Made by a program: the position numbers and the translations under genes
In this document: positions 1-57,103 of the stretch, piece after piece
Layout: each line of letters opens with the position of its first letter
Position numbering within the stretch: the stretch's first letter is position 1
The notes under the pieces: model-generated
The model's input: only the letters and a program-made list of their open reading frames with translations
Databases searched by the model: none
What the model was told of the DNA's origin: nothing
Source: a virus
Taxonomy: Duplodnaviria; Caudoviricetes
DNA: 57,103 nt
Direction: 5' to 3' (one strand)
Virus record (IMG/VR): IMGVR_UViG_3300042430_000603
Coordinates: 1-57,103 of that record

Positions 1-354
1 GGATTAGGCTTCTATCAATACCTAGTAAATAAAGGTTCAATCGAGATCCAACCACTAGAAACTATTCGTGGTCGATCTTATGAAAACTCACTTGTCATTG
101 TAGACGAGTGTCAGAATTTAACATTTGAAGAGTTAAAGGCAATTACAACACGCCTTGGGGAGAACTCTAAAATGGTCCTCTGTGGCGATCCTGCCCAGAG
201 TGATATTAATAGTGGTAAGGACATACTTAAATTTGTCCACCTATGTAAAAAACATAACATTGACATTCCTATCATCGAGTTTGGTGTAGACGATATTGTT
301 CGTTCAGACATCGTTGCTAGAATTGTTAGGATGCTTATGGAGGAGAATCTTTAA
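1..354 (+). CDS. phoH: PhoH-family ATPase (5'-truncated by window edge)
   Basis: Frame +1 is open from base 1 and translates to ...IEIQPLETIRGRSYENSLVIVDECQNLT...TRLGENSKMVLCGDPAQSD, containing the PhoH motifs RGRS, DExQN, TRxG and GDxxQ. Confidence 0.92.
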   Translation, partial: GLGFYQYLVNKGSIEIQPLETIRGRSYENSLVIVDECQNLTFEELKAITTRLGENSKMVLCGDPAQSDINSGKDILKFVHLCKKHNIDIPIIEFGVDDIVRSDIVARIVRMLMEENL

Positions 355-1995
355 ATGGCAAACCTAACAACGACCCCATCAAAGGCTAAGACAAAAAGCC
401 TTGGGGACCCTAATGCTGCATACGAGTCTATGCGGCCACTCTGGGAAAGAGCTAGAGCTGTTCTAAATGGGCAGACGCATGCAAGAGCATACGATGATAC
501 AATTGACCCAGTAAATTTTAGTAACTTACTATTACCATTTTCTCCTACAATGAGTTCTCAACAGTACAATTTTTATCGTGCTGAAGGTGAGTTACCAGGA
601 CTAACAGCACAGTATGCTAAAGTACTTGTAGGTGGATTACTACGTAAACAAGCATCAATTGAATTACCAGACAACTTATTTCCTGAAGGAACTGAAGATT
701 GGATTCGTAATTCTTTTGGCTCTGATGGGACTTCACTACATGGATTCTTAGATGCTGCTATCTGGGAAGAACTACAGTCATCTAGAGCTTGGTGTTTAGT
801 AGACTATCCTACAGTTGCTAATCCAGACGCATTAACAATGGAAGAAGCTAAGGCTCTTTCACCTTATGTTATGCTCATCCAAGCAGAGAATATTATTAAC
901 TGGCGTAGAGGTCAAGACCGTAATACTAATAAACAAGTATTAACTAGCTTACTCTTCCGTTACTATATGGAAGACTATTCTAAAAATCAATTCCATCCAG
1001 ACTATGTAGATACAGTTACTCATTACTACCTAGATGAATCAGGATTGCTTGTTGTAGATACCTACACAAGAGATACTAACGAGTCTGTTAACGTTATCAA
1101 CGGTAATGTTACGTCTAAGTATCAAGTAGATAATGCTAATGCAGCATGGAACAAGACACGTACAGAAATACCTTTAATGAATAATGAGAGAATGAATTTC
1201 ATTCCAGCTTATCCATTAAATGGTCAGATTGATCCTGTAGAACCTATTCTACAATCTTTAATTGATCGTGAGATTGCTCTATACAATAAAATTAGCCGTC
1301 GTAACCATTTACTCTATGGTGCTGCAACATACACTCCAGTAGTTATGTCAGATATGACTGATGAAGAGTTTGAGAATATTGTTGATGCTGGTTTAGGTTC
1401 ATGGATTAAACTTCGTGCAGGAGATGATATCAAAGCACTAGATACACCTACAGGTGCTCTAAAAGATATGGAGGCAAGTATTGCCGCTACTATCGAAGAG
1501 ATGGCTCGTATGGGCATTCGTATGCTCTCCCCCGAAGGTTCTTCAGGTGAGTCAGGTGTAAGTTTAGAAATCCGTAATGCCGCCCAGACTGCTCAGTTAG
1601 GTATGCTTAATACTCGTATCTCAGAAACAATGAGACAGATTATTACAGTAATGCTTAAGTGGAAATATAATATTGAGGTTCTTCCAACAGATATTAAGTT
1701 TACATTAAGTGCTGACTTTAACCCTACACCAGTAGGCGCAGATTGGATGAGGCTAGTTACAGAATGGTATCAACAAGGTATTATTCCACGTTCTACCTTT
1801 ATCTCTATTGCTAAGTTCAATGATGTACTACCTTCAGAATATAATGATGAAGAGGGTGTAGCAGAAATCCAGAGTGATCCTCTTGTAGACACAAAAGCAA
1901 TGAGCATTGACTCATCTATCTCTAATACAGATAATATGCGGCCTGACAATAATAATAATAATAATAATGATGATCGGAATAATAATGGAGCCTAA
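355..1995 (+). CDS. Portal protein (DUF4055-like siphophage portal)
   Basis: 546 aa; first gene of the head module, upstream of MuF/scaffold/capsid; AENIINW motif; acidic low-complexity C-terminus. Confidence 0.8.
   Translation: MANLTTTPSKAKTKSLGDPNAAYESMRPLWERARAVLNGQTHARAYDDTIDPVNFSNLLLPFSPTMSSQQYNFYRAEGELPGLTAQYAKVLVGGLLRKQASIELPDNLFPEGTEDWIRNSFGSDGTSLHGFLDAAIWEELQSSRAWCLVDYPTVANPDALTMEEAKALSPYVMLIQAENIINWRRGQDRNTNKQVLTSLLFRYYMEDYSKNQFHPDYVDTVTHYYLDESGLLVVDTYTRDTNESVNVINGNVTSKYQVDNANAAWNKTRTEIPLMNNERMNFIPAYPLNGQIDPVEPILQSLIDREIALYNKISRRNHLLYGAATYTPVVMSDMTDEEFENIVDAGLGSWIKLRAGDDIKALDTPTGALKDMEASIAATIEEMARMGIRMLSPEGSSGESGVSLEIRNAAQTAQLGMLNTRISETMRQIITVMLKWKYNIEVLPTDIKFTLSADFNPTPVGADWMRLVTEWYQQGIIPRSTFISIAKFNDVLPSEYNDEEGVAEIQSDPLVDTKAMSIDSSISNTDNMRPDNNNNNNNDDRNNNGA
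1948..1968 (+). repeat. (AAT)7 microsatellite encoding poly-Asn in the portal C-terminus
   Basis: Seven tandem AAT units read directly; gives PDNNNNNNNDD. Confidence 0.9.
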
Positions 1996-2200
1996 AATAA
2001 TTAAACGTGTAGCACCACAACAGGATAATACTGATCTAATAGATAAGTGTACTGAAATACTAGCTAAAACAGAGTGGATAGCATCGAGTGATTTAAGTGG
2101 AGTTACTAGAAACCAGTGGGCAGAGTATAGGTCTGCTATTACTGAGCTTATGAACAATCCTCCTGAAGGTGAAGTAGTATTTCCTAATAAACCTGAATAA
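1985..2200 (+). CDS. Small protein with a tail-fibre-assembly-chaperone-like motif
   Basis: ATG at 1985 overlaps the portal 3' end; TEW...WAEYRSAI...FPNKP resembles CDW...WAAYRSALR...WPVRP in the 41127 ORF. Confidence 0.6.
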   Translation: MEPKIIKRVAPQQDNTDLIDKCTEILAKTEWIASSDLSGVTRNQWAEYRSAITELMNNPPEGEVVFPNKPE

Positions 2201-2266
2201 ATATAAACAATAGTTACTATCAAGGACATCCACGATGTAGTTGTTATGTGACATTAAGGAGTTTAA

Positions 2267-5200
2267 ATGCCAACACCAATTAATACAGATCTCTATGATC
2301 GTATTATTCAGCACTTAGCTGATACAAGGTTATATGAGGCAGAGACATCTACAAATGTTTCAAGAGGTATCCGTAGACATCAAAAGAGACTTAGAGACTT
2401 ATTAAAAAATAATATCAAATCTGATGTTAAACCAGAAGTTACAAGAGCCACTAAAGAACTTCACATGATTGTGAATAATTCTGTTACTGATTATGCGGAT
2501 GCTGCTGTTAATTTTCATTCTAATAACTTAGATAAAAGTGCAGGTAAATTTTTTAGAGTTCAAAGACCTAGGGCTAGTGATGCTATTCCTAAACTAATTG
2601 GGCCTAATGTTACTGCATCTAAAACTTTAAGAGAACATTTTGATTCTATTGGTACTGCTGAACTAGCAAGGATAGATGGTAAAATCAAGGGTGGTTTAGC
2701 AGATGGTAAACCTATTAAAGAGATTATTAATGAAGTTATTAAAACTACTACACTAAGCGAAGTACAAGCTAAATCTCTTGTTAGAACTGCTATTACTAAC
2801 ACTCAATCTACTGCAATGAATCTTGTAATGAGTCGTAATGAAGAATTATTGATTGGTTATCGGTTTACTGCTGTACTAGATAATAGAACATCAGCAATTT
2901 GTGCTCACCATGATGGCGAAGTATATAAAATAAATGACATAAGATTTCGTCCACCATTACATTGGAATTGTCGTAGTTCAATGATCCCTATCTTAAAAAG
3001 TAAAGATCAATTACTAAGGTCTCTTGATGAAACTGCTGATACTAGACTTAAAGCTAATAAGCTAAAAGAAACTAATCCAGTTGAACTTAATGGTGCTCCT
3101 CCTCCTGTTGAAACATACAGTATTTGGCTTAAACGTCAACCTATGAATGTTCAAGTTAAACATTTAGGTAGCGAGGAAAAAGCAGGACTACTACAAAAAG
3201 GTGCATTAGATGTTAAGGCATTTACTACAACTAAAGGTAATCAACTAAGCATTGCTGCTTTAAGAAAATTAGATAATGCTCGTACACTATGGTTTCCAAC
3301 AAGGCAAACAGCTGTTAGCAAAGCAGAAGAAAATATATTTGAGCTTAATATATCTAGACCTAATGAATTGTTAAAGAATACAGAAGCACAGAGACAACTC
3401 AGAGAGATGTATATTGCTGATTCAGATAATCTAGCACAAGCTATATCCTTAACTGATTATAGAGGTACTACATTAGCAGGTAAGCGATCTGTCAGGATTC
3501 GGTCTAACAACGAGTTTGATGAACGTAATAATAGCTTTGATCCATTTACTGGTGAACAAAGTTCTACCTTGCTATATGATCCTGATTTTCTTACTTTACA
3601 AGAAAGACTTGACTTCGTTAGAAATTCTAAAGTTTTATCTCAAGATCAAAAAGTATGGATTAGGGATTTTGTAGAAACACTTGATGACTCTGTTTCTGTT
3701 AATCAGCAAACTGCTGTTACTGAGAATCTACGTGTTGTATTTGAACGATACAATAATGATAAACAACCTTGGGTTAATTTCATGAACGTTGTTCGTGGAG
3801 AGATGCAATACTCTGTAGTAAATACAAGTCGTATTTTAGATAGACGCTCTCGTGCTAGATCCTCTCAGTTTGATTCTTATGGAGTTGCAGGAGAACCAGC
3901 TAAAGTACAGATATTTGGAAAGTACTATACCTTTGATGACATCATAAACAACACATTAGATAATCAACGGTATAAGGATGCTTGGGCTGAAAGGCATGGT
4001 AGACCCTTAGCTCGTAAATTATTATACACTGGTAGAACACCATTGTATACTTGGTTTAGAGGTCCATTAACAAGAGACTCTAAATCATTTAGTAAGAAAT
4101 TAGAGACCTTTGTTAGAGAAGAAATTCCTGGTGGGGCATTATGGTTAGACCGTAATAAGCCTAAAGAAGGTCTTATAACAAAATATATTAGAGAAAAGAA
4201 AGAAGCTTGGAGAAGAATATTAGATCTCGAATTCTTGTATCGTGGTAATAAACAAAGTTATCTACAACAATATATTGAAGATAAAACAAACGATAAATTT
4301 ATTGTTGATTCTTTATCACGAGTTATGTCAGTTGTTGCTGATGGTAAATCTACTGACTATGATACACTTGCTATCAATATTGGTAAAGAATTAAGAGCTA
4401 ACTGGAAATTACCTAACTTCCCATTTTTTAAACCTACGCTAAAAGATTATCATGAAGACGGTTCTGAAATACTTACTGCATTAAAAGACTCTGGGTATAT
4501 CCGAGTTGTTAAACGTGGAAAGACTAGGCGCTCAGTAGTAGACTTAGAGACAGGTCGTGCCAGTGGTCCTTGGAGAGATACTGTTAGTCGTGAGGTGCAA
4601 ATCTTAGATAAAGATATGCTAGATTTACAAAGAATTAATCGAGCATTAATTGTAAGCCAACGAATTGGTATTATTAATGATAGAGATAAGATTTATGTTA
4701 GGCCAGGTGAGAAAACTTATTTTGATGCGAGAGGTAAAAATACAGGTATTACTGTTATTACCCGTAGAGCTAATGCTAACTATGATAAGTTATTAATTGA
4801 TAAAGATTTTGCTGATATGCTTAATCATACTATGTCATTTAAATATGAAGTTGATAATGAGTATGCTGGATTTATGGAAGATGTTGTACGCTTTAGAGAT
4901 CCTCGTGGTAACGTAAAGAAGTATGATGACTTAAATGATTTTAGAAAACTTATTTTAACTCGTGGTGATCAAGGCTATAGCTTTATGCAAACTGTAAAGT
5001 TTCATAGAGATACTGGAAAACCATTTAGCGTAGTTGCTAATATTGATGGTCGTGGACGTGTTTATTATCAAGGGTTTCTTACTCCTACTGGAGGTGAAGT
5101 TGTTCGTCCATTCTTAAACACTGCTAAGGCAGAAGCTGTTACACCTGAAATTGTTCAGGAGCTAATGATTCAAACTGGTTCTATGATAGGTCCAGCTACA

Positions 5201-6688
5201 GAGGCATTAACACAAGCAGGTAGAATGGAAATCTTTATGAGAAATCAAAAAGATATTTTAAGTCTTGGTAGGCTTATGAGAGAAACAACTCAACGTGATA
5301 GACGTATTCGAGAGTTCTTAGATCACCCTATTATTCGTTCTCAGGAAGCTGAAGAAATCCCAAAGATATCTAGGCTGGCTATTGAATATGCTAGAATATA
5401 TGATCATGTAAATGGTGACTTTACTGATTTAAAAAAGCTATCAACTTATAAAACAAAATTAATGATTGAGAATGATGCCTCATCCTCTGGTGCTCAAATC
5501 ATCGGATTGAGTACAGGCGATAGAGATATTTCAATTAACTCAAATGTGTTACCTACACTTCAAAAGAATCGTTTGTATGACTTAGTAGCAATGGATACAG
5601 TGTCTGATCCAGAGTTTCAAAAGATACAAGGATTAAGAGATGCTAATGTTCAATGGACTGATCTCCAAAAAGCCGCTAAGGCTCAGAACATGGTTTCTTT
5701 CTATGGCGCTGGTAAGGCAACACAGGCGGCTAATATTGAGGCTAAATTTGCTTCAGTATTAGAAACAAAAGGATATACTGTTGTTACCCGTGAAGAACTT
5801 CGTGGTGTAACTAATATTATAGATGCAAAGATCAAAGAAGCAGATAGGCTAGGTGCTGATAATGTTGTATTTGGTCTTAAACAATTAAAACGTGAGTTGA
5901 ATGAGGTTGTTGAAGGTGAAACCCCTGTGGGGCAGGAACTTTTATCACATGCTCGTGATTCTCACCCAGACGTAGAAGCGTTTGTCGATAAGTTAATGAA
6001 TGCTCGTAAAGGACTAATTGGTCCTCAAGACTTCAAATCTGTCTCTGAGATCATGTCTCGGAGATTAGCTGAGAGAGCACCAGTAACTCAAAAATTCGTA
6101 CAATTCTGGAAAGAGGCTGCTAAAGCTTACGTTGATGAAACTCAGAAGGTCGATGTACCTTGGGTAACATTTGATGGTAAGACTTTATACCAGAGATACA
6201 GACCTAAAATCCAAACTAGCATTGAGTTCTATGACAAAGAGGCTAATAGGATGGTCCGTAATATTTACGAAGATCGAGCAGAAGATGCTTCACTTCTAGG
6301 AAAATCAAGTTTAATGAGAGCAGGTATTGGTATGGGTGTTAATGGCAACCATATGAATGATGCCGCTATTGTAAGAAGATATCATTTATGGGGTCGTAAA
6401 AACGGTGTTGAAACCGCTACGATTCATGATGCTTTCTTCACAAACATCGGACAAGCAGCTAAGTCAAAGGTAGCTCTTAGAGAAATCTATGCAGATGCCT
6501 TAGAAGGTGATACAATAGAGAAAACTTTACTTGCTCTTAGAGAAGAAGGGTTGTCAAGAGCAACCTATAACTCTTTAAGACAAAAGGCTATTCAGGATGG
6601 CTTAATAAATCCTCGAAACAAGATTACGAGAAAAGATATACTGGCTCCTATACCTAAAGGTATGGATTGGTATGGTATTGGACCGTAA
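2267..6688 (+). CDS. MuF (SPP1 gp7 / Mu gpF) head morphogenesis domain fused to a T7-family single-subunit RNA polymerase; putative virion RNAP
   Basis: N-term MuF motifs LVRTA, AVLDNRTSAIC and PPLHWNCRS (aa ~170-237). C-term RNAP motifs DGRGRVYY (aa 927), motif A DASSSGAQ (D1070), motif B KAQNMVSFYG (K1138-Y1146), HMNDA and motif C IHDAF (D1388). AAGGAG RBS; one uninterrupted frame. Confidence 0.88.
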   Translation: MPTPINTDLYDRIIQHLADTRLYEAETSTNVSRGIRRHQKRLRDLLKNNIKSDVKPEVTRATKELHMIVNNSVTDYADAAVNFHSNNLDKSAGKFFRVQRPRASDAIPKLIGPNVTASKTLREHFDSIGTAELARIDGKIKGGLADGKPIKEIINEVIKTTTLSEVQAKSLVRTAITNTQSTAMNLVMSRNEELLIGYRFTAVLDNRTSAICAHHDGEVYKINDIRFRPPLHWNCRSSMIPILKSKDQLLRSLDETADTRLKANKLKETNPVELNGAPPPVETYSIWLKRQPMNVQVKHLGSEEKAGLLQKGALDVKAFTTTKGNQLSIAALRKLDNARTLWFPTRQTAVSKAEENIFELNISRPNELLKNTEAQRQLREMYIADSDNLAQAISLTDYRGTTLAGKRSVRIRSNNEFDERNNSFDPFTGEQSSTLLYDPDFLTLQERLDFVRNSKVLSQDQKVWIRDFVETLDDSVSVNQQTAVTENLRVVFERYNNDKQPWVNFMNVVRGEMQYSVVNTSRILDRRSRARSSQFDSYGVAGEPAKVQIFGKYYTFDDIINNTLDNQRYKDAWAERHGRPLARKLLYTGRTPLYTWFRGPLTRDSKSFSKKLETFVREEIPGGALWLDRNKPKEGLITKYIREKKEAWRRILDLEFLYRGNKQSYLQQYIEDKTNDKFIVDSLSRVMSVVADGKSTDYDTLAINIGKELRANWKLPNFPFFKPTLKDYHEDGSEILTALKDSGYIRVVKRGKTRRSVVDLETGRASGPWRDTVSREVQILDKDMLDLQRINRALIVSQRIGIINDRDKIYVRPGEKTYFDARGKNTGITVITRRANANYDKLLIDKDFADMLNHTMSFKYEVDNEYAGFMEDVVRFRDPRGNVKKYDDLNDFRKLILTRGDQGYSFMQTVKFHRDTGKPFSVVANIDGRGRVYYQGFLTPTGGEVVRPFLNTAKAEAVTPEIVQELMIQTGSMIGPATEALTQAGRMEIFMRNQKDILSLGRLMRETTQRDRRIREFLDHPIIRSQEAEEIPKISRLAIEYARIYDHVNGDFTDLKKLSTYKTKLMIENDASSSGAQIIGLSTGDRDISINSNVLPTLQKNRLYDLVAMDTVSDPEFQKIQGLRDANVQWTDLQKAAKAQNMVSFYGAGKATQAANIEAKFASVLETKGYTVVTREELRGVTNIIDAKIKEADRLGADNVVFGLKQLKRELNEVVEGETPVGQELLSHARDSHPDVEAFVDKLMNARKGLIGPQDFKSVSEIMSRRLAERAPVTQKFVQFWKEAAKAYVDETQKVDVPWVTFDGKTLYQRYRPKIQTSIEFYDKEANRMVRNIYEDRAEDASLLGKSSLMRAGIGMGVNGNHMNDAAIVRRYHLWGRKNGVETATIHDAFFTNIGQAAKSKVALREIYADALEGDTIEKTLLALREEGLSRATYNSLRQKAIQDGLINPRNKITRKDILAPIPKGMDWYGIGP

Positions 6689-6754
6689 GAGTTTATGTTT
6701 GTAACTAAACCCTAAAAAATTAAAATTAAATGGCTGTGCCAAAGGAAAATAAAG

Positions 6755-7450
6755 ATGAAAGTAGATAAGTTCGGAAACAAAGAGTTCCTCGATGATAGCA
6801 ACACACCTAACCCAGAGTTTAAAATCGATGAGGTTGATACTGGTGGTGGAGGTGCTAACAATAAAGATACAGAAGACTTAATCAATCGAATGGTTGAAGA
6901 GCGTCTTTCTAAAATCAAACTAAGTTTAGATAAAGCTTACCAAGAACGTGACAATGCTGTTAAAGAGCGTGTTCGTCTTGAAGATGATGCTAAACAACGT
7001 AAGATGAAAGCTTTAGAGGATGAAGGTAAGCATAAAGAAGTTGCTGAGATGAAGCTCGCAGAACTCACTGAAAAGCTTGCGTTAGCCGAAGGTAAAGTAA
7101 CTGAACTCACCCGAGATGGTGCAGTTCGTAATGCATTAACTGGTCTTGATTTCCGTAATGACCGATCTGGCCAAATGGCTTATCGGGATATTATCGATCA
7201 ACTCATCCAAGATCCAGAGACTGGTGCATGGATTCACAAATCTGGTGTATCAATCAAGGATTTTGTAGGACAATATGTAAAGAATGAAGATAATTCTTTC
7301 CTATTTAAACCTAAATCTAATTCAGGGGGTGGTAGTAGCAATATGAACGGTACTCCCAAACTCGATCCCAATAAGAAGATATCTGAAATGACTACTGAGG
7401 AAGTGTTAGCACTTGCCGCAGGTGGAAAATTAGGTAGCTTCACCCTTTAA
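6755..7450 (+). CDS. Capsid scaffolding protein
   Basis: 231 aa, charged coiled-coil middle, FLFKPK...GGGS C-terminal motif, directly upstream of the capsid gene. Confidence 0.75.
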   Translation: MKVDKFGNKEFLDDSNTPNPEFKIDEVDTGGGGANNKDTEDLINRMVEERLSKIKLSLDKAYQERDNAVKERVRLEDDAKQRKMKALEDEGKHKEVAEMKLAELTEKLALAEGKVTELTRDGAVRNALTGLDFRNDRSGQMAYRDIIDQLIQDPETGAWIHKSGVSIKDFVGQYVKNEDNSFLFKPKSNSGGGSSNMNGTPKLDPNKKISEMTTEEVLALAAGGKLGSFTL

Positions 7451-7470
7451 AATCACAGGAGATTTTTTAA

Positions 7471-8565
7471 ATGATTAATCATACAATGTTCCAAAACGTA
7501 GCTATTGCTATTTCTGCATATGCTGATGAAATGTACTCAAATGCCAAAAAGCTTAACAGCACTGGCATCGTTGGTACTGATGCCCGTATTGACCCAACAG
7601 GCGAAAGCTTTATTGGTCAAATGCGCTGGTACAAACCCCTAGCTGCCAACATTAACGTTGCTAGCTTATCCTCTGCCAATGCTGGTACTTACACTGATGT
7701 TTCTACAGAAATCGCTGACTACATCAAAACAGTACGTACATTTGGTTCTGAGCAAATCAACCTACAACAAATCGTTTCTCAACAAGACGGTCTTTCTAAA
7801 ATTGCTCGTGACTTCTCTGAAGTTCGTAGCCAAGACGAGTCTGACGCTATTGTTGCTACCCTCAAAGGCGTAGCCGCTTACGAAGTTTCTCGTGGTGCTG
7901 GTTTAGTCGGTTATGACACAGATGGCGATGGTGCTACTACTGGTAACTTCGTTGATATCAATGCTGCTGGTGTATTCGGTGCTGCCGCTGCTACCTCTGC
8001 TTCTGATCAGCGTAAGCTATTTGATGCTACAGCTATCGGTGCTGCTCGTGGTCAACGTCTATTCCAAGCTCTTGGCATGGCATTCAAAGACTATGAGCCA
8101 GACTTCATGTACATGGTTACTTCACCTGAAGTACTAGCTGAACTACGTGCTGCTAACTTAGTAGACGTAACTACAGTTACTGATGGTAACCTAACATTCC
8201 AAACAGTGTTCGGTGGTAAGTTCCGTCTATTACTCAGCCGTGTTGCTCAAGGTGACTTGTCTGCTTCTGCTAACGTAAATGATCGTTCTACAAAGACTAC
8301 ATTCATTTGCAAGCCAGGTGCTATCAGCTTTACAAACATTGCTGTTCCTACACCTGTTGAAGTTGATCGTAGTGCAGCTGCCTATACTGGCGGTGGTTCT
8401 ACTGCTATCTGGTATCGTTATGGCTTCGTAGTTCATCCAATGGGCTATGACTGGGCTGGCGCTACTAACGCTTTCGCTACTAACTCTGCTTATGGTACTG
8501 CTGGTTCATGGGCACGTAAAATGAATGCATTGAACTTAGGTATTCTACCTATTCTCCACGCTTAA
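7471..8565 (+). CDS. Major capsid protein
   Basis: 364 aa after the scaffold; strong AGGAGA RBS; strongly biased codons (all 16 Arg are CGY, no ATA Ile); VEVDR...GGG...RYGFVVHPMGYDW C-terminal motif. Confidence 0.85.
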   Translation: MINHTMFQNVAIAISAYADEMYSNAKKLNSTGIVGTDARIDPTGESFIGQMRWYKPLAANINVASLSSANAGTYTDVSTEIADYIKTVRTFGSEQINLQQIVSQQDGLSKIARDFSEVRSQDESDAIVATLKGVAAYEVSRGAGLVGYDTDGDGATTGNFVDINAAGVFGAAAATSASDQRKLFDATAIGAARGQRLFQALGMAFKDYEPDFMYMVTSPEVLAELRAANLVDVTTVTDGNLTFQTVFGGKFRLLLSRVAQGDLSASANVNDRSTKTTFICKPGAISFTNIAVPTPVEVDRSAAAYTGGGSTAIWYRYGFVVHPMGYDWAGATNAFATNSAYGTAGSWARKMNALNLGILPILHA

Positions 8566-8582
8566 TCCATTAGGAGGAACTG

Positions 8583-9080
8583 ATGGCACTAGTCCTAGGT
8601 ACAAACACATATGTAACTATGGTCGAAGCTGATGCATATTTCGATACTCGCATTGATGCGGGTGCTTGGATAAATGCTCAGGATGATGATCAGGAGTCAG
8701 CATTAGTGACCGCAACTCTTATACTTGATGAAAATCAATTTATTGGTGTTGCTGTCAGTTCCACACAGAGTCTTGCATGGCCTCGTAAGGGGGCTTATAT
8801 TTTTGATCCTAGATTAGGACAAGAGGTTAACTTTAGTGTAACTGAAATTCCAAAAAGAATGAAACAAGCTGTTTTAGAAATGGCTTATCATTTATTATCT
8901 AACGAAAATTTGTTAGATAACAAAACACAAAACTTTGAAGAAATTTCAATTGGTACTATTACATTGAAAGATAGTAATAATGATACGACTAGGACTCCAG
9001 TAGTTCCTAATCTTGTTAGAAAATACCTAAAACCACTTTTAGTAAACCAAGGTTCTACTCAATGGTGGAGGGCAAATTAA
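8583..9080 (+). CDS. Head-tail adaptor (DnaT-like/gp6-type)
   Basis: NTYVTMVEADAYF...QSLAWPR...IP motifs; position after the capsid gene. Confidence 0.8.
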   Translation: MALVLGTNTYVTMVEADAYFDTRIDAGAWINAQDDDQESALVTATLILDENQFIGVAVSSTQSLAWPRKGAYIFDPRLGQEVNFSVTEIPKRMKQAVLEMAYHLLSNENLLDNKTQNFEEISIGTITLKDSNNDTTRTPVVPNLVRKYLKPLLVNQGSTQWWRAN

Positions 9081-9425
9081 ATGTCCCTTAAATCAAAAGT
9101 ACAACAATCCGTGGATACTGCCTTTGAGAAATTAAAGGATCTTTCGGTAACAGCTACTTTTGACAATAAGATCGTCAGTGGATTTAATTTTACCACTGGT
9201 TCGATTGTAAAAACGGATCAGACATATACAGCTCAAGGCTTTCTAGGAACTAGTAAATCTTTTGAGTCTGGTATTCCTGTGACTACAACTTCACTCACAA
9301 TTAAAAGTAATCCTACAATTAACTTCGATAGCTATTCTCGGGTAACCGTTAGTAGTGTAGAATATGGTTGTAATGTTATTTCAAAAGATGATTTCGTTGT
9401 TGTACTCTCATTAGCAGGAGTATGA
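9081..9425 (+). CDS. Probable head closure/stopper protein
   Basis: 114-aa beta-rich ORF between adaptor and tail terminator; call from synteny only. Confidence 0.5.
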   Translation: MSLKSKVQQSVDTAFEKLKDLSVTATFDNKIVSGFNFTTGSIVKTDQTYTAQGFLGTSKSFESGIPVTTTSLTIKSNPTINFDSYSRVTVSSVEYGCNVISKDDFVVVLSLAGV

Positions 9426-9829
9426 GTATGTATAGTAAACTAAAGTCAGACATATATGGTTTATTCGCTTCAAGCGCATGGACAACAACTGGATACAAAG
9501 CGTATCCTGCCAACTACAGTGGAATAATAGACACTACTACTTCTTTTATTAGAATTAGTATTCTACCAGGAAGTGGTACAGTTGATGCTCATGGGTTTAA
9601 GAAAAAATTCTCAGGTATGTTAATACTATCGATCTTTGTCAAGGCAGGTAATGGTGATGCAGAATTGTTCACTATTGCTGATACTATAGATTCATTATTT
9701 CAAGGTAAGACTTTGACAAATGGAACCCAATTTGGCGCAAGCACAGTAATGCAGCTTGGCCTTGATCCCGCAGATAAATCCCTTTATCGTGGTGATTATT
9801 CAATAAATTTTAAAGCTTATGGAGATTAA
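9422..9829 (+). CDS. Probable tail terminator/completion protein
   Basis: 135 aa, G.LILSIFVKAG.G...IAD.I.SLF pattern, immediately before the tail tube gene. Confidence 0.6.
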   Translation: MSMYSKLKSDIYGLFASSAWTTTGYKAYPANYSGIIDTTTSFIRISILPGSGTVDAHGFKKKFSGMLILSIFVKAGNGDAELFTIADTIDSLFQGKTLTNGTQFGASTVMQLGLDPADKSLYRGDYSINFKAYGD

Positions 9830-9834
9830 AACAC

Positions 9835-10386
9835 ATGGCACATATTACATCAATCGGAGCTGGTATTTTCTCAGCTATGGCCGTAAACACAACCGAGATC
9901 ACTGATCTCTCAACTGTAGACGATTTAACAAAACTAACTGGTAAATTTACCAGTGCAGCATCATTCACTGAAATTAAAAACGTCCGTGAATTCCCACAAA
10001 TCGGTACACCAGCTAACATCGTTAACGTACCTGTTTATGGTCAAAAGACTTCTAGCCAAATTCAAGGCCAGTCTGATTCACCTAACTTAGAACTTACTCT
10101 AAATTACATTCCTAATGAGTGGGCACCAGGCTCGGCACTAGGTGCATTAGTTGGTAATGGTAAGATTTATGCTTTCCAGTTTTCTATGCTAAATGCTAAA
10201 CCAGTTGCCTTAAACACTACCCCAGGTGCTAACGGTCTAGGTTCTGTAAACAATTCTAACTTCTACTTCGTTGGTAAAATCGAAGCACTATTAGTTAGCC
10301 CACAATTAACAGACGCTAACCAAGCTACACTAACATTGTCTTCACAAGGCGGTTTCTTCGGTCCTGGAACTGTTGGTCTCACCTAA
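9835..10386 (+). CDS. Major tail tube protein
   Basis: EIKNVREFPQIGTPANIVNVPVYG...QIQGQSDSPNLELTLNY motif typical of siphophage tube proteins. Confidence 0.78.
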   Translation: MAHITSIGAGIFSAMAVNTTEITDLSTVDDLTKLTGKFTSAASFTEIKNVREFPQIGTPANIVNVPVYGQKTSSQIQGQSDSPNLELTLNYIPNEWAPGSALGALVGNGKIYAFQFSMLNAKPVALNTTPGANGLGSVNNSNFYFVGKIEALLVSPQLTDANQATLTLSSQGGFFGPGTVGLT

Positions 10387-10394
10387 TGACAATT

Positions 10395-10416
10395 TGGGCT
10401 AGTTTCTAGTCCATTT
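10395..10416 (+). terminator. Hairpin after the tail tube gene (weak terminator or 3' stabiliser)
   Basis: TGGGCTAG-TTT-CTAGTCCA, an 8-bp stem with one G-U, followed by only TTT. Confidence 0.45.
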
Positions 10417-10438
10417 ACCAGGGGACGCTAAAGAGAGA
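10416..10438 (+). promoter_or_regulatory. SP6/T7-like phage RNAP promoter, copy 1 (predicted +1 = G10433)
   Basis: TACCAGGGGACGCTAAA|GAGAGA; 10412-10440 is identical over 29 nt to 31284-31312; aligns to SP6 ATTTAGGTGACACTATA|G. Confidence 0.75.
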
Positions 10439-10485
10439 TCTGAGGCTCCCCTTGGTAGTATTTATAGTATATATTAAGGATAAGT

Positions 10486-10731
10486 ATGATTGATAACAAT
10501 CAAGATAAACCACCATTTAGTAAGTCATTCGTTATGAAGACTACATTCCGTCATATGAGACGTAGTGTTGATATTAGTATTCGTAAATCATTTGAAAGAT
10601 TTCAAGATTTCGATAAAGAAAGTATAGCAGGAAGAGAGATTATGGAAACATTATCTGTATTGCATACAGTAAGAAAAGTTCTAGATGACTTTCAAGAAAA
10701 TAATAAACATCTATTTAATGATAATAAATAA
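10486..10731 (+). CDS. Hypothetical protein
   Basis: 81-aa ORF with AAGGA RBS directly after promoter copy 1. Confidence 0.7.
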   Translation: MIDNNQDKPPFSKSFVMKTTFRHMRRSVDISIRKSFERFQDFDKESIAGREIMETLSVLHTVRKVLDDFQENNKHLFNDNK

Positions 10732-10746
10732 AAGTAAGGAAATATA

Positions 10747-11037
10747 ATGAAACATTTAGTTGGTAAAAAGATTAGTAAAAAAGTTGACTTCATGGGTGAT
10801 AAAGTTGAGATCAAGAAACTCACTGTCAATGAAGTTTTAAGAATCCAGGAGGCTACAAAGAATACCTCTGAGGAAGACCAAATTAACACTCTTCGTGTGA
10901 TTTTACGTTTAGCCGTTATTGGCGCAGACGAATTATCTGACGAGGATATTGCAACTTTTCCATTAGAAGAGTTGACGTCCCTATCTGCAGAAATTGTTAA
11001 ATATTCTGGTATGGTAGGTTCAGCTGAGGGAAACTAA
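10747..11037 (+). CDS. Tail assembly chaperone (lambda gpG-like)
   Basis: 96 aa between tube and tape measure genes, ending in the slippery heptamer G GGA AAC before TAA. Confidence 0.8.
   Translation: MKHLVGKKISKKVDFMGDKVEIKKLTVNEVLRIQEATKNTSEEDQINTLRVILRLAVIGADELSDEDIATFPLEELTSLSAEIVKYSGMVGSAEGN
11028..11034 (+). other. Programmed -1 ribosomal frameshift site GGGAAAC
   Basis: X XXY YYZ heptamer in the correct phase; the -1 frame is open from 11034 to the stop at 11348. Confidence 0.85.
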
Positions 11038-11348
11038 GCCCTGAAGAACTGACAATTTATGAGTTAGCATATCATTTGCATATGCCTGTTCACAAAATTC
11101 TAGATGAAATGCCTTATGAAGAATTCATCGGGTGGAATCAGTTCTTCGCATCAAGACCTGTAGGTTGGAGAGATGACTATCGTACCTCTCTGTTGCTTAA
11201 TGCACAGGGAGTTAAGAAAAGAGGTTCTGAAATTTTTGAGTCACTTAAAGCATTAGAGAGAACTAATAAGTCAAGGATTAATCCTGGTTTCTTAAGTTTA
11301 CTCAAAACAGCTAAAGGTGCAGAAGATTGGGATCCAACTATAGAGTGA
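11034..11348 (+). CDS. Frameshift-extended tail chaperone portion (gpGT-like)
   Basis: The -1 frame reads LSPEELTIYELAYHLHMPV...MPYEEFIGW..FF, typical of gpT; no good independent start seen. Confidence 0.78.
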   Translation, partial: LSPEELTIYELAYHLHMPVHKILDEMPYEEFIGWNQFFASRPVGWRDDYRTSLLLNAQGVKKRGSEIFESLKALERTNKSRINPGFLSLLKTAKGAEDWDPTIE

Positions 11349-11355
11349 GGTAACT

Positions 11356-11694
11356 ATGAGTTTAGGTATAAAAGTAGATTTTGAAAAAGAAATCAAAAGA
11401 ATCCAGAAAGAGGCTGTTTCTCTTGCAGAAGCAACTATTAAGGAAAGAACAGAATTTACTACAGAAGCCTTACGATCAGTAACCCCAGTAGATACAGGTT
11501 ATGCAGCTAGTAGATGGAAGTATAGCATGATCAAGATAAATGGTGAACTTGTTGGTAAAATAGATAATGATGCGCCATACATTGGTATATTGAATACTGG
11601 TTATTCAAAACAAGCGCCACCATTTTTCATTGAACAAGTGCTACTTACTATTGGTGAAGTTTCAGCACCAGTAAACTTTAGCAACGAAAAATAA
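11356..11694 (+). CDS. HK97 gp10-like neck/tail completion protein
   Basis: TPVDTG motif and N.APYI..LN.G.S.QAP motif. Confidence 0.75.
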   Translation: MSLGIKVDFEKEIKRIQKEAVSLAEATIKERTEFTTEALRSVTPVDTGYAASRWKYSMIKINGELVGKIDNDAPYIGILNTGYSKQAPPFFIEQVLLTIGEVSAPVNFSNEK

Positions 11695-11699
11695 ATAAT

Positions 11700-11747
11700 A
11701 GCCCTAGGATGGCCTCTAATAATGAGGATTCATTTTAGGGCTTTTTT
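11700..11747 (+). terminator. Rho-independent terminator before the tape measure gene
   Basis: AGCCCTAGGATG pairs with CATTTTAGGGCT (12 bp, two G-U), inner CCTC/GAGG stem, then a T-run. Confidence 0.7.
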
Positions 11748-11764
11748 ATTATGGAGAACAAAAT

Positions 11765-14700
11765 ATGTCAGTAGAAATTAAAGTCACGGCAGACACAAGA
11801 AAGGCATCCGAAGATATAGATAGACTACGTGGTCTACTAAAGAAAGTACAGGATGAAGCTGCAAAAGGCAGCAAGAAAACAAAAATCTTAGACGTTGATG
11901 CAGATCAACAAAAGATTAATGGAATAAATAAAAGCATACAAAATTTAAATGCAAAATTAAAACAATCACCAAGATATAAAGTATTTGATGAGAGATCCTT
12001 ATCAACTGCTATTTCCCAAACAGGACAAATTAATAAAAATATAGATAGCATAAACAGTTCTGCAACAAAATTAGGTAATACTTTAAAGTCAACATTTGCT
12101 GTTGCTGCAGTAGGAGTATTTGGTACTTCTTTATTAAAGACAGCCCAACAATTTGATGGTATTAGAACTAGGTTAGCTATCGCAACTGGATCTATTGTTA
12201 AATCACAAAAGGCATTTTCTGATATTCAGCAATTTGCCGCTGAAACAAAATTCAGTGTAGATGCATTAGCAGATTCCTATGCACGTCTCGCTAATACAGG
12301 TAGCACATTATTTTCTAGTAATAGACAAGTATTAGATAGCTTAGAAGGTATAGCTAATGCAGTTACTGCTGTAGGTGGCGGAGATTACGAAATCCAAAGA
12401 GTAACAGAAGCATTTTCAAGAATGGCATCTGAAGGTCGTGTAACATATGAGCGACTTGAACCTCTTGTTACCATTGGTATTCCACTACAAAGAATTGCTA
12501 AGGAAGCTGGTAAATCATGGGCTGAATGGTCAGCTACAATGGAAAGAGGCAATCTTACATTTGATGAAGTATTTAAGGCTTTTAATAAATTAGCCTTCTC
12601 TACACAAGGTTATGGTGGAGTTGCTAGGAAACAAGTTAATACACTATCAGGATCGTTCTCTAATTTAGGAGATGCAATAAAGAATCTTCAAGATGTAATT
12701 GTTAACAGTACTGGTTTGAAAACAGTTATTATTAATGTTGTTAACTCAATTACAAAGGGTATCCAAAAGCTTGCTAAATTTATTCAGTATGACTTAACAA
12801 CATCTATAATTGATTTTAAGATTTTTGTTTTAGGTCTCACTGGCTCTCTAAATATAGTTAACAGGTCAATTAATCAATTTGTACAAAATAGTAAGAAAAT
12901 AGATTTAAGTAATTTTGTACCAAATATTCCTGATTTTAAGTTAGATCTTGATTCTTATATGCCAAGGCTAAATACTGTTAAACAGAAAATTGATGACTTT
13001 GGAAAATTTGTTATTGCAGTATTCTATAAAATATGGAATGTAATTGTAGGTAATTCCTATTGGCCTGACACTATTATGGGTATTGCTAATTGGGCAAATA
13101 AGCTATACGGAATGGCAACTCCAGGAATAACTAAATTCTCAAGTTATGTAGTAGATGTATTTTCTGATATCAAAAATGCATTTGATATGTGGAAAGAGAA
13201 AATACAAATTGAAGTAAAAATTATTCAAGATGTTGGAGCATTAAAATATATTGAAAATTTATTTGATGATATTGTTGCTGCTATAAAAAGATTAGGTAAC
13301 TCTGGTTTAGAAGCCGCTGCTTCAGGTATTAACTACTCATTAGATCTAATTGGGGATAGCATAAAGAAACTAGCTCAGTTTTCTAAGTCTGGTGCTGGAA
13401 AAGTATTTAATGACTTCACAAATGCGATGACAAAGCTACTTGGTGTATTCTTACCAGGATTAGGAGAGATGCCACTATTAGCTGCTAAGTTACAAGCAGC
13501 ATTAGCTAAGATGGACGAATCACAATTTGATATATCTTTCCAAAATTTTAAACTAGATATTCAACAAAAGTTTAACAATATATCTACAAGAACATTAGAA
13601 CAAAACTTAGCTTTAGTTATTGAAAATACAGTAGAGCTATTCCAAAAAGGTATTGCAAATACTGATTTAGCTAAAACAGCATTTACAAGTTTAGGAGAAA
13701 CATTTGGGCGTATATCTGCTAGAGCTTTAAGAGATGATATTAAAACAACTTTTCAAGAAGATTTGCAGGATATAGTTATAGCTGCACTCTTAGTTGCATT
13801 TAATAAAGGATTCAGGCAAATTGCTGTTGCTACATTAATCTTTAAGATTGCTTTTGGAGAAGATGCTAGTTTTGTAGATGGTTTAAATACTCTTAAAAAG
13901 CATATTACAGACTTTGGTAACTCAATATTAAACGGATTAGGTCTTGAAGGCTTTGCTCCTAGCTCAGGTGGGTTTATTGTAGGCCTACTATTTGGTACAG
14001 CTGCATTAGCTATTGCCTCTGGTAAGATGACTTCCTTAATTGGAATAGTAGCAAAAGAGTTAGCAAATTATTTTATCTTATCAAAAATCTTTAATAAAGA
14101 CAATACAGGTGCTGCTACACCAGGAGCAAAAGCTGCTGGTAGTACATTAGGTAAAGTATTCCAAAGTGCATTTGCTGTTGCTGCTGGCCTTGCTGCTTTA
14201 TTTATTGGTTCCCATATTGGAGATGCAATTGCAGAATCATTAGATGTAGAAAATACATTTTATCATTTAGGTATTACTGCGGGTGCTATCTTTATGACAG
14301 GGTGGGCAATAAGTGCAGGTGCAGGTGCTTTTAGTGCTTGGGCAACTATTACGGCTGGCCCTGCAATTATACTAGCTCTTAAAAGATTAGCACTAGCTGC
14401 TGTATTCTCTGCTTCAATGTTTCCTGCAGGTGCAGCTGTTCTTTCTGCTATGGGTGGAATATTAGCTGCTATAACTGCATTCTTTACTTTACCCGTTTTA
14501 CTAGGTGCTTTAGGTATTGCTGCAGGTAGTTCATTACTCTATTACGCATTATTTGGTAATAAAGATGCAAAGGGTATTGAAGGAAAAATAACAAGATTAG
14601 CATACTTCCTTGGTGATAAATTTAAAGAAGTTTCATTCTTTATAGGTGATGCTTTTGGTGCAGTATTTGATTCTATAGGTAAAGGATTAAGAGACGCTGC

Positions 14701-17700
14701 TGACTATGTTGTTGGTAAGTTTAGTGACCTAAAGAATTTCTTTACAGAAAAATCATTTAGACCTGCAGGATCAACTCCTGTAAAACCAACAGTTACTGAA
14801 TTAAATCCACAACAAAGAAGAGCTAGTGGTGGACGTATTAGTGGCCCTGGTACAGGTAAATCAGACTCTATTATGGCTAGACTCTCTAATGGTGAGTTTG
14901 TAGTTAATGCTAAAGCAACCTCCGAGAATCTACCATTACTTCAAAAGTTAAATAGTGGCCTTCCAGGTTTTAATTCTGGTGGATTAATTGATTTAGATTT
15001 CTTAAGAAGAGAAGAAAATGGACCATCAGCATTACCAAAGACATATGGTTATGTGCCACCTAAAGGTGTATCGGGTGTAACTATTGCTACGGGTCTTGAT
15101 CTAGGGCAACAGAGTTTAACTAGCTTATCTGATATGGGTATTCCAAATAATTTGGTTACTAAGTTAAAACCTTATATTGGTAAGAAAAGAAAATCAGCTG
15201 TTAATGCATTACTTAATAAACCATTAAGCATTTCAGATGCTGAGGCTGCGTTAATAGAGCAAAGATCAGTTGATTACTATATCAATTTAACTAAAAATCA
15301 GTTCAAGAATATTTCATCAAGTGTTAATGGTCAATCCTTTGAATCATTGCCAAAACCAGTAAGAACTGCGTTAGTATCTACTTTATTCCAAACAGGAAAC
15401 ATTACTAGAGGAAATAGTAAATTAGCTGCTACTGCTGCTGCAAAAGGTGACTATAAACAGGCTGCACATTATTACGACGTGTGGGCTAAATACAGTGAAT
15501 ACAAAGGTAGAAGATCAAGAGAAGCTGATTTATTCCGTAATGCAATCTCTAATAAAATATTAGATGAGAACCAACAATTACCTAGTAAAGAAAAATTAGA
15601 TACAATTAAGAAAGATAATGAAAATATCTTTGATAGACTATTTAAAAGCTTTACAAGTGTATCTAGCAAAACAGATAATGTTTTACTAATGGATAAATTA
15701 CCTCAAGCCTCTAATAGTGAAATTGATGCATTACTTTCTAGATTACAAAATTCGGATATAGGTGGCGGTAATAATCTTAGTATAAGAAAAGATAAAATCC
15801 AATCTGCAATATCAAATAAAATTGGTAAACCAGCACTTATTGATGCAGGTGACCCAATGGCTTTATTACAGGAAGCCCAGTCTAAGTATAAAGCTAAAAC
15901 TATTATTGGTAGAATTTTAGGATTACCTAAATATGCAGAAGGTACTGAAGAACCTATTAACAGTCCTCCAGAAAATTATGGATTAAAGATTGCTGACTTT
16001 AAAGGTAATAACTTTATAACTAATAGAAATTTTGCAAAAGAGTTAACTCCTGGTGAACAACAAATAGTAAAATCGGCAGAATTAAATAAACAATTAATAA
16101 CTTATTTAAAGAATTCTGTTAAGGCTGATGTTTCAAATTATTTTGGAGAAAATCAAGATTATATTAGTACTAGCCAAGCCATATCTAAAGGTGCACTAGA
16201 GGGTGCAAGTTTTGATTTAGCGGGTGGTAAGCTAAGAGCAAAAGTATCTAAAAATGGTTTAAGGCTTAACTACACAAAAGCATTTGCAAATGGTGGTCAA
16301 ATAATTGGGGAAGGAACTGGTAAATCCGATTCTATTCTTGCTAGGTTATCTAATGGTGAATTCGTAGTTAATGCTAAGGCAACTAAAGAACATCTACCAC
16401 TACTACAATCAATGAACAGTGGAGTCTTGCCAGGATTTGCTGGTGGAACCAAGGGTCCAATTGGAGAAGTATTTTCTCAAATTGATCCTAAGAAACAGGT
16501 TCAAGAATTAACTGTTGGTAATGTTAAAGTAAAGCTTGATTTAACAGATTTTTTAAATACAATATCTGATATAAAAGATAGTAATTTATCACTATCTAAA
16601 AATACAGATGCTTTAGCAAAATCACTTAAATCCTCCCTAGCTACAATAGAAACAGCTGACTTTGTTACAAGACTAGGATTTAAAAATGCACCTATTGGTA
16701 CTTTAAAAGAATCTTTAGAAAAACCAGACGCTATTAAAGAATTAGAAGATTTTTACAATAATAAACTAAAACCTTCTGGATTTAATAGAGGGGTTAAAGG
16801 TCTTTCAAGTAGTGAGTTTACTACATTAAAAGAGTTAACACTAGCCTTAATACCTGAGACTAAAGACTTACAACCTAAAGATCTTGATACTCAATTAAAA
16901 TCAAAATTAAGTTCAAATAGTGATGTTACTAAAGTTATTGCAAATACTTTTAGACAACTGCGTGTATTGCAAGGTCAACAAGATCGAGGTGATGAGCAGG
17001 GCCCTATTGATGCCCAAGTTAAAGAAATTACGGATAGACTTAAAGGAGAGATAGTTAAAATTGCACCTGAAGTATCTACTAATATTAAAGGTGGTAACTT
17101 CTCAGCTAAATCTATTACTGAAGGAACTGAACAATCTAGAGCTTATATTGAAGATTTTAAATCTGGATTTTCTGAATTTCTTAAAGGTAAAAAGACAGGC
17201 AAAGAATTTGGTACTTACCTAGCAGACCAATTTACATCTCGAGTTGTTGATTCTTTTGCTAAAAGTTTAACAGATGAAATATTTAGTACTTCTAATTTCC
17301 TAGAATTGTTTGCCGCACCTACTGAATTTGGAACAAGGCTTGGTGGACTGATTGATAAACCAAAAGTTGAAGATGTACAAGCACCTCCTGTTGATGAAAG
17401 CTTATTTTCTCTTGGAGGTATAACTGGTTTACTAGGTGGTAATAAGGCTGGAACTTCTCCGCTAAAACCTTTATATACTAAAGAAGTACCAGGAGTAAAA
17501 GATTTAAATAGTCTTACTGGTGGTTCTTCTGGTGGAATATTTGGTAATCTATTTAGTGGTGCTAGCCAATTATTTAGCAAAGGTTTAACTTCTTTTGGTA
17601 GTTTATTTACTAGTGGTGGTAATATTGCATCAGTACTAGGTATGCCTGGCTTTGCAGATGGCGGTGTTATTCCAGGGGCTATGGGTAGTGCCACTCCAGT

Positions 17701-17902
17701 TCTTGCTCATGCAGGTGAGATTGTATTAAATGAAGCTCAACAAGCTAGAGTAGCAGCTGCTATGACAAATCAAAGTCAACAGGTAGTTAATGTAAATATC
17801 ACAGGTGATATTAGTCGTCAAACAAAATCAGAAATTTATAAAATGCTCCCATCTATTGCTGAGGGGGTTAACTCCCACAATAGAGAGAAAGGTTTAAGGT
17901 AA
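11765..17902 (+). CDS. Tape measure protein with an internal pesticin-like muramidase domain
   Basis: 2045 aa; N-terminal tape-measure domain (TLSGSFSNLGDAI); hydrophobic middle; repeated GG.I.G.GTGKSDSI.ARLSNGEFVVNAKAT; GYVP...SGVTIATGLDLGQ muramidase motif. Confidence 0.9.
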   Translation: MSVEIKVTADTRKASEDIDRLRGLLKKVQDEAAKGSKKTKILDVDADQQKINGINKSIQNLNAKLKQSPRYKVFDERSLSTAISQTGQINKNIDSINSSATKLGNTLKSTFAVAAVGVFGTSLLKTAQQFDGIRTRLAIATGSIVKSQKAFSDIQQFAAETKFSVDALADSYARLANTGSTLFSSNRQVLDSLEGIANAVTAVGGGDYEIQRVTEAFSRMASEGRVTYERLEPLVTIGIPLQRIAKEAGKSWAEWSATMERGNLTFDEVFKAFNKLAFSTQGYGGVARKQVNTLSGSFSNLGDAIKNLQDVIVNSTGLKTVIINVVNSITKGIQKLAKFIQYDLTTSIIDFKIFVLGLTGSLNIVNRSINQFVQNSKKIDLSNFVPNIPDFKLDLDSYMPRLNTVKQKIDDFGKFVIAVFYKIWNVIVGNSYWPDTIMGIANWANKLYGMATPGITKFSSYVVDVFSDIKNAFDMWKEKIQIEVKIIQDVGALKYIENLFDDIVAAIKRLGNSGLEAAASGINYSLDLIGDSIKKLAQFSKSGAGKVFNDFTNAMTKLLGVFLPGLGEMPLLAAKLQAALAKMDESQFDISFQNFKLDIQQKFNNISTRTLEQNLALVIENTVELFQKGIANTDLAKTAFTSLGETFGRISARALRDDIKTTFQEDLQDIVIAALLVAFNKGFRQIAVATLIFKIAFGEDASFVDGLNTLKKHITDFGNSILNGLGLEGFAPSSGGFIVGLLFGTAALAIASGKMTSLIGIVAKELANYFILSKIFNKDNTGAATPGAKAAGSTLGKVFQSAFAVAAGLAALFIGSHIGDAIAESLDVENTFYHLGITAGAIFMTGWAISAGAGAFSAWATITAGPAIILALKRLALAAVFSASMFPAGAAVLSAMGGILAAITAFFTLPVLLGALGIAAGSSLLYYALFGNKDAKGIEGKITRLAYFLGDKFKEVSFFIGDAFGAVFDSIGKGLRDAADYVVGKFSDLKNFFTEKSFRPAGSTPVKPTVTELNPQQRRASGGRISGPGTGKSDSIMARLSNGEFVVNAKATSENLPLLQKLNSGLPGFNSGGLIDLDFLRREENGPSALPKTYGYVPPKGVSGVTIATGLDLGQQSLTSLSDMGIPNNLVTKLKPYIGKKRKSAVNALLNKPLSISDAEAALIEQRSVDYYINLTKNQFKNISSSVNGQSFESLPKPVRTALVSTLFQTGNITRGNSKLAATAAAKGDYKQAAHYYDVWAKYSEYKGRRSREADLFRNAISNKILDENQQLPSKEKLDTIKKDNENIFDRLFKSFTSVSSKTDNVLLMDKLPQASNSEIDALLSRLQNSDIGGGNNLSIRKDKIQSAISNKIGKPALIDAGDPMALLQEAQSKYKAKTIIGRILGLPKYAEGTEEPINSPPENYGLKIADFKGNNFITNRNFAKELTPGEQQIVKSAELNKQLITYLKNSVKADVSNYFGENQDYISTSQAISKGALEGASFDLAGGKLRAKVSKNGLRLNYTKAFANGGQIIGEGTGKSDSILARLSNGEFVVNAKATKEHLPLLQSMNSGVLPGFAGGTKGPIGEVFSQIDPKKQVQELTVGNVKVKLDLTDFLNTISDIKDSNLSLSKNTDALAKSLKSSLATIETADFVTRLGFKNAPIGTLKESLEKPDAIKELEDFYNNKLKPSGFNRGVKGLSSSEFTTLKELTLALIPETKDLQPKDLDTQLKSKLSSNSDVTKVIANTFRQLRVLQGQQDRGDEQGPIDAQVKEITDRLKGEIVKIAPEVSTNIKGGNFSAKSITEGTEQSRAYIEDFKSGFSEFLKGKKTGKEFGTYLADQFTSRVVDSFAKSLTDEIFSTSNFLELFAAPTEFGTRLGGLIDKPKVEDVQAPPVDESLFSLGGITGLLGGNKAGTSPLKPLYTKEVPGVKDLNSLTGGSSGGIFGNLFSGASQLFSKGLTSFGSLFTSGGNIASVLGMPGFADGGVIPGAMGSATPVLAHAGEIVLNEAQQARVAAAMTNQSQQVVNVNITGDISRQTKSEIYKMLPSIAEGVNSHNREKGLR

Positions 17903-17906
17903 TATT

Positions 17907-18506
17907 ATGTATGGTATCTATGAAAATGGAGAGGTGATTGCTCGTTTTACAGCACCATTGACTGTAAGAAGTAACCAACCAGTCTTCGTTTCAGATACCC
18001 TTTCGCTAAAGAGATTCATTAGTCGTAGGAGTGCGCAGCGTTGGGAAATCGACGCTGGCCTCGAACCTCTAATGAATGATGCTCAAGACTTAATGGTTAA
18101 TTTAGTGACTAAAGGGTATTCTGAGGCAGTTACAATTATTGTACCCCAAAACTATGGAGCAGTAAGATCTAGAACAGCTATCGGTGTTGCTACAGCAACT
18201 GGAAGTATTGGTTCTGGACAAGTAAGTATATCTGGTTTATCTGGTTTAATTCCAAAAGGTACTTTTATAAAATTTTCAAGTCATTCTAAAGTTTATATGA
18301 CAACAACAAACGTTTCATTTACTAATGGTATATCAAGTACTATTAGTATTTTTCCTACGTTAATTGCTGCCGCATCAGGAACAATGACTTATAGAGATGA
18401 TGTTCAGATGCAATGTTTATACGATACTAATATAGTATCAGGTATGATTTATAGTGATGGTATCCTAATGGATACTGGGCAGATAAGGTTATTGGAGAAG
18501 TTATGA
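17907..18506 (+). CDS. Probable distal tail protein
   Basis: 199 aa directly after the tape measure gene; QRWEI and G.FIKFS.H.KVY motifs. Confidence 0.6.
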   Translation: MYGIYENGEVIARFTAPLTVRSNQPVFVSDTLSLKRFISRRSAQRWEIDAGLEPLMNDAQDLMVNLVTKGYSEAVTIIVPQNYGAVRSRTAIGVATATGSIGSGQVSISGLSGLIPKGTFIKFSSHSKVYMTTTNVSFTNGISSTISIFPTLIAAASGTMTYRDDVQMQCLYDTNIVSGMIYSDGILMDTGQIRLLEKL

Positions 18507-19099
18507 TTCAATTTAGTACAACAGTTAGAAATATACTGTCTCAACCAACTATTGAGGCATTTTATTTAGTTGAGGTATATGTGTCTTCAGGTACAACATA
18601 TCGATCAACTACATATTATAGGGATGTAGTTATAACAAATAATTCTGTACCAGTTACTACATATTATAATGATGGCAAACTAGTACAAGTTGACAGTCCA
18701 AGATTGTCTTCTACCGTAGATAGAGAGTTATTTAAAATAAGCTTTGCAGATCCTACATTTACATTTGGTGCAAGTGTAGATTCAGGTTTAATCGGCAAAC
18801 TTGTAGATGTTAAGGTAGGTTTTGTAAATCAAACTACTAAACTTCCTGAGCTAGATATTGCTAATCTATTAACTGTATATCGTGGAAAAATAGATAGTAC
18901 CGAATATAGTATAAATACTAGTGTTACAGGTGAAGTTTTATTAAATGTTAGTTGCTCTAGTCCTATGAATGATCTTGATTTAACTAAATCTTTTTACACA
19001 ACTAAAGATGCTACCTTTGGTAGAGATTCTTCTGATACCTCATTTGATCAAATCTATGAGGGATCAGGTGTGCTACAGCTTAAATGGGGGAAGAAATAA
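18503..19099 (+). CDS. Tail tip / minor tail protein
   Basis: 198 aa ending in LKWGK, with YRGKID; position between the distal tail and central fibre genes. Confidence 0.6.
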   Translation: MIQFSTTVRNILSQPTIEAFYLVEVYVSSGTTYRSTTYYRDVVITNNSVPVTTYYNDGKLVQVDSPRLSSTVDRELFKISFADPTFTFGASVDSGLIGKLVDVKVGFVNQTTKLPELDIANLLTVYRGKIDSTEYSINTSVTGEVLLNVSCSSPMNDLDLTKSFYTTKDATFGRDSSDTSFDQIYEGSGVLQLKWGKK

Positions 19100-22000
19100 T
19101 GGCTATAACAATTGTAGCAGGAGTAGTGCTTACTGCTCAGATGGCTATTACACTAGCCTCAATAGCTTATCAAATAATTCAAGCTAGAAAAATGAAGAAA
19201 GCTGCTCAGGCAGCTGCTGATGCAAGAAAAGGGTATGAGTTAGTTGTAGAAGGTGAAGGGGTTACACTTCCAGTAGTATATGGAAGAGCTAAAGTTGGTG
19301 GAGTTAGATCTTACCATAATACTTCTAATAACTTTGTTATAGCTACTCCTAATTCTGATAAAATATTTTTAACTCCAGGATTTGATACTAATGTAGAAGG
19401 TAGAGCAAACGAATTTTTATTTTTCCAGCAAGCAATGTGTCAAGGTCCAATTAATGGAGTCTATGACATTGTAGTAGATGAATCAAGATACTTAGATGAT
19501 CCTGATCTATCAACTACTCAAACAACAACTACAAGTACTAATACTGGAACTGAACAAGATCCAAACTATCAATATTTTACATCTAATACTGTTAAGTCAG
19601 GGCTTAGAGTTGATATCCATTACGGTGATTTGCCAGTGGCTGATTCTGTGATGTCTGCAAATAATCCAGAAAGAGTAAGCTCAGTATTTACGCAGATTAA
19701 AGATCAAGTTGGATTGGCTTATGCTTCTGTCTGTATTAAACTAGATAGAGATGATCCAGCACTTAATGGTGTACCCACTTTACAATTTTTCCTTGAAGGT
19801 AAAAAAGTCAAAGATATTACTAGAGCTGGTAGTGTAGGCAGTTATACCTATTCAGTAGCCACAACTAGATCTTATTCTAATAATCCAGCATTATGTTTGC
19901 TAGATTATTTATTAGACGATACTGCTGGAAAAGGATTAGATACTAGTTTAATTGATTTAGAATCATTCTATAATGCTAAATTAATTTGTAATACTACTGT
20001 GTTACCAAATGCATCTATAGGTGGAAAGATATACAAGCCAACATTTAACCCTTTAGGTGCTGAAGGAGTTACTACAGGTAATACTAGAGCTATTAGACTC
20101 TATGAATGTAATGCAATTATTGATACACAGAAGCCATTAAGAGAAAATGTTGAATCTATCTTGTCAACAATGGGTGACGCAAGACTTATTTGGTCTGGTG
20201 GTAAATATAAATTAAGTTTACAATATCCAACAAGTAATAGTAATATTGTAGTTGCAAATACATTAACAGATGATGATTTAGTTATTGATGATAATGTAAG
20301 TATTAATTGGCCTAGCTCAAGTGAAAGATTAAACTTTTGTACAGTAAGATTTCATAATGAATCTGAAAACTTTAAGGAAGATACAGTATCTTGGCCTCCA
20401 AAAGAATCTGGTGTTTCATTAAGGGGTGTGGGCGGATTTAAATACCCAGACTCTGTAGATGATGCTTGGGATGATAGTGTAGGTGGTGTTTTGCTTAAGA
20501 AATATTCCGTATGGTCGAGCACTGCAAGTTCTTTTGATCAAACATGGAAATTCTTTGTAAAAGAAACAGGTTCATATACATTTGAATTTACAGGAGATAA
20601 TTCTGCAACTGCTTCTATAGCTACTACTACGGGTACAGTACTATACTCAGGCTCTGCTACAGATTGGAAAGCTATTACCACAGGTACAGTAAGCTTAACT
20701 AAGGATACTGAATACAGAATTAGACTAACTGCTCAGGATTCTGGTGGAAGTGGAAAAGGAATTGCTGGAAAATTATCTAAAGGTTCATTTGTACATTGGA
20801 CTACTAGATCTGATAATTACACTAGCCTAGTATCTATTAATAATAATAATGCAGTTTATACTGCTATGAAACTAGAAGATAATGATTTAGACTTAGAGAC
20901 TGATATATTTGCTGATGGTATTACAGACTATTACCATGCATTAGCTAAAGCAGAAGAACTTGTAAGAACAAGTAGGACAGCATTTGGAATAAGATTTAAA
21001 TATGTAATTAAAGATAAGTTCTTAGAGCCAGGTGATTTTATTAAGTTATCTAGTCAAACACTTAAACTAGGTGTTGATATTGATTTATATTTAAGAGTTA
21101 ATGAAGTAAAAATTACGGATGAAGCAGTATGTGAAGTAAATGCTACTAGGTTTGATTATACACAATTGGCATGGAATGTAGATGATAACGAGTATATCAA
21201 AGCAATTAATGTTTACTCCTTTGAATTTGGTAAACCCTCTAATTTAATTTACATAGCACAAACAGCTCAAATTTTAAATTCTTCAGGAAGATTAGAATGG
21301 ACTAAAGTACCTGATGAATCTCAACTAGATTGTTATATCACATACTATCATTTCCCTGGTAATGTTACAGGCGGAGGAGAGGTGATCTGGACTGAATTAG
21401 GTCGTACAACAGATACTCAATATATATTACCTCCATTAACGTTAGATCAAACAATATTTGGTGTAAGAGCAATAAGTAAGGGTGGTAAACTATCTGATAT
21501 TGCTGTAACTAATGTAGTCTCACCAATTTTTGCTACTGCATTCTCAGGTAAATCAGTTAAATTAAAGGCTAGTGGAAGAGCTTTTGTGAAGCAAGCTAAT
21601 AGTAGCGTAGTTGCTCCAACAGCAATTTTATTTTCAGTAAATGTAACTGGATTTGATGCTCCTACTTATAAATGGTATATTAACGAGGTTTTACAAGCTG
21701 GCCAAACATCAGCTACATTTAGTGTACCTAGTTTTATTGATGTCCCAACTAAAGATATTAAAGTTAGAGTAACTGAAGGAATAACTACTACATTCTTAGA
21801 GGACTTTGAAACAGTCTATTATATTAATGCAGGTTCTGACTCTTATGCTATCGGTTTATCTGAAGCAGCCTTAAATTTAACTTGTGATTCAAATGGAGTA
21901 CCAGAAGCAGGCCAGTTACCTCAATCTATAAATATTGATGTTTATAAAGGAGCTACTCCTGTTACAGAAGGTATCGTATATACATTAAATCCAGTTGGTT

Positions 22001-24555
22001 GTACACTACAAAGTAATACAACTACAAATGGTATATTCACAGTTACTGCAGTGGCAGATCCATATGCTAGAGTAGATATTGATGCTACTATCACAGCTGC
22101 AAGCTTAACATTAAGTATTACATTAAGAATAGCTAAGTCTACTGCTGCAGCTACTAGGATTGTTACATTAGACCCTGATAGATTAGGTTTTGTTTATCCT
22201 GCTAACTCTAATACCCCAGATCAAGCTTCAATCAATGTGTATGCTAGAGAGGAAGCGTTTGATGACCCCCGTTATGTATGGGAAGTTGATGGCGCTACTC
22301 CCGCTGGTGTAACTCTTACAACTAGTATGATAACTTTAGCTGCATTTCCTAGTGGAGAAACTAGAAATATTAATGTAGAAGTTTATGAAGCTGCTGACTC
22401 AGGAATTAGACGTTTTGATAATGTTACAATTTATAGTGTTAAAGATGGTAGTAGTGCATATAATTTTGACTATGTAGATGCTAATAGAACAATTGGTTGT
22501 GATCCTACAGGAGCAATACTTCCTGACTTCCTATCTCTTATAATGACTCCGTTGTTATTTCGTGGTAGTGCTGGAATTGCTAACACTGTTACAACTCCCC
22601 CTAATACAAATACAGTATTGTTTTCTATTGTCTCTGGTTCAAATATTAATATAGATGCAACAGTAGATCCTAGCACAGGTGTAGTAACTGTAAATAGTTT
22701 CACAGGACCTCTTACGTCTAGAGTTGGGTACGCAACAGTTAGAGCTGTAGTTGCATCTGACGGTTCTATTCATGAGAAAAAGATTGTAATTAATAAAGCC
22801 GCTGATGGCGCTGATGGATTGGATGCTCCTGTAGTAAATCTTACCTCTGATGGTATTGCGTTTGTACAACCAAAAAATACAACAGCATTAACTGATGTTT
22901 TCCCTAATACGATTACTTTTACTGCTGTTGCTGAAGGTGTAACTTCTGCTAGATACACTTGGTTTGTAGATGGACAACAAGTAGTTCCAGTTGGTACAAC
23001 ATCTACTTATTCCTTAACAAGATATATTGGTCAACCAAAATTAGTCAAGGTAGTTGTAACTTCATCTACAGATGCTACTATAAATGTATACGATCAAATA
23101 ACTGTATTTTCTATTAAAGATGGAGATGATAGCTACAATGCTACACTCACAAATGAAAATAAAACTATTCGTTATACCGCAGCTGGAGTCTTATCTCCAA
23201 GTAATCAACTACCATTTTTTACTAATATGCAAGTTGCTAGAGGTGCCTCTTACATAACTTCTGGTTTAACTTTTTATATAGATCCTGCTATTACCCCAAC
23301 AAATCTTTCAGTTGAAATTGGAGAATACACTGGTCTTGTAAAAGTTACAAATATTACTGCAGATGTAGGTAAAGCAACATTTATTGCTAAATTAGGTGCT
23401 ACTATTATAGGTAGAAAAGAATTAATTGTTAACAAGAGTGTTGATGGTAAAGATGGAATAGATGGAGTAACACCTTATACTGGTTGGCTCACTAATGATA
23501 GCCAAGGTTTACCTTCAAATGAAACAGGTGTAGTGACCTCTTATCAAGAGGCTAAAGGTCAATTCTTAGTAACTAAAGATGGCGTAGCAGCTACTGGTGT
23601 AACTTATCATTATGACACTAGCACTGGATTTGATACTCCTCCTGCAGCCCCAAACTCCCTTGGAATGTATGAAATTACTTCAGGAATTAGTAGTTCTCCT
23701 TCTGTTAATGTGGCTTCAGTAACATATATAGCTAAAGTAGATGGAGTTGAAGTTGCTAAAAAGGTATTTTCATTAACTAAAATGAAATCTAGTTCTATTT
23801 ACAAGATATCACCTAGTGCTAATAGCTTAATATATGATACTACATTGCTAACCTATTCACCTACTAGTTTAACCTTTAATGCTGAAGTAAAATCTGGTAA
23901 TAGTGCTTATGCTAATTATGCTGGTAAAATTGAGATCCAAGGAAGTGCAGATGGTAGTTCATGGACAACTATTAGCGCTGCAAGTGATCCTACTAATTCT
24001 AAATCTATACCAGTAAATAGCAGTACTGTACCTCTAACTACAAAATTTGTAAGAGGTGTATTGTATTTAAGTGGTACTAACTCACAAGTTGACTCACAAA
24101 CTGTACCCCTATTGCAAACTGCAAAAGGTAGTAAAGGCGACGAGGGTAAAAAGGGCTTAAGAGGTATTGCTGTATTAACTTGGGCTGTAGCTTTTGACTC
24201 ATCTGCAAGTCCTGCTACAATTGCGACTGCATGTCAAGCTGCTTTAACCAATGCATACCCTGTAACAGAAACATCACCTATAGATAATCAAACCCCTAGA
24301 GCTGGGGATAGGGTTACTTTATTCAATCAATCTGCAAAATATTCTAAAACATATTTGTACAATGGAAGTGGTTGGGGTGAAGTTGCATTATATGTAGATG
24401 GTAGTGCGGTAGTAACTGGTACTATTTCTACTTCAGCTTTAGCAATCGGTAATACATCTGGAGCCAATAGAATATTGTTAACTGATAGCCAAATATTAGT
24501 TTATGGATCAAGTAGTAGTTTACCTAGGGTTATTATAGGTAACTTAGCAATTTAA
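19099..24555 (+). CDS. Central tail fibre / host-specificity (gpJ-like) protein
   Basis: LPVVYGRAKVGG, GLAYA, YSNNPALCLLDYL and LEPGDFIKL motifs; FN3/Ig-like repeats in the C-terminal half; likely start is ATG 19099, overlapping the previous TAA. Confidence 0.82.
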   Translation: MAITIVAGVVLTAQMAITLASIAYQIIQARKMKKAAQAAADARKGYELVVEGEGVTLPVVYGRAKVGGVRSYHNTSNNFVIATPNSDKIFLTPGFDTNVEGRANEFLFFQQAMCQGPINGVYDIVVDESRYLDDPDLSTTQTTTTSTNTGTEQDPNYQYFTSNTVKSGLRVDIHYGDLPVADSVMSANNPERVSSVFTQIKDQVGLAYASVCIKLDRDDPALNGVPTLQFFLEGKKVKDITRAGSVGSYTYSVATTRSYSNNPALCLLDYLLDDTAGKGLDTSLIDLESFYNAKLICNTTVLPNASIGGKIYKPTFNPLGAEGVTTGNTRAIRLYECNAIIDTQKPLRENVESILSTMGDARLIWSGGKYKLSLQYPTSNSNIVVANTLTDDDLVIDDNVSINWPSSSERLNFCTVRFHNESENFKEDTVSWPPKESGVSLRGVGGFKYPDSVDDAWDDSVGGVLLKKYSVWSSTASSFDQTWKFFVKETGSYTFEFTGDNSATASIATTTGTVLYSGSATDWKAITTGTVSLTKDTEYRIRLTAQDSGGSGKGIAGKLSKGSFVHWTTRSDNYTSLVSINNNNAVYTAMKLEDNDLDLETDIFADGITDYYHALAKAEELVRTSRTAFGIRFKYVIKDKFLEPGDFIKLSSQTLKLGVDIDLYLRVNEVKITDEAVCEVNATRFDYTQLAWNVDDNEYIKAINVYSFEFGKPSNLIYIAQTAQILNSSGRLEWTKVPDESQLDCYITYYHFPGNVTGGGEVIWTELGRTTDTQYILPPLTLDQTIFGVRAISKGGKLSDIAVTNVVSPIFATAFSGKSVKLKASGRAFVKQANSSVVAPTAILFSVNVTGFDAPTYKWYINEVLQAGQTSATFSVPSFIDVPTKDIKVRVTEGITTTFLEDFETVYYINAGSDSYAIGLSEAALNLTCDSNGVPEAGQLPQSINIDVYKGATPVTEGIVYTLNPVGCTLQSNTTTNGIFTVTAVADPYARVDIDATITAASLTLSITLRIAKSTAAATRIVTLDPDRLGFVYPANSNTPDQASINVYAREEAFDDPRYVWEVDGATPAGVTLTTSMITLAAFPSGETRNINVEVYEAADSGIRRFDNVTIYSVKDGSSAYNFDYVDANRTIGCDPTGAILPDFLSLIMTPLLFRGSAGIANTVTTPPNTNTVLFSIVSGSNINIDATVDPSTGVVTVNSFTGPLTSRVGYATVRAVVASDGSIHEKKIVINKAADGADGLDAPVVNLTSDGIAFVQPKNTTALTDVFPNTITFTAVAEGVTSARYTWFVDGQQVVPVGTTSTYSLTRYIGQPKLVKVVVTSSTDATINVYDQITVFSIKDGDDSYNATLTNENKTIRYTAAGVLSPSNQLPFFTNMQVARGASYITSGLTFYIDPAITPTNLSVEIGEYTGLVKVTNITADVGKATFIAKLGATIIGRKELIVNKSVDGKDGIDGVTPYTGWLTNDSQGLPSNETGVVTSYQEAKGQFLVTKDGVAATGVTYHYDTSTGFDTPPAAPNSLGMYEITSGISSSPSVNVASVTYIAKVDGVEVAKKVFSLTKMKSSSIYKISPSANSLIYDTTLLTYSPTSLTFNAEVKSGNSAYANYAGKIEIQGSADGSSWTTISAASDPTNSKSIPVNSSTVPLTTKFVRGVLYLSGTNSQVDSQTVPLLQTAKGSKGDEGKKGLRGIAVLTWAVAFDSSASPATIATACQAALTNAYPVTETSPIDNQTPRAGDRVTLFNQSAKYSKTYLYNGSGWGEVALYVDGSAVVTGTISTSALAIGNTSGANRILLTDSQILVYGSSSSLPRVIIGNLAI

Positions 24556-24571
24556 AATTTAGGAGAAAAGT

Positions 24572-24925
24572 ATGGCATATGGAATGAGAACATATAATGA
24601 GTCTGGTGGAATAGAATTTGATTCTACTAGTTACGGTGGAATACCTATTGGTATGTTAGACCTTTCAACAAGTGCAATTTCTAGTAACCCAACTATAATC
24701 ACTTATCCACAACATGTGGGTAGAAGACTAACAGTTGTACCTTTAATTTCTGGGGACTATTTATATAAGGTTTTTGGACCTTGGGATGGTCCTGGAACTC
24801 CTGGAGCTACTATTGGTAACTACCCACAACTTAGTTATTGGTCCGTTAACCCAGACTTTTCTCCTACTATTGCAACCCATGGTTTTGAAAAGAAGCCAAC
24901 TAAAATATTGGTACTACTAAAATGA
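24572..24925 (+). CDS. Small tail-associated protein
   Basis: MAYGMRTYNESG.IEFDS N-terminus, paralogous to the start of the next ORF; AGGAG RBS. Confidence 0.6.
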   Translation: MAYGMRTYNESGGIEFDSTSYGGIPIGMLDLSTSAISSNPTIITYPQHVGRRLTVVPLISGDYLYKVFGPWDGPGTPGATIGNYPQLSYWSVNPDFSPTIATHGFEKKPTKILVLLK

Positions 24926-27900
24926 GTTATGGTTTTAAATTTTTTAATGATTCTTCTGAATTAGTTATTGACAATGAAATTGTAAAACCCTGGTTTGTCG
25001 GAAGGGCTAGTTTTGCTGCTGCAGAAATATCCTCTGAGATTCCAGCGTTTTCTTATACACATGGTGATAATGTTACCAGAAATTATTCTGTTTATCGTAT
25101 TACATATAGTCCTCCAAATGTAACTAATGGAGTATTTTATATTTCATTGCCATCTGATACTATATATAACAAAGCTTATAATGTAACAAATCCATTTTAT
25201 TCAGGTAATCAAAGTATTTACATATATGCAGCAGTAAATACAAATTATCTCCCAGTACCAGATGATATCCCTGAAGTATATTGTTTCAGTCTCGGGCAGA
25301 TAACAACTGCAGGTTCTGGTTATGGTGCTAGATTATTCAATAGTTCTGATCAATGTGTATTTGACACAACAAAGTCACATCTAAAAATAGAGCCAATAAG
25401 TAGTATTAATTTTGATGCTTTTGTACAACCTAATGGTGGACAAGAATATATTATACCCGCTGTAGACTATCCTGCATATTTCTTACCAAATTTAGATGTT
25501 AATAAATTAACTTATTTAGATAGTTCATACTTTAAAAGAGAAAGGTATTTATCCTTTTTTAATCAAAGTGGTGGTTACCTATCTTCTTGGATGCCTAGGA
25601 TAACTGAAGAAGTTAAATCTGGAAACTTAGGATTTACTGGATCTAGATTTTTTAATGCTTCAACTAGATCTAGTTCAATTAAAAGTATATTACCTGATAG
25701 TATAGATCATAATCCATTATATATTAATGCTCTAACTCATTCTCCAGGCTATATTGGAGGAACATTTCCAGCTGCAAGTTATACTTTAATTTTAAGTACT
25801 AATACAGCTCAAGAACAAGAGGGAAATCTCGCTGTTATTCAGTGCGATGTAACCACTGTTAATGTTCCTACTGGCAGACAATTAAGATATACTCTGTCTG
25901 GCACTGGCGTAACTGCTTCAGATTTTAATGATGGATTAACAGGAACTTTCACAATAAGTAATAGTACGTCTAGATTTTTTCTTGTAGTTTCATCTGATAA
26001 TATATTTGAGCAAACAGAAACAGTTACTGTAACAATTACAAATATTGATGGAACTGCTCTAGTTGGTACAGCACAGCAATTTAGTCTTAAAAATACAAAG
26101 TTTTATAACTTGTCAACGTTTCCAGCAAATGTAACAAGCATTAATGAAGGTGAATATGTTGCGGTTACATTAAATACTTTAGAGAGTTCAACTTCTCCTA
26201 GAGTAGTAAACTATACACTCTCTCAGGTACCTAGCTCAGTAGGGGCCACGGATCAACCCTTTGATGCTAACGATTGGCTAGATACTGTTACACTAGGTAG
26301 TGGGGCTACTGTAGTTGCTAATAGATTTACACTCCCTGCCAATACTACTACCCCTGGTGCATCAATAGTCTTTAGAGCCAAAAATGATTTTAGAGTAGAT
26401 GGCCCTAAAAAATTAAGACTAAGTATTGATGATAATCCAGCTATATTTGTTGAATTTACTGTTAATGATACTTCATTAGAGTATAGTTGGTCTATATCAG
26501 GTCCAAACACTATTAACGAAGGTATTGAGTATACATATGATGTAACTACATCAGCTCCAACTGGTACTAGGGCAATTATTGGATTAACAGCTATTACAGG
26601 TGCATCTGAGGATGATATTGCTCAGATTAATGGAATAAATTATGTTTCAGGTGATACATATTATGTTAATACTACGAGTGGTTTAGGTTCTTTTACTCTT
26701 AAATTTAAAGCAGATTTAAAGACCGAGGGAGATGAATCTTTTACAATATTTTTAGATAAAGATATGCCAATACCGAGAACTAGATTAGCAGATCTTGGTT
26801 TTAATGTTTCTTTAAAAGATACTTCACTTACTCCTATTAATTGGTCATTTAGTAAAGTAACTGGTAATCCAACTACTGCTTTAGTACGAGAAGGTACTAA
26901 TATGGTTGTTAGAATTCAGAGTACTAATGTACCCACTTATCCTTATACAATTTATTATCGAATTGCCCCTGGTAATGGCACTCTTGATACTGATACTAAC
27001 TTTACAACAGGTTCAGTAATAGCTTTTAATGTTACATCAGTAGATCAGCAAGTATTGTTTCAAATAAAAGAAGATAATATTACAGAAGGTACAGAGACCT
27101 TTCAAATAACTTTTTATAGAGATGCTGCTGGTACTGATATTATTACTGGGTTAGAATGGCAAATTATAGATGCTATTTCTGTAGAGAGAAGTTTAGGTTT
27201 TGTAGTAGAAGGTCAAACTCAAACTCTCACGATAAAGCCTAATTACCTAAGCTATCCTTATACTGTTTATGGAGAAATAACTGGAGGAAATGCTAATTTA
27301 ACTAGTGCAGATTTTATTAGTGGCACTCTATTAACAGAGACAGTATTAAATAATGATAATCCAGTTACATTAACTTTTACTGGTGTAGAAGACTATACTG
27401 TAGAAGGTTTATTTGGAGAAGTTGTATTCTTTGATATGTATTCTGATCCAGCAAGAACTGTACCTATTGGTAATTCTATATCTTGGACAATGGGAGATCC
27501 TCAGTATGTTTTCTCGAGATCTTTTGCTTCTGTAAATGAGGGTTCAAATCAAGTTATTACTATCAGTACAAACGCAGTATTACCAAAAATATTGTACGGT
27601 AAAATGACTGGTACAAACATTACTTCTTCAGACTTTAGCTCTCCACCTAACTCTACAACATTTGAGTGGAACATAACTGCTACTGGACAAACTATTGGTT
27701 TAACAATGGCTCCAGATTTAACTACAGAAACTAATCCTGAATTAGTAACTCTAACTTTTTATCATGATACTTCATTTACTAACCAAGCAGGAAATACAGT
27801 AACATGGGATATAGCGGATACTTCTAAAACACCACCACCTTCCTGGTCTTTCGTAAGAGATCCAAATACAGCTACTGTAGATGAAGGTGTATCTGTGACT

Positions 27901-30900
27901 GTAACAGCTAACAGTAGTTTTATACCTTCTTATACTAATCTCTCAATATATTATAAGATTACTGGCACTGGAATTACAACTGAAGACTTTAATTTAAATG
28001 CACTACAAGGTAGTTGGGTGATAGAGGATAGTTCTGAAGAAATTACGTTCCTAATTCAAGCAGATCAACTTACAGAAGGTACTGACTCATTAGTAATAAC
28101 ATTTTACTCTGATTCAAATTATACTACTACTATTGGAAATCAACTTTCTTTTAGTATTGGAGATACGTCAAAGACTACTTGGACTTTTGCTAGAATACCA
28201 GCAACTGGTACAATAGATGAAGGCCAACCTATTTCATTTACTGCTACTCCAAGTAATCCATTAGCCCCAAATATTACAATCTATTATTGGTTAAATGGAA
28301 CTAATATAACAACAGGAGATTTTACTTCTGCTTCTTTAGAGGGTAGCTTTAATAGTAATACAGGTCTTATCCTTACTATGAGAGAGGATTTATTTACGGA
28401 ACCTTTTGCAGAAGTAGCAGGAATTACCTTTTATTCAGACTCTAATAGAACTATTACAATAGGTAACCCATTAAGTTGGAATATTGGGGATACCTCTAAG
28501 ACACCCCCATCTTATAGCTTATCAGTATCTGAAACATCAGTAGATGAAGGTTCTAACTTCTCATTTACTATTGATAGTGCCAATGTACTAACATATCCTT
28601 TTACAGCATATTATAAATTATCTGGCACTGGTATAACAGTAGATGATACTAGTTTTGATCCTATATTAGGATCTGTAAATGTTCCAGGACCAAGTGTATC
28701 TTTTGATATCGATGTTACAGCTGACCAATATACTGAAGGAAATGAAACATTAACTTTTACTATTTATTCAGATTCTAATAGGACAATTCAATTAGGTAGT
28801 CCAGTATCTATTGTGTTAGCGGATGCTTCTAAAACGACTTGGAGCTTTGCTAGAATACCAGCTACTGGTTCTATTAATGAAACTGGGACTAACAAATCAA
28901 TCGCATTTACAGCTACCCCAAGCAATCCTGCACAAGCACCAATTACAGTTTACTATTGGTTAAAAAGTGTAACTGGTACTATCCTTGATGGAGATTTTGA
29001 TCCAGCTGGTACATTAGGCAGCTTCACATCTAATACTGGTTTAACTATAACTATGGCGGCAGATACTGCTACTGAAGGTCCAGAAACAGTAGAGATAAGC
29101 TTCTATAGTAATAGTACTAGAAGTATTCAAATTGGTAATACATTAGTTTGGGATGTTAATGATACTTCTTTAAATGCACCTTATTATAGCGTAGAATTTT
29201 CTTCTCCTAATATTAGTAATAATAGTGTAAACGAAGGTTTAGCTATTGATTTTTCTGTAAGTAGCAGTTATATACCTCTATATCCAGTTACAATATATTA
29301 TAAACTTACTGGTACTGGTATTACAGCTTTAGATACTAATTATGCTCTTTCTGGTCCAATTGTGCTTACAAGTGCATTTACTTCTTATGCGGTAAATATT
29401 TTAGCAGACCAATTAACTGAAAATTCAGAAACATTAACTGTTTCTATATACTCAGATGCTGCACTTACTACCCAAATTGGTAATACTGCATCTGTAATAC
29501 TAAATGATACTTCTAAAACAACTTGGTCATTTACTAGAAGTCCAGCTACAGGGTCAATACCAGAAGGTCAATTTATTTCTTTCTTTGCACAACCAAGTAA
29601 TGCAAGTTCTTCAGCAATAACAGTTTACTATGGTATAACAGGTATTTTAGCAAGCGATCTATCTTCTGGATCATTAACTGGAAGTTTTAATTCGGCTGAT
29701 GGAAAAGATATACTTATATATGCAGACACTTTCACAGACGGTAGTAATGAAACAGCAACTATTACTTTCTATTCTGATTCAAATAGAACTGTCCAAATTG
29801 GTAATACTCTTAGTTGGGTAATTGAGGATACCTCAAAATCACCTCCTTCATATAGGATATCTTTATATGATACCGATGAAACGTATACCAGTACATTAGA
29901 TGAAGGGTATCCTACATGGATAAGAATACAGAGTGCTGATATTCCTTCTTATCCTCAAAAAGTATATTATAGAGCATTAGGTACAGGTGTTAATACTTCT
30001 GATACAGATTTAGTAACTACTAATACTACTGGAGGTATAGATGGAGAATTTGATTTACTAAGTTCAAATTTTATTAAAGTATTTAGTCCCTTATCAGACC
30101 AACTTACTGAAAATACAGAAACATTAGTATTTAAGTTTTATACACTACCAACTAGGTTACCAGCAAATCAAATAAAGTTTGGACCTACAGTTTATGATCC
30201 TGAAACTGGGCTAGTAGGCCCTCTTTCTAAGTTAACTCTTACTGTAAATGATATTTCTCAGACTACTTGGTCATTTACCAGAGCACCTATTGATCCTGTA
30301 AAGATTAAAGAAACGGGTACTCCTAGCAGTATACAAATTTCTGCTACTCCAAGTAATCCTGCTCAATCTCCTGTAGTTTTCTATTATACTATTATAGGAA
30401 TAGAAGCTTCGGATCTTACTTCAGGTTCTTTAACTGGTAGCTTTGTTAGTAGTGCTGGTCCAAGTATTGCAATGGCAGCTGATAGTAAAACAGAGGGAGA
30501 TGAGACTGCTGTTATTTCTTTCTATAAAGATGCTGCTAAAACAGTATCGGCTGGAAACTCACTTAGTTGGGTAATTGACGATACTTCAGTAGGTGCTCCT
30601 ACCTATAGCTGGACTGCTTCTCCTTTTACTGTTGATGAAGGAGCCAATGTTACTATAAGCTGGTCATTTGGAAATATACCAGACTCGATGTTACCTTTTA
30701 CAATCTATTGGCAAATTAGTGGAACTAATATTACGGCAAATGATACAGCTGAACAAGCGTTACAAGGCTCATTTACTATACCTGCTCGTACTGGAAGTTT
30801 TACTTTAGGAATGACTGCAGATTTGTTTACTGAGGGTACAGAAACTGTCACTGGTACTTTCTACACTAATGCTGCTAGAACTATTCAAGCAGGTAATTCA

Positions 30901-31266
30901 GTAACTTGGAATATTGCAGATACATCTAAAACACCTTATGTACCTCCAGTAGTATATGAATTATATCTAGACTATCCAACTACAAGAGCAACAACTATTC
31001 CAAGAAATGCATATTATTGGTTTAGGGTAGATCTTAATAAGTATAATGATACAGGTTCAGATATAACAATTGTAACAGAATACAGGTTCGATAATACGGG
31101 TGCATGGACTACTTATGAAACATTAACTATTCCTCCATTTTATACTGGTAAAACTACAACAATGGCACTTAATAATAACACAGGTCCATTACTTAACCTA
31201 AATACAAGAGCAAGATCAACCACGGCAGGTATTAATGGTATGCCCACTGCAAATCTTAGTTTTTAA
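24922..31266 (+). CDS. Giant virion adhesin-like protein with tandem Calx-beta/Ig-like repeats
   Basis: 2114 aa; more than 10 repeats of ~100-115 aa with V(N/D)EG...GT.IT..D...AD..TEG.E...YSD...IGN...I.DTSKT. Confidence 0.7.
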   Translation: MSYGFKFFNDSSELVIDNEIVKPWFVGRASFAAAEISSEIPAFSYTHGDNVTRNYSVYRITYSPPNVTNGVFYISLPSDTIYNKAYNVTNPFYSGNQSIYIYAAVNTNYLPVPDDIPEVYCFSLGQITTAGSGYGARLFNSSDQCVFDTTKSHLKIEPISSINFDAFVQPNGGQEYIIPAVDYPAYFLPNLDVNKLTYLDSSYFKRERYLSFFNQSGGYLSSWMPRITEEVKSGNLGFTGSRFFNASTRSSSIKSILPDSIDHNPLYINALTHSPGYIGGTFPAASYTLILSTNTAQEQEGNLAVIQCDVTTVNVPTGRQLRYTLSGTGVTASDFNDGLTGTFTISNSTSRFFLVVSSDNIFEQTETVTVTITNIDGTALVGTAQQFSLKNTKFYNLSTFPANVTSINEGEYVAVTLNTLESSTSPRVVNYTLSQVPSSVGATDQPFDANDWLDTVTLGSGATVVANRFTLPANTTTPGASIVFRAKNDFRVDGPKKLRLSIDDNPAIFVEFTVNDTSLEYSWSISGPNTINEGIEYTYDVTTSAPTGTRAIIGLTAITGASEDDIAQINGINYVSGDTYYVNTTSGLGSFTLKFKADLKTEGDESFTIFLDKDMPIPRTRLADLGFNVSLKDTSLTPINWSFSKVTGNPTTALVREGTNMVVRIQSTNVPTYPYTIYYRIAPGNGTLDTDTNFTTGSVIAFNVTSVDQQVLFQIKEDNITEGTETFQITFYRDAAGTDIITGLEWQIIDAISVERSLGFVVEGQTQTLTIKPNYLSYPYTVYGEITGGNANLTSADFISGTLLTETVLNNDNPVTLTFTGVEDYTVEGLFGEVVFFDMYSDPARTVPIGNSISWTMGDPQYVFSRSFASVNEGSNQVITISTNAVLPKILYGKMTGTNITSSDFSSPPNSTTFEWNITATGQTIGLTMAPDLTTETNPELVTLTFYHDTSFTNQAGNTVTWDIADTSKTPPPSWSFVRDPNTATVDEGVSVTVTANSSFIPSYTNLSIYYKITGTGITTEDFNLNALQGSWVIEDSSEEITFLIQADQLTEGTDSLVITFYSDSNYTTTIGNQLSFSIGDTSKTTWTFARIPATGTIDEGQPISFTATPSNPLAPNITIYYWLNGTNITTGDFTSASLEGSFNSNTGLILTMREDLFTEPFAEVAGITFYSDSNRTITIGNPLSWNIGDTSKTPPSYSLSVSETSVDEGSNFSFTIDSANVLTYPFTAYYKLSGTGITVDDTSFDPILGSVNVPGPSVSFDIDVTADQYTEGNETLTFTIYSDSNRTIQLGSPVSIVLADASKTTWSFARIPATGSINETGTNKSIAFTATPSNPAQAPITVYYWLKSVTGTILDGDFDPAGTLGSFTSNTGLTITMAADTATEGPETVEISFYSNSTRSIQIGNTLVWDVNDTSLNAPYYSVEFSSPNISNNSVNEGLAIDFSVSSSYIPLYPVTIYYKLTGTGITALDTNYALSGPIVLTSAFTSYAVNILADQLTENSETLTVSIYSDAALTTQIGNTASVILNDTSKTTWSFTRSPATGSIPEGQFISFFAQPSNASSSAITVYYGITGILASDLSSGSLTGSFNSADGKDILIYADTFTDGSNETATITFYSDSNRTVQIGNTLSWVIEDTSKSPPSYRISLYDTDETYTSTLDEGYPTWIRIQSADIPSYPQKVYYRALGTGVNTSDTDLVTTNTTGGIDGEFDLLSSNFIKVFSPLSDQLTENTETLVFKFYTLPTRLPANQIKFGPTVYDPETGLVGPLSKLTLTVNDISQTTWSFTRAPIDPVKIKETGTPSSIQISATPSNPAQSPVVFYYTIIGIEASDLTSGSLTGSFVSSAGPSIAMAADSKTEGDETAVISFYKDAAKTVSAGNSLSWVIDDTSVGAPTYSWTASPFTVDEGANVTISWSFGNIPDSMLPFTIYWQISGTNITANDTAEQALQGSFTIPARTGSFTLGMTADLFTEGTETVTGTFYTNAARTIQAGNSVTWNIADTSKTPYVPPVVYELYLDYPTTRATTIPRNAYYWFRVDLNKYNDTGSDITIVTEYRFDNTGAWTTYETLTIPPFYTGKTTTMALNNNTGPLLNLNTRARSTTAGINGMPTANLSF

Positions 31267-31287
31267 ATGAATTAAAATTATTACATT

Positions 31288-31310
31288 TACCAGGGGACGC
31301 TAAAGAGAGA
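31288..31310 (+). promoter_or_regulatory. SP6/T7-like phage RNAP promoter, copy 2 (predicted +1 = G31305)
   Basis: TACCAGGGGACGCTAAA|GAGAGA, identical to copy 1; intergenic. Confidence 0.75.
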
Positions 31311-31352
31311 TCCTAGGCGTCCCCTAGGTAATATTATTATAAGATATTATTA

Positions 31353-31796
31353 ATGGAATTAATTAAACCAAGAACATTAGAAGATATCCATTTTTGTGTT
31401 GATATGTATCTAAATTTAAATGATGAAACTTTTATCCCTGCGGATAAACAACTAGCATATGATAATTTAAGTAACTTAGTTAGACGTAATAAATTTGTTA
31501 GAATGGCAGTTAAAAATAATCAAATCATAGGGTGGATATATGCTACCCCTGGATTAAATCTGCATACAAAAGAAAAGATATTACAACAAATTTATTTTTG
31601 TTCAAATCAAGCAGGAATTTCTGCTGCAAGAGTTATAAAAGTTTTACATGAAGAATTAATAGAAGAAGCAAAAAGACTAGATATCAAATTAGTTATGTCC
31701 ACAGGAAGTCATTTTGACGAGGACAATACTTTTACCAAAATACTTGAAAGGTATGGTTGGGAAAGAAGAGGATACATTGCAATTAAAAAATTGTGA
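31353..31796 (+). CDS. GNAT-family acetyltransferase-like protein
   Basis: 147 aa; IIGWI strand, LIEEAKRL helix and ERYGW C-terminal motif fit the GNAT fold. Confidence 0.6.
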   Translation: MELIKPRTLEDIHFCVDMYLNLNDETFIPADKQLAYDNLSNLVRRNKFVRMAVKNNQIIGWIYATPGLNLHTKEKILQQIYFCSNQAGISAARVIKVLHEELIEEAKRLDIKLVMSTGSHFDEDNTFTKILERYGWERRGYIAIKKL

Positions 31797-31841
31797 TTTC
31801 ATTAACCCTAAGCTCCATCTGAGGATCGAGAAAGGAAGAAA

Positions 31842-32279
31842 ATGGCACGAAGTAAAATTACGTCTGCATCAAAGGATTTAATATCTGATGATGGTGCAGT
31901 ACTAGTATCTGTTATTAAGGGTGAACAGATACATTTAAATTTAACCCTATCATGGCTTACTAATATTTCAAATTATGAGATTTTTAGTAAAGTCGTAGAA
32001 GCAAATAACGATGGTGCTGGAACAATTCCAGAGACAGTAAAACCAGGCGGTGTAACTGTTGATATCCCATTATTAGATACAACAGACACTAATAATCAAT
32101 TTATTATGGTGTTACCAGAAACATTGATTGCAGGGTGGTCTCCACAACCATCCCCTAACAAACCTGTATATGGCTATATTGATCTTGAAATTAGAGATAC
32201 AGGTGTAGGTACTCGAAAACAAGTATGGAAACCATTTAGAGGCTTAGTTGAAGTAAGATACTCTCCAACGGAGCTCTAA
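31842..32279 (+). CDS. Putative fibre-attachment/baseplate (BppU-like) protein
   Basis: 145 aa, YIDLEIRD...RGLVEV pattern, heads the second fibre block. Confidence 0.45.
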   Translation: MARSKITSASKDLISDDGAVLVSVIKGEQIHLNLTLSWLTNISNYEIFSKVVEANNDGAGTIPETVKPGGVTVDIPLLDTTDTNNQFIMVLPETLIAGWSPQPSPNKPVYGYIDLEIRDTGVGTRKQVWKPFRGLVEVRYSPTEL

Positions 32280-32280
32280 C

Positions 32281-35001
32281 ATGGCTACTCAAAATTATGA
32301 AGTAGTTGTAAATCCTGGCTCTATTGAGCTTGGTGTAACTACACAAAATAATATTTTAACAGTACAGACAGTAGACTATATAATGTCGCTATCTCGTACT
32401 GGAGGTCAAGGTGCACAAGGATATAGCGCTTACGAAATTGCTGTTCAAAATGGCTATACTGGTACTGCATTACAATTTGCTACTGAGTTAACAACTCTAG
32501 CACAAAAAGTAACTGCTGCAGCTGCTAGTGCAACTCAAGCCGCTACCTCTGCATCTGCTGCTTCATCAAGTGCAAACTTAGCTAGTGGTAGCGCTCAAGC
32601 TGCTGCTCAGAGTGTTGTAAACTCTATTGCCCAAGCTAATGCCGCATCTATAAGTGCTACTAATGCCGCTGTTAGTGCTGCTCAAGCTAGTGTATCTGCA
32701 GACTTAGCAGAGGATAGCGCTATAGACTCACAATTAGCAGCCGCTGATGCTTCAGCTAGTGAAGATGCTGCAGCTAGTTCTGAAGCTAATGCCTTACTCT
32801 ATAGAAATGCCGCTCAAACATCTGCTACTACTGCAGATGCCAAAGCTACAATAGCAACTAACCAAGCTACTTCTGCTACTACTAGTGCTTCAAATGCCTT
32901 GACAAGCGCTAATAATGCCGCTAGTAGTCAAAGCAATGCTAGTACTAGTGCAACTCAAGCTGCTCAAAGTGCTACTGCTTCTGCAGCAAGTGCTGTTGCC
33001 TCTGATTATAGTGCTGACTTAGCTGACCTAAGTGCTACTAATGCTGAAGCTAGTAAAAATGCTGCGGCATTAAGTCAAGCTGATGCTTTAGCTTCTAAAA
33101 ATGCTTCTGCTATAAGTGCCACAACTGCAACTACAAAAGCAGGTGAAGCATCTACAAGTGCTGCTACTTCAACTACTAAAGCCTCTGAAGCATCTACAAG
33201 TGCTACAAGTGCTGCTGCTTCAGCAACAACTGCAACTTTACAATCTAGTATTGCTACAGTTAAGGCTAATGAAGCTGCCCAGAGTGCCGCTGATGCTGCT
33301 GCTCATCAAGCTGCTGCTCAAGCTGCTCTTGCTTCTTTTAGAAGTACTTATCTAGGTGAGTTAAATGCAGACCCTACCTTAGATGGTAATGGTGATCCTG
33401 TAATGATTGGTGCTGAATATTTCAACACTGTAGCAAACAAGCTAAAAGTATTTACCTCTACTGGCTGGCAATTCTATGATGCAACAGCACAAACAGCTTC
33501 TCAAAATGCTGCTTTAAGTGCTTCACAAGCAGCTTCTTCAAGTGCTACTTCCCAAAGCTATGCTACAACAGCAATTACTAAGGCTACTGAAGCAGCTGGA
33601 TCAGCACAGAGTGCCGCTACAAGTGCAACAAGTGCATTAGCATCTAAGAATGCTGCTGCTACTTCTGAGACCAATTCTAGTGCATCTGAAAACTATGCAT
33701 TAAATTATAAGAATGCTGCTGCTACAAGTGCAGATATTGCTTCTTCTAAAGCTTCTGATGCTAATACATCTGCTTTGAATGCAGCTACAAGTGCTACTGA
33801 TGCCTCTGGCTATTTATCTAGTGTTGTAGCATCTGCTAATAATGCAGGTCAAAGTGCTACTGCAGCTGCAACATCTGCATCTAATTCTGCTTTAAGTGCT
33901 GCAAGTGCTTCTACTAGTGCTAGTAATGCAGATCTTAGTGAAGCTCTCGCTATGGACTGGGCCTCTAAAACAGGAGGTGCAGTAGATGGTACTAATTATT
34001 CAGCAAAGTTTTATGCATTACAAACTACAAGTAGTGCTACTGCAGCTAATTTATCAGCTACGAATGCTGCTACGTCTGCAACACAAGCGCTTACAAGTGC
34101 TACAAGTGCCGCTACATCATTAGCTAATATTGGATCATCAGAATTAAATGCTGCTCAAAGTGCTTCTGATGCTTTAGCCTCTAAGAATGCTTCTGCAATT
34201 AGCGCTACAAATGCTTTAGCTAGCGAGAATGCTGCTGAAGCTGCTGAGATTGGTGCTGCTTCAAGTGCATCCTCTGCATCTACAAGTGCCACTGCATCCG
34301 CAGGATCTGCTACATCAGCTAATACAAGTCAATTGGCTTCAGCCTCAAGTGCTGCTGCTTCATTAACTTCAGCTAATAATTCACAGGCATCAGCTACTGC
34401 ATCTGCCACAAGTGCTACTGCTTCGGCTAGTAGTGCAGCATCTGCTTTAACATCTAAAACTGATGCAGCAACAAGCGCTACCAATGCTGCTACAAGTGCA
34501 ACTAATGCTAGTACCAGTGCTACAAACGCTTTAGCTTCAGAGCTTACTTCTTTATCTTATAAGAATGAAACAGTATACAATGCAACTAATGCTGCTACAT
34601 CTGCAGCTAATGCATTAATCTCTCAGAATGCTTCAGTAAATGCACAGTTAAGTGCTGAGGCGGCAAGAGATTCTGCCTTTGCTGCTTATGACAGTTTTGA
34701 TGATAGATACTTAGGTGTTAAAACTGATGATCCAACAACTGATAACGATGGTAATACCTTAGTTGGTGGTACATTATACTTTCAAAATAACGTAGGTATG
34801 CGTATCTATACTGGTACTAGTTGGACATCTGCTTATGTATCAGGACAAGGAGCCTCTTTAGTTCCTGCTAACAATTTAAGCGATGTAGCAAATGTGGTTA
34901 CTGCAAGAGCAAATCTAGGTCTTGGAACAGCTGCTTTAGCTAATACTGCAGACTTTGTGACTATGGATGATATATTGGCAATGGCAATTGCTTTAGGTTA
35001 A
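32281..35001 (+). CDS. Side tail fibre with Ala/Ser/Thr-rich coiled-coil repeats
   Basis: 906 aa with SATNA/SASSA repeats (Stf-like), two F...YLG....DPT.D..G domains, NNLSDV...ARANLGLG, and a C-terminal AMAIALG. Confidence 0.75.
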   Translation: MATQNYEVVVNPGSIELGVTTQNNILTVQTVDYIMSLSRTGGQGAQGYSAYEIAVQNGYTGTALQFATELTTLAQKVTAAAASATQAATSASAASSSANLASGSAQAAAQSVVNSIAQANAASISATNAAVSAAQASVSADLAEDSAIDSQLAAADASASEDAAASSEANALLYRNAAQTSATTADAKATIATNQATSATTSASNALTSANNAASSQSNASTSATQAAQSATASAASAVASDYSADLADLSATNAEASKNAAALSQADALASKNASAISATTATTKAGEASTSAATSTTKASEASTSATSAAASATTATLQSSIATVKANEAAQSAADAAAHQAAAQAALASFRSTYLGELNADPTLDGNGDPVMIGAEYFNTVANKLKVFTSTGWQFYDATAQTASQNAALSASQAASSSATSQSYATTAITKATEAAGSAQSAATSATSALASKNAAATSETNSSASENYALNYKNAAATSADIASSKASDANTSALNAATSATDASGYLSSVVASANNAGQSATAAATSASNSALSAASASTSASNADLSEALAMDWASKTGGAVDGTNYSAKFYALQTTSSATAANLSATNAATSATQALTSATSAATSLANIGSSELNAAQSASDALASKNASAISATNALASENAAEAAEIGAASSASSASTSATASAGSATSANTSQLASASSAAASLTSANNSQASATASATSATASASSAASALTSKTDAATSATNAATSATNASTSATNALASELTSLSYKNETVYNATNAATSAANALISQNASVNAQLSAEAARDSAFAAYDSFDDRYLGVKTDDPTTDNDGNTLVGGTLYFQNNVGMRIYTGTSWTSAYVSGQGASLVPANNLSDVANVVTARANLGLGTAALANTADFVTMDDILAMAIALG

Positions 35002-35011
35002 GGAGAAAACA

Positions 35012-35338
35012 ATGGCAAATAATTTTATTAACGCTGTTGCATCTAATATTGGAACTACTGAAGTTGTGATTTATACAGCTCCTACTAATACCAAAGCAAT
35101 TCTTATTGGGTGTAACTTAGCAAACAAAACAGGTAGTTTTCTTCCTGTTAGTCTTATCCTACGTAAATCTACTGGCGATGCATATATCGTAAAAGATAAA
35201 CGTGTAGGTAATGGAGAAAACGAAGAAGTAATGAAGGGTAATAAAATTATACTATTACCTGGTGATCAATTAATTTCCATCAGTGTTGATGCTAATGCTT
35301 TTGACGCTATTGCTTCAATTCTATCAGGAGTAGCATAA
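35012..35338 (+). CDS. Small tail/fibre-associated structural protein
   Basis: 108 aa MANNF..., IYTAP...LIGCNLAN...KIILLPGD; follows the AIALG-ending fibre. Confidence 0.55.
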   Translation: MANNFINAVASNIGTTEVVIYTAPTNTKAILIGCNLANKTGSFLPVSLILRKSTGDAYIVKDKRVGNGENEEVMKGNKIILLPGDQLISISVDANAFDAIASILSGVA

Positions 35339-35568
35339 TGGCTGGCTTTTATGAAGGTACAGATTTAGCTGATAAAACCTTTTATGGATTTAGATTTAAT
35401 CCAGACACAGGTAACTTGGAAATAGAGATCATTAATGATGGCTCTCCAGTTATGTTACCTGATGAAGGTATTATTGACAAATATGATTATAGACAATGGG
35501 TTTGGTCTCGTGATACTTTAAAGTTTCAGTGGGGTAACAATGGACATTTACAGGTGAAATTCTTATGA
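35338..35568 (+). CDS. Hypothetical virion-associated protein
   Basis: 76-aa ORF translationally coupled on both sides. Confidence 0.6.
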   Translation: MAGFYEGTDLADKTFYGFRFNPDTGNLEIEIINDGSPVMLPDEGIIDKYDYRQWVWSRDTLKFQWGNNGHLQVKFL

Positions 35569-38500
35569 CACAATTAATTGATTTAGGGAAACTACGGTTT
35601 CATTTCGCAGGTGACTGGTTACAATCCACCACTTACGAATCAAACGATATCGTCAAATATGGTGGTAACGTTTATGTATATACGTATGGTTTAAAGACCT
35701 CTGGTAATTTACCAACAAATACAGTATATTGGGCCTTGATGATTCAAGGGTTTAAATTTAGAGGTAATTTTAGCACAGCTGTTGATTACAAAGTAGGTGA
35801 TGGTATTGCCCATGGTGGTAAAGTCTATATTGCTGTTTTAGACAGTGTAAACCAGACCCCTCCTAACACTACATACTGGTCACAATTTGCTGATGGTATT
35901 CAATATGAAGGTACATACAATCCTGTATCAGCATACCAAAAGAATGACGTAGTAGTTTATGGTGGTTCTGTATACATTGCTAAACAAGACACTACAGGTA
36001 ATGATCCTACTCAAACAGGATTCTGGGATAAGTTTGTTGAAGGTATTAGTGCAAAAAGCGTTTATAACAACGCAACAGCATATGTTCCAGGTGATTTAGT
36101 TGCTTATGGTCCAAATATTTATCGTGCAAAAGTAAATACTACAGGTAATATTCCTACCAATACTACGCAATGGGAATTATTAATTAGTGGTACTAAATTC
36201 CAAGGTACTTATAGCTCAGTTACAACATACTATTTAAATGACTTAGTTGTTTATGGTAATACGCTTTATAGAAGTAAACAAGAACAATCTAATACTTTAC
36301 CTACAACTACGGCTAGTTGGGAAATTATTACAGGTGGTACCCTGTTTAAGGGTGCATATGTAAATGCTACAGCATATAAGAAGGGTGATCTAGTAACCTA
36401 TGGATCAAACACTTACATTGCATTACAAGATTCAACTGGTAATCTACCTACTGCAGCATCATACTGGGAACTCTATAATGCAGGTTTAAAATACCAAGGT
36501 GTATGGTCTAGTTTAACTGCATATAAAATTGGTGAAGTTATAACTTATGGTGGTAGTTTATTCCAAGCTAGGCTTGATAATAGCAACACAAACCCAACAA
36601 CCACTGCTACATGGGATAAACTAGTTGCAGGGTTTAAGAACAAAGGTACTTGGGCTACTACTACTGAATACGGTATTGATGAGGTAGTTTCACATGGTGG
36701 CAACACTTATATATCTCTCATTCCTCATGCATCAACTACATTTGAAACTGACTTAGCAGCAGTTAAATGGCAAAAGTTTAACTCAGGTGTTAGATGGAGA
36801 GGCACTTGGGCTGCTTCCACTTTATATCTAAAAGATGATATAATTAAAGATACAATTGGTTCTGCATATTTAGCAACTCAAGATCATACTTCTAGTTCTT
36901 CTTTCGTTACTGATTCCTCTAAATGGGCATTATTTGTTGTTGGTGGATCAGATGTATTACCTGCAATTCAAGCAACAGATGCTGGACAAAGTTTAACTGT
37001 TACTGGTAATGGTATAAACCTAGATTGGCTTGGCGCTACACAATCAGCTAATGTATTCTATGTAGCTCCTCATGGTGTAGATGCACCTGCGTATGGTAAA
37101 AATTTAACAACCCCATATGCTTCTGTTAGATACGCTTGTGATAATGCTCCAGAAAACTCTACAATCTTTGTTAAAACAGGTACATATGATGAGCAGTTAC
37201 CTATTACAATTCCAGCTAACGTTGCTATTGTAGGAGATAATCAGCGTACAGTTATTATTGAGCCTAAAACTGGTTTAAGTGACGATGGTGTTACTCTAAA
37301 CTCACAAGCAACGATGTTCTTAATGAGTAATGGTTCTATTCTTAATAAGATGACCTTTAGAGGCATGACAGGTTGGACTCCTGGTGGTACTACACCATCA
37401 GATGTTACTACGTCTACTATTAAAGGCGTTGTTGTTAGATTGAATCCAGCTAGCCCTATTACACACAAATCACCATATGTACTTGAATGTTCATTTATTG
37501 GTTCTGGTGGTATTGGTGCTTTGATCGATGGTTCTGTTCATGCAACAGGCGCTAAGACTATGATTTTCCATGGCTACACTGTTATTTCTGATAATGGTAT
37601 TGGCTATTGGGTTAAAGATGGTGGTAAGTCTGAAATTGTATCTTGCTTTACATACTACTGCTACTTTGGATACACTGCTTCAGGCGGTGGATTTATCCGT
37701 GCATTAAATGGTAATAATAGCTATGGTACATGGGGTGCTACTTCTCGTGGATTTGATGTTAATGAATCAGCGTTAACAGGTGCTTTAGTTGGACAACAAT
37801 TAAACTTCCAATATGGTGGTGGTGCTATTAATGTAGGGGATACTGTTACAGGCCCATCAGGTACAGGTATAGTTACTAACGTACAATACTCTGCTGATAA
37901 AGTTTATGTAAAGAATACTACAGGTACATTTACAGCAGGTCAAGCATTAACTTTTACAAGTGGTGGTACTGGTAGTGTTAATACTGGTGGATTAGAGAAT
38001 CAAAAAGGTTTTGTATTAATCGTAAATGGATTAACAGCATTACCAAAGCCAGGATCTAGTATTTCTATTGCAGGTGATATATTCTCTTATGTTATTCAGA
38101 GTGTATCAGGTACTTATACAAACTCAAGTAGTGAAATTGTATTAATTCTTGCACAAGAAAAACCAAATGGTTCTCCAGCAGATTCAGTAATTACTATGCG
38201 TAGACAATATAGTCAGATTCGTTTAACTGGTCATGACTTCTTAAGCATTGGTACTGGTGGTGTAGTAACAACTAACTATCCAGGAGTTCCAACACAACCT
38301 TCAGCTCAAGGTAATGAAACTGATGAAGCCTATCCAGGTCGTGTATACTATGTAAGTACTGACCAAGATGGTAACTTTAGGGTTGGTGAATATTTCCGTA
38401 TTGATCAAGCTACTGGCCGTGCAACCTTGAATGCTAACGCTTTCGATTTAGCTGGTTTAACCTCTCTTAAGCTTGGATCTATTGGTGCACAATTAGGTGA

Positions 38501-38933
38501 AACTATTAATGAGTTCTCTAGTGATGGCGCATTGTCAGGTAATTCTAATACTGCAGTTCCAACAGAATATGCTGTAAAAACTTATGTAGATACTAAAACT
38601 GCCGCTTCAACAACTGGTATTATTAGTACAAACGTTGCTTTAGGTACTTCAAATGTATTAGTACCTTCTCAGAATGCAGCTAAAACCTACATTGATGCAG
38701 GTGATGCTGCTACGCTAACCTCTGCAAATTCTTATACAAATACTGCAGTAGGTGGTATAAGTGTAAATGAATTACCACTAGTAGCTACTATTAGTACTGA
38801 TAAAACTTTAGGTTCTTACAAGATGACTTTTAGTATGTCTACACTAACTCTTTCTGGCGCAACGGTATATACTATTGCTCCAAACGCTTATCATTTCGTG
38901 TTGAATCCAAATGGATTCGCACTCTTTAATTAA
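35565..38933 (+). CDS. Tail fibre/spike with Y..GD.V.YGG repeats and a beta-helix-like domain
   Basis: About 9 repeats of G.W/Y....Y...D.V.YGG..Y; FYVAPHG.D...TIFVKTGTY.E.LP beta-helix start; VYYVSTDQDGNFRVG and NEFSSD...AVPTE.AVK.YVD motifs. Confidence 0.72.
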   Translation: MTQLIDLGKLRFHFAGDWLQSTTYESNDIVKYGGNVYVYTYGLKTSGNLPTNTVYWALMIQGFKFRGNFSTAVDYKVGDGIAHGGKVYIAVLDSVNQTPPNTTYWSQFADGIQYEGTYNPVSAYQKNDVVVYGGSVYIAKQDTTGNDPTQTGFWDKFVEGISAKSVYNNATAYVPGDLVAYGPNIYRAKVNTTGNIPTNTTQWELLISGTKFQGTYSSVTTYYLNDLVVYGNTLYRSKQEQSNTLPTTTASWEIITGGTLFKGAYVNATAYKKGDLVTYGSNTYIALQDSTGNLPTAASYWELYNAGLKYQGVWSSLTAYKIGEVITYGGSLFQARLDNSNTNPTTTATWDKLVAGFKNKGTWATTTEYGIDEVVSHGGNTYISLIPHASTTFETDLAAVKWQKFNSGVRWRGTWAASTLYLKDDIIKDTIGSAYLATQDHTSSSSFVTDSSKWALFVVGGSDVLPAIQATDAGQSLTVTGNGINLDWLGATQSANVFYVAPHGVDAPAYGKNLTTPYASVRYACDNAPENSTIFVKTGTYDEQLPITIPANVAIVGDNQRTVIIEPKTGLSDDGVTLNSQATMFLMSNGSILNKMTFRGMTGWTPGGTTPSDVTTSTIKGVVVRLNPASPITHKSPYVLECSFIGSGGIGALIDGSVHATGAKTMIFHGYTVISDNGIGYWVKDGGKSEIVSCFTYYCYFGYTASGGGFIRALNGNNSYGTWGATSRGFDVNESALTGALVGQQLNFQYGGGAINVGDTVTGPSGTGIVTNVQYSADKVYVKNTTGTFTAGQALTFTSGGTGSVNTGGLENQKGFVLIVNGLTALPKPGSSISIAGDIFSYVIQSVSGTYTNSSSEIVLILAQEKPNGSPADSVITMRRQYSQIRLTGHDFLSIGTGGVVTTNYPGVPTQPSAQGNETDEAYPGRVYYVSTDQDGNFRVGEYFRIDQATGRATLNANAFDLAGLTSLKLGSIGAQLGETINEFSSDGALSGNSNTAVPTEYAVKTYVDTKTAASTTGIISTNVALGTSNVLVPSQNAAKTYIDAGDAATLTSANSYTNTAVGGISVNELPLVATISTDKTLGSYKMTFSMSTLTLSGATVYTIAPNAYHFVLNPNGFALFN

Positions 38934-38943
38934 GGAATAAATT

Positions 38944-39891
38944 ATGTCTAAAATTGTTGTAGACCAATTTCAAAAATCAGGTGGTGCTGCTTTCACACTA
39001 CCTACATCGGATGGCACAAATGGCCAGTTCATGAAAACAGATGGAGCAGGTAATTTAGTATTTGGTAGTGGACCAGTAATAGATGTTATCTCTGGATTAG
39101 TTTCTCCAGAAAATAAAGGCAATATTGGGTGTATAATTTCTCACACAGACCGTAGCAATACTTATAGTACAGGAGAGTGGTCTTCTTCTGGCCCCTGGAC
39201 TACTTACACAGCTAATCAATCTCATACCGATAACCACTTAATCCAATTTATATCAATGGCACTTGGGGATGGTTATGGAAATTCAGGAACTAGTGAACTA
39301 GCCCACTTTGGTGATTTTGAAGGTGGACTAAGTCGCCAACTACAATTCTCTAATGGTAATCGTTTAGGTTATTCTCGTGATGTGTTCCATTATGATAATA
39401 ATACAAGCTATGGTGGCCATAGTTTTCGTATTATGCCTATTCGTAATACTAGTGGAGCTGCTATTACTATTTCATTAGCGGCATACTGCTCTGATTATTG
39501 GTCTGCGGGATATGAAGGTGCACAACTGTTTGTACTTGCTCCTAATTCAGGACTTTACAGTGGTGTTACTGGAGTTACTGGTACAAGTCTTGCCTCAAGT
39601 TCAACTACTACACAAAATACAAACCTGACAGGTACTTTTTCAGTTCCTGCTAATACTACCATACTTGCTTGTTTAGTTAGTACTGATCAATATCAAACCA
39701 CATATAGATTTAAAGATACTAACTTTTTCTATAATCTTAATACTACCTTTACAAATGCATCTATTATTTGTGATATGAGAATGTTAAGCTCTTTATTCCA
39801 ATCTAGATTTAGTATGACATATGCTGGCGCAGCAAGCTCTATTATCAAGAAAATCTGGACTGATACAGCCCTAAACTATGGAGATCGTTAA
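38944..39891 (+). CDS. Tail fibre-like protein
   Basis: FTLPTSDGTNGQFMKTDGAGNL.F fibre motif at the N-terminus. Confidence 0.6.
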   Translation: MSKIVVDQFQKSGGAAFTLPTSDGTNGQFMKTDGAGNLVFGSGPVIDVISGLVSPENKGNIGCIISHTDRSNTYSTGEWSSSGPWTTYTANQSHTDNHLIQFISMALGDGYGNSGTSELAHFGDFEGGLSRQLQFSNGNRLGYSRDVFHYDNNTSYGGHSFRIMPIRNTSGAAITISLAAYCSDYWSAGYEGAQLFVLAPNSGLYSGVTGVTGTSLASSSTTTQNTNLTGTFSVPANTTILACLVSTDQYQTTYRFKDTNFFYNLNTTFTNASIICDMRMLSSLFQSRFSMTYAGAASSIIKKIWTDTALNYGDR

Positions 39892-39892
39892 A

Positions 39893-40108
39893 ATGTACGT
39901 AAAATTTAATTCTGAAAATAAAAGTGAAATCTGCTATTTAAACCCAATTGAAGGTACTAATTTAGAAGGTTTTGAAACTTGTGCAGACAGCTTAATGGGT
40001 CTTAGACTTATCAAGGCTAATGGTACTATTCGTGCAATGACTGAAGAGGAACTTGCTGCAGAGAGAACAGAACTAGCTAGGGCAAGAGAATCTTCTTCTG
40101 CTACTTAA
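39893..40108 (+). CDS. Hypothetical protein (fibre-associated)
   Basis: ATG 39893 with GGAG RBS; R.MT.EE motif. Confidence 0.55.
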   Translation: MYVKFNSENKSEICYLNPIEGTNLEGFETCADSLMGLRLIKANGTIRAMTEEELAAERTELARARESSSAT

Positions 40109-40119
40109 GGAGATTTTAA

Positions 40120-41118
40120 ATGGCAACTAAATTAACAGTTGAAGAATTACAAGTAACCTCATTAGCAGCTTCTGGCGGAGTAGATTTAGCAAACTCTTAT
40201 GTAACTGTTAGCGGAACTAAATACCCTGTAGAAGTAGATGGACTAGTTACTCTTCCAACATTGGTTACAGGTCAACAAACTTACACAACTGCTGGAACTT
40301 ATACGTGGGTTGCTCCTGCTGGAGTATATGGAGTATCGGTTGTAGCCGTAGGTGGTGGTGGTGCAGGCTATGATGGATGGGCAAATCCAGCTGGTGGTGG
40401 CGCTGGCTTAGGTTGGAAAAATAATATTAAGGTAAAACCAGGAACTAGTTATGAAGTTAAAGTTGGTGCTGGTGGTTTATCTTACCCCAACACTACAAGT
40501 ACTCAAGCTTTAATGGGTGGTGGGACCAGCTACTTTAAAGATACTAGTACAGTAGCAGGTTACGGTGGAGGAAACGCTGGTGGCAGCATTCAAAATAACA
40601 ATGGACCTTCTTCCAATGGTTATGGTGGTGGATATATAGGCGATGGCGGTGGTGCTGGAGGTAATGCTACAGGTCATCCAGGTGGCGGTGGTGCTGGTGG
40701 TTATACAGGTAGAGGTTATAACCAACAAGAGACTTGGAATACTGCTAATAATGGCGGTGGCGGTGGTGGATACTATAGCTCTACTTATGGTTCAGGTGGT
40801 GGTGGTGGGGTAGGTCTTAACGGAATTACAGGATACCCTTCTCCTGGAAACCCATTTTATAATCCATTTTCAGGATATAATAATAGCTCTGGCCAAGGAA
40901 GTGGTGGTAGTGGTGCTCACGGTGGTACAAATGGAGGCTATGGTGAAAACCCATTCTCTGGGTCAGGTCAAAGCTCTAACAATATTCCTGGAGGCAACTA
41001 TGGTGGAGGCGGTGGTGGCCCAGGTAGTTCTTGGCCAAGCGCATCAGGTGATGGTGGTATAGGCGGAGTGCGTATTATTTGGGGACCAGGCCGTTCATAT
41101 CCTGGAAATGCATCATAA
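40120..41118 (+). CDS. Glycine-rich tail/fibre protein
   Basis: GTYTWVAPAGV..VSVVAVGGGGAG...GG.GGVRIIW glycine-rich domain. Confidence 0.72.
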   Translation: MATKLTVEELQVTSLAASGGVDLANSYVTVSGTKYPVEVDGLVTLPTLVTGQQTYTTAGTYTWVAPAGVYGVSVVAVGGGGAGYDGWANPAGGGAGLGWKNNIKVKPGTSYEVKVGAGGLSYPNTTSTQALMGGGTSYFKDTSTVAGYGGGNAGGSIQNNNGPSSNGYGGGYIGDGGGAGGNATGHPGGGGAGGYTGRGYNQQETWNTANNGGGGGGYYSSTYGSGGGGGVGLNGITGYPSPGNPFYNPFSGYNNSSGQGSGGSGAHGGTNGGYGENPFSGSGQSSNNIPGGNYGGGGGGPGSSWPSASGDGGIGGVRIIWGPGRSYPGNAS

Positions 41119-41126
41119 GGAATATT

Positions 41127-41573
41127 ATGGAATATATTGAAGTAGGACAAAATGAGCAACCTATTGGTGCTCCTATATTGGAAGAAAATTTAAAATACGT
41201 ATTTCCAAACTTGCATATCATACCAGAAAATATGCATGAACATGGATATCGGCCAATACTAGATAATAAACCTGAAATAACAGCTAAACAATATTTACGT
41301 AGATTACATTTTTCAAAACAAGGTGATAATTTTGTATGGAATTGGGAAATTGTTACACACGATCAAGATCATTTAACTAACTATTGTATTCGTTTTAGAA
41401 GAGATAGTGAATTAAGAGACTGTGATTGGACACAAACTTTAGATGCACCACTAAGTGCTCAAAAGAAAACTGAATGGGCAGCATATAGATCTGCTCTTCG
41501 TAATTTAACAAACTTATATCCAGCTGTAGATTTTACAACTGAAATAGAATGGCCAGTGAGACCAAGTAAATGA
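41127..41573 (+). CDS. Tail fibre assembly chaperone
   Basis: C-terminal R..RD..L...DWTQ..DAPL....K.EW..YR.ALR.L...WP..P motif; ATG 41127 has an AAGGA RBS. Confidence 0.75.
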   Translation: MEYIEVGQNEQPIGAPILEENLKYVFPNLHIIPENMHEHGYRPILDNKPEITAKQYLRRLHFSKQGDNFVWNWEIVTHDQDHLTNYCIRFRRDSELRDCDWTQTLDAPLSAQKKTEWAAYRSALRNLTNLYPAVDFTTEIEWPVRPSK

Positions 41574-42226
41574 GTGAATTTTTAAGACCAATAATGGCTA
41601 CACCACTTTTGATTGGGAAGTCGGACTTAGTATCTATCAGGGAAGAGCTTAATGCTCTTTCCTATAGTTTAAGAGATAATCTAAAAGAAGGTAGTTTAGT
41701 TTCTGAAGAATGGGATCAAGGAATAAAATCGTCTAATAAAGAAGACTTTTATAAAAGTGGAGTAACTTCTTTTAATTCAATTGAAGATTTATTTCATAAA
41801 CCAGAATGGAAAAATGTATCTGATTTTATTTTTGATTTTTCAAAAACTATGATTAATACAGTAAATCCTAATAATAAGAAAATGCATATTATTAACATGT
41901 GGACAACAATTTATCCACCAGGTGCTTTTGTACCTGAGCATGTGCATTCTAACTCATATCTTAGTGGTGTGTTCTACTCTAAGACTCCAAAGAATTGTGG
42001 AGATATTGTTTTTCATGATCCTTCATGGGTAGCCAAAACAATGTTTATGCATACTGATATGCCTACATTCCCAAATGTAGAAACTAAACATAGTATTTCT
42101 CCAGAAGAAGGATTAATGGTTATATTTCCTTCTTGGTTGCCTCATAGATCATTACCAAATAACTCTACAGAAGATAGAATCATAGTCAGTTTTAATATAG
42201 GATTTTTAGATGAGACCGATGTATAA
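41570..42226 (+). CDS. 2OG-Fe(II) oxygenase (TIGR02466-like)
   Basis: HVH...LSGVFY, G.IVFHDP, FPSWLPH and RIIVSFN motifs. Confidence 0.85.
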   Translation: MSEFLRPIMATPLLIGKSDLVSIREELNALSYSLRDNLKEGSLVSEEWDQGIKSSNKEDFYKSGVTSFNSIEDLFHKPEWKNVSDFIFDFSKTMINTVNPNNKKMHIINMWTTIYPPGAFVPEHVHSNSYLSGVFYSKTPKNCGDIVFHDPSWVAKTMFMHTDMPTFPNVETKHSISPEEGLMVIFPSWLPHRSLPNNSTEDRIIVSFNIGFLDETDV

Positions 42227-42743
42227 GTATTATGATAATGTATTATCAAAAGAAGAATGTGAATACCTAATTGAATATTCAAAAGATAAATTCGAAACTG
42301 CCACAACCCATGAACTAAAACAAAATTCTTTTAGAAGAAAAGGCAAAGTGGCTTGGATTACTCCTGAGTCTGGAGAAGAATATAATAATATAGCTAGAAA
42401 AGTAATTGATTTAATGTTTTATGAAAGTAAAGAAAGTCATTTACAAGAATTGAGTCAAATTGAAAATCTTCAAATAGCTGAATATAAATTTTTAGATCAT
42501 TACAATAAACATATAGATCTAGGTACAACTGGAAACTACAGAATACTTTCTGGAGTTGTTGAATTATCAAACCCTAAAGATTATATTGGTGGCGGATTAG
42601 AAATATTTATTTCTGATAAAAAATTTAGTATACCACTTAAACAAGGTTCTGTAGTTTTCTTTCCATCTATTTTAACTCATAGAGCTAAACCAGTATTTTA
42701 TGGATCACGTTATTCTATGTCCCTATGGGGTCATAAAAAATAA
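42210..42743 (+). CDS. 2OG-Fe(II) oxygenase (prolyl-4-hydroxylase-like)
   Basis: HID, DY.GG.L, FPS..THR..PV and R.S motifs. Confidence 0.85.
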   Translation: MRPMYKYYDNVLSKEECEYLIEYSKDKFETATTHELKQNSFRRKGKVAWITPESGEEYNNIARKVIDLMFYESKESHLQELSQIENLQIAEYKFLDHYNKHIDLGTTGNYRILSGVVELSNPKDYIGGGLEIFISDKKFSIPLKQGSVVFFPSILTHRAKPVFYGSRYSMSLWGHKK

Positions 42744-42750
42744 GTAAACA

Positions 42751-42776
42751 AACGGGGAACTTCGGTTCCCTGTTTT
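42751..42776 (+). terminator. Rho-independent terminator with cUUCGg loop
   Basis: AACGGGGAAC-TTCG-GTTCCCTGTT followed by TT. Confidence 0.75.
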
Positions 42777-42790
42777 ATTAAGGAGTTTAA

Positions 42791-43327
42791 ATGGCGTTAA
42801 GAGAATTAATTAAAGATGCACATGATAGTGCAGAGAATCATCCTTTTGTAAAGAAACTATTTGCAGGAAAAATTACAAAAGAAGAGTATGGTGACTTTTT
42901 GTTTAATCAAAAACATTGCTATGCTGCATTAGAGCAAACTGCTGAAGCATTAGGTTTATTAGATGATATTGTAACTATTAAACGTACAGCAAAGATTGCA
43001 CAAGATCTACGAGATCTAAATAGAGACAAGTCTAGACAACATTTACACATGAGCACAATGGCTTACTGTGAGTATGTCAGAAAATGTTCAAAAGAACAAT
43101 TACTTGCCCACATTTATGTCCGCCATTTTGGTGATATGTACGGTGGTCAAATGCTAAAGAAGTTAGTTCCAGGTTCTGGTTCAATGTATGAATTTTATAA
43201 TCGCACAGAACTTATTGCTATTGCTAGAGAAAAATTAACAGACGATTTAGCTGATGAAGCTAAGATAGTCTTTGCCTTTGCAACACAACTATTTGATGAG
43301 TTAGCTGATGAGCATAATATTCAGTAA
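42791..43327 (+). CDS. hemO: Heme oxygenase (biliverdin-forming)
   Basis: Proximal His in LRELIKDAHDSAE; distal helix AHIYVRHFGDMYGGQML. Confidence 0.9.
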   Translation: MALRELIKDAHDSAENHPFVKKLFAGKITKEEYGDFLFNQKHCYAALEQTAEALGLLDDIVTIKRTAKIAQDLRDLNRDKSRQHLHMSTMAYCEYVRKCSKEQLLAHIYVRHFGDMYGGQMLKKLVPGSGSMYEFYNRTELIAIAREKLTDDLADEAKIVFAFATQLFDELADEHNIQ

Positions 43328-43994
43328 ACTTGAGAAGCATACACAAGACTTTAAAGATATATTAGAGTCAAGAACTTTCTTATCTGAAGAGACTCATCCA
43401 TTCCCTTGGGAAAATAATATCTATGTTAATGCTCATGTTCGTAGAGCACACTTAGATGTAGTAGATGCTAGAGATAATAAAAAGCTTTACATGATGCACC
43501 TCTGTGTATTTCCAAAGGTCTACAGTGATGCACCTATCTACGGATTTGATCTTATTGCTGGGACTAATAAAGTTACTGGAGCATTCCATGATTTTAGTCC
43601 TTGTGGTAATAAAGATCACGAACTAGTTAAATGGTTTGCTAATGAAGTAAAAGATCAAGAATGGAGTAAACCTAGAGAACTACCTGAGTGGGCTAAGAAT
43701 ATATTTAGTTCTTCAATGGTAGCTGCTGGTAATATTAATTCTGAGTTTGAGTTAAATGAAATACTCGAGCTATCTAAAAGATCATTAGAAAAGTATTTAG
43801 ATACACTACATAAGCTAAGTAGTCGGCATAGTTATGATTATAAGATAGAAAATTTTAATTTTACTGAACAACAAAATTGGTATTGTCAAAATCAAAAGAA
43901 AAATCCTCATACACCTAGAGTAATGCAGTCTCTTGGCTTTGATGAAGAAACAGTAAACAAGTTTATTCAAGAATGTCTTTTTCCAGAGGTATAA
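43308..43994 (+). CDS. pcyX: Ferredoxin-dependent bilin reductase, PcyX/PcyA type
   Basis: RRAHLDV, MMHLCVFP, PIYGFDLIAG, AFHDFSP, RELPEWA..IFS and Q.WYC..QKKN motifs; overlaps the heme oxygenase gene. Confidence 0.82.
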   Translation: MSIIFSKLEKHTQDFKDILESRTFLSEETHPFPWENNIYVNAHVRRAHLDVVDARDNKKLYMMHLCVFPKVYSDAPIYGFDLIAGTNKVTGAFHDFSPCGNKDHELVKWFANEVKDQEWSKPRELPEWAKNIFSSSMVAAGNINSEFELNEILELSKRSLEKYLDTLHKLSSRHSYDYKIENFNFTEQQNWYCQNQKKNPHTPRVMQSLGFDEETVNKFIQECLFPEV

Positions 43995-43995
43995 T

Positions 43996-44082
43996 ATGGA
44001 ATACATTGCACTACTAACTGTACCTCCAATATTTTATTGGTATACTAAAGAATATATCAAATGGTACTGCGAAGTACATTAA
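43996..44082 (+). CDS. Putative 28-aa peptide
   Basis: GAGGT RBS, ATG...TAA, MEYIALLTVPPIFYWYTKEYIKWYCEVH; ends just before a terminator. Confidence 0.4.
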   Translation: MEYIALLTVPPIFYWYTKEYIKWYCEVH

Positions 44083-44085
44083 AAT

Positions 44086-44110
44086 GGTCACCTAAAAGGT
44101 GGCCTTTTTT
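44086..44110 (+). terminator. Rho-independent terminator closing the late/auxiliary operon
   Basis: GGTCACCT-AAA-AGGTGGCC followed by T6. Confidence 0.85.
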
Positions 44111-44202
44111 ATCAAAAAAAGTGAGAAAAATGACGTATCTATAATGAAGAAATATCATTAGATAGAGTACTCAAATCAAAGTAAACTTTTAAAGGAAATC
44201 AA

Positions 44203-44466
44203 ATGTTAAAGCTAATTATTGCAGTATCAATCGCAGTATTGTCTACTAGTGCTATGGCATCTAAGCATGAGAAGTACGTAGATATGTTAATTGAAGATGG
44301 AATAATTAAAGCAACTGATAAGGCTAAAACAATATGCCAAATGGATGCTTTAGAAGTTTCAGTCTATGCCCTTGATAAAGAAATCAAGAAAGCAAAAGAT
44401 CCTTTTACTATTAAGCCAGTAGACCCTTATAAGGTAATGGCAGTATGTAATAAGCAGCACAACTGA
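44203..44466 (+). CDS. Exported hypothetical protein (Sec signal peptide)
   Basis: MLKLIIAVSIAVLSTSAMA-type signal with an AxA cleavage site; AAGGA RBS. Confidence 0.7.
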   Translation: MLKLIIAVSIAVLSTSAMASKHEKYVDMLIEDGIIKATDKAKTICQMDALEVSVYALDKEIKKAKDPFTIKPVDPYKVMAVCNKQHN

Positions 44467-44511
44467 TGAGTCTTTATGAGACGAAACCGTTGAGAAACGG
44501 TCTTGTGTATT
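44449..44511 (+). ncRNA. Type I hammerhead ribozyme (predicted cleavage after C44502)
   Basis: Stem I CACAA/TTGTG, core CTGATGA, stem II GTCT-TTATG-AGAC, GAAA, stem III CCGTT-GAGA-AACGG, GUC cleavage triplet. Confidence 0.9.
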
Positions 44512-44536
44512 TTTTGTTAACTAACGGAGTTTTTAA

Positions 44537-44947
44537 ATGAAAAAGTTCTTAATTGTTTTGTCTTTGAGCATTGCTAGTGTTTCTTCTTTTGCAAGTGAAG
44601 CATTTTGTAAGCCTAAAGAGGTTCTCAAGGTAGGTACTTATGGTGCATTAGCAGGTGCAGCAGCTTCATTGCTTATCCCTGGCGCAGGACCAATAATTGC
44701 AACAAGTATTATAACAGGTACTATTGCAACTACTGGCAATGTAGCAGTATGTGCATTTGACGAAAAAGATCGTAGTGATAAATTAGCTTTGTTTAACAAG
44801 GCAAATGAACCTACAGCTTTTGAGAAAGCAATTGTAACGCCAGTAGAAGATCGCAATTTTAAAGATAAAGCTGTGATTGGATTTACTTATGGTTATGCAA
44901 AGGCTCATGAGGGTGTTTCAAAAGCTTATGATAATCTTACTAAATAA
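44537..44947 (+). CDS. Exported/membrane hypothetical protein
   Basis: Signal peptide MKKFLIVLSLSIASVSSFA plus a glycine-zipper-like hydrophobic segment; GGAG RBS. Confidence 0.7.
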   Translation: MKKFLIVLSLSIASVSSFASEAFCKPKEVLKVGTYGALAGAAASLLIPGAGPIIATSIITGTIATTGNVAVCAFDEKDRSDKLALFNKANEPTAFEKAIVTPVEDRNFKDKAVIGFTYGYAKAHEGVSKAYDNLTK

Positions 44948-44955
44948 GAGGATAT

Positions 44956-45051
44956 ATGTCAGAAATTATTCTTGATGTTTTATTAGCGGTTATAATTGCA
45001 CTTGTGCTAGTAGCTGCGTTACTTCATGGTTTAGATGCGTTAGTTGAATAA
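44956..45051 (+). CDS. 31-aa single-pass membrane peptide
   Basis: GAGGA RBS; MSEIILDVLLAVIIALVLVAALLHGLDALVE. Confidence 0.6.
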   Translation: MSEIILDVLLAVIIALVLVAALLHGLDALVE

Positions 45052-45060
45052 GGAATTAAA

Positions 45061-45174
45061 ATGATTTATTTTGTTTACAATAAAGCAGATGGTAGTTTAA
45101 TTACAACTATTGCCTATGTAGAAGATTTAAAATATTTTAATCCTGAACTTGTAAGTATAGTAACTTACATTTAA
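45061..45174 (+). CDS. 37-aa hypothetical protein
   Basis: AAGGA RBS; MIYFVYNKADGSLITTIAYVEDLKYFNPELVSIVTYI. Confidence 0.55.
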   Translation: MIYFVYNKADGSLITTIAYVEDLKYFNPELVSIVTYI

Positions 45175-45177
45175 GCC

Positions 45178-45252
45178 TTCTCGGATAGAGAGACCCTCTA
45201 GGGTATGTACTAGACTTTCTCAGCAGAGAGACCTCTTGGGGTAAGTACCAAG
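45178..45252 (+). repeat. Tandem pair of structured elements (hairpin + H-type pseudoknot) with compensatory changes
   Basis: TTCTC-GGATA-GAGAG-ACC-C-TCTAG-GGT-ATGTA-CTAGA and TTCTC-AGCA-GAGAG-ACC-T-CTTGG-GGT-AAGTA-CCAAG. Confidence 0.7.
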
Positions 45253-45274
45253 TTCTTTTAATTTTGGAGTTATA

Positions 45275-45520
45275 ATGAGTAAATTTCTTTTGTTAAACCC
45301 ACTGTATGGCGATAACTTCGGATGTACAGCGCAAGAAATCATTGAATCATTAGAGGAATTTGGTCTTACTTATATCTTCTCAAATGACACTAAAGGTATA
45401 CCAGCAGTTTATGCTACTAGTACATCTAAAGAGTTAATTGAAAGAATGTGTACTGAAGTTGAACTTGATGGATCTATCATTGAGTTTACTTCAATTTATG
45501 ATCAACTAATTGAGGATTGA
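45275..45520 (+). CDS. Hypothetical protein
   Basis: 81-aa acidic ORF with GGAG RBS. Confidence 0.65.
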   Translation: MSKFLLLNPLYGDNFGCTAQEIIESLEEFGLTYIFSNDTKGIPAVYATSTSKELIERMCTEVELDGSIIEFTSIYDQLIED

Positions 45521-45777
45521 TTATGCCTAGACTAACTTTAAAAGCAGGTGATTACACTATTGAAGCCATTCAATACAATGCCTTTGACTCTGTTGAAGTA
45601 ATTGTGTATGATGACTTTTTACAAGCGATAGTATCCCCTTCATTATATGATGTTAAATCAGCTTATATGACTGGGGAAACTATAGCTTCTGTTATTACAG
45701 AGTCTGCTGAAGACTTTCGTAGAATTTTTAAAGCAGTTGAAGACTTAGTCTTTGTAGATAAGAAACTTGGAGTTTAA
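45517..45777 (+). CDS. Hypothetical protein
   Basis: ORF coupled to its neighbours; GAGGA RBS; start may be ATG 45523. Confidence 0.6.
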   Translation: MIMPRLTLKAGDYTIEAIQYNAFDSVEVIVYDDFLQAIVSPSLYDVKSAYMTGETIASVITESAEDFRRIFKAVEDLVFVDKKLGV

Positions 45778-45778
45778 A

Positions 45779-46018
45779 ATGTGCAATAAATGCTTATTTA
45801 ATCCTTCACCAGTTAAAATTGCAGATGAAGAAGGTTATGTTTACCATGTAGGTAAAGAAATTTATAATTATGTTAAGGCTAAATATGAGCCACATTCTTT
45901 AGATTTTTTTAACCAAGTGGGTGCAGAACTAGATCTCTGGAAAGTTAACCCTTTAGCAAATGTTAATCAACGATTTAAGAGAATTGGTCATGTCAACACA
46001 ATCAGGAACAGCAGGTAG
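45779..46018 (+). CDS. Hypothetical protein
   Basis: ATG 45779 after GGAG; begins with CxxC. Confidence 0.55.
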   Translation: MCNKCLFNPSPVKIADEEGYVYHVGKEIYNYVKAKYEPHSLDFFNQVGAELDLWKVNPLANVNQRFKRIGHVNTIRNSR

Positions 46019-46190
46019 AACTAAGAAGTTTAATACATTCCAAATTCTATGCGTAGAATGGTTTATGTATTTTGTGATATTAGTGTTACTAGATGGAAAC
46101 AACAACAGCATTGAAGAATGTGCTGGTGGTGCTTTTATGCTATTAGCATTAATTAGGATTTTCCTTTTTATTAAGAAGCAAAAATCTTAA
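45990..46190 (+). CDS. Small two-helix membrane protein
   Basis: Two hydrophobic segments; start uncertain (45960 or 45990). Confidence 0.5.
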   Translation: MSTQSGTAGRTKKFNTFQILCVEWFMYFVILVLLDGNNNSIEECAGGAFMLLALIRIFLFIKKQKS

Positions 46191-46215
46191 CACTCCCTGC
46201 CAGCGGGAGTATAAT
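46187..46215 (+). promoter_or_regulatory. Sigma70-like host promoter upstream of the RNAP operon
   Basis: TTAACA-17 nt-TATAAT (5/6 and 6/6 consensus). Confidence 0.6.
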
Positions 46216-46224
46216 CTAGCTGGC
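46192..46224 (+). other. H-type pseudoknot / nested inverted repeats
   Basis: S1 ACTCCC/GGGAGT, L1 = T, S2 GCCAGC/GCTGGC, L3 = ATAATCTA. Confidence 0.55.
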
Positions 46225-46262
46225 TTTTCTTATCAAAAATAATAATAATAATAAGGATATTT

Positions 46263-46361
46263 ATGAGCGTTTGGAAAGCTTGTTTGGTTGTTGGTTTAAT
46301 CTTCTTAGCACGGAAGGTTGTTAATTACATGGAGGCTGCAGAGGTAGAAGTAAAAGAGTGA
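46263..46361 (+). CDS. 32-aa peptide coupled to the RNAP gene
   Basis: AAGGA RBS; MSVWKACLVVGLIFLARKVVNYMEAAEVEVKE; its TGA overlaps the RNAP GTG start (GTGA). Confidence 0.55.
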   Translation: MSVWKACLVVGLIFLARKVVNYMEAAEVEVKE

Positions 46362-48538
46362 ATACTATGACAACTATTCTTGAAAAATTAGTAGCTGATC
46401 TTAGTGCTAGACAGTCTGTATTAAGGGCTGATCGAAATATTTATACTCATTACTTAAAAGATGTTGATTCTAAATTATTAGTTGATATATCTTATCCCCA
46501 TGTATTACGAGGTTTAGAAAGAAGAGGTACATTAGTTGACATTATTGCAACTATTGGTCGTAGAGTTAGGCAAGTGTTAAGCTTACCCAATGATACTATC
46601 TCTGATGCACAAGTAGGTTGGTTTGTTTGCATTGCTTATATTGAATGTGGCGTACTTTCTTTTAAACTAAAGTATACTTACAAGAATGGTAAGAAAAGCA
46701 AATATCAAGCTTACTTCTTTCAAGTTAAAGATTGGAAGGCAATCAAAGAACTTTGGGGTTTAATTGATCAAACTAAGGTAGATATCTTTCCTATGAGAGA
46801 AAAACCTGAATATTGGAAATCACCCCATAACAATCTAGGAGTACCAATTATTAAGAAAGGTCATTCCACAGCATTAGAACAGTTTAAGAAAAATGATAAA
46901 CAAACATTGTATGACATTTTAAATAAACTACAAGATACTGGGTGGAGGATTAATAAAGATGTATTTAAAGTATATCAATATTTTCTTCATAAGGAAAATG
47001 ACAATAGCCCTTTTAAATTACACTCTGAGATTGATGAAGAGAAAAAGAAATCATTAATGATTGAAGCAGAAGCTATTGAACAATTAGCTATGAGTCATTT
47101 AGATAATGCTTTCTATCACGTATACAATTTTGACTTTCGTGGTCGTGTATATGTTAATACTGCATTTTTACATGAGCAATCTAGTGACAATGCAAAAGGT
47201 TTACTTTTGTTAGATCAAGCTACACCTCTTGGTGAAAATGGTTTATTCTGGTTAAAAGTACATACCTCTAATTCTTTTGGAAATGATAAAGTTACGCTAA
47301 AACAGAGAGCAGAATTTGTAGATGAGAATATTAATTTATTCTTATCCTATGCAGAAAAACCAACTATTAATCAAGGTTGGACTGGCACTGATGCTCCCTT
47401 CTCTTTTTTAGCTGCTTGTAATGAACTTAAGAAAATTAAAGAATGGCTGATGTTAGGAAATAAATTAGAAGATTATGAATGTTCACTACCTGTGTATATT
47501 GATGGTTCTAATAATGGTGTTCAACATCTAGTAGCCATGTCTCAAGACGAAGAGATTGCCCCATTAGTAAATTTAGTTCCACAAGAGCTTCCTGGTGATG
47601 TCTACATGTATATTGCAAGATATGTATGGGAACACCTACAAGAAATGGCAGACAAATTAACACCTGAAGAAAGAGGTCAGTTTGATTCTGTTTATAGTAA
47701 AGCTAAAGAACTACAAAAAGCATATTTTGATGCACCTGAAAAGACAGAGCAAAAAGCATTAGCCTATGCTGCTGCCCAAGAATGGCGTAATCAAAATAGA
47801 GCAATCCGAGAAAAATTATTTCCTGTTTACTGGCTTAAAATTGATAATCCTAAAGATCAACGTAAAGTAGTAAAAAGAAATGTAATGACACTCGGTTACG
47901 GTGGTACTGCATATGGCATGGGTCAACAAATTATTGATGACACTCGTGATATGTCTGAATATCTTCGTGACAAAGAACATCTTTGGGGTGCATTGCTAGG
48001 TGATTTAGTATTTCAGACTTGTTATGAAAAGCTAAAAGGACCAGCTACTATGCTACGTATGTTTCAGGATCTTGCACAAAGATCTAATGAAAAAGATGTG
48101 TTCTTAAAATGGACTACACCTGTAACTAACTTTCCAGTTGTTCAGGCATATCGTAAGCCATCTATTATACGTACTAAGTTGAAGTATGGTGAAGAAGAAT
48201 TAAAAGTTCAACTTCAAACTTGGGAGGAAGCAACTATTAATAAAGATTCCCAAAAGACAGGTGCTGCACCAAATATTGTGCATAGCTTTGATGCTGCCCA
48301 CTTGACAATGACTGTTGTATCTGCACCCTATGAGATGACTGTTGTCCATGATTCTTTTGGTACTTTACCAGGACGTATGGATGATTTGTTTTATAGAGTA
48401 AGAGAACAGTTTGTAGAATTTTACAAGGCTAAACCTCTTGAAAAATTGCTTGCTGAACTTGACTGTAAAGACCTTATCCCTGAAAGGGGTAATCTAGATG
48501 TCGGTCAAATTGTGTATTCTGATTATGCTTTTTGTTAA
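46358..48538 (+). CDS. T7-like single-subunit DNA-directed RNA polymerase
   Basis: DFRGRVY, motif A DGSNNGVQH, motif B RKVVKRNVMTLGYG, PNIVHSFDAAHL, motif C VHDSF; C-terminus SDYAFC resembles T7 SDFAFA. Confidence 0.95.
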   Translation: MNTMTTILEKLVADLSARQSVLRADRNIYTHYLKDVDSKLLVDISYPHVLRGLERRGTLVDIIATIGRRVRQVLSLPNDTISDAQVGWFVCIAYIECGVLSFKLKYTYKNGKKSKYQAYFFQVKDWKAIKELWGLIDQTKVDIFPMREKPEYWKSPHNNLGVPIIKKGHSTALEQFKKNDKQTLYDILNKLQDTGWRINKDVFKVYQYFLHKENDNSPFKLHSEIDEEKKKSLMIEAEAIEQLAMSHLDNAFYHVYNFDFRGRVYVNTAFLHEQSSDNAKGLLLLDQATPLGENGLFWLKVHTSNSFGNDKVTLKQRAEFVDENINLFLSYAEKPTINQGWTGTDAPFSFLAACNELKKIKEWLMLGNKLEDYECSLPVYIDGSNNGVQHLVAMSQDEEIAPLVNLVPQELPGDVYMYIARYVWEHLQEMADKLTPEERGQFDSVYSKAKELQKAYFDAPEKTEQKALAYAAAQEWRNQNRAIREKLFPVYWLKIDNPKDQRKVVKRNVMTLGYGGTAYGMGQQIIDDTRDMSEYLRDKEHLWGALLGDLVFQTCYEKLKGPATMLRMFQDLAQRSNEKDVFLKWTTPVTNFPVVQAYRKPSIIRTKLKYGEEELKVQLQTWEEATINKDSQKTGAAPNIVHSFDAAHLTMTVVSAPYEMTVVHDSFGTLPGRMDDLFYRVREQFVEFYKAKPLEKLLAELDCKDLIPERGNLDVGQIVYSDYAFC

Positions 48539-48541
48539 GTT

Positions 48542-48564
48542 TACCAGGGTACGCTAAAGCACTA
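48542..48564 (+). promoter_or_regulatory. SP6/T7-like phage RNAP promoter, copy 3 (predicted +1 = G48559)
   Basis: TACCAGGGTACGCTAAA|G, one mismatch to copies 1-2; starts 4 nt after the RNAP stop, upstream of SSB/replication genes. Confidence 0.72.
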
Positions 48565-48630
48565 ACGTATGCAAAATCAATTGTATACTAAATATTAAAA
48601 ATGAAATTATAATTAAGGAAACTAAAACCT

Positions 48631-49131
48631 ATGGCTATTTTAAAAAATGTTGAGTTATTCTGGGCACAATTAGACCCCAAGAGACCTAATTCTAAATTTA
48701 ACAAAGAACAACCTACATGGGATGTTCAGATTCGCACTCGAGACAAGAAAGTTAAAGCAGAATGGGTAGCACTCAACTTAAAGCCCAAAACAGTAGAAGA
48801 TGATGATGGAGTATTTTATTCTGTAACTCTTCGTAAAAAGTCTAAAAAGAAAGATGGTGCTGACAATCAACCAGTAACTGTAGTTGATGGTTCTTTGACT
48901 GCAATTGATCCTGCTAGTATTGGTAATGGCTCTATTGCTAATGTAAAGATTTTTCAGTATGAGTATCCACCAGAGAATAAGATTGCATCTATGCTAATGG
49001 CTGTGCAGATTACTAAGTTGAAAGAATATATCCCTAGATCTTCTGGTGATGACTTTGAACTTACTGAAACAGAGATTGTAAGGGTAGCAGATGCAAATGG
49101 TAGTGATGACTTTGAAGATAGTCCTTATTAA
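48631..49131 (+). CDS. Single-stranded DNA-binding protein (T7 gp2.5-like)
   Basis: IGNGS.ANV...L.AVQI..L.EY motifs and an acidic C-terminal tail ending in an aromatic residue. Confidence 0.75.
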   Translation: MAILKNVELFWAQLDPKRPNSKFNKEQPTWDVQIRTRDKKVKAEWVALNLKPKTVEDDDGVFYSVTLRKKSKKKDGADNQPVTVVDGSLTAIDPASIGNGSIANVKIFQYEYPPENKIASMLMAVQITKLKEYIPRSSGDDFELTETEIVRVADANGSDDFEDSPY

Positions 49132-49139
49132 TTAACAAC

Positions 49140-49165
49140 TAGGGGACTTAGGTCTCCTATTTTAT
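49140..49165 (+). terminator. Terminator-like hairpin between SSB and the tRNAs
   Basis: TAGGGGAC-TTAG-GTCTCCTA followed by TTTTAT. Confidence 0.6.
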
Positions 49166-49167
49166 CA

Positions 49168-49242
49168 GGGATAATAGCTTAATGGTAAAGCAGTCGACTC
49201 ATAATCGATTGAGTGTAGGTTCAATTCCTACTTATCCCACCA
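49168..49242 (+). tRNA. tRNA with CAT anticodon, probably tRNA-Ile2 (lysidine, reads AUA) rather than Met
   Basis: Full cloverleaf: GGGATAA/TTATCCC acceptor stem, CTCATAA anticodon loop, encoded CCA. G1-C72 pair (not an initiator); anticodon arm resembles E. coli Ile2 (CGACTCATAATCG). Confidence 0.85.
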
Positions 49243-49244
49243 CA

Positions 49245-49319
49245 CTCTCTTTAGTTCAATGGATAGAACAGTAACCTTCTAAGTTATTAATGTAGGTTCG
49301 ATTCCTACAAGAGGGACCA
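49245..49319 (+). tRNA. tRNA-Arg(TCT)
   Basis: CTCTCTT/AAGAGGG acceptor stem, GTAAC-CTTCTAA-GTTAT anticodon arm, GGTTCGATTCC T-arm, encoded CCA. Confidence 0.92.
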
Positions 49320-49340
49320 CTTTAAAATTAAAAGGATAAA

Positions 49341-49544
49341 ATGTTTAAAACAAGTTTTTGGGTAGCAGCAGCAGATGGGAGTTTAAATGCTGATAAGTTT
49401 ATTTGCACACACGATGTACCCTATTTATTTAAAGAAGGTGATAAAGTAATATTGGTTCAACTAGGTGATCCTGTAATTGTGGATTTTATAATTCATGATT
49501 TATATGACAAAGTAATTAATGTATTTGTAAAAGAGATTTTATAA
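49341..49544 (+). CDS. Hypothetical protein
   Basis: 67 aa with AAGGA RBS. Confidence 0.6.
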   Translation: MFKTSFWVAAADGSLNADKFICTHDVPYLFKEGDKVILVQLGDPVIVDFIIHDLYDKVINVFVKEIL

Positions 49545-49681
49545 TGGCTAAAAAAATTGGAAAAGAAACAGTTAAGGGCATTGTTAAACGAACTTCACAA
49601 GGTGGTTCACGACCTAAAACATCAACAATGACCAAGACACAACGTCGATCATTCAAACGCTATCGAGGACAAGGTAAATGA
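49544..49681 (+). CDS. 45-aa basic protein with C-terminal KRYRGQGK
   Basis: MAKKIGKETVKGIVKRTSQGGSRPKTSTMTKTQRRSFKRYRGQGK; TAATG/ATGA coupling; absent from the supplied ORF track. Confidence 0.7.
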   Translation: MAKKIGKETVKGIVKRTSQGGSRPKTSTMTKTQRRSFKRYRGQGK

Positions 49682-49857
49682 ATAATTTTATTGCTGGTTT
49701 AGTTGGCTTAACTATTTTAGTTGCATCTATCTATGGATGGATAGCAAACTTTATAGCTATTCTGGCTATGAATGCTGATACCCAAGTTGGTTGGATTATC
49801 GGTCGTATAATTGGAGTATTTGTACCTTTCATTGGAGCAGTTCTTGGTTACTTCTGA
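49678..49857 (+). CDS. 59-aa membrane protein
   Basis: MNNFIAGLVGLTILVASIYGWIANF...GRIIGVFVPFIGAVLGYF, two hydrophobic helices; ATGA coupling. Confidence 0.7.
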   Translation: MNNFIAGLVGLTILVASIYGWIANFIAILAMNADTQVGWIIGRIIGVFVPFIGAVLGYF

Positions 49858-50086
49858 ATACACCATAACATTCACTGATTCTATTAGTGAATTTGAAATG
49901 TTACTTTTGTGTAAACTTGGAGATGATTTTTCATATAATGAGGATTATACTGTTTGCACAATTGAATCATTAATGGGAGAACGAGAATTTATTAGAGAGA
50001 TTGCAGATTTAGTTGATGTAGAAAACATTGGATTAATTCAACATCTTGTAACTATGGAACCAGATTGGTTAAATTTTAAGTCATAA
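49844..50086 (+). CDS. Hypothetical protein
   Basis: Acidic ORF; start uncertain, but TTG 49844 has GGAG 6 nt upstream. Confidence 0.5.
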   Translation: MVTSEYTITFTDSISEFEMLLLCKLGDDFSYNEDYTVCTIESLMGEREFIREIADLVDVENIGLIQHLVTMEPDWLNFKS

Positions 50087-50388
50087 TGATTGCATACAAA
50101 CTATTTAAGAAACGTAAAGATGGAACTTATGGTCCATTATTTATTAATCGTAAACAGAAAATACAAAAAGGTGTTCTATATGGAGCAGAATCGCATCCTA
50201 CTGTTGGCTACGCTTATCGCCCTGGGTGGCATTGCTGTTCTACTCCTAATGCGCCTCACTTGAGTTACAAAGAGCGAGTATGGTGCAGGGTAGAGATTCA
50301 AGACTACAATAGACATCAAAGACCACATAATCAAGGCGGTTTATGGTATACCGCTAATTACATGCGTATTTTAGAAGAAATTTTATGA
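50086..50388 (+). CDS. Hypothetical phage protein
   Basis: 100 aa, YKLF...GPLFIN...RPGWHC...PHL; coupled to its neighbours. Confidence 0.65.
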   Translation: MIAYKLFKKRKDGTYGPLFINRKQKIQKGVLYGAESHPTVGYAYRPGWHCCSTPNAPHLSYKERVWCRVEIQDYNRHQRPHNQGGLWYTANYMRILEEIL

Positions 50389-50798
50389 AACAAAGAACAG
50401 TATATTTAGCAGGTCCAATGGAACATGTTTCTATTGAAGATGCAAAAGGATGGAGAACAATTGCTACTGATTTACTATTACAAGCAGATCAGAAGGTATT
50501 AGACCCTACTCGTAGAGTTCATGAATTCCAACCTAAATATATGAAACGTATATTTGAGTTAGATCTTCGTGATATTCAAGAATCAGATTTAATCCTTGTT
50601 AATTTAGATAACCCTACAATTGCTAAACACGGTACTGCAATGGAAGTCTTTTATGCTTCTTATGTATTACGAAAACCAGTAGTTGCATTTAAAGCTAATG
50701 CTTCTACTATCCACCCTTTCTTTGAGTCTCTAGTCACAGAGTGGAGATCTACAGTAGACAAAGCTTGTGACACTATTATTACGGAGTATTTAGATTAA
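50385..50798 (+). CDS. Nucleoside 2-deoxyribosyltransferase / nucleotide N-glycosidase family
   Basis: VYLAGPM, DL.DI..SD.ILVNL and GT.ME..YA...KPVV motifs. Confidence 0.8.
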   Translation: MKQRTVYLAGPMEHVSIEDAKGWRTIATDLLLQADQKVLDPTRRVHEFQPKYMKRIFELDLRDIQESDLILVNLDNPTIAKHGTAMEVFYASYVLRKPVVAFKANASTIHPFFESLVTEWRSTVDKACDTIITEYLD

Positions 50799-51061
50799 TG
50801 CCTTATATTCGACAAGACTTTAAACAGTTCTTACATACAAAAAGTGTAGCTGAGGTTGGTGATTTATGCACTAGCCCTGGTGAGTTAAACTTTGTTATTA
50901 CTTCTATTGTACGAGATTATTTTAATCGTACAGATAAAGGTAATTATCAAGCAATTAACGATATTGTAGGTGCTTTAGAGGGTGCCAAGATAGAATTCTA
51001 TCGTAGAGTAGCTGCACCGTATGAAGATAAAAAGATTCAAGAAAATGGAGATGTATACTAA
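50798..51061 (+). CDS. Conserved phage hypothetical protein
   Basis: MPYI...GELNF.IT...GALE.AK.EFYRR..APYED.KI.ENGDVY. Confidence 0.7.
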   Translation: MPYIRQDFKQFLHTKSVAEVGDLCTSPGELNFVITSIVRDYFNRTDKGNYQAINDIVGALEGAKIEFYRRVAAPYEDKKIQENGDVY

Positions 51062-51249
51062 TGAAATTTACTCTTAATACTATCTCAGAAAATGAAGATG
51101 GTAGTGCAAATGTAGTACTAGATTTAGATAACGAAGCAAGAGAATATCTTCTGAATTATGCATTTATAAGAATGCTAAAAGATGCTATTGCTGAAGGTAA
51201 TTTATATAAAGTAGATGAGGATAAAGTTGATGTACGTACCGATTTATGA
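51061..51249 (+). CDS. Hypothetical protein
   Basis: 62 aa, ENEDGSA motif, coupled start. Confidence 0.6.
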   Translation: MKFTLNTISENEDGSANVVLDLDNEAREYLLNYAFIRMLKDAIAEGNLYKVDEDKVDVRTDL

Positions 51250-51832
51250 AATATATTCATATGGTAAAAACCGTGGTGTAGTAGCAACCTATAATGACTT
51301 TGAACATGCTGTTACTGCATGGAAAGACAATATGGATTTCTTTACTATTAAATGCGTTTGGCCTACTAGTGTAAAGAATCGTTCTAAGGAATTAAATCAT
51401 ATTGGCTCGATAAATGACTATCGTAATTTGTTAAATGAGTGGGCAATTGAAGATGGTGATGACGAATGGGAAGTAGATCAACTTATGAAATATTTAAAAG
51501 AAAATCCACCAACAGTAGAGAACACTATTCTTAATCCTAACTACCAGAGTGCTATTAATCCTAGCCACTATCAGAGTTATATAATGGATTTACAATGGTT
51601 AGAGACTATGCAGTATCTACCAAGCTTTAGGAATCCTGATTGCTTTAAGGCAGCAGTTGAACTACAAGTACGAAAGTATCTAGATCGCCTTGGCGGTAAA
51701 GATGCTGAAGAACAAGAATTAGGTAAAGCATTATGGTATTTAAAATTCCTACTTGCTTACACTAAGAACAATAATCAACCAATCCGAATTAAAGATATAG
51801 AAAAATTATTAAATGAGCAATCTAGTATTTGA
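51215..51832 (+). CDS. DUF3310-like (T7 gp1.7 nucleotide kinase-related) domain protein
   Basis: C-terminal INPSHY...KYL.R.G.KD...QEL.KA.WYL motif. Confidence 0.65.
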   Translation: MRIKLMYVPIYEIYSYGKNRGVVATYNDFEHAVTAWKDNMDFFTIKCVWPTSVKNRSKELNHIGSINDYRNLLNEWAIEDGDDEWEVDQLMKYLKENPPTVENTILNPNYQSAINPSHYQSYIMDLQWLETMQYLPSFRNPDCFKAAVELQVRKYLDRLGGKDAEEQELGKALWYLKFLLAYTKNNNQPIRIKDIEKLLNEQSSI

Positions 51833-53690
51833 CATCGAAAGTGATGGTCTACTAGACACTGTAAGTAAAGTTTGGATGATTGTGACAAATGATACTAGTA
51901 CTGGTGAAGAGTTAATCTTTACCGACTATGATCCACAATATCCAAGCTTAGAGCAAGGCTTACAACACCTATCGAAAGCAACAAGTTTAATTGGCCACAA
52001 TATTATTGGCTATGATTTACTTGTTCTCCGAAAACTATACAATTGGATTCCAAATAAAGAAACTAAATTATATGATACGATGTTACTATCGCAAGTCATT
52101 AATTATGATCGATTTAATGGAAAGCATTCTCTAGCTGTATGGGGTGAATACCTTGGTCATAGTAAGGTCGAGCATGAGGACTGGAGTCAGTACTCAACCG
52201 ACATGCTACATCGGTGTAGAGAAGACGTAAAAATCAACGTTAAGGTCTATAGAGGTCTTATTAAAGAATTAAAAGGTATGACTGAGAAAAAGCCATATCT
52301 TAAAACTTCTATTAAAAATGAGCACCTTACTGCACAATTTTGTGCTGATGCAGAATATATAGGATGGCAATTTGACAAAGATGCTGCAACAAAACTATTG
52401 GCTGCGATGGAAGCTCAAATGGAAGAAGTTCAATCCATTATTGAGCCACGACTTAGTACAGAAACTAAAGTCTTGGATAAACAACCTAAAATACCAAAGT
52501 GGATTAAGAACGGTAATTATGATGCCGTTACTGCTAGATATTTTAATATTGATCCTTCTAATGGCAGGGATGATCGTATGGTAGAGGGTCCATATCAACG
52601 ATTTGAATATGTACAACCTGATTTAGGTAATATTGATTCAGTTAAATTATATTTACACAAAATTGGTTGGGAGCCTGACGACTGGAATTGGAAAAAACAA
52701 GGTAATGAATTTATTAAAGTATCTGAAAAGCTAACTACTAGTTCACTAGAAAAGTTAGGCGAAGTAGGAATGCTAATTGATAAATATTACACTACTAGGT
52801 CTAGGCATTCTATTTTGTCTGGATGGTTGGAGTCTTTAGATGAGAATAACAGATTACATGGTAGTTGTTTTACTATCTCTACTCCAACTGGTCGTGCTAG
52901 ACATAGTGGTATTGTCAATGTTCCAGGTGCTGATTCCGAATGGGGTCCAGATATTCGTAAATTATTTATGGCTACTCCTGGGTATGCAATTATTGGCGCT
53001 GACTCTTCTGGTAATCAATTTAGAGCTTTATGTCATTATCTAAAGAATGATGAATATACTAATGAAGTTTTAAATGGAGATGTGCATCAAAAGAATGCAG
53101 ATGTACTAACAGCTGTAATGACAGAGGAACAATCTAAGTTTCCTAAGATTATTAAAGACCCTACTGTATCTCGTAAATTAGCAAAGCCATTCATTTATGC
53201 TTATTTGTTTGGTGCTGGTGGTGAGAAGGTTTCTTTAATTTTAACTGGTGTTCGTAATGCTAAACTTGGTAATAAGATTAAAGCTGAGTTTGCAAAACGT
53301 ATTCCAGGACTAGATTCATTGATTAAGCGTATTAATGCTGTTTATAACCAAACAGAATTACGTGGCAGTCCTTGGATTCCTGCACTTGATGGTAGAAAGA
53401 TTCCTTGTGAATCTGCTCATAAGTCTCTCAATTATCTGTTACAGAGTTGTGAAGCTATTACATGTAAAGCAGCTACTGCTCTTACTTATGTTAGACTCCA
53501 AGAGGAGAACATACCATTCAATCCATTGATATTTTATCATGACGAGATTGAATTTGAAGTCCCTATCGAGTATGCTGAACGAGCTTCTGCGATTGCTAAA
53601 AAGGCTTTCCAAGATGGTCCAAAGTTATTTGGTGTTGATATTATGGATGGTGAGTCCAAAATCGGTAATAACTGGTATGATGTACATTAA
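51813..53690 (+). CDS. DNA polymerase, family A (T7-like) with 3'-5' exonuclease
   Basis: FDIESDGL, GHNIIGYD, TPTGRARH, motif A DSSGNQFR, motif B RKLAKPFIYAYLFG, motif C YHDE. Confidence 0.95.
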   Translation: MSNLVFDIESDGLLDTVSKVWMIVTNDTSTGEELIFTDYDPQYPSLEQGLQHLSKATSLIGHNIIGYDLLVLRKLYNWIPNKETKLYDTMLLSQVINYDRFNGKHSLAVWGEYLGHSKVEHEDWSQYSTDMLHRCREDVKINVKVYRGLIKELKGMTEKKPYLKTSIKNEHLTAQFCADAEYIGWQFDKDAATKLLAAMEAQMEEVQSIIEPRLSTETKVLDKQPKIPKWIKNGNYDAVTARYFNIDPSNGRDDRMVEGPYQRFEYVQPDLGNIDSVKLYLHKIGWEPDDWNWKKQGNEFIKVSEKLTTSSLEKLGEVGMLIDKYYTTRSRHSILSGWLESLDENNRLHGSCFTISTPTGRARHSGIVNVPGADSEWGPDIRKLFMATPGYAIIGADSSGNQFRALCHYLKNDEYTNEVLNGDVHQKNADVLTAVMTEEQSKFPKIIKDPTVSRKLAKPFIYAYLFGAGGEKVSLILTGVRNAKLGNKIKAEFAKRIPGLDSLIKRINAVYNQTELRGSPWIPALDGRKIPCESAHKSLNYLLQSCEAITCKAATALTYVRLQEENIPFNPLIFYHDEIEFEVPIEYAERASAIAKKAFQDGPKLFGVDIMDGESKIGNNWYDVH

Positions 53691-53701
53691 CTGGGAATAA
53701 A

Positions 53702-54340
53702 ATGTATAACGATATAAATGATAGAATTAAAAAAGCACTTTTAGAATCTCTTTCTTTAAAGACTGAAATGAAAAATAAAACTATTGAATCACAGAAAAAC
53801 TGTGCTCATGCAGCATTAAACATGTTACATATTGTGGACCCTTATTCTTGTATTCTAGGTGGAGCACCACGAGACTGGGCATTAGGTAACCCTGCAAAGG
53901 ATTTAGATATCTATATTCATGGGTATCCTAATGAGTCTAGAGATAGTATCAAAGACAGAATATCACAAGCATTAGAGCTTCAAGCTGATGAATTAGAAGA
54001 TGTAACAAATAATTCTTATTATACACATAGTTTAGATAATGGAGTTGTTGGTGTATTAAACGTAAAAAATTGTTTTATGCCAATTCAAATTGTATTATGT
54101 GATAGACAACCAATTGAGATGTTAAACACATTTCATGGAAGTTTGTCTAAAGCTTCTTATACTCGTGGTTATTATTGGGATTATTTAACTAATTCGGAAG
54201 ATTATGAATTAGACACTAGTGTAGAGTTTGACATTAGTAAAGAATTCAAAGTTCATTTAATTAGAAAGAATGATGATCCAAAGTATATAGCTAAAATTAA
54301 AGCTAAATACCCTGAATTTACACACATACACGAATCATGA
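53702..54340 (+). CDS. Nucleotidyltransferase (CCA-adding/poly(A) polymerase head-like)
   Basis: LGGAPRD...KDLDI signature. Confidence 0.75.
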   Translation: MYNDINDRIKKALLESLSLKTEMKNKTIESQKNCAHAALNMLHIVDPYSCILGGAPRDWALGNPAKDLDIYIHGYPNESRDSIKDRISQALELQADELEDVTNNSYYTHSLDNGVVGVLNVKNCFMPIQIVLCDRQPIEMLNTFHGSLSKASYTRGYYWDYLTNSEDYELDTSVEFDISKEFKVHLIRKNDDPKYIAKIKAKYPEFTHIHES

Positions 54341-54828
54341 ACATTTTTTATTTAGACAAAAACCAAACAGAATGTGCTAAGGCTCACTATGATTCTCATG
54401 TAGTAAAGATGATTCTTGAGTCAGCACAGTTATTATCTACCGCCCATCATCTAGTTGGTGATGGTGGGCCTTACAAAAAGACACATGACAATCATCCTTC
54501 TGCTGTTTGGGTTCGTAGTAGTATTAAGCATTATATGTGGCTTTATATTCTTATGGAAGAACTTGGTAAAGAGTATACTCACCGATTTGGAAAAGTACAT
54601 AAAACTATTTTAGATCATTCAGGTACACTTTCTAGTTTTCCAAGGGACATTAAAGCAGAAGATTGGCAAGATCCTCCCTTAGCCATGCCAGATCATTGTA
54701 AGTTAAATGATACAGTTGAATCATATCGAAATTATTATTTAACTGAAAAAATAAATTTAATGCGATATACAAATAGAGATGCACCTTCATGGTTACAAAA
54801 GAAGATCGCTACGATTCCCTGTATTTAG
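54337..54828 (+). CDS. Pyrimidine-dimer DNA glycosylase-like protein (DenV-related)
   Basis: MNIFYLD...HVVKMILESAQLLST...HPS..W...YRNYY motifs. Confidence 0.72.
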   Translation: MNIFYLDKNQTECAKAHYDSHVVKMILESAQLLSTAHHLVGDGGPYKKTHDNHPSAVWVRSSIKHYMWLYILMEELGKEYTHRFGKVHKTILDHSGTLSSFPRDIKAEDWQDPPLAMPDHCKLNDTVESYRNYYLTEKINLMRYTNRDAPSWLQKKIATIPCI

Positions 54829-55202
54829 ATCTTGCTAAAAGAATAGCACTAATGTCTCATGCTGAGAAGCGTAAGGTTGGTGCTATTGCAGTAAAAAATA
54901 ATAATATTCTCAGCTTTGGGTTTAATGGAACTCCTACAGGTTTTCCTAATAAATGTGAAGATGATTATAATAAAACACTATCCTATGTAATTCATGCTGA
55001 AGCAAATTTAGTCTCTAAGGCTGCTGCAGAGGGTTTGAGTTTAAAGGGTTCAACAGTATATGTGACAACTGCTCCATGCGACAATTGTTCACTACTACTA
55101 ATCCAATCTGGTATTGAGAGAGTAATATTCTCAGACAGATATAAAACCGATTCAGGTATTTTAACATTAATTCACAGTAATATAAGAGTACAGCAAAAAT
55201 GA
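54789..55202 (+). CDS. dCMP deaminase
   Basis: KVGA, GFNGTP, HAEAN and PCDNC zinc-binding motifs. Confidence 0.9.
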   Translation: MVTKEDRYDSLYLDLAKRIALMSHAEKRKVGAIAVKNNNILSFGFNGTPTGFPNKCEDDYNKTLSYVIHAEANLVSKAAAEGLSLKGSTVYVTTAPCDNCSLLLIQSGIERVIFSDRYKTDSGILTLIHSNIRVQQK

Positions 55203-55387
55203 AAAAAGCATTAGTATACAGAGTTCCATCGGCAACATATACTTATCCTCGTGGCGATAAGTATTTATATCTTAGCTTTGTAGATCGCCCTACAATTATT
55301 AAGTATAAAGTTCGTAATAAAATTGGCAAGAAACTATTAGCTCGAGTTAAGAAATATGGCTTTGAGAAAGTAACCTACCCAGTATGA
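55199..55387 (+). CDS. Hypothetical basic protein
   Basis: 62 aa, ATGA-coupled. Confidence 0.55.
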   Translation: MKKALVYRVPSATYTYPRGDKYLYLSFVDRPTIIKYKVRNKIGKKLLARVKKYGFEKVTYPV

Positions 55388-56088
55388 TAGCATTAGTAGA
55401 CGGGGACGTTCTACTATATCAGGCTATTTGGGATACTGAAAACGTAGAAGAAGCTAAGATTAAATTAGACATAGTTCTTCAAGAAGTTATTGAAAACACC
55501 TTTTGCACTGATTATCTCATTGCAATTGGGGGTCTAAATAATTGGAGAGAAGAGTTTTTTAAAGAATATAAAAGAAGTGCATCTAGGTTAGCATCTAAGA
55601 AAAATAGAGCTGAATATTTTGATGAGCTTAAAGAATGGTTTTGTAATCATCCTAATGCTGTAGTTGCTCACGGATTTGAGGCAGATGACTTAATTCGAAT
55701 TTGGGCGGTAGAAGCAACTAGGGATAACGATCCATTTGTAGTGTGTACAATAGACAAAGATCTAGATTGTATTCCTGGTAAACATTTTAAACCAGGAAAA
55801 GATGAACATTATGAAGTAGATGAGGAATCAGCTGATATCCACTATTGGAAACAAATTCTAATGGGTGATGCAGTAGATAATATTCCTGGACTACCTAAAA
55901 TCGGGCCAGTAAAGGCTTTAAAGATTTTAGAGGGCTGTGATAATAATAATAAAAGAAAGGCAGCAGTAATAAATGCTTACAAACAACAATATGGCGACCA
56001 GTGGAAACCTTATTTACTTGCCAATGGCAGGTTGATCCACATCTGGCGCTATATAAATGACCACTTCCAAATTAAAGAAGAAAGATAA
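55384..56088 (+). CDS. 5'-3' exonuclease (T7 gp6/FEN-like)
   Basis: DGDVLLY, YK..., EADD, DKDL and GD.VDNIPGLPKIGP motifs. Confidence 0.9.
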   Translation: MIALVDGDVLLYQAIWDTENVEEAKIKLDIVLQEVIENTFCTDYLIAIGGLNNWREEFFKEYKRSASRLASKKNRAEYFDELKEWFCNHPNAVVAHGFEADDLIRIWAVEATRDNDPFVVCTIDKDLDCIPGKHFKPGKDEHYEVDEESADIHYWKQILMGDAVDNIPGLPKIGPVKALKILEGCDNNNKRKAAVINAYKQQYGDQWKPYLLANGRLIHIWRYINDHFQIKEER

Positions 56089-56503
56089 TGGGCACTGGGA
56101 ATTTACTGAACAACTAGATCATGAAAATGCTTTTGGATTTATTTATTTAATTAAAGATAAAAAGAATGGTATGATGTATATTGGTAAAAAGATGTTTAAA
56201 GGGAATGGTAAACTTAATAAAGGCAAACCAAGCAATTGGAGAGTTTATACTAGTTCATCTAAAGACATCAATGCACTAATAGAAGAGAATGGCATAGACT
56301 CCTTTGAATTCCACGTATTAGAACAATATTATACTAGAGGAGGTTTAAGTTGGGCAGAAACATGGTCTCAATGTTTTGTAGAAGTTCCAACTAATAATCA
56401 TATCTGGTATAATAGATTCATTGATAAAGTACAATGGCGCTCTTCTGAAACAGTATCTCTTAGACATCGTAAAAGATTAAATAAATTAGCAGGATTAAAA
56501 TAA
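56057..56503 (+). CDS. GIY-YIG-family endonuclease
   Basis: GFIYLI...YIGKK...W..Y.SSS...E...YN. Confidence 0.75.
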   Translation: MTTSKLKKKDNGHWEFTEQLDHENAFGFIYLIKDKKNGMMYIGKKMFKGNGKLNKGKPSNWRVYTSSSKDINALIEENGIDSFEFHVLEQYYTRGGLSWAETWSQCFVEVPTNNHIWYNRFIDKVQWRSSETVSLRHRKRLNKLAGLK

Positions 56504-56679
56504 TGAAATTAATTGGTTTTATACTTGGTTTTTGTTCAATGCTTGTAGTATTAACACAATCAGTTAACTTATTAACAGGTACAGAGCAATGGACTTCAGC
56601 AGACTTTTTATTAGTCTCTATAGCACTAAGTTTTGTATCAACAGCTTGTTTCGCAGCTAACAATGTAATAAATAAATAA
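56503..56679 (+). CDS. 58-aa membrane protein
   Basis: TAATG-coupled ORF with two hydrophobic segments. Confidence 0.55.
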   Translation: MKLIGFILGFCSMLVVLTQSVNLLTGTEQWTSADFLLVSIALSFVSTACFAANNVINK

Positions 56680-56680
56680 A

Positions 56681-57103
56681 ATGGGAAAAATAGTTGTAAA
56701 GGATCAACCTTGCCTAAGTGAAGACTGTGGTAGTAGTGATGCTAGACAGATATACGAGGATAGAACCTCATATTGTTTTTCATGTAGTGGTTGGTTTCCA
56801 GATCAAAGTAAGGATTCTCTAGTGACAACTAAGAAGGAAAATTATGGCACTGAAACATTAGAAGAAATTTCTAGTTACGCTATAAGAGGTTTTGCTGACC
56901 GCAAGATCACAAAGAAAATTGCAGAACACTTTAATATAAGGGTTACCGTAAATGAAAAAGGTGATGTGGATACACATTATTACCCATATGGTATTAATGA
57001 AATTACAGGATATAAGAAACGGATTCTCCCTAAAGACTTCACAGTTGTCGGAAAAATTAAAAGTCTTTTTGGACAAATGCAAGCGGGTAATGGGGGTAAA
57101 CAG
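56681..57103 (+). CDS. T7 gp4-like primase/helicase (3'-truncated by window edge)
   Basis: N-terminal zinc-binding domain PCLSEDCGSSDA...YCFSC, then R.I...F...YPY...YK.R...KDF...LFGQ. Confidence 0.88.
   Translation, partial: MGKIVVKDQPCLSEDCGSSDARQIYEDRTSYCFSCSGWFPDQSKDSLVTTKKENYGTETLEEISSYAIRGFADRKITKKIAEHFNIRVTVNEKGDVDTHYYPYGINEITGYKKRILPKDFTVVGKIKSLFGQMQAGNGGKQ

What the first reader, a model, noticed from the sequence alone, without database searches (positions are those of the whole stretch)
2267..6688. MuF minor-head protein fused to a complete T7-family RNA polymerase: a candidate portal-loaded virion RNAP
Seen: one uninterrupted 1473-aa frame in the canonical MuF slot (portal - MuF - scaffold - capsid). 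It has MuF motifs at the N-terminus and the T7-RNAP catalytic motifs in order at the C-terminus: DGRGRVYY, D1070 of motif A, K1138-x7-Y1146 of motif B and IHD1388 of motif C. Gln replaces the Arg equivalent to T7 R627. Established: SPP1 gp7-type MuF proteins bind portal and DNA and are packaged at low copy; MuF C-terminal extensions are known mainly as toxin domains; N4-like phages inject a virion RNAP that is not MuF-linked. Inference: this phage uses MuF as a packaging and delivery tag for an RNAP that is ejected with the DNA and starts transcription or pulls the genome in. I do not know of a described MuF-RNAP fusion but cannot confirm novelty without a search.
Basis: partly seen in the sequence, partly recalled or inferred. 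Interest (0 to 1): 0.95.

Follow-up and report, generated by a model that had tools for sequence, protein, structure and literature searches.

The report
Head-anchor protein fused to RNA polymerase
This long-tailed environmental phage joins its only portal-associated minor head protein (MuF) to a complete, apparently active T7-type RNA polymerase, so it probably carries its own transcription enzyme in the capsid to switch on early genes, including a second, ordinary phage polymerase.

Summary
Window 2267-6688 (+) is one 1473-aa frame between portal and scaffold. It has a MuF domain (aa 1-340), a 320-aa middle domain with no fold match, and a full single-subunit RNA polymerase (about aa 661-1473). 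The AlphaFold model best matches T7 RNAP. The catalytic residues D1070, K1138, Y1146 and D1388 are kept in every complete homologue aligned, down to 20% identity.

The fusion is no assembly artefact. It occurs in hundreds of metagenomic clusters and in the cultured dU-DNA roseophages DSS3_VP1 and DSS3_PM1, where it is annotated only as a minor head protein. It is the only MuF gene in 5 of 5 complete relatives.

Two promoter-like classes exist. An ultra-conserved bipartite element (44119-44151) lies upstream of the free RNAP gene here, in DSS3_VP1 and in 42 of 42 informative viral loci. A second motif (3 copies) precedes middle and late genes. This fits an N4-like relay started by a packaged polymerase.

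Packaging, ejection and activity are inferred, not shown. Seven full-text searches found no paper describing this fusion. This scan has reported the same fusion before on other genomes.

The parts
355..1995 (+). Portal protein gene (context: the expected docking partner of the MuF domain)
   Evidence: phrog_145 portal protein E 2e-58; Pfam DUF4055 E 4.6e-9
2267..6688 (+). MuF-RNAP fusion gene, 1473 aa, preceded by an AAGGAG ribosome-binding site
   Evidence: Single open frame; MuF and RNA_pol Pfam hits both above their cut-offs; upstream sequence read
2267..3286 (+). MuF (SPP1 gp7-like) minor head domain, aa 1-340
   Evidence: PF04233 at aa 136-239; phrog_241 at aa 3-339. T174, T177, N191, L204, D205, T208, C212, P230, H232, C235, R236 and S237 are invariant in 33 sequences. 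It is the only MuF match in the record.
3287..4246 (+). Middle helical domain, aa 341-660, function unknown, followed by a flexible stretch near aa 600-660
   Evidence: AF2 model of aa 341-680: mean pLDDT 78, with aa about 360-530 above 90. 0 of 317 PDB matches at E <= 0.001. No usable Atlas hit.
4247..6685 (+). Single-subunit (T7-type) RNA polymerase, about aa 661-1473, ending in a conserved DWYGIGP C-terminus
   Evidence: AF2 model of aa 341-1473: pLDDT 83, pTM 0.76. Foldseek top hit T7 RNAP, E 7.7e-20, about 1000 aligned columns. Family profile against PDB: T7 RNAP E 1.7e-17.
5045..5065 (+). DGRGRVY motif (aa 927-933), aligned to T7 RNAP 421-427
   Evidence: HMMER alignments; R931 invariant in 33 of 33
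5474..5476 (+). Motif A catalytic Asp, D1070 (T7 D537)
   Evidence: Invariant in 33 of 33; aligned to T7 FDGSCSGIQ
5678..5704 (+). Motif B, K1138 to Y1146 (T7 K631 to Y639)
   Evidence: K1138 in 33 of 33; Y1146 and G1147 in 32 of 33, the exception being a truncated protein. In relatives this is the insertion site of a group I intron or an HNH gene.
6428..6430 (+). Motif C catalytic Asp, D1388 (T7 D812)
   Evidence: In 32 of 33, one truncated; aligned to T7 IHDSF
6755..8565 (+). Scaffold (6755-7450) and major head protein (7471-8565) genes (context)
   Evidence: phrog_206 E 9e-9; phrog_247 E 1e-26
44086..44104 (+). Terminator-like hairpin plus T-run that closes the preceding gene block
   Evidence: Scan; conserved with the promoter in relatives
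44119..44151 (+). Class E bipartite promoter-like element, AAGTGAGAAAA-N7-ATCTATAATGAAGAA, 2.2 kb upstream of the free RNAP gene
   Evidence: One copy in the window, 0 expected by chance. Exact 25-mer in 16 related loci. Present twice in DSS3_VP1. 113 IMG/VR stretches against 4 in 596 Gb of bacterial genomes. Free RNAP lies downstream on the same strand in 42 of 42 loci that hold one.
46358..48538 (+). Second, free T7-like RNA polymerase, 726 aa
   Evidence: PF00940 E 1.7e-79; 50% identical to the annotated RNA polymerase of DSS3_VP1; only 21-23% identical to the fused RNAP in the two best BLASTP alignments
10414..10433 (+). Class L promoter-like motif TTTACCAGGGGACGCTAAAG, copy 1, within the tail gene block
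   Evidence: 3 matches in the window, 0 in 100 shuffles
31286..31305 (+). Class L motif, copy 2. Its bases 31293-31300 pair with 31317-31324 as an inverted repeat.
   Evidence: sequence read
48540..48559 (+). Class L motif, copy 3 (1 mismatch), 2 nt after the free RNAP stop codon
   Evidence: At the same place in 18 of 20 loci L005-L024 and 0.7-1.1 kb downstream in the other 2; absent from 12 of 12 more distant loci.

Best explanation
The gene encodes a three-part virion protein.

The N-terminal MuF (SPP1 gp7-type) domain is made late with the head genes. It docks on the portal and so places a few copies of the whole protein inside the procapsid. This step is inferred from what is established for SPP1 gp7.

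The C-terminal two thirds are an active, promoter-specific T7-type RNA polymerase. Its C-terminus must stay free, which would explain why the anchor sits at the N-terminus (inference).

On infection the protein leaves the capsid with the DNA and transcribes the early block from the ultra-conserved class E promoter at 44119-44151. That block ends in the gene for a second, free T7-like RNAP (46358-48538). The free RNAP then reads the class L promoters (10414, 31286, 48540) in front of replication and structural genes.

This is an N4-like or P23-45-like polymerase relay, built with a different delivery tag. Shown here: the architecture, the fold, the conservation of the active site, the fact that this is the sole MuF, the two RNAPs, and the two promoter classes with their positions. 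Inferred: packaging, ejection, activity, and which polymerase reads which promoter.
For: 1. Both domains pass Pfam cut-offs, and the gene sits between portal and scaffold.

2. The AF2 model of aa 341-1473 (pLDDT 83, pTM 0.76) best matches T7 RNAP (E 7.7e-20, probability 1.0) and then mitochondrial RNAPs; 74 PDB matches have E <= 0.001. In BFVD the best match is the Naomviridae orthologue, then T7-like RNAPs, then N4-like vRNAP pieces.

3. D1070 and K1138 are invariant in 33 of 33 sequences. Y1146, G1147, D1365 and D1388 are kept in 32 of 33, the exception being truncated. This holds down to 20% identity. The catalytic part is the best conserved region: median identity 46% against 35% for MuF over 32 homologues.

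4. Exactly one MuF match (the fused gene) and two RNAP genes occur in the window and in 5 of 5 complete relatives. These are four records at CheckV 100% plus DSS3_VP1. The fusion therefore has to supply whatever MuF does in the head.

5. All 6 of the 6 most distant homologues tested still carry MuF.

6. Class E sits after a terminator and upstream of small ORFs that lead to the free RNAP. This is so here, in DSS3_VP1 (a roseophage whose free RNAP is only 50% identical to this one) and in IMG/VR. There, 42 of the 80 loci fetched hold a free RNAP, and in 42 of 42 it is downstream on the same strand. The same holds in 20 of the 21 loci with at least 5 kb of room. These free RNAPs are as little as 37% identical to the window's. 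The upstream box lies 13 nt from the TATAAT, too close for a sigma-70 -35 element (read).

7. SPP1 gp7 is targeted to the procapsid interior by the portal in a few copies and supports initiation of infection, and toxins are known fused to the C-terminus of gp7-like proteins (passages read in PMC6316719, and PMC5512222).

8. A group I intron or an HNH gene sits exactly in the motif B codons in two relatives. This is typical of indispensable, conserved catalytic sequence.
Against: - There is no direct evidence that the protein is in virions, is ejected or polymerises RNA. The DSS3_VP1 paper's main text never mentions RNA polymerase or MuF, and its supplements could not be opened.
- A 165-kDa protein must pass through a long non-contractile tail. 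No such passage is known to me for a MuF protein.
- SPP1 gp7 is dispensable, and I found no direct demonstration that it is ejected.
- The assignment of class E to the fused RNAP is by elimination only. A specificity-loop comparison between this phage and DSS3_VP1 did not discriminate: the fused RNAP shares 42 of 70 positions and the free RNAP 39 of 69.
- The class E core is absent from 2 of 2 distant phages that do have the fusion (G004 and EBPR siphovirus 1). It is also absent from 2 of 2 phages that have a free RNAP but an unfused MuF. Presence and absence therefore do not track the fusion cleanly.
- The T7 R627 position is not basic in most members.
- The record is only about 78% complete.
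Confidence: 0.65

Rival explanations
1. The protein is packaged and ejected, but the promoters are assigned the other way round. Host RNAP or the free RNAP itself reads class E. The fused RNAP would then read class L, or it would serve mainly as a motor that pulls the genome in or as a primer-maker for replication.
For: Class E contains a perfect TATAAT. All genes lie on one strand, so read-through from one promoter could in principle reach everything. The specificity-loop comparison was uninformative. That T7 RNAP helps internalise the T7 genome is recalled knowledge, not from a call.
Against: Class E has no -35 element at sigma-70 spacing. Its 20 specified bases are identical in phages whose own proteins differ strongly: 113 viral stretches against 4 in bacterial genomes, of which one is a misbinned phage contig. 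Class L occurs before both replication and structural genes, as expected for the polymerase made during infection.
Confidence: 0.15
2. The protein is not delivered. The MuF part does its head-assembly job, and the RNAP part works only inside the producing cell, for example as a late polymerase. Any capsid-bound copies would be incidental.
For: The gene lies in the late structural block and nothing shows ejection. SPP1 gp7 is dispensable for assembly (passage read in PMC6316719).
Against: A free RNAP with its own widespread promoter class already covers middle and late genes. The fusion is kept over a very deep divergence, from 20% to 95% identity, with no unfused version of this RNAP clade among the full-length hits. 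Only 140 clusters at 50% identity match, and the full-length ones carry an N-terminal offset of about 330 residues or more, which all 6 of the 6 distant ones tested fill with a MuF domain. Tethering a soluble enzyme to the portal would be costly if delivery did not matter (inference).
Confidence: 0.12
3. The RNAP domain is catalytically dead. It serves only as a DNA-binding or structural 'pilot' module.
For: The Pfam score is modest (26.7 bits). The T7 R627 position is Gln here.
Against: Every catalytic residue tested is invariant across the family. The catalytic half is the most conserved part. A basic residue is invariant at 1135, next to the R627 position.
Confidence: 0.03

Closest known systems
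Coliphage N4 virion RNA polymerase gp50 and the N4 polymerase relay (Schitoviridae)
   Same: A T7-family single-subunit RNAP is made late, carried in the capsid and used for early genes that include a second phage RNAP. This comes from abstracts in the listing (PMC4496689, PMC13434306) and passages read in PMC5512222.
   Different: N4 gp50 has about 3500 aa with its own N- and C-terminal injection and encapsidation regions, belongs to a podovirus and has no MuF. Here the protein has 1473 aa and a MuF anchor, in a siphovirus. Its fold and profile are closer to T7-like RNAPs than to N4 vRNAP. Class E needs no hairpin in this phage. PMC5512222 states that N4-like vRNAP modules occur only in N4-like phages.
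Thermus phage P23-45 tape-measure-fused virion RNAP (PMC10770324)
   Same: It is a siphovirus. A virion RNAP is fused to a structural protein and transcribes pre-early genes, including the gene of a non-virion RNAP (abstract seen in the listings).
   Different: That enzyme is a two-barrel RNAP fused to the tape measure. Here a right-hand T7-type RNAP is fused to the portal-associated head protein, and the tape measure (11765-17902) shows tape-measure family hits only.
MuF / SPP1 gp7 proteins with C-terminal toxin or effector domains (polyvalent and polymorphic-toxin MuF proteins)
   Same: An N-terminal MuF targets a C-terminal payload to the capsid interior for proposed delivery at the start of infection (passages read in PMC6316719, and PMC5512222).
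   Different: The payload here is an RNA polymerase that serves the phage's own gene expression, not a toxin or host-modifying enzyme. The survey in PMC5512222 lists no MuF-RNAP architecture in the passages I read.
T7 RNA polymerase (Autographiviridae) and its 23-bp promoters
   Same: The fold, motifs A, B and C, and the DxRGR motif match, and a region aligns to the T7 specificity loop. Both promoter-like classes resemble T7/SP6-type promoters in layout; the T7 and SP6 consensus sequences are recalled, not from a call.
   Different: T7 RNAP is free, made early from host-read promoters, and not packaged. About 14% identity in the structural alignments.

Membership tests
MuF / SPP1 gp7 minor head protein (PF04233) | Pfam Phage_Mu_F domain above the gathering score | tested here: met
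   47.1 bits against a cut-off of 29.6, aa 136-239; 52.1 bits in the six-frame search
MuF / SPP1 gp7 minor head protein (PF04233) | Gene directly downstream of the portal gene in the head module | tested here: met
   Order portal 355-1995, this ORF, scaffold, major head protein; same order in DSS3_VP1
MuF / SPP1 gp7 minor head protein (PF04233) | Binds the portal and is present in procapsids and virions in a few copies | not testable with these tools
   Needs virion mass spectrometry or a portal pull-down. Known for SPP1 gp7 (passage read in PMC6316719).
T7-type single-subunit RNA polymerase (PF00940) | Pfam RNA_pol domain above the gathering score | tested here: met
   26.7 bits against a cut-off of 22; 28.6 bits in the six-frame search
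T7-type single-subunit RNA polymerase (PF00940) | Right-hand polymerase fold superposable on T7 RNAP over most of its length | tested here: met
   Foldseek: T7 RNAP chains at E 7.7e-20 to 1e-18, TM normalised by target 0.46-0.58, 900-1070 aligned columns
T7-type single-subunit RNA polymerase (PF00940) | Catalytic aspartates of motif A and motif C (T7 D537, D812) | tested here: met
   D1070 in 33 of 33; D1388 in 32 of 33, one truncated; aligned to the T7 residues
T7-type single-subunit RNA polymerase (PF00940) | Motif B Lys and Tyr (T7 K631, Y639); His784 equivalent | tested here: met
   K1138 in 33 of 33; Y1146 in 32 of 33. H1362 is nearly invariant (listed as H1022 of alignment A2) and aligned to T7 H784.
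T7-type single-subunit RNA polymerase (PF00940) | Arg at the T7 R627 position of motif B | tested here: not met
   Q1134 here; R in only 3 of 33 homologues. The adjacent 1135 is K or R in 33 of 33. The position was assigned by spacing from K1138, not by a printed alignment.
T7-type single-subunit RNA polymerase (PF00940) | Promoter-specific, factor-independent RNA synthesis | not testable with these tools
   A stretch aligning to T7 residues 716-851 is present; by recall this span holds the T7 specificity loop. Activity needs a bench assay.
N4-like virion RNAP (Schitoviridae gp50) | Giant polypeptide of about 3500 aa with a central mini-vRNAP and its own injection and encapsidation regions | tested here: not met
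   1473 aa with an N-terminal MuF. N4-like vRNAP models rank below T7-like RNAPs in BFVD. No N4 vRNAP chain at E <= 0.01 in the profile search of PDB, only N4 RNAPII at 8.6e-6.
N4-like virion RNAP (Schitoviridae gp50) | Early promoters that work as DNA hairpins | tested here: inconclusive
   The class E element of this phage has no inverted repeat. Some relatives whose free RNAP is 48% identical have a short palindrome just upstream of the conserved core.
N4-like virion RNAP (Schitoviridae gp50) | Relay: the packaged RNAP expresses a second phage RNAP | tested here: inconclusive
   The genomic layout fits: class E upstream of the free RNAP in 42 of 42 loci. No transcript data were obtained.

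The most novel reading that the evidence does not exclude
A large, globally distributed clade of long-tailed phages is independent of host RNA polymerase from the first minute of infection. The clade includes the cultured dU-DNA Naomviridae and more than 100 viral contigs of very different G+C content (35% in this window). Members thread a portal-anchored MuF-RNAP through the tail with the DNA. That enzyme reads one almost invariant bipartite promoter and switches on a second phage RNAP. The MuF anchor would then be a general cargo-delivery handle, here used for the phage's own transcription machinery. In the dU-DNA members the packaged enzyme may be what allows uracil-containing promoters to be read, as in PBS2/AR9-type phages (that comparison is recalled, not from a call).
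Probability: 0.45. Interest if true: 0.85.

Novelty: new variant of a known kind. Interest (0 to 1): 0.78.

Why it matters
Virion-borne RNA polymerases are known from a few phage groups: N4-like, crAss-like, phiKZ/AR9-like and P23-45. Each revealed a new route of protein delivery and a way to be independent of host transcription.

This would be a further, structurally different solution. An ordinary T7-type enzyme is hitched to the MuF head protein, which until now was known as a carrier for toxins. The clade is abundant in aquatic metagenomes and has cultured members (DSS3_VP1 and DSS3_PM1 on Ruegeria pomeroyi), so every step can be tested at the bench.

It would also give a compact new RNAP-promoter pair for biotechnology and a handle for loading foreign cargo into capsids. 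In addition, it would correct the database annotation, which reads 'minor head protein' or 'head morphogenesis protein' for hundreds of entries.

Tried and rejected
1. Portal-MuF complex prediction. I submitted portal alignment A4 with aa 1-345 of A1. The verdict was 'no answer' (score 0.00 in both runs, controls not folded). This is no evidence either way.

2. Sequencing runs. Only one RNA run was found, a coded freshwater metatranscriptome kept as contigs, holding 0.06 of the sampled words. Laid on 43900-48700 it gave 10 patchy contig pieces, none 99% or more alike (4 at 95-99%, 1 at 90-95%, 5 under 90%). No starts or ends were informative. It says nothing about transcription of this phage.

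3. Promoter and specificity-loop covariation between this phage and DSS3_VP1. Both RNAPs changed about equally, 42 of 70 against 39 of 69 positions, so the test does not discriminate.

4. Presence and absence of class E against the fusion. The core is absent (up to 2 mismatches) from Kolga and from G010, which have an unfused MuF. It is also absent from G004 and EBPR siphovirus 1, which have the fusion. This is inconclusive. G011 held no match to the protein at all.

5. Sigma-70 scan of 43900-51300. It found 32 sites against 33.8 expected, which is no signal.

6. Middle domain. Foldseek against PDB gave 0 matches at E <= 0.001, and the ESM Atlas gave no usable hit.

7. An earlier scan note says orphan class E copies head elements in bacterial chromosomes. 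My strict 20-base pattern found only 4 stretches in the bacterial genome collection. One is plainly a misbinned phage contig, and the other three lack the GAAGAA continuation, which I read as chance matches. Not supported by this test.

8. Recent duplication of the free RNAP as the origin of the fused one. Rejected: the two best BLASTP alignments between them are only 21-23% identical.

9. Assembly artefact. Rejected: the same frame occurs in cultured isolates and in hundreds of independent contigs.

10. Literature. Searches found no description of a MuF-RNAP fusion. The library lacks most subscription journals, and supplements are closed. The supplementary tables of PMC8323127 could hold annotation or proteomics that bear on this.

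Full report
**Observation.** The window is an IMG/VR virus record of 57,103 bp, linear and about 78% complete. Every ORF of 90 aa or more that I took as a gene lies on the + strand. ORF 2267-6688 is one uninterrupted frame of 1473 aa. Pfam finds Phage_Mu_F at aa 136-239 (47.1 bits, cut-off 29.6) and RNA_pol PF00940 at aa 1054-1424 (26.7 bits, cut-off 22). PHROGs finds a head-morphogenesis family over aa 3-339 (E 2.4e-52) and an RNA polymerase family over aa 907-1160 (E 1.3e-22). The neighbours are a PhoH fragment, portal (355-1995), scaffold (6755-7450), major head protein (7471-8565) and a head-tail adaptor. A 2045-aa tape measure and tail fibre genes show a long-tailed phage.

**The RNAP part.** phmmer against PDB sequences finds T7 RNAP (E 1.6e-5). 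It aligns DGRGRVY to T7 DWRGRVY (421-427) and the IHD region to T7 IHD (810-812). A profile of 40 family members raises this to E 1.7e-17 and also aligns motif A to T7 FDGSCSGIQ. Yeast mitochondrial RNAP (8e-11) and N4 RNAPII (8.6e-6) follow, and no N4 virion RNAP chain reaches E 0.01.

AlphaFold2 on aa 341-1473 with that alignment gives mean pLDDT 83 and pTM 0.76. Foldseek against the PDB returns T7 RNAP chains first (E 7.7e-20, probability 1.0, 900-1070 aligned columns, TM by target 0.46-0.58), then mitochondrial RNAPs; 74 matches have E <= 0.001. Against BFVD the first hit is a 1463-aa protein at 52% identity (TM by query 0.90), which is the Naomviridae orthologue. T7-like phage RNAPs follow (E 1e-22 to 1e-15), and N4-like vRNAP pieces come only after them (E 1e-13 and weaker). 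The VIA libraries were unavailable, so I have no per-residue structural alignment. From the confidence profile and secondary structure I place the RNAP at about aa 661-1473.

**Active site.** I aligned 33 sequences that range from 91% to 20% identity. D1070 (motif A), K1138 (motif B) and R931 are invariant. Y1146, G1147, D1365 and D1388 are present in 32 of 33, and the one exception (P0138) is truncated inside motif B. H1387 is His in 27 and Tyr in 5. Q1134 occupies the T7 R627 position by spacing. That position varies, but the adjacent 1135 is Lys in 32 and Arg in 1, so a basic residue one position along may do the job (inference). The catalytic half is the most conserved part of the protein: median identity 46% against 35% for MuF over 32 homologues. 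The family consensus ends in DWYGIGP at the very C-terminus. By recall, the free C-terminus of T7 RNAP is needed for catalysis. That would explain why the anchor is N-terminal (inference).

**The MuF part and the middle domain.** Twelve MuF core residues, among them C212, H232 and C235, are invariant in the 33 sequences. The 6 most distant homologues (lengths 1401-1545 aa) all pass the MuF Pfam cut-off.

Aa 341-660 fold confidently; pLDDT is above 90 for much of aa 360-530. They match no solved structure (0 of 317 matches at E <= 0.001) and give no usable hit in the protein atlas. The same domain follows MuF in a few proteins that do not extend into an RNAP. It is unclear whether those are complete.

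**How widespread is the fusion?** tblastn against 50,697 phage records finds full-length matches in only 4 records. These are DSS3_VP1 (two copies of the record), DSS3_PM1 (both 47.9% identity, annotated 'minor head protein-like protein' or 'head morphogenesis') and EBPR siphovirus 1 (31.5%, in pieces).

The large protein collection holds 446 clusters at 90% identity with E <= 0.001 to aa 850-1473. Of the 120 listed, 115 are 1392-1602 aa and carry MuF. An exhaustive HMMER search of 1.84 billion representatives with aa 341-1473 finds only 140 clusters at 50% identity. The full-length ones all start their match about 330 residues or more into the protein. So this RNAP clade is distinct, and I saw no full-length member without an N-terminal extension.

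In the window and in 5 of 5 complete relatives there is exactly one MuF match, inside the fused frame of 1472-1572 aa, and there are two RNAP genes.

**The second polymerase.** ORF 46358-48538 is a canonical T7-like RNAP of 726 aa (PF00940 E 1.7e-79). It is 50% identical to the annotated RNA polymerase of DSS3_VP1 and only 21-23% identical to the fused RNAP in the two best BLASTP alignments. The fused enzyme is therefore not a recent copy of it.

**Promoter-like elements.** Class L, TTTACCAGGGGACGCTAAAG, occurs three times, at 10414, 31286 and 48540 (the last with one mismatch), against none in 100 shuffles. The third copy starts 2 nt after the free RNAP stop codon. A match sits at that same place in 18 of 20 related loci (L005-L024) and 0.7-1.1 kb downstream in the other 2. 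It is absent from the 12 more distant loci. DSS3_VP1 has at least 11 copies of a related motif, RATAGGKKRCGYTAAAG.

Class E, AAGTGAGAAAA-N7-ATCTATAATGAAGAA, occurs once, at 44119-44151. It lies just after a terminator-like hairpin (44086-44104) and 2.2 kb upstream of the free RNAP, ahead of a run of small ORFs. The exact 25-mer is in 16 related loci, a one-base-shifted variant is in the group whose free RNAP is about 92% identical, and variants occur in loci whose free RNAP is 48-60% identical. DSS3_VP1 has two copies, at about 35.79 and 36.24 kb, again after a terminator and upstream of small ORFs that lead to its RNAP gene.

A scan with 20 specified bases finds 113 stretches in IMG/VR against 4 in 596 Gb of bacterial genomes. 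Of those 4, one is a misbinned phage contig and three lack the downstream core. Of the 80 viral loci fetched, 42 hold a free RNAP homologue (37-92% identical), and in 42 of 42 it lies downstream on the same strand. Of the 21 loci with at least 5 kb of room, 20 hold it.

The element has a perfect TATAAT, but its upstream box is only 13 nt away, so it is not a sigma-70 -35 element. Such invariance in phages whose own proteins have diverged this far points to a phage-encoded reader (inference).

**Mechanism.** Class E precedes the free RNAP gene. The only other RNAP in these genomes is the late-encoded, head-anchored one. The simplest reading is therefore a relay. The packaged MuF-RNAP reads class E, the early block with the free RNAP is expressed, and the free RNAP then reads class L in front of replication and structural genes. 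The basis for packaging is homology. SPP1 gp7 is brought into the procapsid by the portal in a few copies and supports initiation of infection, and gp7-like proteins are known to carry C-terminal toxins (passages read in PMC6316719, and PMC5512222). Packaging, ejection, activity and promoter assignment are all untested.

Two tests that might have assigned the promoters failed to discriminate. These were the specificity-loop comparison and the presence or absence of class E in phages with and without the fusion.

**Selfish elements in motif B.** In EBPR siphovirus 1 the gene stops after the residues that align to aa 1143. An HNH endonuclease gene follows, and the homology resumes at aa 1144. 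In another relative (G006) the homology breaks between aa 1142 and 1143. A full-length Rfam group I intron match (103 bits, E 1.5e-25) lies mostly in the 940-nt gap and overlaps about 58 nt of the exon-1 alignment. Many database pieces end or start at the same point. This is what is expected at a highly conserved, indispensable catalytic sequence.

**Comparison and novelty.** The system works like the N4 relay and like the P23-45 tape-measure-fused virion RNAP, and it is built like a MuF-toxin fusion. It is not a member of the N4 vRNAP family, because size, architecture and similarity ranking all fail that test.

Literature checks were as follows. The Naomviridae paper's main text has no occurrence of 'RNA polymerase', 'RNAP' or 'MuF'. 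The dU-DNA enzyme paper has none of 'RNA polymerase', 'RNAP' or 'transcription'. The polyvalent-protein survey states that N4-like vRNAP modules occur only in N4-like phages. Searches found no description of the fusion. Supplements were closed.

This scan has already reported the same fusion on at least eight other genomes, and the conserved promoters on several. My tests agree with those notes, except that I could not reproduce the claim of orphan promoter copies in bacterial chromosomes.

**Verdict.** The best reading is a virion-delivered early RNA polymerase, a new variant of a known kind, with confidence about 0.65. It is directly testable in the cultured roseophages.

Noticed in passing
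window 46358-48538: A second, free T7-like RNA polymerase (726 aa, PF00940 E 1.7e-79). It is 50% identical to that of DSS3_VP1 and only 21-23% identical to the fused RNAP (two best BLASTP alignments).
   Followed up: yes
window 44119-44151 (with terminator-like hairpin 44086-44104): An ultra-conserved bipartite promoter-like element, AAGTGAGAAAA-N7-ATCTATAATGAAGAA. It lies upstream of the free RNAP gene here, in DSS3_VP1 and in 42 of 42 informative IMG/VR loci.
   Followed up: yes
window 10414-10433, 31286-31305, 48540-48559: Three copies of a T7-type promoter-like 20-mer. Copies 1 and 2 lie inside an inverted repeat (for example 31293-31300 pairs with 31317-31324) followed by an AT-rich run, so they may double as terminators.
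   Followed up: partly
L042 3164-3518 (- strand; record G006) and L004 8181-9030 (EBPR siphovirus 1): A group I intron (Rfam, 103 bits) and an HNH endonuclease gene interrupt the fused gene at the same codons of RNAP motif B (aa 1142-1144) in two relatives. Many database fragments break at the same point.
   Followed up: partly
window 41570-43994: A block of auxiliary metabolic genes: two 2OG-Fe(II) oxygenases, a heme oxygenase (42791-43327) and a ferredoxin-dependent bilin reductase (43308-43994). This is a pigment pathway in a phage of 35% G+C whose host is unknown.
   Followed up: no
window 54789-55202: A dCMP-deaminase-family gene, 36% identical to the DSS3_VP1 deaminase that was shown to act as a dCTP deaminase for dU-DNA (PMC12697855, section 2.2 read). 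I did not look for the HD-type dTMP phosphatase partner, and the record is incomplete. Whether this phage has dU-DNA is open.
   Followed up: partly
window 24922-31266 and 19084-24555: Two giant ORFs (2114 and 1823 aa). The first has no PHROG match, the second only one weak match. The first contains about six internal repeats with a period of about 330-690 nt.
   Followed up: no
window 32500-34620: The tail fibre gene (32281-35001) holds a long Ala/Ser/Thr-rich region with a 21-nt periodicity, seen as many overlapping repeat families.
   Followed up: no
window 45187-45248: A tandem pair of 24-nt elements (AGAGAGACC..GGGTA.GTAC) 38 nt apart, in the intergenic stretch before the small ORF at 45275. 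Function unknown.
   Followed up: no
window 49168-49319: Two adjacent tRNA genes (Met-CAT, Arg-TCT) after a terminator-like hairpin at 49140-49159.
   Followed up: no
window 3287-4246 (aa 341-660 of the fusion): A confidently folded helical domain between MuF and the RNAP, with no match to any solved structure. It also follows MuF in a few proteins that lack the RNAP.
   Followed up: partly

Follow-up and report, generated by a model that had tools for sequence, protein, structure and literature searches.

Hammerhead ribozymes cut RNA to leave a 2′,3′-cyclic phosphate and a 5′-OH. The type I form is the usual one in bacteria and bacteriophages, as stated in the available text of PMC13725137. 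Among the closest described systems are those in the accessible part of Perreault 2011 (PMC3088659). Prophage hammerheads that flank genes are reported there to cleave both in vitro and in E. coli, and their proposed role is the cutting of long phage transcripts into gene-length mRNAs, with the functions of phage hammerheads stated to be unproven. An mRNA-processing role of phage hammerheads is already in print in this text and is not new here. The same text describes the halovirus hammerhead of HF1 and HF2 (HHphage), for which a 5′ end has been mapped within 3 nucleotides of the cut in an early polycistronic transcript. Our literature search found nothing on hammerheads specific to RNA-polymerase-encoding phages, and the class described below may already be included in the Perreault 2011 alignments.

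The window, by which we mean the whole stretch of 57,103 nucleotides that was analyzed, is a 57-kb virus record estimated to be 78% complete and assigned to lake water by its sequencing-run labels. At 44457–44508, on the coding strand, it carries a canonical and conserved type I hammerhead motif with one gene on either side. A preliminary description, made from the sequence, had reported a complete hammerhead here; each element it named is present at its position, together with every consensus core base. The ribozyme consists of the following parts.

44457–44508, + strand: whole type I hammerhead ribozyme, predicted from sequence, MFE fold, score with covariance model R1 and conservation in relatives
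44457–44462, + strand: stem I 5′ strand GCACAA, pairing with 44503–44508 and coding for His and Asn, the last two codons of the upstream gene
44463–44469, + strand: catalytic core CUGAUGA, read from the sequence and invariant in 7 of 7 family rows
44470–44482, + strand: stem II, GUCU (44470–44473) with AGAC (44479–44482), and loop II UUAUG (44474–44478), read from the sequence, with 4 of 4 pairs kept in 7 of 7 rows
44483–44485, + strand: core GAA, read from the sequence and invariant in the family
44486–44501, + strand: stem III ACCGUU/AACGGU with a GAGA tetraloop, read from the sequence (inner strands CCGTT at 44487–44491 and AACGG at 44496–44500)
44502–44503, + strand: predicted cleavage site 3′ of C44502, from the hammerhead consensus
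44503–44508, + strand: stem I 3′ strand UUGUGU, from the sequence and the pairing in the family

The GAA at 44483–44485, which we take to be G12, A13 and A14 in the standard numbering, is followed by A44486–T44501, the A15.1–U16.1 pair that opens stem III. The base after U16.1 at the cleavage site is C44502, which satisfies H (not G). Both the 5′ and the 3′ end exit through stem I while TTATG and GAGA cap stems II and III, which is the type I topology. All sequence-level features that define a hammerhead, and its type I form, are found at 44457–44508. The core-adjacent pairs A44462–T44503, G44470–C44482 and A44486–T44501 are intact in all three stems; by the available text of Perreault 2011 (PMC3088659), a mispair next to the core is disallowed in any of these stems.

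Relatives of the locus were retrieved by searching viral and metagenome contigs with both flanking proteins, which gave at least 4 viral contigs and at least 5 metagenome loci. A search of viral contigs with alignment A1 returned the same 4 among the matches listed, and metagenome locus L134 is the same contig as L003. The motif is present at the same junction in 9 of the 9 loci listed from the downstream-protein search alone (4 viral and 5 metagenome contigs), and it is kept in all 6 of the other distinct relatives examined. Among the seven distinct rows of the family, the hammerhead varies in 4 of its 52 columns, and the adjacent upstream coding sequence in 38 of 54 (Fisher p 1e-11). One of the four variable positions is the 3′-terminal base of loop II, for which 3 rows have G and 4 have U. 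Another is the outermost base of stem I, whose pair is G–U in 2 rows and A–U in 5, and the remaining two are the sides of the stem III pair 44490/44497, which is U–A in 2 rows and C–G in 5 and so shows a two-sided change. Standard pairs fill 112 of the 112 pair cells in this alignment. The number of covarying pairs is not significant in the family alignment, since 258 of 500 shuffles reach the same count. Taken alone, the family is thin evidence for the predicted structure, with one covarying pair; the invariant unpaired core beside changing codons is the stronger point.

At the gathering level, Rfam finds only two tRNAs in the whole window and no hammerhead. In E-value mode the best hit is Hammerhead_3, mis-registered and at 28.7 bits versus a cut-off of 48.5, while RAGATH-1-hammerhead (RF03152) aligns the whole motif in the correct register at 21.9 bits versus a cut-off of 56.3. 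The search with Rfam hammerhead models that had been proposed as a check on the motif was negative in the sense that no model reached its gathering score, neither in clan CL00010 nor RF03152. The motif was therefore tested by its relatives and by a covariance model of the class. An exact-pattern scan of viral contigs, using the core plus short stem II and stem III anchors, matched at least 118 stretches, and these contigs are rich in type I hammerheads located at gene junctions. Outside the family of the window, 110 distinct matches were listed, and 100 of them have at least 4 contiguous flank pairs. The training set of model R1 comprised 100 hammerheads from other phages and excluded the family of the window. 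On 44454–44511 it scores 60.0 bits (rough E 5e-17), where the core, three stem II pairs and two stem III pairs agree by construction, because the training pattern of R1 was derived from the window motif, and the agreement in stem I, the remaining stem III and the spacings does not arise by construction. The next-best site in the window scores 14.6 bits, and no second hammerhead was found there with R1. In the related records the model gives 61–66 bits and a single match each (4 of 4), one of these records being rated 100% complete. Across the 100 class members, 97.3% of the cells are paired versus 66.6% in shuffled alignments, a value reached by 0 of 500 shuffles, and 10 of 15 pairs carry two-sided changes. 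A loose pattern, CTGATGA...GAAA...TH, matches once in the window; it was useless as a test because the reversed control matched 13 times, and the covariance model was used instead. Conservation in relatives and the class-model score make a chance origin of the motif very unlikely.

The Rfam cut-offs miss most of the phage type I hammerhead class. Among 23 canonical type I sister motifs in 20 phage loci, only 2 reach the Hammerhead_1 cut-off and 21 are missed, and because of this low detection we regard the class as widely under-annotated. Phage genomes probably carry many more hammerheads than annotation pipelines show. Two side observations were made in the loci of the class. One phage contig carries, about 1 kb away from a hammerhead, a Twister-P5 ribozyme (L045:1199–1253, − strand) that scores 48.4 bits and so exceeds its cut-off. 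The hammerhead at L038:585–621 sits within an array of 11 tRNA genes, flanked by tRNAs at 496–569 and 741–814.

The preliminary description had also extended stem I by AATA/TATT past a 5-nt bulge, in a geometry suited to docking with loop II. AATA (44449–44452) and TATT (44508–44511) are literally present in the window, but the extension is unsupported, as L003 lacks AATA and the class shows no excess of such pairing. The pair G44457–T44508 completes a 6-bp stem I, a length typical of the class (76 of 110 members, among the matches listed). T44508 is better assigned to this sixth pair, which is A–T in 5 of 7 family rows. Over 93 class members, stem I extensions reach 3.85 versus 3.89 ± 0.10 in permuted controls, which is no excess. 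Pairing of loop II with the flanks likewise shows no excess over the permuted controls in these 93 members (2.34 versus 2.47 and 2.31 versus 2.43). No pseudoknot or loop–bulge contact was identified in the window motif or in the comparison of the 93 class members. An unpaired A immediately precedes stem I in 60 of 93 class members, and one immediately follows its 3′ strand in 58 of 93; here these are A44456 and A44509. The unpaired A's flanking stem I may contribute to a tertiary contact with loop II that has yet to be described.

For 44454–44511 (58 nt), the three-way junction is both the MFE and the centroid structure. Its energy is unexceptional: the z-score is −1.8, 9 of 200 shuffles fold equally well, and an 81-nt fragment has a weak z-score of −0.76. 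In the relatives with a UUAUU loop II (L003:2920–2977; L004, L131 and L135), stem II is missing from the MFE fold, in which UUAUUAG takes up the core CUGAUGA as its partner. This alternative pairing of the core is the MFE in 4 of 7 family rows, those in which loop II ends in U, and the UUAUG variant of the window is free of it. The UUAUU-type fold could be an inactive conformer or an artifact of the energy model.

The hammerhead is surrounded by the following features.

44086–44110, + strand: terminator-like hairpin (44086–44104) and T run closing the bilin-reductase unit, from a consensus scan
44115–44174, + strand: promoter-like block, ATGACG-17-TATCAT plus TATAAT at 44140–44145, from a consensus scan and conservation
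44203–44466, + strand: upstream gene, 87 aa, with a hydrophobic N-terminus that we read as signal-peptide-like; relatives in at least 3 contigs
44526–44529, + strand: GGAG, 7 nt ahead of the downstream ATG and likely the ribosome-binding site of that gene, from the sequence; kept in relatives
44537–44947, + strand: downstream gene, 136 aa, with what we read as a signal-peptide-like N-terminus and a Gly/Ala-rich hydrophobic stretch
46358–48538, + strand: single-subunit (T7-type) RNA polymerase gene (Pfam PF00940, E 1.7e-79), 1.85 kb downstream of the hammerhead

The junction between the 87-aa and 136-aa genes is 70 nt long, and neither flanking protein has a Pfam or PHROG family. The ATG of the next ORF at 44537 is 34 nt past the predicted cut, in agreement with the preliminary description. 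The + strand carries 35 of the 36 ORFs of at least 120 aa in the window. Further upstream are genes for two 2OG-Fe(II) oxygenases, a heme oxygenase and a bilin reductase. A tblastn search of both oxygenases, the heme oxygenase and the bilin reductase (41570–43994) against the complete relative G004 gave no match. From the promoter-like block onward the window and G004 have a common order: 87-aa gene, hammerhead, 136-aa gene, small genes, PF00940 polymerase and replication genes. In place of the 41570–43994 cassette, G004 has about 15 kb of other DNA. Judged by these comparisons, the oxygenase/bilin-reductase cassette is a variable insert just upstream of a conserved early module. G004 is flagged as having terminal repeats, and its coordinate of 24.3 kb for the locus is uninformative on early or late position because its ends fall inside the structural gene block.

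The block at 44115–44174 is nearly invariant in 4 of 4 aligned rows from three lineages; similarity between the lineages begins exactly at this block, and the sequence further upstream is unrelated between them. Among the aligned rows, the hairpin and T run at 44086–44110 occur only in the window and its near-identical relative. The block is likely a promoter or the left boundary of the conserved early module, and likely the start of the transcription unit of the hammerhead. A 13-nt promoter-like motif occurs on the + strand at 10420–10432, 31292–31304 and 48546–48558 (two exact copies and one with 1 mismatch), a copy number matched by 6 of 100 shuffles. No copy lies within 44100–46357, and the one at 48546 is just behind the polymerase gene. 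The preliminary description had placed the element in a polycistronic early mRNA. This setting is plausible by analogy with T7 and SP6, because nearly all the larger ORFs are on the + strand, the RNA polymerase gene lies downstream, the promoter-like block lies upstream and the next phage-promoter-like copy downstream is the one behind the polymerase gene; that such an early mRNA is self-cleaved is what we infer. By the same analogy, the early unit would be transcribed by the host, with the hammerhead following the first cistron. A distant search of named phages with 43300–45600 gave one Pelagibacter phage, through its bilin reductase gene only, and found the junction in none. Metatranscriptome runs X23 and X24 (5% of sampled words) yielded, over 43300–46300, short contigs of relatives whose cover excludes 44209–44511.

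We consider it quite probable that a type I hammerhead occupies the 70-nt junction in the transcription unit running toward the RNA polymerase gene, and that the transcript cuts itself there and uncouples its first cistron. As soon as transcription has passed the 3′ strand of stem I, the three-way junction would fold and the RNA would be cut after C44502, as expected from the consensus. The upstream product would keep its stop codon and would end in the folded ribozyme with a 2′,3′-cyclic phosphate. The downstream product would begin with a 5′-OH at U44503 and have a 34-nt leader carrying GGAG. The first cistron would then be physically uncoupled from the remaining transcript, and the two parts could differ in stability and translation rate.

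A refinement of this explanation concerns the stop codon. The TGA of the upstream gene (44464–44466) lies inside the catalytic core, as had been pointed out in the preliminary description, and a second in-frame TGA follows at 44467–44469. A terminating ribosome could melt stem I and the core, so that cleavage would take place only when translation of the first cistron slackens. We judge such gating unlikely, and modulation of cleavage by ribosomes, which the preliminary description had also raised, is speculation. All 7 of 7 family rows place the stop within the core, including L003 with its differing protein C-terminus, which is what gating would lead one to expect. The class was compared through upstream ORFs of at least 50 codons, called crudely from stop to stop. 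The upstream ORF ends at the first UGA of the core in 15 of 100 class members, among the matches listed, and the upstream stop begins inside the core or at most 9 nt before it in 47 of 78 class ORFs, and overlap of stop and core is therefore a common trait of the class. Of the 27 ORFs that reach the core without a stop, 15 use the core UGA versus one third expected by frame, which also favors gating, although the binomial p of 0.02 is marginal and comes from the crude ORF calls. However, CUGAUGA always offers two in-frame UGAs and phage junctions are short, so that compaction alone predicts frequent overlap, and a translation-linked alternative structure was not found in the window motif. The downstream ORF starts within 200 nt in 82 of 100 class members, with a median of 31 nt (34 nt here). 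The overlap is best read as gene-junction compaction, the simplest reading. A broader form, in which a single hammerhead would be fixed behind the first cistron of the early unit throughout a clade of freshwater phages of about 77 kb with their own RNA polymerase and would act as a translation-gated switch, seems to us quite improbable. If it were true, ribosomes terminating at the core would block folding, and as they thin out the cut would be made, giving the polymerase-bearing message a 5′-OH and an altered lifetime. The stop in the core would then be functional and not a result of compaction, and the unit would consist of the promoter-like block, an 87-aa secreted protein, the ribozyme, a 136-aa membrane protein and the polymerase.

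The preferred reading, a self-cutting junction, is also to be weighed against two explanations without cleavage. The missing gathering-level hit in Rfam, the weak energy z-score and the lack of an identified tertiary contact would fit a match arisen by chance, or else a decayed hammerhead that has lost its activity and persists only as a structured spacer or as a stabilizer of the mRNA 3′ end. This is very unlikely in view of the 60 bits obtained with the independent class model, the core bases that are all intact in 7 of 7 rows and the compensatory change that preserves stem III; moreover, a mere spacer would not keep an unpaired core invariant beside codons that vary at 38 of 54 columns. It would be extremely improbable, in our estimate, for the junction to act as an intrinsic terminator or attenuator, in which the stem III hairpin ACCGUUGAGAAACGGU and the U-rich CUUGUGUAUUUUUUG partly stop transcription after the first gene and the hammerhead flanks are incidental. 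The consensus scan does flag 44486–44501 as terminator-like, but the U run begins 9 nt past the stem and not directly behind it. The run is unconserved, with UAUUUCCC or UAUUUUCCC in its place in 5 of 7 family rows, whereas the hammerhead core is invariant, and a terminator leaves the conserved CUGAUGA, stem II and GAAA unexplained. Separately, trans-cleavage by one enzyme acting on many substrates was considered and rejected; searching with the 13-nt substrate half and at most 3 mismatches gave 10 matches versus 11.5 expected, and only the ribozyme's own site is exact.

The 44457–44508 element belongs, as an ordinary representative, to a large phage hammerhead class that has been described before, and the known picture of this ribozyme class is unchanged by it. 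As a solitary, well-conserved hammerhead at a defined place, it offers a convenient system for studying the effect of one cut on early gene expression. In the early transcript of T7, host RNase III cuts several hairpins between cistrons and leaves 5′-phosphate and 3′-OH ends. The preliminary description had drawn this parallel, and the likeness lies in a cut between cistrons in a transcript with the phage RNA polymerase gene. The RNase III sites depend on a host protein enzyme, whereas here a single self-cut is predicted, with 5′-OH and 2′,3′-cyclic phosphate ends, and there is no shared sequence or structure. An RNase III-like role for the 44457–44508 element would thus be an analogy.

Among ribozymes, the RAGATH-1 hammerhead (RF03152) differs by an extra 5′ hairpin of that family, which is unmatched in the window motif. 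With the bacterial and phage type I hammerheads (Hammerhead_1 RF00163, CL00010; available text of PMC3088659), the element has in common the core, the three helices and the open stem I, and also its place at a phage gene junction near the next start codon. The hammerheads described in that text occur as pairs or triplets flanking genes, whereas the present one is single in the window and in each of 4 of 4 related records. HHphage of HF1 and HF2, as presented in the same text, resembles this element in being solitary and in preceding a start codon by a few nucleotides, within the early, polycistronic region of a lytic virus. It has a variant core, belongs to an archaeal virus and precedes the first ORF, while the element described here has the full consensus core and follows the first small ORF.

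What the first reader, a model, noticed from the sequence alone, without database searches (positions are those of the whole stretch)
46358..48538. Two divergent single-subunit RNAPs in one siphophage-type genome
Seen: besides the MuF fusion there is a free-standing 726-aa T7-like RNAP between the small early-type genes and the replication genes. Its motifs differ clearly from the fusion's (DGSNNGVQH vs DASSSGAQI; RKVVKRNVMTLGYG vs QKAAKAQNMVSFYG), so this is not a recent duplication. It is about 150 aa shorter than T7 RNAP (883 aa), apparently at the N-terminus. Inference: a two-polymerase cascade (packaged RNAP for early genes, newly made RNAP for middle/late genes) analogous to N4, but on a long-tailed virion with T7-like replication genes.
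Basis: partly seen in the sequence, partly recalled or inferred. Interest (0 to 1): 0.85.

Follow-up and report, generated by a model that had tools for sequence, protein, structure and literature searches.

The report
Two RNA polymerases in one phage
A long-tailed lake-water phage encodes an ordinary T7-type RNA polymerase plus a second, very divergent one fused to a capsid protein, and each appears to have its own promoter type, which suggests a two-step transcription relay.

Summary
ORF 46358-48538 is an intact T7-type RNA polymerase (RNAP; Pfam 1.7e-79). It is 157 aa shorter than T7's, mostly at the N-terminus. ORF 2267-6688 fuses a MuF minor-head domain to a second polymerase only about 21% identical to the first. 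That second enzyme has a confident full T7 fold and invariant catalytic residues.

Both genes occur in 5 of 5 complete related virus records and in the cultured dU-DNA roseophages DSS3_VP1 and DSS3_PM1 (Naomviridae).

I found two promoter-like motif classes:
- **Class L:** an SP6/T7-like motif that starts 2 nt after the polymerase gene and recurs before late genes.
- **Class E:** a distinct, highly conserved element just after the late-operon terminator, ahead of the small early genes and the polymerase gene.

This fits a relay: the capsid-borne fusion enzyme reads early genes, then the new 726-aa enzyme reads middle and late genes. Packaging and promoter assignment are inferred, not shown.

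The fusion enzyme is not N4-like by sequence or fold, so the resemblance to N4 is functional only. The closest precedent is phage P23-45, whose virion polymerase is fused to its tail tape-measure protein.

This scan has already noted the same design on other DNA (71 notes, at least 57 genomes). I found no paper describing it.

The parts
46358..48538 (+). Free-standing T7-type single-subunit RNA polymerase, 726 aa (723 aa if the ATG at 46367 is the start)
   Evidence: PF00940 1.7e-79, phrog_414 1.2e-131. T7 RNAP 1.7e-61 in PDB sequences. The DFRGR, DGSNNG, RKVVKRNVMTLGYG and VHDSFG motifs and the C-terminal YAFC are present.
2267..6688 (+). MuF minor-head protein fused to a divergent T7-fold RNA polymerase, 1473 aa. 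MuF domain aa 1-342, low-confidence linker aa 343-356, helical middle region aa 357-700, polymerase aa 701-1473 (nt 4367-6688).
   Evidence: PF04233 4.5e-12 and PF00940 3.1e-06. AF2 model of aa 701-1473: pLDDT 89.9, pTM 0.86. Foldseek best match T7 RNAP 3e2e_A, E 1.1e-19, TMq 0.60. AF2 model of aa 1-700: pLDDT 81.8, with the linker below 50.
355..1995 (+). Portal protein gene directly upstream of the fusion gene
   Evidence: DUF4055 4.6e-09. The syntenic DSS3_VP1 gene is annotated 'putative portal protein'. A major head protein follows at 7471-8565 (phrog_247).
44086..44104 (+). Terminator-like hairpin plus T-run that closes the long late (structural and auxiliary) gene block
   Evidence: The same arrangement occurs in DSS3_VP1 and in complete relative G002.
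44116..44151 (+). Class E promoter-like element (A-run, GTGAGAAAA, 8 variable nt, ATCTATAATGAAGAA); one copy in the window
   Evidence: Found 1.2-8.9 kb upstream of the RNAP gene in relatives (1.7-2.7 kb in the close ones), with 1-3 copies each.
44203..46190 (+). Small early-type ORFs between the class E element and the RNAP gene
   Evidence: ORF map. 0 of 5 ORFs tested (44203-46018) match a PHROG family.
46191..46239 (+). Hairpin plus T-run (TTTTCTTATCAAAAA) and a TATAAT box between the early ORFs and the RNAP gene; a possible attenuator or further promoter
   Evidence: The -35-like hexamer is not conserved in relatives. The hairpin, T-run and a TATAAT-like box are.
46263..46361 (+). 32-aa hydrophobic ORF whose stop overlaps the RNAP's GTG start
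   Evidence: A similar small ORF precedes the RNAP gene in close relatives.
48540..48559 (+). Class L promoter-like motif TTTACCAGGGTACGCTAAAG, starting 2 nt after the RNAP stop codon
   Evidence: Same position in 17 of 17 related loci with RNAP identity of 82% or more.
10414..10433 (+). Class L motif copy in the structural region, followed by an inverted repeat
31286..31305 (+). Class L motif copy in the tail region, followed by an inverted repeat
49140..49159 (+). Terminator-like hairpin after the first gene downstream of the RNAP gene

Best explanation
The 726-aa ORF is the phage's working, newly synthesised T7-type RNA polymerase. It most likely starts transcription at the SP6/T7-like class L promoters (core ACCAGGGKACGCTAAAG). 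One of these begins 2 nt after its own gene and heads the replication genes. Others precede structural genes. In a complete relative, class L copies also lie upstream of the packaging and head block that holds the MuF-polymerase fusion gene.

The 726-aa enzyme's own gene sits in an early unit. That unit begins right after the late terminator with a different, very conserved element, class E (GTGAGAAAA-N8-ATCTATAATGAAGAA).

The most likely reader of class E is the second polymerase. It is made late as a fusion to the MuF minor-head protein, built into the capsid at the portal, and ejected with the DNA. The relay would then be: capsid-borne polymerase reads early genes including the 726-aa polymerase gene, and the new polymerase reads middle and late genes.

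Shown here:
- Both enzymes look intact.
- They are deeply divergent from each other.
- They co-occur throughout the lineage.
- Two motif classes exist, at positions a relay would need.

Inferred, not shown:
- Packaging and ejection of the fusion protein.
- Which enzyme reads which motif.
- Independence from the host polymerase.
For: **Free enzyme**
- Strong family match, and all catalytic motifs align with T7.

**Class L motif**
- 3 copies in the window, all on the gene strand and all intergenic; 0 expected from shuffles.
- It matches the SP6 promoter read from the SP6 record at 10 of 13 positions from -12 to +1.
- It lies 24-25 nt after the RNAP gene end in 17 of 17 loci with RNAP identity of 82% or more. 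T7's own first promoter likewise lies 26 nt after gene 1.
- DSS3_VP1 has its own variant (ATAGGGTGCGTTAAAG or GGTGACGTTAAAG) in at least 8 gene-strand copies.
- In complete relative G002 there are 5 intergenic class L copies, at 7540, 28510, 51872, 52494 and 69415. The fusion gene, at 61275-65693, lies downstream of the 51872 and 52494 copies.

**Class E element**
- It sits directly after the late terminator and before the early ORFs.
- It is present in 16 of 32 RNAP loci by a strict pattern. Relaxed patterns add L023, L027, L029, L030, L032, G011, G013 and DSS3_VP1.
- Its core is unchanged between this phage and DSS3_VP1, although their proteins are only about 50% identical.
- Conservation runs 8 nt past the TATAAT, and there is no -35 hexamer. 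That fits a single-subunit polymerase promoter better than a sigma-70 one.
- It was not found in the 5 Kolga-like loci or in the 18.7-kb stretch of the Kolga record that I fetched. Kolga's MuF protein is 633 aa and matched only residues 5-341 of the fusion, so it carries no polymerase.

**Fusion protein**
- It is the only MuF-domain protein I found, and its gene lies in the portal, MuF, major-head order.
- The AF2 model is confident, and T7 RNAP is the top fold match.
- Motif A Asp, motif B Lys/Tyr/Gly and motif C Asp are invariant in 25 sequences at 18-58% identity.
- 6 of 6 sampled full-length relatives carry MuF.

**Co-occurrence of both genes**
- 5 of 5 records at least 90% complete.
- 3 of 5 further records. 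The two without a match are 43% and 39% complete.
- 2 of 16 fragments that carry the fusion.
Against: - No virion proteomics, transcript ends or enzyme assay exists for any member that I could find. The Naomviridae paper's main text has 0 mentions of 'RNA polymerase', 'RNAP', 'MuF' or 'virion'.
- Class E contains a perfect TATAAT, the bacterial -10 consensus, so host polymerase cannot be excluded as its reader.
- A hairpin plus T-run and another TATAAT box lie between the early ORFs and the RNAP gene. The RNAP gene may therefore not be a simple part of the class E unit.
- The distant fusion-bearing record G005 has both polymerases, but I found no class E element there.
- 14 of 16 fusion-bearing fragments lacked the free enzyme. 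They are 30-75% complete and the two genes lie about 44 kb apart, so this is uninformative rather than contrary.
- Only 3 class L copies occur in 57 kb, and two of them are part of inverted repeats, so they could have a second role.
Confidence: 0.57

Rival explanations
1. T7-style programme. Host RNA polymerase reads the class E element and so makes the early proteins and the 726-aa polymerase. The MuF-fused polymerase has some other job, for example pulling DNA into the cell, priming replication, or reading a promoter class I did not find.
For: Class E carries an exact TATAAT preceded by an A-rich tract. T7 itself uses host polymerase for its early region including gene 1; that is established knowledge, and one search shows an E. 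coli promoter annotated just upstream of T7 gene 1. A further TATAAT box lies 140 nt upstream of the RNAP gene.
Against: No -35-like hexamer stands at 16-18 nt from the TATAAT. The conserved block extends 8 nt downstream of the hexamer and about 20 nt upstream. The element is the same in a phage of the marine alphaproteobacterium Ruegeria and in lake-water phages with 35% G+C. The best sigma-70-like site, at 46187, is not conserved in its -35 part among relatives.
Confidence: 0.25
2. The polymerase half of the fusion is not delivered into the next cell. It is cleaved off or works only inside the producing cell, for instance as a late-gene polymerase, so the phage has two intracellular polymerases.
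For: The fusion gene lies in the late block, downstream of class L motifs. A low-confidence linker at aa 343-356 separates MuF from the rest and could be a cleavage site.
Against: The fusion to the phage's only MuF homologue is kept in 6 of 6 sampled distant relatives and across all complete records. A polymerase needed only inside the cell has no obvious reason to stay joined to a portal-associated head protein. I found no third promoter class.
Confidence: 0.1
3. One of the two polymerases is a decaying or redundant copy, or both read the same promoters.
For: The fusion's Pfam score is low (26.7 bits), and its motif B starts with Q where T7 has R.
Against: Catalytic residues are invariant in 25 fusion-family sequences. 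The model has a confident full T7 fold. Both genes are retained in lineages whose free polymerases are only 33% identical. Two distinct motif classes exist.
Confidence: 0.05

Closest known systems
Roseophages DSS3_VP1 and DSS3_PM1 (Naomviridae, Noahvirus), cultured siphophages with dU in place of dT
   Same: Closest records. The free RNAP is 50% identical over 99% of its length, and the MuF-RNAP fusion is 48% identical over its whole length. Gene order is the same: portal, fusion, head genes, then early ORFs, RNAP and a T7-like DNA polymerase. Class E and class L motif variants are shared.
   Different: Proteins are only about half identical. The window comes from lake water and has 32-42% G+C. 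The fusion is annotated there only as 'minor head protein-like' or 'head morphogenesis', and the paper's main text does not discuss RNA polymerases. Whether this phage has dU-DNA is unknown.
Coliphage N4 (Schitoviridae): virion RNAP gp50, then RNAPII gp15/gp16
   Same: Two enzymes of the single-subunit polymerase class in one phage: one carried in the particle for early genes, one made early for middle genes (established knowledge; gene annotations; Iyer 2017 passages). In the tree, N4 RNAPII joins the free-enzyme side.
   Different: The fusion polymerase has no detectable similarity to gp50 (hhalign probability 0.3%). No N4 structure is among the rows printed for the top 50 fold-match ranks. 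Here the carrier is a 1473-aa MuF fusion, not a 3500-aa protein. The phage has a tape-measure gene, so a long tail. N4 late genes use host polymerase, whereas here class L motifs precede late genes.
Thermus phage P23-45: virion RNAP fused to the tail tape-measure protein, plus non-virion RNAP gp64 (PMC10770324)
   Same: A long-tailed phage whose virion polymerase is fused to a structural protein and transcribes pre-early genes, including the gene for the second polymerase. Two distinct DNA motifs direct the two enzymes. Relatives without the fusion lack the first motif (abstract and passages).
   Different: Those enzymes are two-barrel, cellular-type polymerases, and the carrier is the tape measure. 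Here both are T7-fold enzymes and the carrier is the MuF head protein.
T7 and SP6 RNA polymerases (Autographiviridae)
   Same: The 726-aa enzyme shares all catalytic motifs with them. Its candidate promoter resembles SP6's and starts right after the polymerase gene, as in T7.
   Different: The enzyme is 157 aa shorter, mostly in the N-terminal promoter-binding domain. It sits in a roughly 77-kb long-tailed phage. It forms a clade apart from the 5 Autographiviridae enzymes in the tree.
Bacillus phage AR9 (dU-DNA jumbo phage) with virion and non-virion multisubunit RNAPs
   Same: A dU-DNA phage that carries one polymerase in the virion and makes another (search-listing abstracts of PMC5312081 and PMC7598289; dU promoter recognition from the listed title of PMC9209446). 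The cultured relatives of this window are also dU-DNA phages (title of PMC8323127).
   Different: AR9's enzymes are multisubunit homologues of bacterial polymerase. The link between dU-DNA and needing one's own polymerases is my inference and is untested for this lineage.

Membership tests
T7-like single-subunit RNA polymerase (Pfam PF00940): the 726-aa ORF | Family profile match above the curated cut-off | tested here: met
   268.1 bits against a cut-off of 22, E 1.7e-79; phrog_414 1.2e-131.
T7-like single-subunit RNA polymerase (Pfam PF00940): the 726-aa ORF | Catalytic Asp of motifs A and C, the motif B Arg/Lys/Tyr/Gly, and the DxRGR motif (motif names recalled) | tested here: met
   Invariant columns D382, R502, K506, Y514, H664 and D665, plus D259-R261-G262-R263, in the alignment with T7, DSS3_VP1 and Kolga.
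T7-like single-subunit RNA polymerase (Pfam PF00940): the 726-aa ORF | Full N-terminal promoter-binding domain, including the AT-rich recognition loop (T7 positions recalled) | tested here: inconclusive
   T7 residues about 4-72 and several blocks are absent, and the stretch aligned to T7's loop region is shortened. I made no structure model of this enzyme.
T7-like single-subunit RNA polymerase (Pfam PF00940): the 726-aa ORF | A repeated, contiguous promoter of about 20 nt on the gene strand that resembles those of the family | tested here: met
   3 copies against 0 expected. 10 of 13 positions match the SP6 promoter. Conserved position in 17 of 17 close relatives. Actual use by the enzyme is not testable here.
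T7-fold RNA polymerase: C-terminal 773 aa of the fusion | T7 RNAP fold and conserved catalytic residues | tested here: met
   AF2 pLDDT 89.9. Foldseek T7 RNAP E 1.1e-19, about 825 aligned columns. hhalign against T7 gives probability 96.7%. D370, K435, K438, Y446, G447 and D688 are invariant.
N4-type virion RNA polymerase (gp50 family): the fusion | Sequence or fold relationship to N4 gp50 | tested here: not met
   hhalign probability 0.3%, E 0.21. Only T7 and mitochondrial RNAPs appear in the rows printed for the top 50 fold-match ranks. In the tree gp50 is a 4.56-long branch whose place is unreliable.
N4-type virion RNA polymerase (gp50 family): the fusion | Packaged in the virion and injected | not testable with these tools
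   Inferred only from the MuF fusion and the gene's position.
MuF / SPP1 gp7 minor head protein (Pfam PF04233): N-terminus of the fusion | Family profile match above the cut-off, and the gene directly after the portal gene | tested here: met
   47.1 bits against a cut-off of 29.6; phrog_241 head morphogenesis 2.4e-52. Portal gene at 355-1995, fusion gene at 2267.
Naomviridae-like phages | Shared core genes and gene order with DSS3_VP1 | tested here: met
   RNAP 50% and fusion 48% identical; same gene order. At this distance it would not be the same genus. I did not apply formal family criteria.
Naomviridae-like phages | dU replaces dT in the genome, with the enzymes that support it | tested here: inconclusive
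   A deaminase at 54789-55202 is 36% identical to the DSS3_VP1 enzyme. There is no ThyA or ThyX in 0 of 5 records. There is also no HD-domain hydrolase in 0 of 5 records, whereas DSS3_VP1's dTMP phosphatase is an HD hydrolase (PMC12697855 section 2.2). Base content cannot be read from sequence.

The most novel reading that the evidence does not exclude
A widespread family of aquatic long-tailed phages, which includes the cultured dU-DNA Naomviridae, runs its whole transcription programme without the host polymerase. It uses two T7-fold enzymes. One is tethered to the MuF head protein, ejected with the DNA, and reads an invariant early promoter. The other is made early and reads SP6-like middle and late promoters. 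This would be a single-subunit counterpart, arisen independently, of the virion and non-virion polymerase pairs of N4, P23-45 and the dU-DNA phage AR9. It may also be tied to a uracil-containing genome that the host polymerase reads poorly.
Probability: 0.4. Interest if true: 0.8.

Novelty: new variant of a known kind. Interest (0 to 1): 0.62.

Why it matters
Relays of a virion-carried polymerase followed by a newly made one are known from N4, the jumbo phages and P23-45. Each known case uses a different enzyme type or a different carrier. Here the carrier would be MuF, a common portal-associated head protein already known to carry toxin domains in other phages. The cargo would be a full T7-fold polymerase from a deep, small lineage: 133 representative clusters among 1.84 billion proteins.

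If confirmed, this would give three things:
- A second, independent route by which T7-type enzymes became virion enzymes.
- Two new orthogonal polymerase and promoter pairs for biotechnology.
- A transcription strategy for a globally distributed phage family whose cultured members have dU-DNA.

It is directly testable, because DSS3_VP1 and its host Ruegeria pomeroyi DSS-3 are in culture.

The 726-aa enzyme on its own is ordinary. Its DSS3_VP1 homologue is already annotated 'RNA polymerase'.

Tried and rejected
**Leads that went nowhere**
- **Sigma-70 promoter before the RNAP gene (46187-46215, 11 of 12 matches).** In relatives the -35 part varies and the -10 part is sometimes CTAAT. What is conserved is a hairpin plus T-run. 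Across 40000-57103 the sigma-70 scan found 70 sites against 75.4 expected, so it carries no signal.
- **Whole-window repeat search.** It returned only coding repeats. The promoter motifs came from reading the intergenic stretches.
- **Gapless pattern for the tandem motif at 45175-45270.** It found nothing. I did not pursue that element.
- **Rfam at gathering thresholds.** It found only the two tRNAs.
- **RNA evidence.** Of 24 runs listed, 23 are lake-water DNA runs and 1 is a metatranscriptome holding 0.10 of the sampled words. Laying that run's contigs on 40000-57103 gave 31 pieces at 90-99% likeness. Contigs cannot show starts, strand or level, and DNA may be present in the library. I draw nothing from the covered or uncovered parts.
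- **Fold search of fusion aa 1-700 against the PDB.** 0 matches at E 0.001 or better. The MuF and middle domains therefore have no solved structural relative by this test.
- **De novo repeated 12-mers in distant record G005.** They gave only a 69-nt tandem repeat at the contig ends and no clear promoter family. I found no class E element there.
- **A hairpin, T-run, ATCA terminator signature.** A loose pattern hits many chance sites in this AT-rich DNA. Only three hits follow hairpins.
- **Complex prediction (MuF with portal).** Not run. A pass would not address the open steps, which are ejection and promoter choice.
- **Mitochondrial and Xp10 polymerases.** Not in the tree, because I had no tool-supplied sequences for them. 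A Xanthomonas Pradovirus enzyme (pXoo2106) is in the tree but does not stand in for Xp10.

**Literature**
Searches for a description of the design found none:
- 'MuF' plus 'single-subunit RNA polymerase': 4 papers, none relevant except Iyer 2017, which places virion RNAPs only in N4-like phages.
- 'Naomviridae': 7 papers.
- 'virion RNA polymerase', 'siphovirus', 'head morphogenesis'.
- 'MuF' plus 'RNA polymerase domain': 5 unrelated papers.
- 'two RNA polymerases' plus 'siphophage': 0 papers.

The gene tables of Rihtman 2021 could hold a relevant annotation or virion proteomics that I could not see.

**Correction to my notebook.** The entry says '19 of 20' for the class L position. The count is 17 of 17.


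Full report
**What the window is.** It is a 57,103-nt linear virus contig, estimated 78% complete, with all sizeable ORFs on the + strand. It carries a portal gene, the MuF fusion, a major head protein, a 2045-aa tape-measure protein and large tail proteins. These are followed by auxiliary genes, small ORFs, the RNA polymerase, two tRNAs, and T7-like replication genes. Near-identical DNA occurs in 23 lake-water metagenome runs.

The nearest named phages are the roseophages DSS3_VP1 and DSS3_PM1 (Naomviridae). Their RNAP is 50% identical to this one, and their fusion protein is 48% identical over its full length. By their paper's title and text these phages replace dT with dU and look like siphoviruses.

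**The observation.** ORF 46358-48538 is an intact T7-type polymerase. It scores PF00940 at 1.7e-79 and phrog_414 at 1.2e-131, and T7 RNAP is its best solved relative at 1.7e-61. Aligned with T7, DSS3_VP1 and Kolga enzymes, the DxRGR motif, motif A Asp, motif B Arg/Lys/Tyr/Gly and motif C His-Asp are invariant. The C-terminus reads YAFC.

It is 157 aa shorter than T7 RNAP. The missing residues are mostly N-terminal: T7 residues about 4-72 plus shorter blocks. The stretch aligned to T7's AT-rich-loop region is shortened. The start may be the GTG at 46358, which overlaps the stop of a 32-aa ORF, or the ATG at 46367.

**The second polymerase.** ORF 2267-6688 (1473 aa) has a MuF domain (PF04233) and a weak but above-threshold PF00940 match. 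The two polymerases share only about 21% identity.

An AlphaFold2 model of aa 701-1473, built on 25 sequences, is confident (pLDDT 89.9, pTM 0.86). Its best PDB matches are full-length T7 RNAP (E 1.1e-19, TMq 0.60, about 825 columns) and then mitochondrial RNAPs. Every row printed for the top 50 ranks is one of these two kinds. A family profile aligns with T7 RNAP at probability 96.7% but not with N4 gp50, at 0.3%.

In 25 family members at 18-58% identity, the motif A Asp, motif B Lys/Tyr/Gly and motif C Asp are invariant. The family is small: 133 representative clusters at E 0.001 or better among 1.84 billion proteins. Of 6 sampled full-length members, 6 carry MuF.

The N-terminal 700 aa model as a MuF domain, a low-confidence linker (aa 343-356) and a helical region. 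They have no significant PDB fold match.

**Phylogeny.** In a 24-row tree (647 columns, quick search), the 8 fusion domains form one group (SH-aLRT 95) and the 14 free enzymes another (97). The window's free enzyme groups with its relatives, apart from the five Autographiviridae enzymes. N4 RNAPII joins the free side. N4 gp50 sits beside the fusion group, but on a 4.56-long branch that the tool itself flags as unsure. So this is not a recent duplication.

**Co-occurrence.**
- Both genes are present in 5 of 5 related records at least 90% complete. One of these has a free enzyme only 33% identical to the window's.
- They are present in 3 of 5 further records. The two misses are 43% and 39% complete.
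- Of 16 fusion-bearing fragments, 30-86% complete, 2 also hold the free enzyme. The genes lie about 44 kb apart, so these misses say little.
- In one record and in EBPR siphovirus 1, the fusion gene is interrupted by an insert. In the EBPR phage the insert is an HNH endonuclease gene.
- Pelagibacter phage Kolga has a related free enzyme (28% identity) but a 633-aa MuF protein without a polymerase.

**Two promoter-like classes.**

*Class L* (TTTACCAGGG[G/T]ACGCTAAAG) occurs three times in the window, at 10414, 31286 and 48540. All three are intergenic and on the gene strand, with 0 expected by chance. It matches the SP6 promoter, read from the SP6 record, at 10 of 13 positions.

The third copy starts 2 nt after the polymerase stop codon. 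The same placement holds in 17 of 17 loci with RNAP identity of 82% or more, and T7's first promoter lies 26 nt after gene 1. DSS3_VP1 has its own variant in at least 8 copies. In complete relative G002, five intergenic copies precede replication, packaging and head, and tail blocks. Two of them lie upstream of the fusion gene.

*Class E* (44116-44151) follows the late terminator directly and precedes the early ORFs. Relatives carry 1-3 copies upstream of the RNAP gene.

Among 20 distinct instances, conservation runs from an A-run and GTGRG, through a variable 8-nt spacer, to an invariant CTATAATGA and on into AGAA. The core is the same in DSS3_VP1. There is no -35 hexamer. The element was not found in the 5 Kolga-like loci or in the 18.7-kb stretch of the Kolga record that I fetched. 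It was also not found in distant G005, which does have a fusion.

**Reading.** The arrangement is what a relay needs:
- An early unit, containing the free polymerase gene, is headed by one motif class.
- The other class, clearly of the T7/SP6 kind, starts right behind that gene and heads middle and late blocks, including the fusion gene.
- The fusion is therefore a late protein joined to the phage's only MuF homologue, next to the portal gene. That makes capsid incorporation and ejection the simplest reading.

This is inference. The perfect TATAAT in class E leaves room for host polymerase. A hairpin plus T-run with another TATAAT box lies between the early ORFs and the polymerase gene.

**Comparison with known systems.** The logic matches three known cases:
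- N4 (gene annotations).
- AR9 (search-listing abstracts and one title).
- Most closely P23-45, where a tape-measure-fused virion polymerase reads pre-early genes, including the second polymerase gene, from a separate motif (PMC10770324).

What differs here is the enzyme type (T7 fold for both) and the carrier (MuF). I found no paper describing this design. Supplements could not be checked. Earlier notes of this scan describe the same design on other DNA: 71 notes in at least 57 genomes.

**dU-DNA.** The window has a deaminase 36% identical to DSS3_VP1's. There is no thymidylate synthase in 0 of 5 records, but also no HD-type hydrolase in 0 of 5. Whether this phage has dU-DNA remains open.

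**Verdict.** The relay reading is plausible and now backed by comparative promoter evidence, but packaging and promoter assignment are untested. It is a new variant of a known kind.

Noticed in passing
window 54789-55202; also records G001, G002, G003, G005: The window has a dCMP/dCTP-deaminase-like gene, 36% identical to the DSS3_VP1 enzyme that supplies dU. No ThyA, ThyX or HD-domain hydrolase turned up in the window or in four complete relatives (0 of 5 each). Whether this lake-water lineage also has dU-DNA is open.
   Followed up: partly
window 10434-10460 and 31306-31331: The two class L copies in the structural region are each followed by an inverted repeat of the motif's own core. The arm sequences differ between the two copies. 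The copy behind the RNAP gene has no clear repeat.
   Followed up: no
window 45175-45270: There are two adjacent units of about 37 nt, each containing AGAGAGACC, with small hairpin potential. They lie just upstream of ORF 45275-45520. A gapless pattern search did not capture them, and I have no explanation for them.
   Followed up: no
window 44105, 46225, 49160; G002 23799, 26196, 29139: Three hairpins are each followed by a T-run and then ATCA(A). They stand at the end of the late block, before the RNAP gene, and after the first gene behind it. The same three places occur in a complete relative. This may be a terminator signature for the phage polymerases.
   Followed up: partly
window 32281-35001: A 906-aa ORF is built largely of Ala/Ser/Thr-rich repeats with 21-nt periodicity (dozens of copies). 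It is probably a fibre-like tail or decoration protein.
   Followed up: no
window 11765-17902: The 2045-aa tape-measure protein carries an internal lysozyme-like domain that Pfam labels 'Pesticin' (3.6e-29).
   Followed up: no
window 41570-43994: An auxiliary-gene cluster sits at the end of the late block. It holds two 2OG-Fe(II) oxygenase-like genes and a gene matching a PHROG 'ferredoxin oxidoreductase' family (43308-43994).
   Followed up: no
Rfam at gathering thresholds reported only the two tRNAs in the whole window.
   Followed up: partly
window 56057-56503; G006 about 39458-40401; EBPR siphovirus 1 gp48: Homing-endonuclease traffic is visible. There is a SegE-like GIY-YIG gene in the replication block. 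The MuF-polymerase gene is split by an insert in two relatives; in the EBPR phage the insert is an HNH endonuclease gene.
   Followed up: no
G005 1-250 and 81396-81522 (L134, L138): The 'direct terminal repeat' of this record lies within a 69-nt tandem repeat array. The repeat call may therefore reflect the array rather than true genome ends.
   Followed up: no
window 50385-50798 and 53702-54340: There is a nucleoside 2-deoxyribosyltransferase-like gene, and a weak nucleotidyltransferase (poly A polymerase head) match beside the DNA polymerase gene.
   Followed up: no
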